From contig NZ_CP060715.1 of assembly GCF_014396165.1 (NCBI RefSeq), forward strand, positions 660,001 through 692,000: 32,000 nucleotides of DNA. The letters run 5' to 3'. Shown here in pieces: positions 1 through 32,000 of the stretch. The position numbers and the translations under genes are program-made. Numbering within the stretch: position 1 is the first letter of the stretch; every line of letters begins with the position of its first letter. The notes under the pieces are model-generated. The model saw only the letters and a program-made list of their open reading frames with translations, made no database searches and was not told the origin of the DNA. The DNA is from Erysipelothrix inopinata. GTDB lineage: Bacteria > Bacillota_I > Bacilli_A > Erysipelotrichales > Erysipelotrichaceae.

Positions 1-653
1 TTATGCTTAATTTCTTTATTACGTGTAAAGACCATAACACTTGCTTCCAAGTTGTGCTCGTGAAAACGATCCAGACCGTATGAAAATATAAACGAATAGA
101 CTAAGGAATATAATGCAGTTTGAACATTATAGACCGCAAGACAAATTAGATAAATAATTGAGTTAATAACTAAGTAGATATTACCAATACTTCCTTTGTT
201 TTGTTGTGAACGATAGAATCCAATGATATCTAAACCACCACTGCTCCCTTTCGCTCTAAAAGATAGGGATGCACCAAATGAACCCAAGACTGCTGCAATA
301 AGTATCGCAACAAAGACATCCTCAACAATAGGTGTTTTTGGAATTGGAATATAAGTAAGACTTATCGTCTGAGACAAGACACTCAGAAGACTCAGTTTCA
401 CAAATTTCTTAGAAAGTCGTGACCAAGCGAAAATAAAAATAGGAATATTTAAACCAAGATTAATCAAACCAGCAATATCAAAATTAGGCTCAATTTTAAA
501 GACACTTTGGATCGCGTCCCTAAGTAATTGAGCAATTCCTGTAAAACCTCCGTTATAGATAGAAGCTGGAATGAGAAAAAGATTAACTGATAAAGCAAAT
601 AGAAACCCACCTAAAATGATGTAACCGTATCTTTTAATATTATTCATGCCCAT
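1..653 (-). CDS. YitT-family integral membrane protein, N-terminal part (3' end runs off the window)
   Basis: Manual minus-strand translation from ATG 653 (alternative in-frame ATGs at 647 and 671) gives MGMNNIKRYGYIILGGFLFALSVNLFLIPASIYNGGFTG...FRAKGSSGGLDIIGFYRS... The frame stays open down to position 1. It is hydrophobic and YitT-like. It is absent from the ORF track because no stop lies in the window. Confidence 0.75.
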   Translation of the reverse strand, partial: MGMNNIKRYGYIILGGFLFALSVNLFLIPASIYNGGFTGIAQLLRDAIQSVFKIEPNFDIAGLINLGLNIPIFIFAWSRLSKKFVKLSLLSVLSQTISLTYIPIPKTPIVEDVFVAILIAAVLGSFGASLSFRAKGSSGGLDIIGFYRSQQNKGSIGNIYLVINSIIYLICLAVYNVQTALYSLVYSFIFSYGLDRFHEHNLEASVMVFTRNKEIKH

Positions 654-1048
654 ATTATAACATTTAATCATCAGATTATTGTGGTTTCTGTCACATATAA
701 TATCGATATAGATAACTCTAGAAATATTAAAAATAGTCCTCCAGATTGAGAAAATAAATTATTCAATGTGAAACATAGTGAGATACTAACACAGGGTGTT
801 ACAAATGTGATAGAATTGTGTAAAGTAAAGACTTGATAATCCAAGCCTTTATCAAGATTATGCAATATACTTTGGAACATTAGCCCCATGAATTATTTTG
901 TGAAGAAAAATACTGTTTGAGAAAAGAGTGTTTTTCATCGTTGAATTTAGTATAATGAATGCATTATTTTTATAATTATCAAACGTACGCACTCTTATTG
1001 AGAAACAATTTGAAGTTATTTCACAACATAAAAAAGGAACTATACACT

Positions 1049-1462
1049 ATGAGTCATTTTAATATCAAAACAGTCAATCAAAAACAAAGGTTTGGAATCG
1101 CAACACTATTGGGACTTCTTACAGGAGCACTCTTAGGATTTGCAGTTGGATTTATTCGTTCCATACCAAACTTTAATATTTCAATTTTTATTATCATTAT
1201 TGGTTATGGTGTCGCAACAGTCGTTCGCTACTTCGGACGAGGCATTCAGCTTAAGTTTTCGTTGGTCGCATGTTTAGCGACAATCTTAGGAATTTTGATT
1301 TCAGATGTTATCGCGACATTTGGGGTAGCAGGCTTAATGGTTGCGGAAAACTACCAAATTACATTAAAATTTATGTATCAACAAGATATGTATACCTTAG
1401 TTTGGGTAATTTATCGAGCCCTCGCAATATACATTGCATATAACTATTCGCGAATATTATAA
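1049..1462 (+). CDS. hypothetical small multi-pass membrane protein (137 aa)
   Basis: This is the internal ATG of track ORF 959..1462 (MSHFNIKTVNQKQRFG...), preceded by aaaaggaa. It has about four hydrophobic segments and I recognise no family. A perfect TATAAT lies at 951-956 upstream. Confidence 0.5.
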   Translation: MSHFNIKTVNQKQRFGIATLLGLLTGALLGFAVGFIRSIPNFNISIFIIIIGYGVATVVRYFGRGIQLKFSLVACLATILGILISDVIATFGVAGLMVAENYQITLKFMYQQDMYTLVWVIYRALAIYIAYNYSRIL

Positions 1463-1478
1463 GATTAGAGGATTTAAC

Positions 1479-2513
1479 ATGAGCATTAGAGAAACCTGGA
1501 TAGAAATATCCAAAAGCAATTGTATCCATAACTACGAACGCCTTAAAGAAGCAACACAAAAAGAAATCATGCCAGTGGTCAAAGGCAATGCATACGGTCA
1601 TGGTGATACAATGATTTCACAAATATTAGAAGAACACGGAGCACCGATGCTGTGTGTCTTTTCTTATGATGAAGCAATCAAACTAGAGAAAGATGGAATC
1701 AAAACAGATATCCTTATTTTTAGTAATGTTGAGTTGAGTGACATCGAAGCATATCATCAGCCAAATTTTATTTATACTATTTCGTCAGAAGACTGGTATC
1801 AAAAAATAAAAGGAACGAATTTAGATGTTCGTTTTCATATTGAAATTAATACCGGAATGAATCGATCTGGATTTAGAAATAGAGATGTCATTGAAGCGGT
1901 ATTAAGTGATTTAAACGTTGAGGGAATTTACACTCATTTCCAAAGTCCTACGAACATGGAAAAAGGAAAGCTTCAACTGGAAAAGTTTAAAGAAATGATA
2001 AAGTCCCTTAATCACGACTTCGCATGGATTCATGTTGGCAATGCACCGTTAGAATTAGTTAAACGCGAAACATGGATTAATAGTTTCAGAGTTGGTCTGG
2101 GTGTCTACGGCTATCGTGTGGATGTGGATAATCTTAAGCCAGTTCTAAGTATGTATTCCAATATTGTACATAAAGATACAGCATATGCAGGAGAGACAAT
2201 TGGTTATGATCATACTTATGATGTGATGGAAACAATGAGTTTCGCGACAATGTCGATTGGTTACGCTGACAACTTTGATGTGAGAAATCATGATGTTCCA
2301 GTATGGATCCGCGATACTTTTTATTCAATTGTCGGAAAAGTATGTATGAACCAAACGATGATGGCTGTAGATGAACGCATTCAAGTCGGTGATACAGTCG
2401 AACTCATTGGCTCTCATCGAACTTGTGACATGATATCAAAAGGCACAGGTATTTCAACCTATGCTATCTTGTCAACACTCTCAGAACGTATCGAAAGAAA
2501 ACTAACAAAATAA
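1479..2513 (+). CDS. alr: alanine racemase
   Basis: The start at MSIRETWIEI follows RBS agagga. The PLP-lysine motif VVKGNAYGHG and the overall Alr-like layout (..GMNRSGF.., ..VGLGVYGY.., ..SIGYADN..) are present. Confidence 0.9.
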   Translation: MSIRETWIEISKSNCIHNYERLKEATQKEIMPVVKGNAYGHGDTMISQILEEHGAPMLCVFSYDEAIKLEKDGIKTDILIFSNVELSDIEAYHQPNFIYTISSEDWYQKIKGTNLDVRFHIEINTGMNRSGFRNRDVIEAVLSDLNVEGIYTHFQSPTNMEKGKLQLEKFKEMIKSLNHDFAWIHVGNAPLELVKRETWINSFRVGLGVYGYRVDVDNLKPVLSMYSNIVHKDTAYAGETIGYDHTYDVMETMSFATMSIGYADNFDVRNHDVPVWIRDTFYSIVGKVCMNQTMMAVDERIQVGDTVELIGSHRTCDMISKGTGISTYAILSTLSERIERKLTK

Positions 2514-2541
2514 AAAAAAATCCGTCATTGCGGATTTTTTT
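2514..2541 (+). terminator. rho-independent terminator after alr
   Basis: An A-run is followed by the stem AATCCG / CGGATT with loop tcattg, then TTTTTTT. Confidence 0.8.
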
Positions 2542-2565
2542 GTATATATGCATCTTGTATAAATC

Positions 2566-2594
2566 TTGAATCGTCATCATAACTATGTTATCTT
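2566..2594 (+). promoter_or_regulatory. candidate sigmaA promoter for the typA leader
   Basis: The -35 is TTGAAT (2566-2571), the spacer is 17 nt, and TGt precedes the -10 TATCTT (2589-2594), giving an extended -10. Confidence 0.4.
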
Positions 2595-2614
2595 ATTCGA
2601 AACGAGGTGAAACT

Positions 2615-2668
2615 ATGTCTACATACCAAATGTACATCGACATGATACCTCCACTACCCGAGTGTTAA
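2615..2668 (+). CDS. possible 17-codon leader peptide MSTYQMYIDMIPPLPEC (speculative)
   Basis: RBS gaggtg lies 5 nt upstream of the ATG, and the ORF sits at the 5' end of the predicted typA transcript. An 8-bp hairpin (2673-2680 / 2694-2701) follows, then a weak hairpin plus U-run (2713-2731). Confidence 0.2.
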   Translation: MSTYQMYIDMIPPLPEC

Positions 2669-2756
2669 TCTAGAGATATCACCCGAAGTGGCAGATATCT
2701 CATAAAAAACTTGGCTCAACTGAGTCTTTTTGTATTATGAGAAAGTGAAGATTAAC

Positions 2757-4523
2757 ATGAAAAAAATAATAAATATCGCTGTCATCGCACACGTCGATGC
2801 AGGTAAAAGTACGCTTGTTGAGAACTTAATTCAGAAAACAAGCAATTTTAAGAGTGATGCGGTCCAAGAATTAAACTTTATGGATGCGAATCAGTTGGAG
2901 AAAGAACGTGGTATTACAATCTATTCAAAAAATTGTGCCATAAATTATGAAGATTACCGTATCAACATTGTGGATACTCCTGGACATGCTGATTTCTCAA
3001 GTGAAGTCGAAAGAATCATTCGAACAGTGGATACCGCTATCCTGTTGGTGGATTGTGTTGAAGGGCCGATGCCACAAACTCGGTTTGTATTGAAAATGGC
3101 GTTGAAATATAATCTCAAGCCAATCGTAGTTATCAACAAAATTGATAAACCGGAAGCACGGACAGAAGAAGTTCTTGAAGAAATCTACGAATTATTTATG
3201 GAACTTAATTCAACGGATGAACAATTGGAGTTTCCGGTACTTTATGGTGTGACCAAATTAGGAAGCATCAGTAGTGAAATGAAAATCACTGAGAATATGA
3301 CAGATCTTTTGGACGCCATCACAAAAACCTATGAAGAAAATAATAAGCAGAAAGATCCTTTCTTATTCCAAGTATCAACGCTTGCCTACGATAATTATCG
3401 AGGTAAATTGGCGATTGGAAAAATATATCAAGGAAACATCCGAGTGGGGCAGTGGGTTGACATGCATGATACTGAAGGGAATGTGACAAGTAAACAAATC
3501 AAATCAATACAACATTATGAATCAACTCAAGCTAGAGACATCGATTATGCAAATACTGGTGACATTGTCATGATTTCTGGGATTTCTGAGATTACAATCG
3601 GCGATAGTTTATGTGAGAGTGGATCAAATATATCACTACCAGCGTTGACGATTGAAGAACCAACATTAAGTGTCATCATTGGAGTCAATGGATCAGCGTT
3701 AGCAGGGAAAGAAGGAGCGTTTCTTACATCTCGACAAATTTATGAACGCTTGATGCGTGAAATTGAAGTCAACGTAGGTTTAAAAGTTGAACAAACTGAA
3801 TCGGCTGATCGTTTTAAAGTTTTTGGACGTGGAGAACTTCATCTATCCATACTTTTGGAAACAATGCGTCGAGAGGGTTATGAGTTTGAGGTGGAAAATC
3901 CAAAGATTAATTACCATGAAGATGATGGGATTATCTATGAGCCCTATCAAAAAGCATATATTGATATTCCTGAGATGTATCAAGGAACTATTATGCAAGC
4001 GATGCATGAAAAACAAGGTGTTCTTGAAAATATTGAACATCAAGGAGAACGTGTGATTCAGGAGTGGTGTGTTCCACTGAAAATGTTATTAGGATTTAGA
4101 ACAGAATTTATCACACTAACAAAAGGGAGAGGCATCATGGTAAGTCTTTTTGATGGATATAAAAAGAAGACGAGCCGAGAGTCACAACGTGTCAACGGTT
4201 CATTAATCTCGATGACTTCTGGAACATCAATGAGTTATCCTATGTTTCATCTACAATCACGAGGGCACTATTTTATTGGTGCTCAAGTTGATGTCTATCC
4301 CGGAATGGTTGTAGGGATTGCCTCGAAGAGTAAGGATCTCGAAATTAATATCACCCGTAATAAAAGGTTAAATAGTTTTAGAGGTAATGGAAATGGTGGA
4401 AAAGAAGAAGCATTAAAACTAAAGGACCCAATAGATTTAACGCTTGAATACGCACTTGCCTATATTGATAGTACAGAAGTGGTGGAAATTACACCGAAAA
4501 ATATCCGAATTCGTAAATTATAA
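2757..4523 (+). CDS. typA: translational GTPase TypA/BipA
   Basis: [20 protein letters not shown] (G1), DTPGHADF (G3) and NKIDK (G4) are present, with an EF-G-like domain order and a BipA-type C-terminus. I chose the ATG at 2757 over the TTG at 2730. Confidence 0.93.
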
Positions 4524-4551
4524 AACAAGTCGCCTTGGCGACTTGTTTAGT
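4523..4551. terminator. bidirectional terminator shared by typA and rmuC
   Basis: AAACAAGTCGCC tt GGCGACTTGTTT forms an 11-12 bp stem flanked by A- and T-runs. It overlaps the rmuC stop codon. Confidence 0.85.
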
Positions 4552-5764
4552 TTTCTGAATCATCTATGGAGATGGATTGATGAGTATCAAGGTCAACATT
4601 TGAAATAGCATCAAATCGCTTGGTAATCTTATCGCTAGTGATGTTGATTTTTTTGAAGTCCTCATGAATACCATCCATACGTCTCTCTAGTGCAGACCAA
4701 CGTTCTTTGTATCGTGTAAACTCGACACCAAGTTGTTTGAGCTCTTGTTGGATGATGGCAGCATATTTATCACGTTCCATATTAATAAGAATAGTTTGAA
4801 TGGTAGTGAGGGTACTCATCAGTGTTGTGGGTGAAACAATCCAAACCCGTTTTTGTTGAGAGTAGGTAATAATTTCAGGATGGTAAGCGTGAATTGTAGC
4901 GAACACAGCTTCTGCAGGAACAAACATGATAGCTTGATCGGAGGTTACTCCAGGAATAATATACTTTTGGGAGATAGCATCAATATGTTTCTTGCAATCT
5001 TGAACAAACATTCTCTTGGCTTGAAGGTTTTCAGCTGAATTGGGTGGCGTATCGACCATTCGTTGATAGTTTTCAAGTGGGAACTTCGAGTCGATTGCAA
5101 TGGTTCCTAGAGGTTCGGGTGCAAAGAGTACAGCATCACTACGAACACCCGTATCAAATGAGTATTGGAGTTGGTAAACTTTGTCATTTCTATCACCGAA
5201 GATAGAAGCAAATATTTGATGAAGTTGAATCTCTCCAAATGCGCCACGTGTTTTTTTATCGGTAAGAATGTCTTGAAGTGAAATAATGTCGGTGGATAAT
5301 GCATCAATTTTTTTCTGGGCTTCATCAATCTTACTGAGACGTGAGACGATGTTTGTGAATGTTTCGTTAGTTTTCTTAAAACCATCTTCAAGATTTTGAT
5401 TAACTTTTTGATCCATTAAGAGGAGTCGTCTCTCAACGGTTTCTTGAAGGGATGTGAATTGTTGATTCATTGTTTGGTTGAGCTTATCTTGAAATTGCAC
5501 CAGATTTGTAGCGGTTGCTTTTTCGAATTGAGAGTTTCTTTGGTCTAAGCCTGTAATTCTTTGATCCATGCGATCTGTAAATTGATTGAATTTTTGGTTC
5601 AGGGATTCTTGAGATTGATACTCAAATTCTTGCATAGAATGTAACAGGGATTGCATTTGAAGTTGGAGGTCTTTATCATCACTTTTAGGTTTTTTGAGAA
5701 GTACTAGAATGAAGACCAATAAAATGAGTATAAGGCTGCATAAGACAATGAGTATGATATCCAT
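4547..5764 (-). CDS. rmuC: DNA recombination protein RmuC
   Basis: An N-terminal TM helix is followed by a long Q/E-rich coiled coil. The C-terminal RmuC nuclease-like core follows (..KTRGAFGEIQL.., ..AIDSKFPLENY.., ..MFVPAEAVF..). Confidence 0.88.
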   Translation of the reverse strand: MDIILIVLCSLILILLVFILVLLKKPKSDDKDLQLQMQSLLHSMQEFEYQSQESLNQKFNQFTDRMDQRITGLDQRNSQFEKATATNLVQFQDKLNQTMNQQFTSLQETVERRLLLMDQKVNQNLEDGFKKTNETFTNIVSRLSKIDEAQKKIDALSTDIISLQDILTDKKTRGAFGEIQLHQIFASIFGDRNDKVYQLQYSFDTGVRSDAVLFAPEPLGTIAIDSKFPLENYQRMVDTPPNSAENLQAKRMFVQDCKKHIDAISQKYIIPGVTSDQAIMFVPAEAVFATIHAYHPEIITYSQQKRVWIVSPTTLMSTLTTIQTILINMERDKYAAIIQQELKQLGVEFTRYKERWSALERRMDGIHEDFKKINITSDKITKRFDAISNVDLDTHQSISIDDSEN

Positions 5765-5850
5765 AAATTCTCCTTTTAAAATACGTTGTGAACTAGTGTG
5801 ATTGTAACATAGAAGCCTAAATTATAGTATACTGAGATTGAGGTGAAGTC

Positions 5851-6762
5851 ATGAAAAAAATAGGATTAGCATTGTCTGGTGGCGGGATTAAATCAATATC
5901 ACAGGTTCCCGTAATTAAAGCCATTCTTAAAGAAGAAGTAAGTATTGATATGGTCTCTGGAACATCGATGGGATCGGTAATTGCAGCGCTTGTTGCATGT
6001 GGATTGGATGCGGACAAACTTGAAGAAGTGGTTCTTGCACTTGAAAGTGAAATTAAAGAGAAACGTTTGTTCTCAAGACCCAGTGCCAAAGTTATTCCAT
6101 TCATGTCGAAAGAAAAACTAATTGGTGGTTTTGTGGATGGGGAAGAGCTTGAAATAGTAATGGAACGTACCCTTCGTGAACTCGGTATCTATTGGATTAA
6201 GGATGTAAAGATTCCGCTTGCAATTCCATCAGTAGATGTTGTGACAGGAAAAATTGTACTCTTTGTTTCACATCCTGAACAATTTAAGAATATTCATCCT
6301 GATTGGGAGATTGTGACTGATATATCGCTAGCCAAAGCGGTGCGTGCGTCGTGTTCTTTCCCATTTGTAATCGCAGCATGTGAACATGAGGGATATGTTT
6401 TAGTGGATGGTGGTATTCGTATGAATTTACCGCTTGATCCTCTCTATAGCTATGGTGCTGATAAAACAATTGCCGTTACAATGCATACCAACGAAGAATT
6501 TAGAAACTTAGAATCTTTAATGGGAATGGCAGTACGCATTATGGACTTAATGCGCATTGAGGAAGATCAACATATCATTGAACGTGCGGATGTACACATT
6601 AATATCCCTCTCGATGATGTCTGGGTTTTTGAAGTAGGTAAAGGTATGGAAACAATTGTTCAAGGAGAACAAGCGGTCAGTGATCACTTGGCTGAAATTA
6701 AGAATCTAACCAAAGAGGAGTCCTTACTCGAAATCTTGAAAGAGTGGCTCAATGTTAAGTAA
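5851..6762 (+). CDS. patatin-like phospholipase family protein
   Basis: The oxyanion motif SGGGIKS, the nucleophile elbow GTSMG and the Asp of the dyad in VDGGIRMN are present. The RBS is gaggtg. Confidence 0.85.
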   Translation: MKKIGLALSGGGIKSISQVPVIKAILKEEVSIDMVSGTSMGSVIAALVACGLDADKLEEVVLALESEIKEKRLFSRPSAKVIPFMSKEKLIGGFVDGEELEIVMERTLRELGIYWIKDVKIPLAIPSVDVVTGKIVLFVSHPEQFKNIHPDWEIVTDISLAKAVRASCSFPFVIAACEHEGYVLVDGGIRMNLPLDPLYSYGADKTIAVTMHTNEEFRNLESLMGMAVRIMDLMRIEEDQHIIERADVHINIPLDDVWVFEVGKGMETIVQGEQAVSDHLAEIKNLTKEESLLEILKEWLNVK

Positions 6763-7570
6763 ACAGCTAAACAATGGTGTCGAAATACCTGTGCTCGGTT
6801 TCGGTACTTACCGTCTTTTGGGCCAGGATGCTTATGACATCGTGACTGAAGCAATTAAAGTAGGGTATCGCCATTTCGATACTGCGACAGTTTATAATAA
6901 TGAAGCAGAAGTGGGTCAAGCAATTTTAGATAGTGGTATTGAAAGAGAGTCCTTCTTTGTTACTACGAAACTCTATAATGATGATCAACTTGGCCACGAT
7001 CATATCATTCAAACTTTTGAGAAATCTTTAGATTTGCTTCAAATGGATTATGTTGATTTATATTTGATTCACTGGCCACTACCTGTCTCGAAAGAGTCTT
7101 GGAAAGCGCTGGAAGAGATTTATAAATCTGGAAAGGCGCGTGCTATTGGTTTGTCTAACTTTGAGATAGAGCACTTGAAATTAATTGAAGAGATTGCGAC
7201 TGTTAAGCCAATGGTTAACCAATTTGAGAGACATCCTTATTTACAACAAAATGAACTTCATGACTATTGTGTTGAACAAGGAATAGTCTGTGAAGCATGG
7301 ATGCCGATTGCTCGCGGAGAAGCGAATAATGAACCGCAACTTATAGATATTAGTAATAAGCACAATAAGACAGTGCCGCAGATTCTACTGAGATGGCAAA
7401 TTCAATCGGGATACGTTGTATTCCCTAAAACAAAAACGTTGACTCGAGTTCAAGAGAATTTTGATATCTTTGATTTTGAATTGAATGCTGCTGAAATGGA
7501 AATTATTAATAGTTTGGATTCTCAAACACGTTATGGTACTGATCCACGTAAATATAATTTTGTAGAGTGA
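6752..7570 (+). CDS. aldo/keto reductase (2,5-diketo-D-gluconate reductase-like)
   Basis: LGFGTY.., HFDTA..Y.NE, the LYLIHWP motif and ..IGLSNF.. are present in a typical 272-aa AKR. It overlaps the patatin gene by 11 nt. Confidence 0.9.
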   Translation: MLSKQLNNGVEIPVLGFGTYRLLGQDAYDIVTEAIKVGYRHFDTATVYNNEAEVGQAILDSGIERESFFVTTKLYNDDQLGHDHIIQTFEKSLDLLQMDYVDLYLIHWPLPVSKESWKALEEIYKSGKARAIGLSNFEIEHLKLIEEIATVKPMVNQFERHPYLQQNELHDYCVEQGIVCEAWMPIARGEANNEPQLIDISNKHNKTVPQILLRWQIQSGYVVFPKTKTLTRVQENFDIFDFELNAAEMEIINSLDSQTRYGTDPRKYNFVE

Positions 7571-7595
7571 TTTCTTCGGAAATCATTCTTTTTTG
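7568..7595 (+). terminator. rho-independent terminator after the AKR gene
   Basis: The stem TGATTTC / GAAATCA has a TTCG tetraloop and is followed by ttcTTTTTT. Confidence 0.85.
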
Positions 7596-7605
7596 TTCAA
7601 TTAGA

Positions 7606-7634
7606 TTGAGTTCTAATGCGTTAGTTGGTATACT
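7606..7634 (+). promoter_or_regulatory. candidate sigmaA promoter of the P-type ATPase gene
   Basis: The -35 is TTGAGT (7606-7611), the spacer is 17 nt, and the extended -10 is TGgTATACT (7626-7634). Confidence 0.5.
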
Positions 7635-7641
7635 GTAATAG

Positions 7642-7656
7642 TGATAATCGTTATCA
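7642..7656. promoter_or_regulatory. Fur-type 7-1-7 operator
   Basis: TGATAATcGTTATCA matches the Bacillus Fur consensus TGATAATnATTATCA at 14 of 15 positions. It carries the Fur-discriminating G2/C14 rather than the PerR-type T2/A14. It lies between the -10 and the RBS. Confidence 0.6.
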
Positions 7657-7678
7657 ATATCAACTTAGGAGTGGAAAA

Positions 7679-9532
7679 ATGAAAAAGACATTGTGGAGTT
7701 TAAAAGAAACACTGATTTGTGGTGTGTTACTCGTTACTGGATTAGTGATTAATAATCAATGGAGTGATGCAATTTATATCCTTGCAATCATTATTGGCGG
7801 ATATAATCAAACAAAAGAAGGGATAATGGATACCCTAGAAAATAAACATCTTAATGTTGAACTCTTAATGATCCTGTCAGCAATCGGGGCGTGTTTGATT
7901 GGAAATGCATTAGAAGGTGCAATCTTAATTTTTATTTTCTCTTTATCAGGTGCTTTAGAAGAATTAACACTGGATCGAAGTCAACGTGAAATTCAGTCAT
8001 TAATGGCACTTCAACCAACAGAAGCAACGCGTCTCAAAGAAAATGGGAGCACCGAAGTCGTTGCAGTTGAGGACTTGAAAATTGGTGATAAATTAATTGT
8101 TGCTGTGGGAGATACCATTCCTACTGATGCCATAATTTATAAAGGCAAGAGTAGTCTTGAAGAAGCGGCAATTACAGGTGAAGCACTACCTGTTGAGAAA
8201 ACAGTTGGTGACGCTGTATTTGGGGGAACCATGAACGTAACCCATCCGTTAACATTAGAAGTAAACAGTGAGCCTGGTGATACATTAATTCAAAAAATTG
8301 TTCGTATGGTAGAAGAAGCTCAAAATTTCCCTTCAAAAACGGCGCGATTCATTGATACTTTAGAAGATTACTATGCACGAGTTGTGCTTGTGGTCGTATT
8401 TTTGGTGATTCTGATTCCTATTTTATTCATGGGTGAATCATTTGATGCTGCCTTTTATCGAGGAATGGTATTATTGGTTGTTGCCTCACCATGTGCGTTG
8501 ATTGCATCGGTAACACCTGCAACACTATCAGCTATTTCCAATGGTGCGAAACGTGGTATTTTAGTTAAAGGTGGTATTCATTTTGAGAATATGATGGATA
8601 CTAAAGCTGTAGCTTTTGATAAAACAGGAACACTTACACAAGGTGTTCCAGAGCTAACAGATTTACTCATTTTAAGTGATGAAAAAGAAGTGGCAATGGC
8701 AGTTGTTGCGATTGAACAGTATTCTTCACATCCACTTGCAAACGCAATCGTTAGTGGATTGTTTAAAAAGTATGAATTAGAAGAATATCCAGTTGCTGAT
8801 AATATTGAAGAACAAGCCGGATTTGGTATCTCGGGTATTTACCAAGGATCGCATTATAGAATTGGAAAACTGGAATATATGGAGGATGATGAACAATCAA
8901 TTGTAGACCAAGCATTGTTGTGGTCACAAAAAGGATCCTCAATTGTATATATCGAAAAGGACCATCAACTCATTGGTGTCCTTGGTTTAATCGATGTTGT
9001 TAGACCCGAAGCAAGAGCGTTAGTAAGCTGGTTAAATAATCAAGGAATTGCGACCATTATGATTACTGGTGATGTGGAAGAAACTGCACAATTTATCGCT
9101 AAAGATATCGGTCTAACACGCGTTGTTGCGAAAGCTCTTCCTCATGAAAAAGCAAATATTATCAACGATTTGGAAAAAGAGTATGGAACTGTCGTGATGG
9201 TTGGTGATGGTATTAATGATGCACCAGCTCTTGCTAATGCATCAATTGGAATTGCTATGGGTGGTGGTACAGATATCGCCATGGAAGCAGCAGATATTAT
9301 TCTTGTGAAAGATGATATTACCAGCATTCAATATGCAATCCAACTTTCTCAAAGATTAAGAAAGATTGTCATTCAAAATATTGTCTTCTCAATGAGTGTT
9401 ATTGCCATTCTTGTTGTATCCAACTTTATGAATAAAGTATCCCTTCCATTAGGGGTTGTCGGTCATGAAGGAAGCACAATCTTGGTAATTCTGAATAGTC
9501 TTAGACTTTTGAAACCCATTAAAAATAAATAA
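7679..9532 (+). CDS. P1B-4-type heavy-metal (Fe2+/Co2+/Zn2+) exporting P-type ATPase, PfeT/FrvA/CtpD-like
   Basis: The start MKKTLWS follows RBS aggagtgg. There is no N-terminal HMA domain. TM motifs SPC (VVASPCAL) and HEGST are present, with DKTGTLT, TGD and GDGINDAP. Confidence 0.9.
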   Translation: MKKTLWSLKETLICGVLLVTGLVINNQWSDAIYILAIIIGGYNQTKEGIMDTLENKHLNVELLMILSAIGACLIGNALEGAILIFIFSLSGALEELTLDRSQREIQSLMALQPTEATRLKENGSTEVVAVEDLKIGDKLIVAVGDTIPTDAIIYKGKSSLEEAAITGEALPVEKTVGDAVFGGTMNVTHPLTLEVNSEPGDTLIQKIVRMVEEAQNFPSKTARFIDTLEDYYARVVLVVVFLVILIPILFMGESFDAAFYRGMVLLVVASPCALIASVTPATLSAISNGAKRGILVKGGIHFENMMDTKAVAFDKTGTLTQGVPELTDLLILSDEKEVAMAVVAIEQYSSHPLANAIVSGLFKKYELEEYPVADNIEEQAGFGISGIYQGSHYRIGKLEYMEDDEQSIVDQALLWSQKGSSIVYIEKDHQLIGVLGLIDVVRPEARALVSWLNNQGIATIMITGDVEETAQFIAKDIGLTRVVAKALPHEKANIINDLEKEYGTVVMVGDGINDAPALANASIGIAMGGGTDIAMEAADIILVKDDITSIQYAIQLSQRLRKIVIQNIVFSMSVIAILVVSNFMNKVSLPLGVVGHEGSTILVILNSLRLLKPIKNK

Positions 9533-9543
9533 GAAGAGATGAA

Positions 9544-9575
9544 AAAAGAGTATTCACAATTGTGAATACTCTTTT
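9544..9575. terminator. bidirectional terminator between the ATPase gene and eda
   Basis: AAAAGAGTATTCACAATTGTGAATACTCTTTT is a perfect 32-nt palindrome with A/T runs on both sides. Confidence 0.85.
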
Positions 9576-9586
9576 TATGTGGAAAA

Positions 9587-10225
9587 CTAAGTGTTTGATT
9601 TACGAGTTTCCGTGATGATTTTACGAATCTTTTGAGCGTTGGAAGAAATTTCTTTAGAAGTTCCTGTTGTGAGAAGTCCTCCGAAACCACAGACATCGGT
9701 TCCATTGAGGATCCATGTTTCTAGGTTATCAAGTGTGATACCTCCACTTGCAAGAATTGGCATATCTGGGAGTGGTGTTTTAAACACCTTAGTAAGTTTT
9801 GGTCCATAAAAGTCTGAAACAGGGAATGCTTTGATAAACGTAGCACCTAATGATAGAGCATCCACAGCTTCTGTTAGGCTTGTACATCCTGGTGCATAGG
9901 GTATTTGATATCGATTGCAAATCTTCGCAACTTCTTCACTGTAGGTAGGTGCGATGATGAACTCTGCCCCATGAAGAATTGCGTGGCGCGCTGTTTCTGA
10001 ATCCAATACTGTTCCGGCACCTACGCAAAGTTGTGAACCGAATTCGTCTTTGAGTCCTTTGATAATATCGCCAGCACTGTTTAGTGTATAACTCATTTCC
10101 ATAACAGGGACACCACCATCAATACAACCGTTTGCGATTTCGATAGCGCGTGATAGTGACTCGGTTCTTACGATGGCAAGAGCACCAACATCATACATAA
10201 ATTTAGTTGTGGTTAATTTTTTCAT
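9587..10225 (-). CDS. eda: KDPG / 4-hydroxy-2-oxoglutarate aldolase (Eda family)
   Basis: The start at MKKLTTTKFM follows RBS aaggagaa (internal to track ORF 9587..10342). GAGTVL, the Schiff-base lysine context FIKAFP and SGGI are present; length is 212 aa. Confidence 0.85.
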   Translation of the reverse strand: MKKLTTTKFMYDVGALAIVRTESLSRAIEIANGCIDGGVPVMEMSYTLNSAGDIIKGLKDEFGSQLCVGAGTVLDSETARHAILHGAEFIIAPTYSEEVAKICNRYQIPYAPGCTSLTEAVDALSLGATFIKAFPVSDFYGPKLTKVFKTPLPDMPILASGGITLDNLETWILNGTDVCGFGGLLTTGTSKEISSNAQKIRKIITETRKSNT

Positions 10226-10406
10226 ACAGTAGTTCTCCTTTATATTTTCATTATATCGAGACCCAAGCGGAGCGCAACACTTGGAGTCATGAACCCAAAA
10301 TATCAAAATGTCATTAGAGCCACTAATACAAAGGAATAACAAACATTAATTCAGAGTTTGTTTAATCTTTGTCAAAGTTGTGTACAAAAGTTGGACTCTA
10401 ATTGTT

Positions 10407-10435
10407 TTGAACCGCTTTCAGATGTGTCTTACAAT
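10407..10435 (+). promoter_or_regulatory. candidate promoter of the ascorbate-family PTS operon
   Basis: The -35 is TTGAAC (10407-10412), the spacer is 17 nt and the -10 is TACAAT (10430-10435). The -35 overlaps a near-cre element, TTGAACCGCTTTCA. Confidence 0.4.
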
Positions 10436-10468
10436 GTGGTTGTAATGAAAGAGATAGGAGTGATACAG

Positions 10469-10909
10469 TTGTTGGAACTAATAACCAAAGATCTAATTCA
10501 GCTTAATATTGAAGCGACAGATCGTGAAGATGCGATTCGCAAGGCAGCGCAGCCTTTGGTAGAAGCAAACAAAATTACAGATTCCTACGTTGATGGAATT
10601 ATCAAATCAATGAAAGAATCAGGACCATATTTTGTCATTATACCTCATGTTGCCATGCCCCATGCTAGACCTGAAGAAGGTGCATTGGAAAATGCAATCG
10701 GCATTACAACATTAAAAACTCCTATTGAGTTTATGAATGCAAGTAACGATCCCGTCAAATATGTTCTAACGTTAAGTGCAACAGGTAATGACGAACACTT
10801 AGAAACGTTAGCAAGCTTGGCAGAGCTCGTTGAAGAAGAATCATTCTTCGAACTTCTTGATAAAGCGACATCAGCACAAGAAGTTATTGATTATTTAAAA
10901 GAAAGATAA
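10469..10909 (+). CDS. PTS EIIA, ascorbate/mannitol type (UlaC-like)
   Basis: GPYFVIIPHVAMPHARPEEG carries the phosphorylatable His context found in UlaC. The TTG at 10469 lies 8 nt after AGGAG. The ATG at 10445 has no RBS and would sit at the predicted TSS, and the track start at 10358 is unlikely. Confidence 0.85.
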   Translation: MLELITKDLIQLNIEATDREDAIRKAAQPLVEANKITDSYVDGIIKSMKESGPYFVIIPHVAMPHARPEEGALENAIGITTLKTPIEFMNASNDPVKYVLTLSATGNDEHLETLASLAELVEEESFFELLDKATSAQEVIDYLKER

Positions 10910-10921
10910 GGAGGAAATACT

Positions 10922-11200
10922 ATGTATAAAGCATTAGTAGCTTGTAGAGCAGGAATGGGATCAAGTATCCTATTGAAGATTAAAGTTGATCAAGTCATTA
11001 AAGAAAATGACTTTCCAATTGTGACAGAACATGGAAATCTTGATTCACTGATTGGATTTAATGGAGACTTAATCGTTACAATGGAAGACTTAACTGAAGA
11101 ACTTAAAGATAAAGTTAAGTACGCAGTAGGGATTCGTAACATTGTCGATAAAGATGAAATTAAAGAAAAACTAGAAGCATATTTAGAAACTCAAAAATAA
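10922..11200 (+). CDS. PTS EIIB, ascorbate type (UlaB-like)
   Basis: The 92-aa product has an N-terminal VACRAGMGSS active-site Cys loop. The RBS is aaggagga. Confidence 0.85.
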   Translation: MYKALVACRAGMGSSILLKIKVDQVIKENDFPIVTEHGNLDSLIGFNGDLIVTMEDLTEELKDKVKYAVGIRNIVDKDEIKEKLEAYLETQK

Positions 11201-11229
11201 TATAAAAGGGAAAGAAGGAGGAGTAAAAA

Positions 11230-12516
11230 ATGATTGATGCATTACTTGGTCAGGTTCGAAATACGGCTTTAATCGTCGGACTTGTGGCTTGTATTGGTTT
11301 ATTACTACAAAAGAAATCCGCACAAGATGTAATTTCAGGAACAGTAAAAACAATTCTTGGATTTATGATCTTCAATATTGGTTCAGCAGCCTTATCTGGT
11401 GTTGTTAATAACTTCTCGGCATTGTTTAATGCTGGGTTTGGAATTGATGGGGTAACAACTCAGGTTGAAATTGCGACGAGTTTGGCACTGAATACCTATG
11501 GTACTGAAGTGGCTCTCGTATTCGTATTAGGATTTGTATTTAACTTAATTATTGCGAAATATACTCGATTTAAAGCTATTTTCTTAACAGGACAACATTT
11601 CCTATACTTTGCATGTGTTCTTGCACTTGTATTTATCGGAGTTGGCGCACCAACTTGGGTAACAATTATCGCTGGTGGATTTATTCTTGGATTCTGTGGA
11701 GCAGCATTACCTACACTCTCACAACCATACATGAACAAAATCACTGGTACAGATACATTGGCAATGGGTCACTTCAATAATATTGGATACGCATTCTCAG
11801 GATGGATTGGAAAATTCTTTGCAAAATCAAAAGAAGCTTCTGAAAAGAATCCACCTAAATTACCTAAATTCTTTGAATTATTCCGTGACTTCGTATTCTC
11901 AGTTGCACTCTTCATGGTTGTATTATTCTATATTGCTGTGATTGCTTGTGCTGTAAACGGAAAACTTGACATGGTTAAAGAAATGGCTGGAAACGATATC
12001 TGGTTTATCTATCCATTCTTACAAGGTCTCCAATTTGCAGCTGGTATGAGCGTACTTATCTACGGTGTTCGTCAATTTATCGCTGAAATTACAGCAGCAT
12101 TCGTTGCTATCTCTGAAAAATATATTCCTAACTCAAAACCAGCGGTCGATTGCCCTGCAATCTTCCCATTTGCACCTAACGCTGTAATCATTGGTTTCAT
12201 TGGATCATTACTTGGAGGATTCTTCGGAATGTTCTTAATGGTTATGTTCAAGAGCCCAGTTATTATGATTCCTGCAGCCGGTATTTGTTTCTTCTCTGGT
12301 GGTACAGCTGGTGTCTTCGGGGATGCATACGGTGGATGGAAAGGTGCTCTTGTAGGATCATTCATCATCGGTATTGGATTGGTTCTCTTACCACTTATCC
12401 TATATCCTGCATTCGCTGACTTAGGTATTATGGGAGCATCATTCCCTAATATTGATTACAACATTATTGGTGGATTACTTTACAAGATTATTTCATTCTT
12501 TAAAGGTCTATTCTAA
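11230..12516 (+). CDS. PTS EIIC, ascorbate family (UlaA/SgaT-like)
   Basis: The 428-aa polytopic membrane protein has UlaA-like composition and length. The RBS is gaaggagga. Confidence 0.88.
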   Translation: MIDALLGQVRNTALIVGLVACIGLLLQKKSAQDVISGTVKTILGFMIFNIGSAALSGVVNNFSALFNAGFGIDGVTTQVEIATSLALNTYGTEVALVFVLGFVFNLIIAKYTRFKAIFLTGQHFLYFACVLALVFIGVGAPTWVTIIAGGFILGFCGAALPTLSQPYMNKITGTDTLAMGHFNNIGYAFSGWIGKFFAKSKEASEKNPPKLPKFFELFRDFVFSVALFMVVLFYIAVIACAVNGKLDMVKEMAGNDIWFIYPFLQGLQFAAGMSVLIYGVRQFIAEITAAFVAISEKYIPNSKPAVDCPAIFPFAPNAVIIGFIGSLLGGFFGMFLMVMFKSPVIMIPAAGICFFSGGTAGVFGDAYGGWKGALVGSFIIGIGLVLLPLILYPAFADLGIMGASFPNIDYNIIGGLLYKIISFFKGLF

Positions 12517-12523
12517 AACAATA

Positions 12524-12562
12524 AAACCTAAGAACAAGGATCCCTTGTTCTTAAGGTTTATT
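12524..12562 (+). terminator. strong intra-operon hairpin / probable leaky terminator after EIIC
   Basis: The core stem is 11 bp, TAAGAACAAGG atc CCTTGTTCTTA. AAACC/GGTTT extends it with one bulge, and it is followed by TTTATTT. Confidence 0.55.
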
Positions 12563-12596
12563 TGGGGGACATAAAAAAGAGAGTTGAGGATTAAAA

Positions 12597-13196
12597 ATGG
12601 ATCAAATAGATAGTTATTTAGATATAGTGTTCGATGAATTGAACATTTTAAAAGAATCGATTGATAAAGATGCCCTTAATAATGCGACATCACTTATTTT
12701 AGATTCTGAATCAAAAGGTGGTAGAGTTCATGTTACCGGTATTGGGAAACCTAGTTATGTGGCAGGATATGTAGCATCACTACTCTCATCAACGGGAACA
12801 CGTTCTTATGTTCTTCATGGTACAGAAGCTGTCCATGGAAGTTCGGGACAAGTTGCTCCTGGCGATGTTGTTATTGCAATTTCAAATAGTGGAGAAACAG
12901 TAGAATTAAAAGGTACAGTTGAAACTCTATTAAATAATGGTGCAAAAATCATTGCCGTTACAAGATCAGAGTCATCTTGGCTAGCACAACATGCAAATGT
13001 AACGTTGAAAGCTGGTGTTAATCAAGAAGGTGATAACTTGAACAAGCCGCCTCGTGCATCAATTTTGGCAGAGATGATTGTATTACAAGTATTATCCGTT
13101 CTTTTGCAAAATGAACGTCAACTTAATTCTCAAGAATACTTGAAGTGGCATCCAGGAGGAGCTTTGGGTGCATCAATTAGAAATGAGGAAAAATAA
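12597..13196 (+). CDS. KpsF/GutQ-like SIS-domain sugar-phosphate isomerase lacking CBS domains (arabinose-5-phosphate isomerase-like)
   Basis: GIGKPS..STGT..HGTEAVHGSSGQVAPGDVVIAISNSGET resembles KpsF (GMGKSG..HPGEAAHGDLG..VVIAISNSGES). The protein ends just after WHPGGALG, the point where the CBS pair of KpsF would begin. Confidence 0.8.
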   Translation: MDQIDSYLDIVFDELNILKESIDKDALNNATSLILDSESKGGRVHVTGIGKPSYVAGYVASLLSSTGTRSYVLHGTEAVHGSSGQVAPGDVVIAISNSGETVELKGTVETLLNNGAKIIAVTRSESSWLAQHANVTLKAGVNQEGDNLNKPPRASILAEMIVLQVLSVLLQNERQLNSQEYLKWHPGGALGASIRNEEK

Positions 13197-14077
13197 TGGA
13201 AATTAAAGGAATTATACCAGCAATGGTAACACCCATGGATGAGAATCAAAAAGTAGATGTGGAAGCAACACATAGACATATAGACTTTCTTATTAGCAAA
13301 GGTGTCCATGGATTATTTATTTTAGGAACTAACGGTGAGTTCCACGTTCTTAATAAACAAGAAAAAATTGATTTTGCTAAGATTGTGGTAGACTATACTC
13401 AAGGACGTGTCCCTGTTTATGCAGGTGCTGGAGCATGTGGAACTCAAGACGCAATTGAACTCGCACAAGGCCTTGAATCAGTAGGTGTTGATGCTTTATC
13501 AGTTATTACACCTTACCTTATCAAAGTAAGCCAAAATGAGCTTGTTGACCATTATAAGATGGTTGCGAATGCCGTTAAGATTCCAATTATTTTGTATAAT
13601 ATTCCTGCAAATACAGGTATTAACATTGATCCTGAAACAGTAGCACAACTTATTGATGTTCCAAATATTCTAGGAATTAAAGATAGTAGTGGAAACATGG
13701 AAAATACCCAAGGTTATATTGACTTAGGGAAAGATCACGACTTCAGTGTCCTCGTCGGATCTGATTCTAAAATATTAGAAGGCTTAAAACGTGGCGCAGT
13801 GGGTTCAGTTGCAAGTACAGCTAATGCGATTCCAGAACATATTGTTGGAATATACGATGCCTTCCATGCAAATGAAATAGAAAAAGCAGAACAAATGCAA
13901 AAAGATGTCGACTACATTCGTGCAGTGGGTAAATTAGCAACTGTTCCATCGATGATTAAACGTTGTGTCACTGTTCGTGGCAACAATGTTGGAGAAGCAC
14001 GCTTCCCAGTAAGTGCTGTGGGATCCAAATTTGATCAAGAAATTAAAGAAATGTTTGCTGAATACGGAATACAATAA
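13196..14077 (+). CDS. DapA/NAL-superfamily class I aldolase (2-keto-3-deoxy-sugar-acid aldolase-like)
   Basis: GTNGEF, YNIPANTG and the Schiff-base Lys in GIKDSSG (KDG-aldolase/HOGA-like rather than DHDPS GIKEATG) are present. The ATG overlaps the SIS gene stop (TAATG). Confidence 0.82.
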   Translation: MEIKGIIPAMVTPMDENQKVDVEATHRHIDFLISKGVHGLFILGTNGEFHVLNKQEKIDFAKIVVDYTQGRVPVYAGAGACGTQDAIELAQGLESVGVDALSVITPYLIKVSQNELVDHYKMVANAVKIPIILYNIPANTGINIDPETVAQLIDVPNILGIKDSSGNMENTQGYIDLGKDHDFSVLVGSDSKILEGLKRGAVGSVASTANAIPEHIVGIYDAFHANEIEKAEQMQKDVDYIRAVGKLATVPSMIKRCVTVRGNNVGEARFPVSAVGSKFDQEIKEMFAEYGIQ

Positions 14078-14087
14078 TTGAAAGGGG

Positions 14088-16175
14088 TTGTTGGATTTGG
14101 ATAAAGATATTATTCAACTAATACGAAAGCTCGTTAATCGTTCATTTATGACATTAACAGAGATTCAAAACGAAACAGACGCTACGAAGCGCCAAATTAT
14201 GTATCGCTTAGAAAAGTTAAATATTTTGATAGAAGACAACAACCTTATTCCAATTACAATTGGAAATCAAAAAGAATTCATCATTACGAATGATACACGT
14301 GATTTTCTCGTGGAATTTTTGTATGAAATCAATGACGACATTGATTACTATTTTGACCGCGAAGAACGTAAGATTTACATTTATTTACGTTTGTTTGTAG
14401 ATCGAGAATATGTATCCTTACAGCATTTCATATCAACACTTCAAATCAGTAAGTCGACAATTATTCAAGATATTAATGAATTGAGTCACGAGTTGAAAGA
14501 ACAAAATATTGTGTTGAAAAATGATCGTACTGAAGGATACTACCTTGAAGGTTCAGAAATGAACATTCGACGTTTCATGATGAAACTACTTATTTATTCA
14601 ATTTCTGAACATCAAAATACATTGGTTTTTGATAAGTTTGTTAATGATCTTCATCTATCAACGTTTGATTATTCAAAATTAATTATTCAAGAACTCGCGG
14701 AAACTTACGATATATCGTTCGTCGAAGATCGATTAACAGAATTTATTTATATTTATATTTTCTTATCGACACGTATTATTGAGGGAAGGCACGTAAATCC
14801 TAATGCTTACAACATGCCTAACCTTGAAATGATTCAAACATTTAAAGAATACAAATTTACAAATGCACTCATTGATTACTTCCCAAATAAAGAATGTATT
14901 AGTGATCTTGATCGCAAATACATTAGTTCATGGATTTTAGGAATATCAGTAGGTAATGTTGAGGATATGACCGAGGATTGTTTAATCATTGGTCAACTTG
15001 TTGGAAAAATCATGACGCGATTTGAACTGTTAAGTGGGGTTCACTATCGTGATTCTGAGACGATTTTCCGTCATATTTTTTCTCACTTCAGACCAGCCTA
15101 TTATCGTCTGCTTTTTAAGCTTCCAATTTACAATCCTTTAAAAAATAGAGTTATAGACGAGTATAATGGTCTTTATCTTCTGGTTAAAGAAACCATGAAA
15201 CCATTCGCAAGTATTTTTGGTGAAGAGATTAATGATGACGAATTAGCATACCTAACGATGCATTTTGCATCGGTATATACTGCGAAACGTGAAGAAGAAG
15301 TTATTCGACGTAAAAAAGCGTTGATTGTATGTTTGAATGGTATTGGATCATCAGTTATCCTATATTATGAGCTTAGTAGTCTCTTCCCTGAGCTTGAATT
15401 CCAATATCCGATCGAAGTTTCGCAATTTAATATTGATGAGTATCCAGCTGATATTGTGTTTACAACTCAATATTTCAGAGGACTTAGAAATCTACCAATT
15501 CCTGTCATTAAGGTAAGTCCCATCATGGATGCTTCTGAACGATATAGTGTATTTAGAGAAGTCAGTACACAGCTCAATTTCGATGGATCCAAACATCCAT
15601 CATATGATGAGATATCCACAATTTTAAGAAAGCACGTGGGTCATGTAGAGCAAGAACAACAACTCATTCATGAGTTAATGAGTGTCTTCTTACAAATACC
15701 GACGTCAATTCAACCTGTTGCTGAAGAAGCAATCACATTGAGAAGTATTATTTCAGAGGATTTGGTGTCACTTAAAGTTGATTCTCAAACTCCGGAAGAA
15801 GTATTACAATTATCCGGTGATTGTTTACTCAATGCGGGGATGGTAACTCAACAATATGTGGATTCAGTATTATCAATCCAAAAAATGAATCCAACGTATT
15901 ATGTAATTGCCCCTCACATTGCACTTCCGCATACAACGCCAACCAAAGGGGCGTTGAAGCTAGCAATGGGAATCACAACGCTTAAAACTCCCATTTACTT
16001 TGGGAATAATGAAAAAGATCCAGTTAAATATGTTTTCTATCTCTCCGCAATTGATAATGAAAGTCATATTGGTGCTATGACTGAACTTCTGGAACTTATG
16101 AATGATGAAAAATTCCTATCACTCTTAGACGAAACTGAAGATGTTCAAGAAGTTCTTGACTACATTGCTCTTTAA
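14088..16175 (+). CDS. PRD-domain transcriptional activator, MtlR/BglG family (HTH-PRD-PRD-EIIB(Gat)-like-EIIA(Mtl)-like)
   Basis: The 695-aa protein has an N-terminal HTH region and central PRD-like repeats. The EIIB-like loop is ALIVCLNGIGSS (Cys present). The C-terminal EIIA-2 domain is YYVIAPHIALPHTTP...DPVKYVFYLSA. The TTG start follows aaagggg. Confidence 0.85.
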   Translation: MLDLDKDIIQLIRKLVNRSFMTLTEIQNETDATKRQIMYRLEKLNILIEDNNLIPITIGNQKEFIITNDTRDFLVEFLYEINDDIDYYFDREERKIYIYLRLFVDREYVSLQHFISTLQISKSTIIQDINELSHELKEQNIVLKNDRTEGYYLEGSEMNIRRFMMKLLIYSISEHQNTLVFDKFVNDLHLSTFDYSKLIIQELAETYDISFVEDRLTEFIYIYIFLSTRIIEGRHVNPNAYNMPNLEMIQTFKEYKFTNALIDYFPNKECISDLDRKYISSWILGISVGNVEDMTEDCLIIGQLVGKIMTRFELLSGVHYRDSETIFRHIFSHFRPAYYRLLFKLPIYNPLKNRVIDEYNGLYLLVKETMKPFASIFGEEINDDELAYLTMHFASVYTAKREEEVIRRKKALIVCLNGIGSSVILYYELSSLFPELEFQYPIEVSQFNIDEYPADIVFTTQYFRGLRNLPIPVIKVSPIMDASERYSVFREVSTQLNFDGSKHPSYDEISTILRKHVGHVEQEQQLIHELMSVFLQIPTSIQPVAEEAITLRSIISEDLVSLKVDSQTPEEVLQLSGDCLLNAGMVTQQYVDSVLSIQKMNPTYYVIAPHIALPHTTPTKGALKLAMGITTLKTPIYFGNNEKDPVKYVFYLSAIDNESHIGAMTELLELMNDEKFLSLLDETEDVQEVLDYIAL

Positions 16176-16230
16176 ACCAACGTCAATAAGATCAAACTCC
16201 CATCAAGAGTGGTGGTATTTATTCCCAGGA

Positions 16231-16258
16231 AAAAGACAGCTTATGCTGTCTTTTATTC
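16231..16258 (+). terminator. rho-independent terminator after the regulator gene
   Basis: The stem AAAAGACAGC / GCTGTCTTTT has loop ttat, and the T-run continues after it. Confidence 0.85.
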
Positions 16259-16377
16259 GTTTGGACATAGAAATGAACATAACATATAAAATTTCCTAAG
16301 TCATAAACGCTAACCTTGGTGCGTTGATATAAAATTTAATGTTACAATAAATATAAATAGTGAAAGAGAGAGGTAGT

Positions 16378-17559
16378 ATGGAAAATTTAAAAGAAAAATC
16401 CCTAGCCTTACATAAAGAGTTAGAAGGAAAAATTAGTGTTGAAAATAAGATGGATGTCACATCTTTAGAACAATTAAGTCTCTTATATTCACCTGGAGTT
16501 GCAGAGCCTTGTTTGGAAATTAAAGAAGATGTGGAAAAAGCATATGAATATACTTGGAAAGGCAACACAGTGGCTGTTGTTAGTAACGGGAGTGCCGTTT
16601 TAGGACTTGGTAACATCGGACCTGAAGCAGGACTACCAGTTATGGAAGGAAAAGCAATGTTATTCAAAGCTTTCTCAGGTCTCAATGCGATTCCGCTTGT
16701 GATTGATGCGAAGAAACCTGAAGAAATTATTTCGTTTTGTAGAATGCTTGCACCAACAGTGGGTGGTATCAATCTTGAAGATATTAAAGCGCCAGAATGT
16801 GTTTATATTGAACAAACATTAAAGAAAGAACTAAATATTCCAGTATTTCATGATGATCAACACGGAACTGCAATCGTTGTTGTTGCAGGACTTATCAACG
16901 CATATCGACTCATGAACAAAGATTTGAAAGATGCGAAAGTAGTTGTATCTGGAACAGGAGCTGCAGGAAGTTCAATCATTCGTATGCTTCATACATACGG
17001 TGTTAAGAAAATTTATGCAACAAACAGTCTTGGAGTCATCAACAAGAAATTCGCAGATGAGTATAACTTTGTAGTTCATGAGCTTTGTGACTATCTTTCA
17101 GATTTAGATGGAGAAAAAACACTCGCAGATTGTATGAAGGGTGCTGATATCTTTATTGGAGTTTCACTTGCTAATTTAGTATCAAAAGATGATGTACGTA
17201 GTATGAATAAAGATGCTGTCGTCTTCGGACTTGCAAATCCAAATCCAGAAATTCCTTATCCAGATGCAAAAGAAGCAGGTGCACGTATCGTTGGAACGGG
17301 TCGTTCAGATTATCCTAACCAAGTTAACAATGTTCTTGCGTTCCCAGGTATTTTCAAAGGAGCATTGTCAGTACGTGCAAGCCAAATCAACGAAGAAATG
17401 AAGATCGCTGCAGCCGAAGGAATTGCGTCCTTAATTTCTGATGAAGAATTAAGTGAAGAATTCATTATTCCAAATGCATTTGATCCACGAGTTGCTGATG
17501 TTGTAGCAAAAGCAGTTGCTGATAAGGCAATTGAAACAGGAGTCGCTAAGGAGGACTAG
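16378..17559 (+). CDS. NAD(P)-dependent malic enzyme (short, about 390-aa type)
   Basis: The start MENLKEKSLALHKE follows RBS gagagg. LSLLYSPGVAEPC, the VVSNGSAVLGLGNIG, FHDDQHGTA and GTGAAG dinucleotide motifs are present. Confidence 0.9.
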   Translation: MENLKEKSLALHKELEGKISVENKMDVTSLEQLSLLYSPGVAEPCLEIKEDVEKAYEYTWKGNTVAVVSNGSAVLGLGNIGPEAGLPVMEGKAMLFKAFSGLNAIPLVIDAKKPEEIISFCRMLAPTVGGINLEDIKAPECVYIEQTLKKELNIPVFHDDQHGTAIVVVAGLINAYRLMNKDLKDAKVVVSGTGAAGSSIIRMLHTYGVKKIYATNSLGVINKKFADEYNFVVHELCDYLSDLDGEKTLADCMKGADIFIGVSLANLVSKDDVRSMNKDAVVFGLANPNPEIPYPDAKEAGARIVGTGRSDYPNQVNNVLAFPGIFKGALSVRASQINEEMKIAAAEGIASLISDEELSEEFIIPNAFDPRVADVVAKAVADKAIETGVAKED

Positions 17560-18927
17560 ATGTCAACAATCAAAGATATTTATGGAAGTATTGAAATACC
17601 TGAAGGTGTTTATTGGGGAGCTAACACGCAAAGAAGTCTTCTTAATTTTCCAATCGGTGTGGAGAAAATGCCAGAAGATTTGATTGATGCGCTTGTCATT
17701 TTAAAGAAAGCAGCGGCTGAGGCAAACCTCAAACATAACAAATTAGATGAACCACGTGCACATGCAATCATGAATGCATGCGATAGAATCTTGACAGGTG
17801 AGTACTACGATCAATTTCCACTTGCCATTTGGCAAACAGGAAGTGGTACCCAAACTAATATGAATGCGAATGAAGTTATTGCTAATATGGCGAATGAAGC
17901 ATTGGGCGAGAAACTTGTTCATCCTAATGATCACGTTAATTGTGGCCAAAGTTCCAACGACGTCTTTCCAACTGCCATGCATATTTGTACCGTTGAGATA
18001 TTGAAAAATAGACTTATTCCAAGTATGCATTCAATGGATAGTACATTCTCTATTCTGAGTGAAAAGTACGGTTCAATCCTCAAAACAGGACGAACACACC
18101 TTCAAGATGCAACACCGATTTCTTTTGGACAAGAAATCAGCGGATGGCAATATATGTATGTTGAAGGTATTAAGCAAATTGAAGATGCACTCGTTTATTT
18201 ACGAAATCTTTCAATAGGTTCTACAGCAGTAGGAACGGGATTAAACACTTATGAAGGATTTGACCAAGAGGTATGTAACATTCTTAATAAATATTTAGAA
18301 GAAAGTTTTAAACCAACGCCTAATAAATTTCATGCAATGAGTACCAAGGATGCGTTCGTATTCAACCATGGCGCTCTGAATGCTATTGCAAGTAACTCGA
18401 TGAAAATGGCTAACGATATCCGTTGGTTAGCGAGTGGTCCACGATGTGGATTGGGAGAAATAAATCTGCCTGCAAATGAAGCTGGAAGCTCTATTATGCC
18501 AGGGAAAGTAAACCCAACACAGTGTGAGGCACTGACGATGACTTGCGTACAAGTTATGGCGAATAACCAAGCTGTTGTGATTGGATCCTCACAAGGGAAC
18601 TTTGAACTGAATGTGTATATGCCATTAATTATCTATAATACATGGCAATCGATTGTTCTATTATCAGATGCTCTAAATTCATTTAACGAACGCTGCTTGA
18701 GCGGTATCACGGTTAATGAAGATAAAATGGAAACCAACCTTACAACCTCCCTCATGACTGCTACATTTCTAAACCAAAGATTTGGATATGATGAAACAGC
18801 TAAAATAGTGAAAGAAGCTCACCAAGAAGGCTTAAGTATAAAAGATGTAGTTGTTGGGCATGACCTTATGACTTCGGAAGAATTTGATGTATTCTTTGAT
18901 TATCAAAAGATGATTAAGCCCGAATAA
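17560..18927 (+). CDS. fumC: class II fumarate hydratase
   Basis: The signature GSSIMPGKVNPTQCEA, TGSGTQTNMN and HPNDHVN.GQSSND are present. The ATG directly abuts the malic enzyme TAG. Confidence 0.95.
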   Translation: MSTIKDIYGSIEIPEGVYWGANTQRSLLNFPIGVEKMPEDLIDALVILKKAAAEANLKHNKLDEPRAHAIMNACDRILTGEYYDQFPLAIWQTGSGTQTNMNANEVIANMANEALGEKLVHPNDHVNCGQSSNDVFPTAMHICTVEILKNRLIPSMHSMDSTFSILSEKYGSILKTGRTHLQDATPISFGQEISGWQYMYVEGIKQIEDALVYLRNLSIGSTAVGTGLNTYEGFDQEVCNILNKYLEESFKPTPNKFHAMSTKDAFVFNHGALNAIASNSMKMANDIRWLASGPRCGLGEINLPANEAGSSIMPGKVNPTQCEALTMTCVQVMANNQAVVIGSSQGNFELNVYMPLIIYNTWQSIVLLSDALNSFNERCLSGITVNEDKMETNLTTSLMTATFLNQRFGYDETAKIVKEAHQEGLSIKDVVVGHDLMTSEEFDVFFDYQKMIKPE

Positions 18928-18941
18928 AGAGAGGTGATACG

Positions 18942-20849
18942 ATGAATTCGAGACAACGAAAAATATTAGAATATCTCTCGGATCAGAAAACTTGGATTAA
19001 AGGAAAAGAGCTTTCACGAATAGTGGGGGTAACGGACCGGACAATCCGTTCCGACATTGATTCATTAAATCAAGAACATCCTGGAATTGTCGAATCGAGC
19101 ACACGAGAAGGGTATCAGATAGATATTAGTAAGTACCAATCTCTAAGCTATGCAGATGTTGATGTAATTCCGCAAACACCGGATGAACGGAGTATTCATA
19201 TTATTAAAATTCTTCTGTTTTCTAAGAAACGTCAAAAAATCATGGATTTACAAGAAGAACTATATGTAAGTGAACACACCATCGAAGGTGATATAAAACG
19301 GATTCGTGAATTAATCAAACCCTATGTTGGTCTAAAATTGATACGTGAAGATAACAGTATTTATTTCCAAGGAAATGAACACGTTAAACGTAAAATTTAT
19401 CGTGACTTACTAACAAACGAAATTAAAGATAACTTCTTGAATATCAATCGAACTGCACTATTATACAGTCGTTTCGATTTGGTACAAGTTACGAAAGTAT
19501 TCGAAGATACCTTAGAAGAATTTAATTATTCTGTAAGAGAAACAGCAATACCAATGATTGTGGTTCATATTGGAATTACCATTGAACGAATGTTGAGTGG
19601 CCACTATCTAAGCTTGGAATCGGTAAATAAACAAGCAGGTGATGGCATTGAGTTTGAAATTACGAAGTGTTTCTTTGAAAAAATAACGAAGATGGTACCT
19701 GTTGAATACTCTGAAGCGGAAGCGCGGGGACTTGCGAATATTCTTATGGGATATCAAAATGCTTATCATTTAAGTGAAACCATAGAGTATAAAGGTAAGA
19801 CTGTTGATGTTGCGAAGTTGTTGGATGATGTGACAGATGTTCTACTGGATACATTTGACTTGGATTTCTCTCAAGACAACGATTTCAAGAGCGGACTTCA
19901 TCTTCACATTCAATCACTCGTTCTAAGAATGAAAAATGAATCGGTGATTCCTAACGCTCACCTTCAAGAAGTGAAGAAATCATATCCCTTAATTTTTGAG
20001 ATGGGGTTGGTTATTGGACGCTTAATTGGTAATGCCTTTGGATTTGAATTATCAGAATCTGAAGTAGGTTTTATTTCACTACATATTGGTGCAGCTTATG
20101 ATCGTCTCTCTGTGAAGAAAAAACATCAAGTACTCTTGATTGCACCAAATAATCGGAGTCTTTCGAAACTTACCAAAGGTAAAATTACGAATATGTTCAA
20201 AGATCGATTGGAGATTGCGGAAATATCTGAATACTATGTCGAAAAAGAAGTTATCAACATGAATATTGATTTAATTATAACTACTTTACCGATTGATCAT
20301 AGTCTTGAAATCGAGACGGTACAGATATCGATGTTTGTAAACCATGAAGACGAAAGTAAGATATTTAGAGTGTTAAACGAGTTGGACAAGGAACAGTTTA
20401 ACCTCGAATTTGGTAACCAATTTGGTACCTTAATTGATGAACGATTCTTCTTCAAAGATCTTGATAAAGAAACACCTGAAGAAGTAATTGATTATATGAG
20501 TCAAGAATTATATGAAAATGGTATCGTGTCAAAACACTTTAAAGAGTCTATCTTTGATAGAGAGGCGATGTCATCAACGTCATTTATTTATTCGATTGCA
20601 ATTCCTCATCCATTGGACCTTGAAAGTCAGCAATCAAAAGTTGCGGTAGCACTTCTCAAAAAACCAATACAATGGGGAAGTTACAATGTGAAACTGGTGA
20701 TGATGCTTGCAATTACTGAGGAAGACAGTGCAACAATGTGGTTATTCTTTGACTGGTTGTCAGAGACTATTACGAATGCATCGAAGATGTCAAAGTTATT
20801 ACAATCTAAAAATAGAAATGAATTCGTTCATTGGATGATGAACGACTAG
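18942..20849 (+). CDS. PRD-domain transcriptional regulator, LicR-like (HTH-PRD-PRD-EIIB-like-EIIA-like)
   Basis: The 635-aa protein has an N-terminal HTH (KELSRIVGVTDRTIRSDI) and two PRD-like segments. The EIIB-like segment VLLIAPNNRS has no Cys. The C-terminal EIIA-2-like domain has SIAIPHPLD. The RBS is gagagg. Confidence 0.85.
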   Translation: MNSRQRKILEYLSDQKTWIKGKELSRIVGVTDRTIRSDIDSLNQEHPGIVESSTREGYQIDISKYQSLSYADVDVIPQTPDERSIHIIKILLFSKKRQKIMDLQEELYVSEHTIEGDIKRIRELIKPYVGLKLIREDNSIYFQGNEHVKRKIYRDLLTNEIKDNFLNINRTALLYSRFDLVQVTKVFEDTLEEFNYSVRETAIPMIVVHIGITIERMLSGHYLSLESVNKQAGDGIEFEITKCFFEKITKMVPVEYSEAEARGLANILMGYQNAYHLSETIEYKGKTVDVAKLLDDVTDVLLDTFDLDFSQDNDFKSGLHLHIQSLVLRMKNESVIPNAHLQEVKKSYPLIFEMGLVIGRLIGNAFGFELSESEVGFISLHIGAAYDRLSVKKKHQVLLIAPNNRSLSKLTKGKITNMFKDRLEIAEISEYYVEKEVINMNIDLIITTLPIDHSLEIETVQISMFVNHEDESKIFRVLNELDKEQFNLEFGNQFGTLIDERFFFKDLDKETPEEVIDYMSQELYENGIVSKHFKESIFDREAMSSTSFIYSIAIPHPLDLESQQSKVAVALLKKPIQWGSYNVKLVMMLAITEEDSATMWLFFDWLSETITNASKMSKLLQSKNRNEFVHWMMND

Positions 20850-20858
20850 GAGGAAACT

Positions 20859-21188
20859 ATGGAAGAATTAGAATTAGTAAGTTTTAAAATAATTAGTGCC
20901 GTAGGCGCTGCGAAGTCACTCTTTATGGAAGCTATGATGTATGCTCAAAAGAACGATTTTGTGAAAGCACATGAATTAATTGAAGAAGGTGAAAGCCATC
21001 GTGTTCAAGGACATGAAGCTCACTTTGAATTAATCCAAAAAGAAGCAAGTGGTGAAAAAACTGAAATAAATCTGATCTTGATGCATGCAGAAGATCAATT
21101 GATGTCTGCAGAAACAATTAAAATTTTAGCGGAACAACTTATTAAAAGTTACGAAACTATCAACGAACTTGCACAAAAAATTAAATAA
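20859..21188 (+). CDS. PTS EIIA, lactose/cellobiose/chitobiose family
   Basis: The 109-aa helical protein has the characteristic MHAEDQLM phospho-His context. The RBS is aggagga. Confidence 0.9.
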   Translation: MEELELVSFKIISAVGAAKSLFMEAMMYAQKNDFVKAHELIEEGESHRVQGHEAHFELIQKEASGEKTEINLILMHAEDQLMSAETIKILAEQLIKSYETINELAQKIK

Positions 21189-21192
21189 ACGA

Positions 21193-21230
21193 AAAAGATA
21201 TCTTCCTGAAATCAAGAAGGTATCTTTTTT
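21193..21230 (+). terminator. rho-independent terminator after EIIA(Lac)
   Basis: The stem AAAGATATCTTC / GAAGGTATCTTT contains one G-U pair and is followed by TTTTT. Confidence 0.8.
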
Positions 21231-21634
21231 AGTGGTATTTTTCCAGAAAAAGTGTAAAAAGGCATGAAACTATATTTATTAGTCTCGTCTATATCGACTT
21301 GGTGATTGAAATCTTCGAAATTCATATCTGTTGAATATCATCTGGATTTTTCATAAAACCGTGTTTTATCTGTCATAAAAAATATAAACTTTTGGCACAT
21401 TGGGATGGACATTTTTGATATGAGACATTGCAGATGTTTTTTCGTTCTATTATTGTAACGAAATCGCTCTTGAAAAATAGGGTATTTTTTGAATGACATG
21501 AATCTTTCATGATTATTTCACGATGGTATTTAATGCTTACGTAAGAACGTTCCGTTGTCTTAGGAAATTAAATTATAAGCAAGCGATTACATAGGAAGTT
21601 ATACTATAGTTACAATAAGGAGGGAGAATATCCT

Positions 21635-21958
21635 ATGAAACGTGTATATTTATTCTGTAACGCTGGGATGTCAACAAGCTTGTTAGCAAGTAAAATGCAA
21701 ACAGTTGCGGACGCTCATAAGTTACCGATTGAAGTGAAAGCATTCTCTGATTCAAAGATGGATGCCATTGTTCAGGAATTTCATCCAGATGTTATTTTGC
21801 TAGGGCCACAAATTAAATATAAATTTGAAGAAACTAAAGCAAAATATGGAGATACAGGTGTTCCTATCGAAGTAATCGATTTAGAAGATTATGGGAAAGT
21901 CGATGGAGAACGTGTATTAAAGAAAGCAATTATGCTTATTAAAGGAAAAGGAGAATAA
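21635..21958 (+). CDS. PTS EIIB, lactose/cellobiose/chitobiose family
   Basis: The 107-aa product has the N-terminal active-site Cys loop LFCNAGMSTSLL. The RBS is aaggaggg. Confidence 0.9.
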   Translation: MKRVYLFCNAGMSTSLLASKMQTVADAHKLPIEVKAFSDSKMDAIVQEFHPDVILLGPQIKYKFEETKAKYGDTGVPIEVIDLEDYGKVDGERVLKKAIMLIKGKGE

Positions 21959-21961
21959 CAT

Positions 21962-23314
21962 ATGTTTGATTGGCTAGAAAATACGATGGCGCCAATCGCG
22001 GAAAAACTAAGTACAAATAAAGTGCTTGTTGCAATCCGTGATGGTTTCTTAATCAGTACGCCATTAATTATTGTTGCATCAATATTCTTATTGATCGCGA
22101 ACTTCCCTATTACTGGATATCCAGAATTTATGGAAGGAATCTTTGGGGCAGGGTGGGACAGCCACCTATTAGTAGTATCAAATGCTACAATTAATATGAT
22201 TGCATTGCTTAACGTATTAGGTATTGCTTACTCATATGCAAAACAATTAAAAGTTGAACCAATTGCTGGTGGTGTGGTTGCTCTTGTATCATATCTTATC
22301 ATTACACCACAAACACACGAATTATTCTTAAATGCTGATGGTAAACCATTTAGAGGGTTTGCTTTCTCAAACTTAAACTCACAAGGTTTATTCCTTGCTA
22401 TGATTACTGCTATTATTGCAGTTCAAATCTTCGCGTTTGTAACTAAAAAAGGATGGGTTATTAAACTTCCTGAAGGTGTTCCACCTGCAGTTATGGGATC
22501 TTTCGCTGCTTTAGTTCCAAGTATGTTCGTAATGATTACTTTCTTCTTGGTACGTTTAGTATTCGTTAATACTTCATTTGGAAGTGCACAAAACTTTATC
22601 TTTACAGTATTACAAACACCATTGATGGGTCTTGGAACCAATAACTTCTTTGAAGTAATTTACCAATTCTTATCAAACCTATTCTGGTTCTTTGGTATTA
22701 ATGGACCAGCTATTACAAATACTGTATTCTCACCAATTCACAACACAATGACATATGCTAACCAAGCAGCTTATATTGCTGGTGAAACATTACCATACAT
22801 TTTCACAGGACCATTCTCAGACTTCTTTGGAAACTACGGTGGTGGGGGAAGTACCCTATCATTAGTACTCTTAATGGTTACAATGGGTAAATCCCAACGT
22901 ATGAAACAACTTGGTCGCTTGTCAATTGTTCCTGGTATCTTCGGAATCAACGAAATGATTATCTTTGGTCTTCCAATCGTGTTGAACCCAATCATTCTTA
23001 TTCCATTCTTACTCGTACCAGTTATGAATATTGCTTTATCAACAGCAGCAACAATTATGGGAATCATTCCTTATACAACAGGAATTGCATTACCATGGAC
23101 AACACCAATCTTCTTCTCGGGATGGTTATCAACAGGTAGTCTCTTTGCTGGAGTATTCCAATTAGGTCTTCTAGCACTAGGATGCTTAGTTTACTACCCA
23201 TTCTTCAGAATCTTGGACAAACAATATCTTGAAGATGAAATGAAACCACAAGATACAGTGGTAGACGAATTAGATGATATCTCACTTGATGATATTTCAT
23301 TTGATGATCTATAA
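21962..23314 (+). CDS. PTS EIIC, lactose/cellobiose/chitobiose family
   Basis: The 450-aa polytopic protein starts like ChbC/CelB (..LENTMAPIAEKLSTNKVLVAIRDGF..). It has an unusual acidic C-terminal tail, DELDDISLDDISFDDL. Confidence 0.9.
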   Translation: MFDWLENTMAPIAEKLSTNKVLVAIRDGFLISTPLIIVASIFLLIANFPITGYPEFMEGIFGAGWDSHLLVVSNATINMIALLNVLGIAYSYAKQLKVEPIAGGVVALVSYLIITPQTHELFLNADGKPFRGFAFSNLNSQGLFLAMITAIIAVQIFAFVTKKGWVIKLPEGVPPAVMGSFAALVPSMFVMITFFLVRLVFVNTSFGSAQNFIFTVLQTPLMGLGTNNFFEVIYQFLSNLFWFFGINGPAITNTVFSPIHNTMTYANQAAYIAGETLPYIFTGPFSDFFGNYGGGGSTLSLVLLMVTMGKSQRMKQLGRLSIVPGIFGINEMIIFGLPIVLNPIILIPFLLVPVMNIALSTAATIMGIIPYTTGIALPWTTPIFFSGWLSTGSLFAGVFQLGLLALGCLVYYPFFRILDKQYLEDEMKPQDTVVDELDDISLDDISFDDL

Positions 23315-23327
23315 GAATTAATGTAAT

Positions 23328-23384
23328 TAAACACGAAGCGACTTGTGAAAGACCGATAAGGACTTCATGAGTTTGCTTCGTTTC
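23328..23384 (+). other. long imperfect hairpin in the EIIC-to-next-gene spacer
   Basis: The arms AAACACGAAGCGACTTGTGAAAG and CTTCATGAGTTTGCTTCGTTT include a perfect core ACGAAGC/GCTTCGT plus ACT/AGT and TGAA/TTCA. No clean U-run follows, and the next RBS (taggagga) comes immediately after. Confidence 0.35.
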
Positions 23385-23400
23385 ATTTAGGAGGAACATT

Positions 23401-23919
23401 ATGAGAGTATTACTATTTTTTGATCAAACACAAGCAGGAGCTGGTGGAAAAGAAAGACCTAATGTTGAATTAGCCGTTGAAAAAGGTGGCATTGGTTCTT
23501 ACCATATGTTTGAAAAGTTTATTAAACAAGAAGGTGGCGTTGTTCTGGCAACAATGTACTGCGGTAATGGCTATTTCTTCGATCACGAGGATGAAGTTAA
23601 GCGTAAGGTTGCAGGTCTTGCTACAAAACTAAAAGCAGATATCGTTCTTTGTGGCCCTTGCTTTGATTATCCAGATTATTCAAGAATGTCAGCAATTCTC
23701 GCACAATACATTGAAGAAAATACAGAGACAAAAGCAGTAGCGATGTTCTCAAAAGAGAATACTGAAGTGATTGAACAATACAAAGACACCGTGAAAATAA
23801 TTAAGATGCCACGTAAAGGTGGAACTGGATTGAATGACTCATTGGAAAATATGTCAAAAGTACTGAAAGCAGTTGTTGATAACGAACCGAAATCAACTTA
23901 TGAATCGTTCTTATATTAA
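23401..23919 (+). CDS. stand-alone protein resembling the N-terminal domain of glycine/sarcosine/betaine reductase protein B (GrdB); function unknown
   Basis: The RBS is strong. MRVLLFFDQTQAGAGGKERPN...GGIGSY...MYCGNGYF...LCGPCFDY follows my recollection of the GrdB N-terminus (VVHYINQFFAGIGGEEKAD..GAVGPG..ICGDSYF..IAGPAFNAGRYG). It ends at TAA after 172 aa with no in-frame TGA. Confidence 0.5.
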   Translation: MRVLLFFDQTQAGAGGKERPNVELAVEKGGIGSYHMFEKFIKQEGGVVLATMYCGNGYFFDHEDEVKRKVAGLATKLKADIVLCGPCFDYPDYSRMSAILAQYIEENTETKAVAMFSKENTEVIEQYKDTVKIIKMPRKGGTGLNDSLENMSKVLKAVVDNEPKSTYESFLY

Positions 23920-23928
23920 GGAGTAGCT

Positions 23929-24924
23929 ATGAATCGTTTGCAGGAATTATGTGCATTACCAGCAGTTTCTGGTGATGAAAAAGAAATTCGTGATTATCTT
24001 TATGATTTTTATAAAAGTAAAGATTTGGGAATTATTGAGGATCGTCTAGGATCTGTTTTTGGCGTTAAGAAGGGAAACTCTAATTACAATGTTATGATTA
24101 GTTCAAATATGGATGAAAGTGGCATGATGATTTCTAAAATTAACGATAACGGAAGCTTGGAGTTTATTATTGTTGGGCTCTATAAGAAAGCGTGGTTAAA
24201 CGATCAATTCGTAACACTACTAGATAGACATCACAATAAAAGATCGGGAATCGTTTTAAGAAAAGGTGATGACTTTGTCATTGATGCTGGATTTAAAACA
24301 AAAGGTGAGGCGGAAGAAGCAGGTGTTCTCGTTGGAAACTTTGTGGTAGTTACACCACGATTTGAATCCTTAAATGAGAGTGTTGCGGCTAATAATTTGT
24401 CCAATAGAGCGGGTATTGAAGTTGGGTTAAAGTTACTTGAATCTCTAGAAGCTAATGCGCTTGATTTCAACCTGAATGTTGGTGGTATTTCTCACTCAGT
24501 AGTTGGACAACGTGGAGCGATTACTGCGACAACAGCTGTAAACCCTGATATCGCAATCGTGATTGATGTTGCATATGTTGAAACTTGGGATGACAAGGAT
24601 ATTTTTATTAGAAGCTTTGATAAATCTCTTTTACCAAGTCAAATTCTCAAGCATGATCTCTACGAGGCTGCAAGAAGCTGTGGCTTCAACCCACAAGCTC
24701 ATATTACAGATTTTCCTACCGATGGGTCATTTATTCATAAATCTTTATCAGGAACCCCTACAGTGGTTGTGGTGATTCCGGTTAAATATAAAGATACGAT
24801 TCATAATGTTATCGATACAAAGTATCTCGATAACATCACTAAAGTATTAAATCACTATTTGATATCTCTCAATGCAAACCATATTGTAGAAACTCAAAAC
24901 TGTAGAGGCACTCGATATGAGTAG
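23929..24924 (+). CDS. M42 (TET/FrvX/YsdC) peptidase-family homologue with degenerate metal site (probable non-catalytic subunit)
   Basis: It aligns with the neighbouring M42 gene and with YsdC-type motifs. The ligand positions are changed: HxDExG becomes SSNMDESG, AxDNR becomes NLSNR, QEEVGLRGA becomes SHSVVGQRGA, and RYxHTH becomes KYKDTIH. Confidence 0.8.
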   Translation: MNRLQELCALPAVSGDEKEIRDYLYDFYKSKDLGIIEDRLGSVFGVKKGNSNYNVMISSNMDESGMMISKINDNGSLEFIIVGLYKKAWLNDQFVTLLDRHHNKRSGIVLRKGDDFVIDAGFKTKGEAEEAGVLVGNFVVVTPRFESLNESVAANNLSNRAGIEVGLKLLESLEANALDFNLNVGGISHSVVGQRGAITATTAVNPDIAIVIDVAYVETWDDKDIFIRSFDKSLLPSQILKHDLYEAARSCGFNPQAHITDFPTDGSFIHKSLSGTPTVVVVIPVKYKDTIHNVIDTKYLDNITKVLNHYLISLNANHIVETQNCRGTRYE

Positions 24925-25999
24925 CCATGATATCAATTGGGATGATTTATTAGAGCTGTCTGATATTTTTGGTGTTTCGGGAATGGAACATCGCGTTGTG
25001 AGATATCTACAAGAAAAAATTAATCTCCCCCTTGAACAAGATGGAATAGGCTCAGCACTATTTACTCAAGAGGGCAATGGATTAAGAATTATGATGGCAA
25101 CACATATGGATGAAGTTGGATTTTACGTTAAAAAAATAGACTCCAATGGCTATCTTTTCCTACAACCGGTCGGTGGTATTTGGCCACATGTCATTATGAA
25201 TCAGGATGTGGTTGTTATTAACGATAAAGATGAGGAATTCTACGGCATTATAGGTAGTAAAGCAATGCATGGCATGATGATGGAAGAACGCAGTAAAACG
25301 ATTCCAATGGATCGTGTTTACGTTGATATGGGAGTAAATACTAAAGAAGCAATTCTCAACATGGGTATTAAAGAAGGTGATATGGTCGCATTCGTATCGA
25401 AGAGCCGTATCATGAATGATGAAAATTATATTTGTGGTAAGGCCTTTGATGATCGTGCTAGTGTGGCGGTTGGAATGTGGTTAATGCAATCGCTTCTTGA
25501 AAATCCAACGAAGAATGAAGTGACCCTTGCAGCAACTGTCCAAGAAGAAGTTGGACTTCGAGGTGCCCGAACAACGGCAGATTTAATCTATCCAGATCTT
25601 GCTATTGCGATTGATACAACGGTAGCCGGTGATACACCCGAAGACCAGAATATTGTTAAATTAGGTGGTGGAGTAACAATCAGCGTAATTGACTCGATGA
25701 CTATCTTGAACAGGGGACTTCTCAACTATCTCGAAGGAATTTGTAAAGAAAACAAGATTCAATATCAATTGGGTTGCTTTCTAGATGGTGGTACGGATGC
25801 CGGAAACATTCATAAATCACGTGAAGGGATTCCATCTATTATCTTATCAATCCCAATGAGATATATGCATACACATCGTGGTGTGGTTCATAAATTTGAT
25901 ATTCAAGAAACACTACGATTGGTTGAATATATTGTCAGAGATTTAACACCTGAAAAATATGAACAAATACTAAGTCAGAATTATAATTATAGAGAGTAG
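24917..25999 (+). CDS. M42 family aminopeptidase (TET/FrvX/YpdE-like), catalytic residues intact
   Basis: ATHMDEVGF, KAFDDRASV, VQEEVGLRGA, AIDTTVAGD and MRYMHTH are all present. The start overlaps the upstream gene by 8 nt (ATGAGTAG). Confidence 0.9.
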   Translation: MSSHDINWDDLLELSDIFGVSGMEHRVVRYLQEKINLPLEQDGIGSALFTQEGNGLRIMMATHMDEVGFYVKKIDSNGYLFLQPVGGIWPHVIMNQDVVVINDKDEEFYGIIGSKAMHGMMMEERSKTIPMDRVYVDMGVNTKEAILNMGIKEGDMVAFVSKSRIMNDENYICGKAFDDRASVAVGMWLMQSLLENPTKNEVTLAATVQEEVGLRGARTTADLIYPDLAIAIDTTVAGDTPEDQNIVKLGGGVTISVIDSMTILNRGLLNYLEGICKENKIQYQLGCFLDGGTDAGNIHKSREGIPSIILSIPMRYMHTHRGVVHKFDIQETLRLVEYIVRDLTPEKYEQILSQNYNYRE

Positions 26000-26009
26000 A
26001 GGTATTAGT

Positions 26010-26966
26010 ATGTGGGGCATTATTGCAACATGGCGCATGGCTAAAGAAGGAATTGACAGTGCTTCAGAAATCTTAGGTGAAAAAGGATGTGCTGGAGATG
26101 CTATCGAAACTGCAATTAAAGCAGTGGAAGATTTTCCGTTCTACAAATCTGTAGGATATGGAGGACTTCCAAATGAGGAAATGGAAGTTGAGTTGGATGC
26201 AGCATATATGGACGGAACAACGTTTAATATTGGTGCAGTAGCAGCTATCAAAGATTTTGCGAATCCAATTTCAATTGCTCGTTCCTTAAGTCAATATAAG
26301 GTAAATAATTTATTAGTTGGTGCTGGAGCAGAGGCATACGCTCATAAACAAGGATTTGAACGTAAAAATATGCTAACGGACCGTGCTAAAATTCACTATA
26401 AAAACCGCGTGAAAGACATGCGTGAAATTGAGATATCACCATATTCTGGACATGATACAGTAGGAATGGTATCCGTGGATAGTGAACAAAATGTTGTGGC
26501 AGGTACGTCAACAAGTGGTTTGTTCATGAAGAAAAAGGGACGTGTAGGAGATTCTCCTATCATTGGTTCTGGACTTTATGCAGACAGTCAAGTTGGGGGC
26601 GCTTCCGCAACTGGATTAGGAGAAGACCTGATGAAGGGTGTTGTTTCCTATGAAGTCGTTCGTCTTATGAAAGAAGGACTTTCTCCACAAGAAGCAGTAG
26701 AAAAAGTAACGTTTGATCTTGATCGTGAATTAATTGCGCGTCGCGGTGAAGCGGGAGACATTTCTATTGTTGCGATGAACAAAGATGGTGAGTGGGGAGT
26801 CGCATCAAACATCGAAAACTTCTCATTTGCAGTAGCAACAGAAAAACAAGAAAATACTGTTTATGTTACGAGACGAGAAGGGGATCATATGATTCATGAA
26901 GTTGCGTCTCAAGAATGGTTAGAAAAATATTTAAGTGACCGAATGAAACCTTTGGAGGAAAAATAA
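26010..26966 (+). CDS. glycosylasparaginase-like Ntn amidohydrolase (asparaginase_2 family), cytoplasmic
   Basis: SVGYGGLPNEEMEVELDAAYMDGTTFNIGAV, the autoprocessing site GHD|TVGMV (Thr150, codon 26457-26459), GTSTSG, GRVGDSPIIGSGLYAD and ATGLGEDLM are present. They are closer to AGA-type motifs (HDTIGM, ATGNGDILM) than to EcAIII-type (GTVGAV, CTGTGEVF). There is no signal peptide. Confidence 0.8.
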   Translation: MWGIIATWRMAKEGIDSASEILGEKGCAGDAIETAIKAVEDFPFYKSVGYGGLPNEEMEVELDAAYMDGTTFNIGAVAAIKDFANPISIARSLSQYKVNNLLVGAGAEAYAHKQGFERKNMLTDRAKIHYKNRVKDMREIEISPYSGHDTVGMVSVDSEQNVVAGTSTSGLFMKKKGRVGDSPIIGSGLYADSQVGGASATGLGEDLMKGVVSYEVVRLMKEGLSPQEAVEKVTFDLDRELIARRGEAGDISIVAMNKDGEWGVASNIENFSFAVATEKQENTVYVTRREGDHMIHEVASQEWLEKYLSDRMKPLEEK

Positions 26967-26967
26967 T

Positions 26968-28077
26968 ATGCTCGATCAAATTTATGCAAAAATGGATGAG
27001 TTAATGCCAGATCTCCTAAAATCAATACAACGTCTTGTGGCAATTGAATCTGTTGAAGGTGTGCACACAGAGGATGCACCTTATGGTGAAATGCCCAAAA
27101 AAGCGCTTCTAGAAGTTCTCGCTATCGCTGAAGAATTAGGGTTTAAAACAAAAAACATAGATAATATTATTGGTTATGCACAATATGGTGAAGGAGATGG
27201 TGATTATATCGGTATCTTTGGTCATGTTGACGTCGTTCCTTTGGGTGAAGGGTGGTCTTATCCTCCATTAGGTGGAACGATTGATAAAGGTCGTATTTGG
27301 GGTCGTGGCGTCCTTGATAATAAAGGGCCAATTCTTACAAACCTCTATGCACTTTATGCACTTAAGGAGCTCGGTGTAACATTCAATAAACCGGTTCGTA
27401 TTGTATTTGGTACCAACGAAGAATCTGGGTTTGGTTGTGTTAAACACTACCTTACTAAAGAAAATCCTCCTGTATTTGGATGGACACCCGATTGTAAATG
27501 GCCAGCAGTTTATGGTGAAAGAGGGCGTGCGTTAATCCAATTTGTAAATCACGGATCGCAAGAAGTTTTCAATGATTTCGTTAATGAATATATTCTTTCA
27601 AGCCCAAATAATGGCGTGAAACTCGGTATTAACGTTAAAGATGAAGACTTTGGTGAGATGATTATGCGTGGATATAAACTGGGTATGTCAGATGACAATT
27701 TGTTTTTCCAAATCTCGTTAAGTTATCCAAAAGTGAAAACAGTGGATGAATTGATTGAAATGATTCGTAGAGTAACTCCGGAAAGTATTGAAGTGGTATG
27801 TGCTCATAACTGGGATCCTGTATTTTATGATAAGGAATCAGACGAAATTACATTACTAACAGATGCATATGAAGAAGTAATGGGTGAACGCTTGGCTCCG
27901 GTAACGACAACAGGAGGGACTTATGCAAAAATTATTCCTAATATTATTGCATTTGGACCAAGTTTTCCAGGTCAAAAGGATATTGCTCACTTACCAGATG
28001 AGTGGATGAATCTTGATGATATTTTGAATAATGGTAAAATATATAGTAGTGCACTCTACAAGTTGAGAAATCTATAA
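26968..28077 (+). CDS. M20 family dipeptidase (PepV/Sapep-like)
   Basis: GHVDVVPLGEGW, GRGVLDNKGP, GTNEESGF, TPDCKWPAVYGERG, GGTYAK and AHLPDEW are present. At 369 aa it is about 100 aa shorter than typical PepV. Confidence 0.82.
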   Translation: MLDQIYAKMDELMPDLLKSIQRLVAIESVEGVHTEDAPYGEMPKKALLEVLAIAEELGFKTKNIDNIIGYAQYGEGDGDYIGIFGHVDVVPLGEGWSYPPLGGTIDKGRIWGRGVLDNKGPILTNLYALYALKELGVTFNKPVRIVFGTNEESGFGCVKHYLTKENPPVFGWTPDCKWPAVYGERGRALIQFVNHGSQEVFNDFVNEYILSSPNNGVKLGINVKDEDFGEMIMRGYKLGMSDDNLFFQISLSYPKVKTVDELIEMIRRVTPESIEVVCAHNWDPVFYDKESDEITLLTDAYEEVMGERLAPVTTTGGTYAKIIPNIIAFGPSFPGQKDIAHLPDEWMNLDDILNNGKIYSSALYKLRNL

Positions 28078-28089
28078 GAGGAGATCAAA

Positions 28090-29484
28090 ATGAGAGACAG
28101 CGAATACAGAATTGAACATGACTCACTTGGTGAAGTGAAAGTTCCTAGCCATGCATTGTATGGTGCTCAAACCGTACGTGCGATGCAAAACTTTCAAATT
28201 ACGGGACGTCATGTGAATGATATGATGTATATTTCTTTAGCACAAGTTAAGAAGGCTTGTGCCTTAGCAAACTTTGAAGTGGACGAACTAGATCAAGTTC
28301 GTAAGGATGCTATTGTAATTGCTTGTGATGAAATCATTAGTGGTAAATTCAAAGATGAATTTGTTACGGATGCAATTCAAGGTGGTGCCGGAACTTCAAT
28401 GAATATGAATGTGAACGAAATCATTGCGAATCGTGCTGCGCAAATTGTGGAGAAACCGATTGGTGTTTATGACTTCATTCATCCCAATGATCACGTTAAC
28501 CGTGCTCAATCAACCAATGATATTATTCCTACTGCGGGGAAATTAACCGTTCTTAATCTTGGAGAACTCTTATTAGAAGAAATGGAATTTCTTGCTGAAA
28601 CATTCCATGCGAAAGCGTTGGAGTTTGAACCTATTATTAAAGTAGGGAGAACCCATCTTCAAGATGCCGTTTTAATTTCAATGGGCCAAGTCTTCCATAG
28701 TTATGAATCTGTTGTGCGCCGTGATATATCACGGGTTCAACATGCTCTAAGTGAAATGCAAATCGTAAACTTAGGCGCGACAGCTGTTGGTACAGGAATT
28801 AACTCAGTGCCAGGATATCGTGAACATGCTGTTACAAATCTTTCTCGAATCACTGGGAAGTCATTTGTAAGTGCTGAAGATTTAATTGATGCAACGAAAC
28901 ATATTGATGGATTTGCACATGTTCATGCCTCATTAAAAACGTTTGCAATCGGTCTTTCGAGAATATGTAATGATATTCGAATGATGGCATCCGGTCCAAA
29001 AGTTGGGTTTAATGAAATCTTTTTACCTGAAAAACAACCCGGAAGCTCAATTATGCCAGGAAAGGTGAATCCTGTTATTCCTGAGGTTGTAAACCAAGTT
29101 TGCTTCCAAGTTATTGGTAACGATGCGACGGTAAGTATGGCAGCAGAGGCAGGCCAAATGGAACTTAATGTATTTGAACCTGTCCTATTCTATAACTTGT
29201 TTGAATCGTTAGAAATATTAAGACATGCATGTATGACCTTAAGGGTTCATGCAATCCAAGATATTAAAGTAAATGAACATCGTGTTCATGATTATGTGGA
29301 ACACTCATTAGCAATGGCTACAGCACTTGTTAAGTACTTGGGTTACTCTAAAGTATCCGAAATTACCAAACAAGCTCTAAAAGAAAACAAATCATTACGA
29401 GCAATCGTATTAGAACAAAAACTTATGACGGAAGCAGAAGTTGATGAGGCGTTAAGACCAGAAGCAATGATTCATCCAAGATAA
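28090..29484 (+). CDS. aspA: aspartate ammonia-lyase
   Basis: The aspartase-type signature GSSIMPGKVNPVIPEV (not the fumarase PTQCEA), GGAGTSMNMN and HPNDHVNRAQSTND are present. Confidence 0.92.
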   Translation: MRDSEYRIEHDSLGEVKVPSHALYGAQTVRAMQNFQITGRHVNDMMYISLAQVKKACALANFEVDELDQVRKDAIVIACDEIISGKFKDEFVTDAIQGGAGTSMNMNVNEIIANRAAQIVEKPIGVYDFIHPNDHVNRAQSTNDIIPTAGKLTVLNLGELLLEEMEFLAETFHAKALEFEPIIKVGRTHLQDAVLISMGQVFHSYESVVRRDISRVQHALSEMQIVNLGATAVGTGINSVPGYREHAVTNLSRITGKSFVSAEDLIDATKHIDGFAHVHASLKTFAIGLSRICNDIRMMASGPKVGFNEIFLPEKQPGSSIMPGKVNPVIPEVVNQVCFQVIGNDATVSMAAEAGQMELNVFEPVLFYNLFESLEILRHACMTLRVHAIQDIKVNEHRVHDYVEHSLAMATALVKYLGYSKVSEITKQALKENKSLRAIVLEQKLMTEAEVDEALRPEAMIHPR

Positions 29485-29494
29485 GGAGATTAAC

Positions 29495-30235
29495 ATGAAA
29501 TATTGTATTGAGGTATGTGCGGGATCAGTTCGTGACTGTGAAATAGCACAAGAATGTGGTGCACATCGTATTGAATTAAATAATGGTGTTCATCTTGGTG
29601 GATTAACACCAAGTATTGCGACTTTGATTAAAGCAAAAGAAGTGACGACATTACCGATTGTCAGTATGGTTCGCGTTCGTCCGGGAGGTTTTCATTACAC
29701 ACCTCTTGAAATCGAAACCATGTTTGAAGATGCAAAACATTTGATAAAACATGGAACGGATGCGCTCGTGTTTGGCTTTTTAAACGCTGACAGTTCAGTC
29801 GATATCGAAACGACAAAGAGATTTGTAGATTTATGTCACGAAAATGATGTCGAAGCAGTATTCCATCGTGCATTTGATCGTGTTGATAACCCTTATAGTG
29901 CTATTGAAGCACTCATTGATTGTAAAGTCGACCGAATTCTTACCAGTGGTCTTAAGAGCACTGCTCAAGAGGGTTTAGATTTACTAGGAGAACTTCAAAG
30001 CAAATATGGAGATAAAATTGAATTGTGCCTTGGCGCGGGTGTCAATGCTGAGAATGCTAAAGAACTCATTGAACGAAGTGGTGTTACACAACTTCACGGA
30101 TCGTTCAAAGGTTGGTACCAAGACCCTACTACTAAAGGGAATGATGTATCTTACGGATACAGTGAACTTGGCGATTACGATGGTGTTGATCCTGTAAAAC
30201 TCAAGAAGATGCTGGATACAGTCAATCAAATCTAA
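29495..30235 (+). CDS. cutC: CutC-family TIM-barrel protein
   Basis: IEVCAGSV..A...GA.RIELN....GGLTPS, RPGGF.Y, FHRAFD, ILTSG and GAGV resemble E. coli CutC along the full length. Confidence 0.88.
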   Translation: MKYCIEVCAGSVRDCEIAQECGAHRIELNNGVHLGGLTPSIATLIKAKEVTTLPIVSMVRVRPGGFHYTPLEIETMFEDAKHLIKHGTDALVFGFLNADSSVDIETTKRFVDLCHENDVEAVFHRAFDRVDNPYSAIEALIDCKVDRILTSGLKSTAQEGLDLLGELQSKYGDKIELCLGAGVNAENAKELIERSGVTQLHGSFKGWYQDPTTKGNDVSYGYSELGDYDGVDPVKLKKMLDTVNQI

Positions 30236-30237
30236 AA

Positions 30238-30272
30238 GAAACACAGATGTCCTCAGTACATCTGTGTTTTAT
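30238..30272 (+). terminator. rho-independent terminator after cutC
   Basis: The 10-bp stem ACACAGATGT / ACATCTGTGT has loop cctcagt and is followed by TTTtaT. Confidence 0.85.
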
Positions 30273-30291
30273 ATTATGAAGAGAGGATATT

Positions 30292-32000
30292 ATGAACAAA
30301 GAAATAGAATCAATCATTAATAGAGATTATGAGTTACGAAAGAATCTTTATGAGCACATTGATATAAAAAAATACGATGGTGAAAGAAGTTTATATGCTA
30401 AATATGTTCTTGCGTATCTTTCAGAAGCAGATGTTCAAATTACTCAAATAGAACTGGATGATTTTGTAGAGAACACGTATGCAGTTAAAGATGCTTACCA
30501 TCAAAATATACCGGATCAAATATTTTATGACTATGTATTACAACCCAAAGTTAATAATGAAAGACTTGATGCATGTCGACAATATTTTAGAGGACTCACT
30601 GAAGGAATGCTTGGCGATGATTTGAAAGAAACTATTTTTGCGCTTAATTATTGGATGATAGGTATCGTTCAGTACCGAAGTACAGATGCTCGTACACAGT
30701 ATGCGTCACTGACTTATAAAAATGGTACCGGACGTTGTGGCGAAAAATCCACATTTCTAGTCCAAGTTTTGAGAGCGAACGGAATACCTGCACGTCAAAT
30801 ATATGCACCATGGTGGACACATAGTGATGACCGTCATGCATGGGTGGAGGTTTATATCAATGGTGAGTGGCATTATCTTGGTGCAGGCGATGCAGAAGAA
30901 AACTTTGATACTGCGTGGTTTACACTTGCAGCATCAAGAGCACTCGTTGTGCAATCAAACCAATTCTCTAGCTTACCAACCCCTGAACCAGTTTTAGAAG
31001 ACCATGGAATTTATAAGAAAATCAGCGTGATACAAAGATATAATCGTACTCATGAGGTAGAGGTGGAAATTGATGTAGAACCAATTAAAGCGGTGAGTGT
31101 TTGTGTGGTCAATTATGGAAACTTAAAGAAAGTGGTAACTCAACCCGTACTTAATGGAAAAGCTGTATTTACATTGGGTGGTGGTGATGCATTTGTATAT
31201 GCTCAAGTAGGGGAAAAACACTATTTAGAACCTATTAGTGAGAGCACTCGAAGTGTTGTTTTGAATAACAATTCTTTAATCGAAGATGAAAATGTTGACC
31301 TAGTTCAAAAGGCACAGGACCTTCATTTGAAACCTAAGTCGAGCACAGAAGTTGAAGCACAGCGAAAAGTTCAACGTAAAAACGAGGGTTTGAAGCGTTA
31401 TCGTGAAAGAATTGCGACACTTGATGAACAACGAACTAAAGTGGAGCCACAAAACATTCAAGAACTTAGAGCAAGAATTGGGGATGTTCGAACCGAAGAA
31501 GTACTCAGTTTGCTTTCGGAAAAAGATCAGTATGATTTTGATGCAAATATGTTGGCTGAACACTGCGATATCGTAGAAAAATATAGAGGAAAATACCCAA
31601 TTCAAATTTTTAGAGAGAGCATCCTCAATCCGCGTGTCGCGTATGAAAACATTGTTGCCTACGCCAAAGTATTTGAATCTTATTGCGAAGACAATCCTCT
31701 AGAAATATATAAGAGTGTTATGAATGGTGTGAGCGAAAAATCCGAATATTTTGTTGAAGATACGATTATGCCTTTTACAGAAGTGATTCGTAACAATGTT
31801 GGTACTTATTTTGATAAACAACTCACCATAGTTGCAATATGTCGTAGCAAAGGGATTCCCGCACGCTTTAATGACGTTAACAATGTTGTGGAAATATATA
31901 CCGATGGCAACTATCTTAATATTGAAAGAAAACCGGAGTTTAATGTTAAGCTTACGGAAGAAATGGCTAAATACACTGTCAGTTTGACACCAAGCAATCC
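30292..32000 (+). CDS. transglutaminase-core (PNGase-like) domain protein, 5' part (runs off the window)
   Basis: Manual translation from ATG 30292 (RBS agagagga) stays open to the window end (over 569 codons). GTGRCGEKSTFLVQVLRANGIPARQIY..DDRHAWVEVYINGEWHYLGAGD gives Cys149 (30736-30738), His182 (30835-30837) and Asp200 (30889-30891). A second, Cys-less repeat (GTYFDKQLTIVAICRSKGIPARF) lies near 31800-31870. There is no signal peptide. It is absent from the ORF track because no stop lies in the window. Confidence 0.75.
   Translation, partial: MNKEIESIINRDYELRKNLYEHIDIKKYDGERSLYAKYVLAYLSEADVQITQIELDDFVENTYAVKDAYHQNIPDQIFYDYVLQPKVNNERLDACRQYFRGLTEGMLGDDLKETIFALNYWMIGIVQYRSTDARTQYASLTYKNGTGRCGEKSTFLVQVLRANGIPARQIYAPWWTHSDDRHAWVEVYINGEWHYLGAGDAEENFDTAWFTLAASRALVVQSNQFSSLPTPEPVLEDHGIYKKISVIQRYNRTHEVEVEIDVEPIKAVSVCVVNYGNLKKVVTQPVLNGKAVFTLGGGDAFVYAQVGEKHYLEPISESTRSVVLNNNSLIEDENVDLVQKAQDLHLKPKSSTEVEAQRKVQRKNEGLKRYRERIATLDEQRTKVEPQNIQELRARIGDVRTEEVLSLLSEKDQYDFDANMLAEHCDIVEKYRGKYPIQIFRESILNPRVAYENIVAYAKVFESYCEDNPLEIYKSVMNGVSEKSEYFVEDTIMPFTEVIRNNVGTYFDKQLTIVAICRSKGIPARFNDVNNVVEIYTDGNYLNIERKPEFNVKLTEEMAKYTVSLTPSN

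Follow-up and report, generated by a model that had tools for sequence, protein, structure and literature searches.

In the genome of Erysipelothrix inopinata, we find a gene cluster that probably encodes a route in which an ulosonic acid is imported by a phosphotransferase system (PTS) and cleaved by a pyruvate aldolase, with the resulting aldose phosphate passed to an isomerase of the SIS family. Within the window (the whole 32,000-nucleotide stretch of DNA that was analyzed), positions 9587-16254 hold a divergent KDPG-type aldolase gene and then, in order, genes for EIIA, EIIB and EIIC of an Asc-family PTS, a hairpin, and genes for a SIS protein, a DHDPS-family aldolase and an MtlR-type activator. 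Open reading frames and domain profiles bore out the gene list and gene order of a first-pass annotation made from the sequence, each gene lying at its coordinates with its domains. We read these genes as a self-sufficient operon that uses a PTS to take in and break down an acidic 3-deoxy-2-ulosonic sugar, with 3-deoxy-D-manno-octulosonate (KDO) as the likeliest candidate, a reading that we consider about evenly balanced; the narrower assignment of KDO or a close octulosonate as the specific substrate is slightly more tentative still. Erysipelothrix is a Gram-positive, LPS-less genus of the Bacillota (Erysipelotrichia), and our literature search did not turn up a comparable pathway for KDO catabolism.

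The Eda-family class I pyruvate aldolase (KDPG/KHG-type, 212 aa; PF01081, E 3.6e-30) is encoded on the reverse strand at 9587-10225, divergent to the PTS operon on the forward strand; its reading frame was listed to 10342, but 10225 offers an ATG start with its own GGAGAA ribosome-binding site. The divergent intergenic control region (10226-10445) contains a promoter-like TTGAAC-17-TACAAT at 10407-10435, which is a consensus match only, as such sites are no commoner in the region than in shuffled sequence. EIIA, of the Mtl/Fru/Asc type (10446-10909; PF00359, PTS_EIIA_2, E 8.5e-37), may start at ATG 10446 or at TTG 10471, the latter with GGAG ahead of it; its homologues span 146-151 aa, and its top NCBIfam match, ascorbate EIIA, scores 96.9 bits, which is under the cut-off. 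The 92-aa EIIB (10922-11200; PF02302, PTS_IIB, E 3.7e-12) has its Cys within an ACRAGMGSS motif, and the 428-aa EIIC of the L-ascorbate (EIIC-GAT) family (11230-12516; PF03611, E 6.7e-106) passes both NCBIfam NF009553 (471 bits, cut-off 423) and NF006919, 'PTS ascorbate transporter subunit IIC' (420 bits, cut-off 380), a name that PGAP also gives to its 90% cluster mate. In the gap between EIIC and the SIS gene, a hairpin with a perfect 13-bp stem (12527-12555), terminator-like on both strands, may serve as an attenuator or processing site. The MtlR/LicR-type PTS-controlled transcriptional activator (14088-16175, forward strand) combines HTH_Mga, Mga, PRD and EIIA Pfam domains with an EIIB-like VCLNGIGSS segment and has homologues in 19 related loci; a terminator-like hairpin (16231-16254, forward strand) closes the operon.

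Compared with the L-ascorbate utilization system (ulaABC with ulaD/E/F/G), the Asc-family EIIA, EIIB and EIIC belong to the same domain families, but where that system has its downstream Ula enzymes, the window has pyruvate aldolases and a SIS isomerase. As the first-pass annotation had noted, families of the UlaD, UlaE, UlaF and UlaG types are absent from the window ORFs that were scanned, all 90 aa or longer. To our knowledge, L-ascorbate is the sole characterized substrate of Asc-family PTSs, and the earlier generalization that these systems take acidic sugars therefore reaches beyond its basis in that single compound.

Downstream of the hairpin, the DHDPS/NanA-family class I pyruvate aldolase (13196-14077, forward strand, 293 aa; PF00701, E 2.9e-76) is translationally coupled to the SIS gene, with a 1-nt overlap between its start and the stop codon of that gene. 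Despite passing the dapA equivalog model TIGR00674 (220.9 bits, cut-off 206), this protein was rejected as a DapA: it reads PYL for PYY and YNIPANT for YNVPSRT, and DapA Tyr107 and Arg138 are missing. The Schiff-base Lys (IKDSSG) is found in every one of 40 members of the DHDPS-like family, and the residue at the Arg position varies across the family. The divergent Eda-like protein scores 200 bits against NCBIfam PRK06552 (under the cut-off of 238), and its nearest solved structure is the Thermotoga maritima KDPG aldolase 1wa3, with which its catalytic Glu (MEMSYT) and Schiff-base Lys (IKAFP) align.

The SIS protein (12597-13196, forward strand, 199 aa) was described at first pass as tracking KpsF/GutQ but lacking the CBS pair, and profile matches agree. 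Its match to the kpsF model TIGR00393 (122 bits) covers only positions 1-152 of 268, and that to KdsD positions 20-200 of 328; because both cover the SIS part only, the protein stops where the CBS pair would start. None of the five catalytic positions of KdsD (Lys, His, Glu, Glu, His) is lost. Scores against the SIS family profile were 134 bits for E. coli CFT073 c3406, 99 for KdsD, 97 for the B. fragilis arabinose-5-P isomerase (API), 80 for the Listeria protein 3fxa and ~34 for PHI, placing the family with arabinose-5-P rather than hexulose-6-P isomerases. Clostridium tetani CtAPI is said to be a real API encoded by an LPS-less Gram-positive. Like CtAPI and c3406 (PDB 5uqi/5vhu), the window protein is a single SIS domain of about 200 aa without a CBS pair, and it is 39% identical to c3406 (5uqi), with which it has the five catalytic residues in common. 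It differs from this class in forming a separate subfamily marked by HGS(S/A)GQ and N(K/R)xPR (here, 'HGS(S/A)GQ ... NKPPR'), with HGSSGQ and NKPPRAS where proven APIs have HGDLG and LAPT(S)S. The neighbors of c3406 also differ: a PGDH-like dehydrogenase and MalY/PatB lie there together with a Glc-type EIIC and a BglG-type antiterminator, and a pyruvate aldolase is missing. The two motif differences, and the inclusion of a G6P isomerase in a 39%-identical class of relatives, count against the A5P and KDO reading. That an API in an LPS-less bacterium is a puzzle was already recognized, according to a passage of PMC5758725 citing Cech 2017.

Conservation was assessed over 45 loci that encode a member of the window's SIS subfamily, have enough flanking sequence and range over Bacillota and Coriobacteriia. 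A PTS adjoins the SIS gene in 43 of these (36 Asc-type, 7 Man-type) and at least one pyruvate aldolase is present in 44 (DHDPS-like in 39, Eda in 39 and a third, HpcH-type enzyme in 10), while a sugar kinase occurs in one; the SIS and DHDPS-like genes are adjacent in most. With this gene set turning up in dozens of loci across two phyla, chance can hardly account for the arrangement. Next to 12 of the 45 cassettes lie split transketolase genes, and some have transaldolase/FSA genes beside them, which fits a pentose-phosphate product. A second Erysipelothrix locus consists only of a PTS, one HpcH-type pyruvate aldolase that replaces DHDPS and Eda, a regulator and the SIS gene, and thus supports the first-pass idea of a minimal route; the accompanying claim that exactly two enzymes are needed looks too neat, given the frequency of Eda and HpcH. 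Cassettes carry up to three distinct pyruvate aldolases, which exceeds the need of the proposed route. In Megamonas, a YhcH-like DUF386 gene directly follows the SIS gene of an Asc-PTS cassette.

A sister SIS subfamily, 51-58% identical and with the same HGS.GQ / N.xPR motifs, is linked to a kinase instead. Among its 16 loci a PTS was found in none and a ribokinase-like PfkB kinase in 14 (TIGR02152, 287.6 bits; cut-off 299.65), with a DHDPS-family lyase in nine, RbsD/FucU in seven and TRAP transporter genes in five; clean DctPQM-DHDPS-PfkB-SIS-RbsD(-DUF386) operons occur in Marasmitruncus and an Oscillospiraceae genome. Kinase-SIS fusion proteins also exist (e.g. L067, 555 aa), implying that a pentose-type kinase makes what the SIS protein acts on. 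Given this complementarity of PTS and kinase and the conserved API catalytic residues, A5P is the likely substrate of the SIS protein, which we regard as a putative arabinose-5-P/ribulose-5-P isomerase.

For the TRAP binding protein encoded in the kinase-type clusters, the nearest match is PDB 4pf6 (237 bits, 38% identity), which we take to be RD1_0742 of R. denitrificans in complex with KDO. The RD1_0742 gene adjoins a DHDPS-family gene and a PfkB kinase gene, and its Firmicute relatives head DHDPS-PfkB-SIS-RbsD operons. The R. denitrificans enzymes share no more than 22-26% identity with their Firmicute counterparts, and the DHDPS-like enzymes of PTS and TRAP variants only 22-25% identical to each other, so the parallel is one of composition, not orthology. 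An old enzyme activity, KDO aldolase (EC 4.1.2.23), cleaves unphosphorylated KDO to pyruvate and D-arabinose. In contrast to the RD1_0742 system, the window has neither a TRAP transporter nor a kinase, and its aldolase would therefore need to act on KDO-8-P; we know of no pyruvate-forming KDO-8-P aldolase.

Sialic-acid nan clusters (transporter, NanA, NanK, NanE, YhcH, sialidase) offer a comparable logic: after uptake of a 3-deoxy-2-ulosonic acid, a DHDPS/NanA-family lyase splits it into pyruvate and an aldose, and the aldose, once phosphorylated, is turned into a sugar phosphate of central metabolism. As the window's PTS replaces both transporter and kinase, its lyase must act on the phosphorylated acid. 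It is possible, but improbable, that a nine-carbon ulosonic acid (KDN-type or similar) enters through this PTS and that its 9-phosphate yields pyruvate and a hexose-6-P such as Man-6-P or Glc-6-P, the SIS protein acting as a hexose-6-P isomerase. Listeria 3fxa, a CBS-less KpsF-like protein, is reportedly a G6P isomerase, and its 80-bit score would fit such a role, but proven APIs outscore it, and it lacks the API Lys and first Glu (GCGTSG, SKGGN) that the SIS family keeps. The TRAP-variant binding proteins, named SiaP by PGAP, are related to the Neu5Ac/KDN binder SiaP, and some clusters carry sialidase-like BNR_2 genes (two kinase-type loci) or YhcH-like DUF386 genes (in TRAP clusters). However, the similarity of these binding proteins to SiaP sialic-acid binders (~148 bits, 27-28% identity) is lower than that to 4pf6; the partner enzymes are of pentose type, with a ribokinase-like kinase instead of a hexokinase or ROK kinase, an API-like SIS instead of NanE, and an RbsD/FucU-like mutarotase; and PGI and ManA already serve hexose phosphates in cells.

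We give a similarly low probability to a PTS for a KDG-type 2-keto-3-deoxy-hexonate or another hexonate or ketogluconate, in which Eda would convert KDPG to pyruvate and GAP while the SIS and DHDPS-like proteins serve a side branch or a different imported acid. A known system with some of these features is the Salmonella D-glucosaminate PTS (dgaABCD, together with DgaE and DgaF, which is Eda-like), in which, reportedly, an acid sugar is imported and phosphorylated and an Eda-family aldolase cleaves the phosphorylated 2-keto-3-deoxy acid; a Man-family PTS also occurs in some related cassettes. The window differs from dga in lacking an ammonia-lyase, in its additional DHDPS-family aldolase and SIS isomerase, and in its transporter family. 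Retention of Eda, apparently an intact KDPG aldolase, in most cassettes would suit a hexonate, as would the abundance of KDG where pectin, alginate or glycosaminoglycans break down and the PucR/CdaR-like regulator and 2-hydroxyacid dehydrogenase of the Man-PTS variants, which resemble sugar-acid operons. Yet the Erysipelothrix L004-type cassette keeps PTS, HpcH aldolase and SIS although Eda is absent within 10 kb, GAP does not require an isomerase of its own, coupling and adjacency tie the SIS gene to the DHDPS-like gene, and the kinase-linked sister subfamily would be left unexplained. The 2-hydroxyacid dehydrogenase found beside SIS genes, both in Man-PTS variants and in E. coli c3405/c3406, has no role in the route proposed here.

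Less probable still is the face-value combination, in which the PTS would take up L-ascorbate, a genuine DapA would serve lysine or peptidoglycan synthesis and the API would have a regulatory or signaling role: the ascorbate EIIC and dapA cut-offs are passed, PGAP uses both names and a passage of PMC5758725 attributes to Cech 2017 the hypothesis of a regulatory role for the Gram-positive API, but the Ula enzymes and DapA residues are missing as described, an HpcH aldolase stands in for the DHDPS-like gene in a congener, and intact SIS catalytic residues, kinase fusions and PTS-or-kinase complementarity are the signature of a pathway enzyme.

For the KDO operon that we favor, the substrates and reactions we infer form a short sequence. 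The Asc-family EIIABC would import KDO and phosphorylate its terminal primary hydroxyl to give KDO-8-P, which the DHDPS-family aldolase, or an HpcH-type enzyme in other genomes, would cleave to pyruvate and D-arabinose-5-P; Eda may help or take a related substrate such as KDPG. The CBS-less KpsF-like isomerase would then convert A5P to ribulose-5-P, which would enter the pentose phosphate pathway, and the MtlR-type activator would make expression respond to how far the PTS is phosphorylated and to whether substrate is available. The KDO-type scavenging suggested by the first-pass annotation is partly supported. If this reading is correct, the KDO would come from Gram-negative or plant cell walls, and the operon would account for the presence of an 'LPS-pathway' isomerase in LPS-less bacteria.

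The first-pass annotation had described an ascorbate-type PTS, a SIS protein, an aldolase and an MtlR-type activator in one operon, with a second aldolase gene diverging from it; each gene lies where it was placed, and domain searches bear out the identities. On the minus strand, a KDPG/KHG-type aldolase (Eda; PF01081, E 3.6e-30) is encoded at 9587-10225, where the mechanical ORF extends to 10342 and the ATG at 10225 has GGAGAA ahead of it. The plus strand carries PTS EIIA (~10446/10471-10909) and EIIB (10922-11200), both recognized by domain search, with ascorbate components as their best NCBIfam matches, under the cut-off in each case, followed by an EIIC of the EIIC-GAT/L-ascorbate family (11230-12516; NF006919, 420 bits, cut-off 380). 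A hairpin with a perfect 13-bp stem (12527-12555) separates the EIIC gene from that of the 199-aa SIS protein (12597-13196, plus strand), whose stop codon is overlapped by the start of a DHDPS-family gene (13196-14077, plus strand; PF00701, E 2.9e-76). The last gene (14088-16175, plus strand) encodes a 695-aa Mga-HTH/PRD/EIIA activator of the MtlR/LicR type, in which Pfam detects HTH_Mga, Mga, a single PRD and PTS_EIIA_2, and in which an EIIB(Gat)-like segment, VCLNGIGSS, can be read from the sequence; a terminator-like hairpin (16231-16254) follows. Also as first described, the ascorbate pathway is missing: none of the Ula-type enzymes (UlaG lactonase, UlaD decarboxylase, UlaE/UlaF epimerases) was found among the scanned ORFs of the 32-kb window. 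Proteins sharing at least 90% identity with those of the window carry the name Erysipelothrix sp., and since this genus belongs to the Bacillota, Erysipelotrichia, the label of an LPS-less host is reasonable.

Directly downstream, at 16360-30235, lies a module unrelated to this cassette. It comprises genes for malic enzyme (16360-17559), class II fumarase (17560-18927), a second MtlR-type regulator (18942-20849) and Lac/Cel-family PTS components IIA (20859-21188), IIB (21635-21958) and IIC (21962-23314), with no ORF of at least 90 aa in the 446-bp gap between the IIA and IIB genes (21189-21634). A GRDB-like 172-aa protein and then two M42 peptidases are encoded between the IIC gene and that of an Asparaginase_2 protein of the isoaspartyl-peptidase or glycosylasparaginase type (26010-26966), and an M20 peptidase between the latter and an aspartase/fumarase-like lyase (28090-29484); CutC, after the lyase, is the last of the module. 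The gene content suggests that a glycosylated or isoaspartyl amino acid or peptide may be handled here by a PTS-linked route that leads from aspartate through fumarate and malate to pyruvate.

The SIS protein is indeed CBS-less: its matches to the KpsF and KdsD models are confined to their SIS half, and the protein ends at residue 199. Its TIGR00393 score (122 bits over profile positions 1-152) falls short of the cut-off for the whole protein (203.7) owing to the missing CBS half. Tandem CBS domains are also missing from E. coli c3406 and from the B. fragilis arabinose-5-phosphate isomerase (API), and a CBS pair is not essential for API membership. The best solved relative is PDB 5uqi/5vhu, the c3406 protein of E. 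coli CFT073 (39% identity), a CBS-less protein whose API activity is biochemically proven. When a profile of the window's SIS family was compared with the PDB, c3406 scored 134 bits, KdsD 99 and the B. fragilis API 97, followed by Listeria 3fxa (80 bits) and AF1796 (57 bits). The family does not group with the hexulose-6-phosphate isomerases, to which the same profile gives ~34 bits. The KdsD positions reported as catalytic in mutagenesis and structure papers (K59, H88, E111, E152 and H193) are all conserved in the SIS alignment, within GIGK, AVHG, SNSGE, QEGD and WHPGG. Two of them, the Lys (GCGTSG) and the first Glu (SKGGN), are missing from Listeria 3fxa, reportedly a G6P isomerase. The classical API motifs HGDLG and L(A/T)PT(S/T)S are absent from the window protein, which has HGSSGQ and NKPPRAS instead, and across its relatives HGS(S/A)GQ stands against the HGDLG of proven APIs and N(K/R)xPRxS against LxPTxS. 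By these sequence criteria, the window's SIS family is a subfamily of its own.

The protein collection held more than 7,600 relatives of this SIS protein; 80 genomic loci were sampled, several more were added by exact look-up, and neighborhoods were annotated by ORF calling, BLAST clustering, and Pfam and NCBIfam scans. A single motif splits the SIS proteins cleanly in two: NK(P/A)PR in group 1, the window's type, and NRAPR in group 2, which is 51-58% identical. Adequate flanking sequence was available for 45 group 1 and 16 group 2 loci, the group 1 counts taking in closely related loci, notably ~15 Atopobium-like ones. Group 1 occurs in Bacillota and Coriobacteriia, including Erysipelothrix, Peptacetobacter, Clostridium, Enterococcus, Niallia, Bacillus, Saccharibacillus and Megamonas, as well as Atopobium, Olsenella and Tractidigestivibacter; among its culturable carriers are Enterococcus raffinosus, Niallia circulans, Clostridium intestinale and Peptacetobacter hiranonis. 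An adjacent PTS is present in 43/45 group 1 loci (36 Asc-type, 7 Man-type) and in 0/16 of group 2, and at least one pyruvate aldolase in 44/45 and 9/16, respectively. DHDPS-like genes are found in 39/45 group 1 and 9/16 group 2 loci, the latter distant in sequence, while Eda (39/45), HpcH/HpaI-type aldolases (10/45) and transketolase genes (12/45) are limited to group 1, with 0/16 each in group 2. Conversely, a sugar kinase sits beside the SIS gene in only one of 45 group 1 loci compared to 14/16 in group 2, where it is a ribokinase-like PfkB protein (TIGR02152, 287.6 bits, cut-off 299.65), and RbsD/FucU (7/16), TRAP transporters (5/16) and GH172 (2/16) occur in group 2 against 0/45 each in group 1.

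Several features vary around the PTS cassettes. A predicted small membrane protein of ~160-250 aa with no Pfam match is conserved in 26 of them, sited between the EIIC and SIS genes or between the DHDPS and Eda genes (for example, L001:11525-12007 and L014:9331-9930 among the retrieved loci), and the window cassette is without it. Several long ORFs (680-1240 aa) that flank Atopobiaceae-type cassettes, also lacking a Pfam match, were treated as spurious in this high-GC DNA. In the variants with a Man-family PTS (loci L010, L030, L054, L063 and L081), the SIS gene is paired with one for a PGDH-like D-2-hydroxyacid dehydrogenase, and genes for a PucR/CdaR-like regulator and for HAD phosphatases are further members of these Gram-positive cassettes; the dehydrogenase has no role that fits the route proposed below.

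The DHDPS-like protein exceeds the TIGR00674 dapA equivalog cut-off (220.9 bits, cut-off 206.15), and PGAP names its cluster mate 4-hydroxy-tetrahydrodipicolinate synthase (DapA). DapA is marked, in E. coli numbering, by a catalytic-triad tyrosine, Tyr107, and by Arg138, the residue that binds aspartate semialdehyde. Alignment with M. jannaschii DHDPS shows that both are missing (PYL versus PYY and YNIPANT versus YNVPSRT), and among 40 cassette homologs the Arg138 position is variable and the Schiff-base Lys (IKDSSG) is invariant. Judged from its sequence, the protein is a putative class I pyruvate aldolase of the DHDPS/NanA superfamily, with the TIM-barrel PF00701 domain, and the DapA name given to it and its cluster mates is probably a systematic misannotation. 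The second aldolase, Eda, aligns well with T. maritima KDPG aldolase, matching both the catalytic Glu and the Schiff-base Lys, with an NCBIfam subfamily score of 200 that lies below the cut-off of 238.

How many aldolases the route would need is indicated by a congeneric Erysipelothrix locus that consists only of the PTS, an HpcH-type aldolase, the regulator and the SIS gene; from this locus, a single pyruvate aldolase together with the isomerase seems to be enough. The first-pass description of a minimal route thus fits that locus, but most cassettes keep Eda and some have all three aldolase types. HpcH as a plain substitute for DHDPS was only partly true: it takes the place of both DHDPS and Eda in a single Erysipelothrix lineage, but at least eight loci have all three aldolases (HpcH, DHDPS and Eda). 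Multiple aldolases might divide the labor by chain length (KDPG from KDG versus KDO-8-P, the phosphate of 3-deoxy-D-manno-octulosonate) or by C4 configuration.

The kinase-containing loci of group 2 represent a second format. A complete Marasmitruncus genome has the operon regulator-DctP-DctQ-DctM-DHDPS-PfkB-SIS-RbsD/FucU, and an Oscillospiraceae genome has an operon of this type plus a YhcH-like DUF386 gene. In two MAGs, from Acidobacteriota and Heliobacteriaceae, the kinase and SIS domains are fused (L067:8951-10618, 555 aa, and L070:6016-7626, 537 aa; coordinates approximate). A GH172 (DUF2961) glycosidase gene adjoins the L067 fusion, and an Iso_dh-family dehydrogenase gene precedes it. 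At three other loci (L035:5644-10579, L072:7810-10576 and L073:8991-12900), genes for GH172, SIS and a ribokinase-like kinase are clustered with one for an ABC transporter or a LacI regulator. These GH172-kinase-SIS clusters suggest, with some uncertainty, a kinase-first route from an alpha-D-arabinofuranoside through arabinose-5-phosphate (A5P) to ribulose-5-phosphate (Ru5P); they speak for it weakly, because GH172 also takes in alpha-D-fructofuranosidases and published D-arabinan loci use the isomerase first and then the kinase.

For the binding protein of the TRAP clusters, the nearest structure is PDB 4pf6 (E 3e-69, 38% identity), ahead of the sialic-acid binder SiaP at 27-28%, and the automatic naming of these proteins as SiaP is probably a systematic misannotation. 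The 4pf6 structure is that of RD1_0742 from Roseobacter denitrificans, presumably crystallized with bound KDO. At its locus (L091:7448-12891, R. denitrificans CP000362), a PfkB gene on the opposite strand is followed by genes for a DHDPS-family lyase, a GntR/FCD regulator and DctPQM. A SIS gene is absent from this locus, which we infer to be consistent with R. denitrificans having its own KdsD, and the locus may be a Gram-negative catabolic locus for an ulosonic acid, perhaps KDO. Its DHDPS and PfkB proteins were rejected as orthologs of the Firmicute enzymes, at 22-26% identity. Two group 2 loci carry sialidase-like BNR_2 genes. YhcH-like genes, members of a family that is a component of nan operons, occur in TRAP clusters and directly 3' of SIS in the Megamonas Asc-PTS cassette, which ties the PTS and TRAP formats together.

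The SIS gene is accompanied by a phosphorylating system, either a PTS or a kinase, both being present in only 1 of the 45 PTS-type loci. Such complementarity is what one would expect of a catabolic enzyme with a sugar-phosphate substrate, and it argues against a purely regulatory role for API. A regulatory role for the Gram-positive enzyme is, as far as the citation in PMC5758725 conveys it, the proposal of Cech and colleagues. With the group 2 kinase adjacent or fused to SIS, the product of the kinase should be the substrate of the isomerase, and the kinase and mutarotase of group 2 belong to pentose-type families. As ribose-5-phosphate would not call for a dedicated isomerase and the SIS protein resembles API, D-arabinose-5-phosphate is the natural inference for that substrate. 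In the TRAP clusters, the DHDPS-family lyase would release a pentose from the imported acid, and pyruvate (C3) plus a pentose (C5) points to an eight-carbon 3-deoxy-ulosonic acid, KDO or an epimer. The 4pf6-like binding protein and the BNR_2 and YhcH-like genes hint at a KDO-type acid. KDO is the signature sugar of Gram-negative LPS and of plant rhamnogalacturonan II.

In the window cassette, the Asc-family PTS would import KDO and phosphorylate its terminal hydroxyl to give KDO-8-P, the DHDPS-like aldolase would split this into pyruvate and A5P, and the SIS enzyme would convert A5P to Ru5P, with the MtlR-type activator governing the operon and probably also the divergent eda. Across loci, the PTS format would employ a KDO-8-P aldolase activity, a new one, in DHDPS-family or HpcH-family enzymes. 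The TRAP format would cleave KDO to pyruvate and D-arabinose, which a ribokinase-like kinase would phosphorylate to A5P, so that both formats would end in a new subfamily of CBS-less API. We consider the general scheme of this route likely; that KDO itself is the substrate is close to an even call.

One competing explanation is import of a nonulosonic acid, giving a hexose-6-phosphate. This is possible in that a related SIS protein is reportedly a G6P isomerase and the TRAP binding proteins are also SiaP-like, but the API residues kept in SIS and the pentose-type partner genes speak against it. With a KDG-type PTS in which Eda does the main work, both the presence of the SIS gene and the Eda-less cassette would go unexplained. 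Reading the annotations at face value, as an ascorbate PTS with DapA, is contradicted by the lack of Ula enzymes in the window's scanned ORFs and of Tyr107 and Arg138 in the supposed DapA.

The proposed route for KDO resembles several known systems in part. Nan-type sialic-acid catabolism follows a similar logic but differs in kinase and epimerase; the ula regulon shares the transporter family with the window cassette but not the enzymes; and the Salmonella dga system likewise takes up an acid sugar through a PTS and has an Eda-like aldolase. KDO aldolase, an old activity, is also among the closest known systems. Enzyme activity is known for the CBS-less APIs c3406 and CtAPI, the latter reportedly an active enzyme of Clostridium tetani. 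The E. coli c3406 locus was rejected as an instance of the same cassette, with no aldolase among its neighbors, which encode a PGDH-like dehydrogenase, MalY/PatB, a Glc-type EIIC and a PRD antiterminator; its dehydrogenase-SIS pair, c3405/c3406 (c3405-c3409, L007:19590-24819, in a uropathogenic E. coli island), is one it has in common with the Man-PTS variants. A full-text search, with subscription journals mostly outside its coverage, found no literature on a KDO catabolic pathway or on this cassette. The novel aspect would be ulosonic-acid catabolism adapted to KDO and to the PTS.

Taken together, we tentatively propose, at somewhat less than an even chance, that KDO salvage is widespread in Gram-positive gut, oral and animal-associated Bacillota and Coriobacteriia, in two interchangeable formats (PTS and TRAP) that both end in a new CBS-less A5P isomerase subfamily. 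If true, this would be the first complete catabolic route for KDO, and it would answer what LPS-less bacteria use an LPS-pathway enzyme for, giving orphan API genes a physiological role. It would also add a new aldolase activity, from KDO-8-P to pyruvate and A5P, of possible use in ulosonic acid synthesis, and correct 'ascorbate PTS', 'DapA' and 'SiaP' misannotations in thousands of genomes. All Gram-negative envelopes contain KDO, as does plant pectin, and Gram-positive commensals and pathogens would, if the proposal is true, cross-feed on Gram-negative debris or dietary fiber.

Follow-up and report, generated by a model that had tools for sequence, protein, structure and literature searches.

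A probable N-acetylglucosamine-L-asparagine utilisation locus in Erysipelothrix inopinata, an extended relative of the enterococcal ega locus

Introduction

What does a lactose/chitobiose-family phosphotransferase system (PTS) import when its operon encodes an amidase and peptidases and no glycosidase? The question arises from a 32,000-nucleotide stretch of the Erysipelothrix inopinata genome (GCF_014396165.1, NZ_CP060715.1:660001-692000; hereafter the window), for which an initial annotation had proposed an undescribed system for the catabolism of Asn-linked glycopeptides. Our analysis covers which genes are present, how well active sites are kept, where the hydrolase falls in a tree, a signature in EIIC and how widely the gene linkage is conserved. 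We conclude that positions 16360–30270 are a two-operon locus, consisting of an upstream regulator/EIIA operon and a catabolic operon, that in all likelihood serves the import and breakdown of N-acetylglucosamine-L-asparagine (GlcNAc-Asn).

Results and Discussion

Organization of the locus

Nine densely packed, co-directional genes had been described at 21635–30235, and open reading frames lie at exactly those positions, all on the + strand, with successive gaps of 3, 86, 9, −8 (an overlap of the two M42-family genes), 10, 1, 12 and 10 nt. Profile searches with Pfam and NCBIfam assigned the products to the families originally named and matched no glycoside hydrolase family in the operon, bearing out the absence of a glycosidase. 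Fold energies also support the bounding terminators: a strong hairpin at 21191–21230 (+; −17.2 kcal/mol, z −5.3), with a 15-bp stem and a T run behind it, closes the regulator/EIIA operon, and another at 30238–30270 (+; −16.1 kcal/mol, z −4.9) closes the catabolic operon. The fold gives the latter a stem of 13 bp and the scan one of 12 pairs; the hairpin is usable on both strands. The 86-nt spacer between the EIIC and GrdB-like genes contains a further hairpin (23335–23379, +; −22.1 kcal/mol, z −3.5), followed by UUUCAUUU; its role may be that of an internal attenuator or of an element for mRNA processing or stability. Ahead of the catabolic operon, the sequence displays a non-coding leader and promoter region of about 400 nt (21231–21634, +), presumed to be the target of the LicR-type activator. 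An Rfam search of this leader returned no family, and a promoter scan of it gave no enrichment over shuffles. The entire locus recurs, identical in sequence, on an independent contig.

The upstream operon is preceded by a terminator-like hairpin (16231–16254) and begins with a malic enzyme gene (16360–17559, +; Pfam malic and Malic_M; NCBIfam NADP-dependent malic enzyme subfamily, E 1.6e-101). Next is a probable class II fumarate hydratase (17560–18927, +; Lyase_1 and FumaraseC_C), whose top NCBIfam match, TIGR00979 fumC_II at 626.5 bits, falls slightly below the 664.75 cut-off and outscores the aspartase models. These two genes are an addition to the earlier description, which had placed a LicR-like regulator and cognate EIIA directly upstream of the catabolic operon. 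Both were located by Pfam search: a LicR/Mga-type, PRD-containing regulator with a C-terminal EIIA2 domain (18942–20849, +; HTH_11, HTH_Mga, Mga, two PRD stretches and PTS_EIIA_2), and a Lac/cellobiose-family EIIA, the cognate phosphoryl donor (20859–21188, +; PF02255, E 1.6e-29; TIGR00823).

Downstream of the catabolic operon, a transglutaminase-core gene (30292–32000, +; PF01841 Transglut_core, E 8.4e-22, residues 110–194) runs past the window end; on the identical contig its product is 764 aa long, and housekeeping genes come next. The description of this protein as PNGase-like survives at the superfamily level only: Transglut_core was its sole match, NCBIfam gave none, a PDB search at E≤0.01 yielded no relative, and similarity to PNGases of solved structure was not detectable. 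Its proposed membership in the system is not supported, as the gene lies behind the strong terminator and, of the 50 loci compared below, adjoins only that of the closest relative. It is probably outside the system.

The hydrolase is of the glycosylasparaginase type

The Ntn hydrolase (26010–26966, +; PF01112 Asparaginase_2) is an EgaG/AsnA2-like glycosylasparaginase. It scored 198 bits (E 1.5e-57) against the Flavobacterium glycosylasparaginase versus about 115 bits against isoaspartyl peptidases and ASRGL1. All nine glycosylasparaginase residues checked in the alignment are kept, namely W8, H148-D149-T150, T168, R178, D181, T201 and G202, which correspond to Flavobacterium W11, H150-D151-T152, T170, R180, D183, T203 and G204. 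Trp11 lies at the sugar-binding site; the two isoaspartyl peptidases in the comparison have Ala or Lys there. Because its N-terminus aligns with the mature Flavobacterium enzyme, the protein has no signal peptide, as first suggested, and is assigned to the cytoplasm. In a neighbour-joining tree, built without bootstrap, its clade is sister to a Lactobacillales EgaG/AsnA2-like clade, and the two together are sister to glycosylasparaginases of Bacteroidota and Proteobacteria; E. coli IaaA and a cyanophycin-linked Rhizobium enzyme fall outside. The phylogeny thus groups the hydrolase with the EgaG/AsnA2-like and Flavobacterium enzymes and away from isoaspartyl peptidases. NCBI names the identical E. 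inopinata protein N(4)-(beta-N-acetylglucosaminyl)-L-asparaginase.

The transporter carries an ega-type signature

EIIB (21635–21958, +; Lac/cellobiose family, PF02302, E 9.5e-16) is 43% identical to the EIIB of the E. gilvus ega locus. EIIC (21962–23314, +; Lac/cellobiose/chitobiose family, PF02378 and TIGR00410 lacE subfamily, 389 bits) is 47–49% identical to the ega-type EIICs of E. gilvus and L. curvatus and scored 336 bits against 3QNQ, the diacetylchitobiose EIIC ChbC of B. cereus. Where ChbC has GIHG, the E. inopinata protein has the G[IV]NG of the enterococcal and L. curvatus ega-type EIICs, with Asn in place of His250. This motif is present in 67 of 69 aligned EIICs from cassette loci; the two that retain GIH are most probably the second EIICs of loci L015 and L021, which match weakly. 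We propose that EIIC is a GlcNAc-Asn permease. Identity is only 47–49% for the EIICs and 53–55% between the hydrolase and its enterococcal and L. curvatus (Lactobacillales) counterparts, so substrate range could differ.

The cassette is conserved across Bacillota

Linkage of these genes was found in most of 80 species-level genomes, a recurrence that rules out chance, and the cassette is kept in dozens of Bacillota species, as the initial annotation would predict. Cassette loci occur in Erysipelotrichaceae, Lachnospiraceae, Clostridium, Peptacetobacter, Butyricicoccus, Granulicatella, Streptococcus and Leptotrichia. Among the 50 loci with adequate flanks, the M20 gene lies beside the Ntn gene in 48; EIIC is linked in 43, EIIB and CutC in 39 each, the GrdB-like gene in 38, the upstream LicR homologue in 36 and EIIA in 33.

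Aspartate ammonia-lyase (AspA), which converts aspartate to fumarate and ammonia, is encoded at 28090–29484 (+; NF008909, 645.6 bits against a cut-off of 510) and is linked to the cassette in 6 of the 50 loci. AspA, fumarase and malic enzyme have been recruited together in the window and in E. aquatica, and AspA and malic enzyme independently in two Clostridium species; malic enzyme is linked to the cassette in L001–L003 and lies beside AspA in the Clostridium loci L048 and L069. This recruitment supports aspartate as a product of the pathway.

The M20 dipeptidase (26968–28077, +; TIGR01887, 330 bits) is a short Sapep/PepV-like (EgaP/PepV-like) protein that aligns to S. aureus Sapep (3KHZ) in two blocks, omitting approximately lid residues 217–313 of Sapep and keeping the metal-ligand motifs. 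Its length is 368–371 aa in most cassettes checked and 391–408 aa in two M42-type loci. Of the two M42 homologues initially reported, both belong to the family, but the first, M42a (23929–24924, +; weak Peptidase_M42 match, E 4e-40), is a pseudo-peptidase without metal and catalytic residues: the positions occupied by H, D, E, E, H in M42b read N, S, S, V, D, leaving one Asp ligand. This degeneration is common to the Leptotrichia, S. cuniculi and Granulicatella orthologues, suggesting that M42a is probably a non-catalytic partner of M42b. M42b (24917–25999, +; PF05343, E 3.3e-90) is a TET-type aminopeptidase with the HMDEVG, FDDR, QEEVG, IDT and YMHTH motifs all intact and 223 bits to B. subtilis YsdC (1VHE). 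A pure GlcNAc-Asn substrate leaves the need for two or three peptidases unexplained, which we count against our reading.

GrdB-like and CutC proteins are conserved parts of the cassette. The former (23401–23919, +; NF041545 GrdB_like_no_Se, 241 bits) is a GrdB-N-terminal-like protein without selenocysteine, similar to the 'putative oxidoreductase' EgaD. Its DQxQ..GGKE, CGP and MPKKGG motifs are invariant or almost so, and at least 90% of sequences have the second Cys of CGPC; AF2 modelled it with a pLDDT of 96.8, and it gave no PDB match by sequence or fold. The CutC-family TIM-barrel protein (29495–30235, +; PF03932, E 3.4e-51; human CUTC 3IWP, E 1.8e-36) is linked to glycosylasparaginase, and its gene directly adjoins glycosylasparaginase genes in Hymenobacter and Fulvitalea as well.

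An extended relative of the ega locus

The E. faecalis ega locus, comprising a glycosylasparaginase, Lac-family EIIB and EIIC, an M20 dipeptidase and a GrdB-like gene, reportedly mediates GlcNAc-Asn use (Combret et al., 2023, Res Microbiol 175:104169). PMC11549559 presents it as OG1RF_10933–10939, encoding GntR, a dipeptidase, EgaG, EIIB, EIIC and a GrdB-type pseudogene, and PMC11976118 ascribes to it a 'GlcNAc-L-Asn PTS' with CelA1 as EIIA. L. casei AsnA2, published in 2020, has no signal peptide, processes itself and acts on GlcNAc-Asn; its gene is linked to pepV (PMC6960285). Comparison with E. faecalis EgaG was made via other enterococci of the same gene order and published descriptions. 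The loci of E. gilvus (GntR, Sapep dipeptidase, Ntn, EIIB, EIIC, EIIA), E. thailandicus (GntR, M20, Ntn, EIIB, EIIC) and L. curvatus (Ntn, GntR, GrdB-family, EIIC, Sapep) match the ega composition given in PMC11549559.

The system can therefore not be called undescribed: the same kind is known from E. faecalis ega (2023), L. casei AsnA2/PepV dates from 2020, and the hydrolase already bore its NCBI name. The Erysipelothrix locus is an extended relative of ega. It carries its own EIIA, whereas the ega PTS uses CelA1 (PMC11976118), and adds CutC, a pair of M42 proteins of which one is active and the other a conserved pseudo-M42, and, for the route from Asp to pyruvate, the three enzymes aspartase, fumarase and malic enzyme. 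Its regulator is LicR-type and that of ega GntR, a difference we count against our reading. These differences are accessory. A literature search found no experiment on E. inopinata or on any LicR-type cassette.

Alternative substrates

The PTS of the M42 sub-lineage might also import short GlcNAc-peptides (Xaa-Asn(GlcNAc), Asn(GlcNAc)-Xaa) or chitobiosyl-Asn into the same pathway, with an M42a/M42b complex and the lid-shortened M20 doing the cytoplasmic trimming that precedes amidase cleavage. This widening, which overlaps with GlcNAc-Asn use, is conceivable but on balance rather unlikely; to our knowledge, no PTS carries peptides. The near-constant position of M20 beside the Ntn gene argues for it, as does the pairing of M42 genes with a distinct EIIC subgroup, whose members in the Leptotrichia, S. 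cuniculi and Granulicatella loci are 64–67% identical to one another and about 45% identical to the majority, yet a 70%-identical EIIC resides in the E. aquatica locus, which is without M42 genes. Glycosylasparaginases require a free alpha-carboxyl on Asn, which would favour prior trimming, but mutation of pepV left growth of L. casei on 6'FN-Asn normal, so pepV is dispensable there (PMC6960285). GH170 genes inside some cassettes fit chitobiosyl substrates; the peptidases, for their part, could merely salvage peptides or have other substrates.

Those GH170 genes, of the MupG (6-phospho-N-acetylmuramidase) family, occur in L016, L029, L034 and, by position and size, L077, and together with an M23 peptidase gene in L016 they would suit peptidoglycan recycling, in which the PTS imports a GlcNAc/MurNAc muropeptide, peptidases degrade the stem and the Ntn hydrolase cleaves off a D-iso-Asx residue of the bridge. 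We consider this very improbable: Pfam and NCBIfam searches of the window revealed no gene for MupG, MurQ or an amidase, the hydrolase belongs to the glycosylasparaginase type, and its homologues in E. faecalis (PMC11976118) and L. casei (PMC6960285) act on GlcNAc-Asn. MupG genes are moreover found in a minority of cassettes, and chitobiose-6-P is also handled by the family, which in L. paracasei has a genetic link to N,N'-diacetylchitobiose imported by a PTS (PMC12791066). Their presence in some cassettes therefore fits an N-glycan core setting and favours our main reading. Salvage of beta-aspartyl (isoaspartyl) peptides by an isoaspartyl peptidase or L-asparaginase acting with M42, M20 and aspartase, beside a PTS for an unrelated beta-glucoside such as chitobiose, would account for the peptidases and aspartase, and the sole NCBIfam match of the hydrolase is a beta-aspartyl-peptidase model, at 119.7 bits far under its 567-bit cut-off. 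The bit scores, the retained Trp11 and a position outside the isoaspartyl clade oppose it, as do the ega-type EIIC signature, the lack of a phospho-beta-glycosidase for a disaccharide, the linkage of PTS, Ntn and M20 across dozens of species and the GlcNAc-Asn phenotypes published for homologous loci, making it similarly improbable. Catabolism of Amadori or other N-glycosyl amino acids such as fructose-Asn, raised in the initial annotation, shares the general logic of amidase plus aspartase; no computed result supports it. With no kinase, deglycase or SIS-type enzyme in the operon by Pfam and NCBIfam, a Lac/chitobiose-family transporter close to the diacetylchitobiose EIIC and all checked glycosylasparaginase residues kept, it is scarcely credible.

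A model for GlcNAc-Asn utilisation

Residue, tree and neighbourhood evidence thus agree with the core of the original proposal, that a Lac-family PTS imports GlcNAc-Asn and a cytoplasmic glycosylasparaginase frees aspartate that is turned into fumarate, as do the published homologous loci (PMC6960285, PMC11549559 and PMC11976118). GlcNAc-Asn as substrate and PTS dependence come from this literature. EIIA, EIIB and the ega-type EIIC would import GlcNAc-Asn and, by analogy with all Lac-family PTS, phosphorylate GlcNAc at O-6. The Ntn hydrolase is predicted to cut the N4 amide, yielding L-aspartate and 1-amino-GlcNAc(-6-P), which would lose ammonia to provide GlcNAc(-6-P) for the nag pathway. Aspartase, fumarase and malic enzyme would convert aspartate via fumarate and malate to pyruvate. 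The short M20 and, in the M42 sub-lineage, M42b together with the catalytically dead M42a probably remove remaining amino acids, so that both the alpha-amino and the alpha-carboxyl group of Asn would become free. As judged from its family, the LicR-type PRD regulator would activate the operon according to PTS phosphorylation state. E. inopinata would in this way probably consume GlcNAc-Asn, the glycoamino acid remaining once endo-beta-N-acetylglucosaminidases and proteases have digested (host) N-glycoproteins.

Operon organization

Profile searches assigned the products of the nine plus-strand ORFs to the families proposed in the initial annotation, and all nine lie at the positions first claimed, with successive spacings of 3, 86, 9, -8, 10, 1, 12 and 10 nt. 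They encode EIIB and EIIC of the lactose (Lac)/cellobiose type, a protein resembling the GrdB N-terminus (23401-23919), two M42 peptidase homologues termed M42a (23929-24924) and M42b (24917-25999), an Ntn hydrolase (26010-26966), an M20 dipeptidase (26968-28077), aspartase and CutC (29495-30235). The absence of a glycosidase also held, as no glycoside hydrolase family was matched by any of the nine products. Specifically, profile searches found no phospho-beta-glycosidase of family GH1, GH4 or GH170 among them, and a feature of the canonical Lac/chitobiose operon is thus lacking. The bounding terminators were substantiated by hairpins at 21191-21230 (-17.2 kcal/mol, z -5.3, with a T run) and 30238-30270 (-16.1 kcal/mol, z -4.9), both of which fold far better than shuffled sequence. 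A further hairpin at 23335-23379 (-22.1 kcal/mol, z -3.5), followed by UUUCAUUU, occupies the 86-nt gap between EIIC and the catabolic genes, where it could attenuate read-through or stabilize the transporter part of the mRNA.

The upstream operon, preceded by a terminator-like hairpin at 16231-16254, encodes by profile search a malic enzyme, a probable class II fumarase, a LicR/Mga/PRD/EIIA2 regulator (LicR, 18942-20849) and a Lac-family EIIA (20859-21188). The malic enzyme and fumarase genes with which it starts were missing from the initial annotation. From its domains, we infer control by the LicR-type regulator. A sigma-70 promoter scan gave no enrichment over shuffles. No Rfam family was matched anywhere in the window, and an RNA regulator considered for the 400-nt leader was dropped on that ground. 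The identical locus with the same gene calls is present in an independent assembly. A separate PTS locus, outside the system described here, lies upstream at 10358-16175; it includes an EIIC of the ascorbate/galactitol type (PF03611, 11230-12516) flanked by small ORFs and its own Mga/PRD/EIIA2 regulator (14088-16175). A KDPG/KHG-aldolase gene is located on the opposite strand at 9587-10342.

The Ntn hydrolase is of the glycosylasparaginase type

Bit scores, active site residues and tree position all place the Ntn hydrolase with glycosylasparaginases rather than isoaspartyl peptidases, in agreement with its original assignment. Against all PDB sequences, the best match was the Flavobacterium glycosylasparaginase (198 bits, E 1.5e-57), versus about 115 bits or less for isoaspartyl peptidases, ASRGL1 and E. 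coli EcAIII. The protein is 30% identical to E. coli IaaA, and its score of 119.7 bits with model NF007589 is far under the cut-off of 567. Its alignment partners were the Flavobacterium enzyme plus three further annotated glycosylasparaginases, two isoaspartyl peptidases (IaaA and a cyanophycin-linked Rhizobium protein), and homologues from Bacillota and Lactobacillales. The window protein conserves all glycosylasparaginase residues checked in this alignment: H148-D149-T150 correspond to the autoprocessing and nucleophile residues H150-D151-T152 of the Flavobacterium enzyme, R178 and D181 to the aspartyl-binding Arg180 and Asp183, and T201-G202 to the oxyanion residues Thr203-Gly204, and T168 is kept. 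W8 aligns with Flavobacterium Trp11, which we take to be a residue of the sugar-binding site; the two isoaspartyl peptidases compared have Ala or Lys at this position. Phe13 is replaced by Met in the window protein and all Bacillota homologues compared. In a neighbour-joining tree calculated with no bootstrap, the sister group of the clade containing the window protein is formed by Lactobacillales sequences, among them those of enterococci, Vagococcus and Latilactobacillus; the two together are sister to the Bacteroidota and Proteobacteria glycosylasparaginases, with the isoaspartyl peptidases outside.

At its N-terminus (MWGIIATW), the window protein begins in the alignment where the mature Flavobacterium enzyme does, indicating that it has no signal peptide and is cytoplasmic. 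Thus, relative to the characterized glycosylasparaginases of Elizabethkingia (Flavobacterium) meningoseptica and human AGA (1AYY, 2GAW, 9GAA, 1APY), the window enzyme belongs to the same Ntn-hydrolase fold family and shares the HDT site with its nucleophile Thr, the Arg/Asp pair, the Thr-Gly oxyanion residues and Trp11, but identity is only 37.5%, and it is cytoplasmic, unlike those enzymes, which are secreted, periplasmic or lysosomal. Because it is coupled to a PTS, its substrate may moreover be 6-phosphorylated. NCBI names the identical E. inopinata protein N(4)-(beta-N-acetylglucosaminyl)-L-asparaginase. Close copies of both the hydrolase (90%) and the GrdB-like protein occur in E. rhusiopathiae.

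Three metagenomic homologues have irregular structures. A fusion of the GrdB-like protein to the hydrolase (P0028) was considered as Rosetta-stone evidence and treated instead as a read-through or assembly artefact, since its linker reads like a translated intergenic spacer. Two further hydrolases (P0014 and P0023) contain internal tandem duplications. The fusion and the duplications are all probably artefacts of assembly or gene calling.

A permease signature shared with enterococcal loci

The window EIIC aligns with B. cereus ChbC (3QNQ) at 336 bits. It has GING where ChbC has GIHG, an exchange of His250 for Asn, and Glu334 is retained. The motif G[IV]NG is present in 67 of the 69 EIICs aligned from these loci (L001-L082 and L095), including those of E. 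gilvus, E. thailandicus and L. curvatus; His is retained in two, most likely the second EIICs of loci L015 and L021, which match weakly. Judged from these alignments, G[IV]NG may be a simple signature of GlcNAc-Asn-type Lac-family permeases, and the shared Asn provides an independent tie to loci of the type of ega, the enterococcal glycosylasparaginase locus of E. faecalis. Chitobiose PTS loci (B. cereus ChbC, E. coli chb, L. paracasei chb) resemble the window in having EIIA, EIIB and EIIC of the same family and, commonly, a PRD-type regulator. They differ from it in that the window cargo consists of an amidase and peptidases with no GH1, GH4 or GH170 enzyme, and in the ChbC His250 replaced by Asn.

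Conservation of the cassette

A scan with one genome per species yielded 428 relatives, of which the best 80 were kept and their loci searched by tblastn with all window proteins. A recurrent cassette of LicR, EIIA, EIIB, EIIC, GrdB-like protein, Ntn hydrolase, M20 and CutC was found among these best 80 relatives, extending over Erysipelotrichaceae, Lachnospiraceae, Clostridium, Peptacetobacter, Butyricicoccus, Granulicatella, Streptococcus cuniculi and Leptotrichia. The gene linkage is therefore conserved beyond Erysipelothrix: in the 50 loci with adequate flanks from this set, the core cassette genes occur 33-48 times. M20, which adjoins the hydrolase gene, is the most constant partner (48/50), followed by EIIC (43/50), EIIB and CutC (39/50 each), GrdB-like protein (38/50), LicR (36/50) and EIIA (33/50). 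AspA (6/50), malic enzyme (4/50) and the M42 pair (3-4 of 50) are infrequent; like fumarase, they are lineage-specific additions.

Several cassettes in other genomes contain further genes. A gene of the GH170 MupG family, that of the 6-phospho-N-acetylmuramidases, lies between those for the GrdB-like protein and the hydrolase in L016 (8381-9505), L034 (7323-8414) and L077, the last on the basis of position and size alone, and immediately 5' of the hydrolase gene in L029 (8686-9780); L016 also has an M23 peptidase gene. A GH170 MupG-family enzyme is genetically required for PTS-imported diacetylchitobiose in L. paracasei (PMC12791066), which by analogy hints at chitobiosyl-Asn or related N-glycan core substrates in the species with GH170-bearing cassettes. 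Recurrent neighbours seen elsewhere and absent from the window are an RDD-family small membrane protein between LicR and EIIA, a YitT/DUF2179 membrane protein 3' of CutC, and a DUF7916 protein 3' of M20 in S. cuniculi, with an ORF of similar size 3' of CutC in Granulicatella (RDD, YitT/DUF2179 and DUF7916 genes: L010 6758-7312 and 12811-13686, L047 12116-13018). The closest relative (L001, hydrolase 97% identical) has about 0.9 kb between EIIA and EIIB that is absent from the window and that contains, at 4303-5419 on the minus strand, two ORFs of 195 and 183 aa, the first without a Pfam match.

The gene downstream of the operon, initially called PNGase-like, is probably outside the system. It follows the operon terminator, and its sole match is to the transglutaminase core (PF01841), so that its resemblance to PNGase is at the superfamily level. 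With this ORF as query, neither a PDB chain (at E<=0.01) nor an NCBIfam model was retrieved, and the GRCGE...DRHAW motif visible in its translation is non-diagnostic. It accompanies the cassette in one of the 50 loci with adequate flanks (again from the best 80 of 428 relatives), that of the nearest relative, and in the independent assembly the housekeeping genes for MreB, TilS, Hpt and FtsH lie 3' of it. The core-only match, together with the lack of conservation with the cassette, led us to reject the PNGase reading.

Relationship to ega and alf-2

The ega locus owes its name to Combret et al. (Res Microbiol 175:104169, pmid 37977353), whose work is represented here by the accounts in PMC11549559 and PMC11976118. 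In the first account, OG1RF_10933-10939 comprise genes for GntR, a dipeptidase, EgaG, and EIIB and EIIC of the Lac/cellobiose type, together with a pseudogene whose counterparts in other strains encode a GrdB-type "putative oxidoreductase" (PMC11549559); in the second, the E. faecalis "GlcNAc-L-Asn PTS" uses CelA1 as its EIIA (PMC11976118). As portrayed there, ega resembles the window locus in uniting a cytoplasmic glycosylasparaginase, Lac/cellobiose EIIB and EIIC, a Sapep/PepV-type M20 dipeptidase and a GrdB-like gene, with a PTS dedicated to GlcNAc-L-Asn. On the same published description, the two loci differ in gene order and regulator, LicR/PRD in the window versus the GntR-type EgaR in E. 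faecalis, and the window has its own EIIA whereas E. faecalis borrows CelA1. The window additionally contains M42a and M42b, aspartase, CutC, and the upstream fumarase and malic enzyme. No GntR gene is present in window 14088-32000.

E. faecalis EgaG was absent among the 120 matches listed with either the window hydrolase or the E. gilvus protein as query, and the best 80 of 428 relatives in the genome scan included no enterococcal locus. We infer orthology to EgaG, EgaB and EgaC by way of E. gilvus and E. thailandicus, whose loci follow the gene order reported for ega. These loci read GntR, Sapep dipeptidase, Ntn hydrolase, EIIB, EIIC and EIIA on the E. gilvus megaplasmid (L081, pCR1A), and GntR, M20, Ntn hydrolase, EIIB and EIIC on the E. 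thailandicus chromosome; the order on a Latilactobacillus curvatus replicon is Ntn hydrolase, GntR, GrdB-family protein, EIIC and Sapep. Relative to E. gilvus and L. curvatus, identities are 53-55% for the hydrolase, 47-49% for EIIC and 35-37% for M20, with EIIC at 47% and M20 at 37% for the enterococcal proteins; EIIB is 43% identical to that of E. gilvus, and the GrdB-like protein 38.5% to that of L. curvatus. In E. gilvus and E. raffinosus the ega-type locus resides on megaplasmids of about 0.9-1.2 Mb, near an IS1182 transposase in E. gilvus.

The L. casei/paracasei alf-2 locus (AsnA2, PepV, AsdA, SugK, AlfH, AlfC) provides a second precedent. AsnA2 of L. casei is signal-peptide-less, self-processing and active on GlcNAc-Asn (PMC6960285). 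As in the window, an intracellular glycosylasparaginase is linked to a PepV-type M20 peptidase, an aspartate-disposing enzyme is encoded alongside, and the substrate is a glycoamino acid of the N-glycan core (PMC6960285). In contrast to the window, alf-2 employs an MFS permease, with subsequent phosphorylation of GlcNAc by the ROK kinase SugK and no PTS, contains a fucosidase, and has a putative aspartate 4-decarboxylase in place of aspartase (PMC6960285).

Peptidases

All residues of the TET-type two-metal site (His, Asp, Glu, Asp, His) and the catalytic Glu are present in M42b. M42a, by contrast, deviates at five of the six metal and catalytic positions, with N, S, S, V and D versus H, D, E, E and H, and its orthologues in Leptotrichia, S. 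cuniculi and Granulicatella show the same degeneration. M42a is thus, on sequence grounds, a conserved pseudo-enzyme and probably a structural partner of M42b; the 8-nt overlap of the two genes points to a hetero-oligomer. Both M42 copies are intact in Stoquefichus (L011), and in Longicatena (L029) an intact full-length copy is accompanied by one truncated at the end of the locus. An M42 homologue also lies beside PTS genes in the E. coli frvX, sgcX and ypdE loci, which differ from the window in being without a glycosylasparaginase; their PTS belong to other families and, to our knowledge, have no known substrates. The best NCBIfam models for the two window M42 proteins, NF007421 and NF007367, derive from proteins of this kind, and they scored far under their equivalog cut-offs.

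The M20 protein, a dipeptidase of the Sapep/PepV type (TIGR01887, 330 bits), lacks about 100 residues of the Sapep/PepV lid (about 217-313 in Sapep) and retains the metal-ligand motifs. At 369 aa, versus 431-440 aa for the enterococcal and L. curvatus copies, it is about 65 residues shorter than the enterococcal proteins of 431-433 aa. Most LicR-type cassettes checked encode this short form (368-371 aa), and in two M42-type loci the protein has 391-408 aa. A putative role of the peptidases in trimming GlcNAc-peptides is reasonable, because glycosylasparaginase requires a free alpha-carboxyl group on Asn (PMC6960285). The pepV mutant of L. casei had no phenotype on 6'FN-Asn (PMC6960285).

GrdB-like protein, CutC and the aspartate branch

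The GrdB-like protein matches the selenocysteine-free profile NF041545. In its thioredoxin-like CGPC motif, Cys84-Gly-Pro does not vary among 24 sequences and Cys87 is kept in at least 90% of them; two further motifs are invariant or nearly so. An AF2 model (pLDDT 96.8) displays a three-layer alpha/beta domain, for which comparison with solved structures gave no informative match (best TM 0.52). This thioredoxin-motif protein may have a dedicated role.

CutC is a member of a TIM-barrel family. The E. coli cutC copper phenotype has been reassigned to the MicL sRNA. Sampling contexts through CutC itself, in 10 annotated non-enterobacterial replicons, placed it within amino-sugar or N-glycan clusters in 8, giving three phyla when the window is included. 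It adjoins glycosylasparaginase genes in three Bacteroidota replicons (two Hymenobacter and one Fulvitalea), followed by GH92 or GH2 in two of them. Five contexts are from alphaproteobacterial replicons: Kozakia (nagA, ROK, GH20, nagB), Qingshengfaniella (MurQ, ROK), Paracoccus (SIS isomerase, ROK), Loktanella (GH20, M81 peptidase, nagB) and Asticcacaulis (BadF/BcrA-type ATPase). No amino-sugar or N-glycan link was seen in the Parabacteroides and Cetobacterium contexts. The CutC genes outside the window are at L083 6909-7664, L094 3983-4756, L092 4016-4744, L091 3992-4726, L097 3974-4717, L098 3992-4732 and L093 3929-4711. A literature search found no paper tying CutC to glycosylasparaginase or GlcNAc. 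CutC may act on amino sugars in connection with the glycosylasparaginase reaction. Speculatively, it could process the glycosylamine or some other amino-sugar intermediate, for example by accelerating the breakdown of 1-amino-GlcNAc(-6-P) at cytoplasmic pH.

The aspartate ammonia-lyase scores 646 bits with NF008909, over the cut-off. AspA and malic enzyme genes have been recruited independently beside the cassette in two Clostridium species, which supports aspartate as a product of the pathway.

Proposed pathway and its alternatives

From features seen here or transferred from homologues, EIIA, EIIB and EIIC would import GlcNAc-Asn, and the cytoplasmic amidase would release L-aspartate and a glycosylamine that decays to GlcNAc. 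The PTS family predicts that the sugar arrives 6-phosphorylated and that the product is GlcNAc-6-P, in which case the amidase must accept 6-P-GlcNAc-Asn. Gene content suggests that aspartase, fumarase and malic enzyme would convert aspartate to pyruvate. In the M42-bearing sub-lineage, the PTS may take up short GlcNAc-peptides, with trimming by a putative M42b-M42a hetero-oligomer and the lid-shortened M20. That such peptide uptake, an amino-sugar role of CutC and a dedicated role of the GrdB-like protein all hold together appears rather improbable. The mechanism was correct in substance in the initial annotation; its novelty was not. Essentially the same mechanism has been published for ega and AsnA2, and the description of the system as undescribed therefore falls, with E. 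faecalis ega (2023) and L. casei AsnA2 (2020, with a different transporter) coming first. By analogy with these precedents, we assign the window locus to the GlcNAc-Asn PTS/glycosylasparaginase systems, as a member that differs in its regulator and has additional modules. No work on Erysipelothrix was found in a literature search, and the cassette may contain steps beyond those accounted for by the published ega and alf-2 work.

Other substrates were weighed against GlcNAc-Asn. Salvage of isoaspartyl peptides, to which an Ntn hydrolase might be put, is contradicted by the hydrolase type and by the conserved PTS linkage. Recycling of muropeptides, for which the evidence consists only of GH170 and M23 genes in a minority of cassettes in other genomes, was set aside, and uptake of Amadori compounds such as fructose-Asn found no support. 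A substrate range widened to GlcNAc-peptides and chitobiosyl-Asn is compatible with GlcNAc-Asn import and fits all observations; it is the main point to consider besides GlcNAc-Asn itself.

Widely distributed among gut and host-associated Bacillota and found in the animal pathogen Erysipelothrix rhusiopathiae, the cassette can now be annotated, by transfer from E. faecalis, as a putative utilization system for GlcNAc-Asn, the stub of N-glycoproteins. It represents no new kind of biology; CutC, the GrdB-like protein, the pseudo-M42 and the short M20 are its unexplained conserved accessories, and the linkage of CutC could help define the function of this widely conserved protein. Both the sugar and the aspartate of the N-glycan linkage would be harvestable by these bacteria, with a predicted route from aspartate to pyruvate that is complete in the Erysipelothrix lineage.
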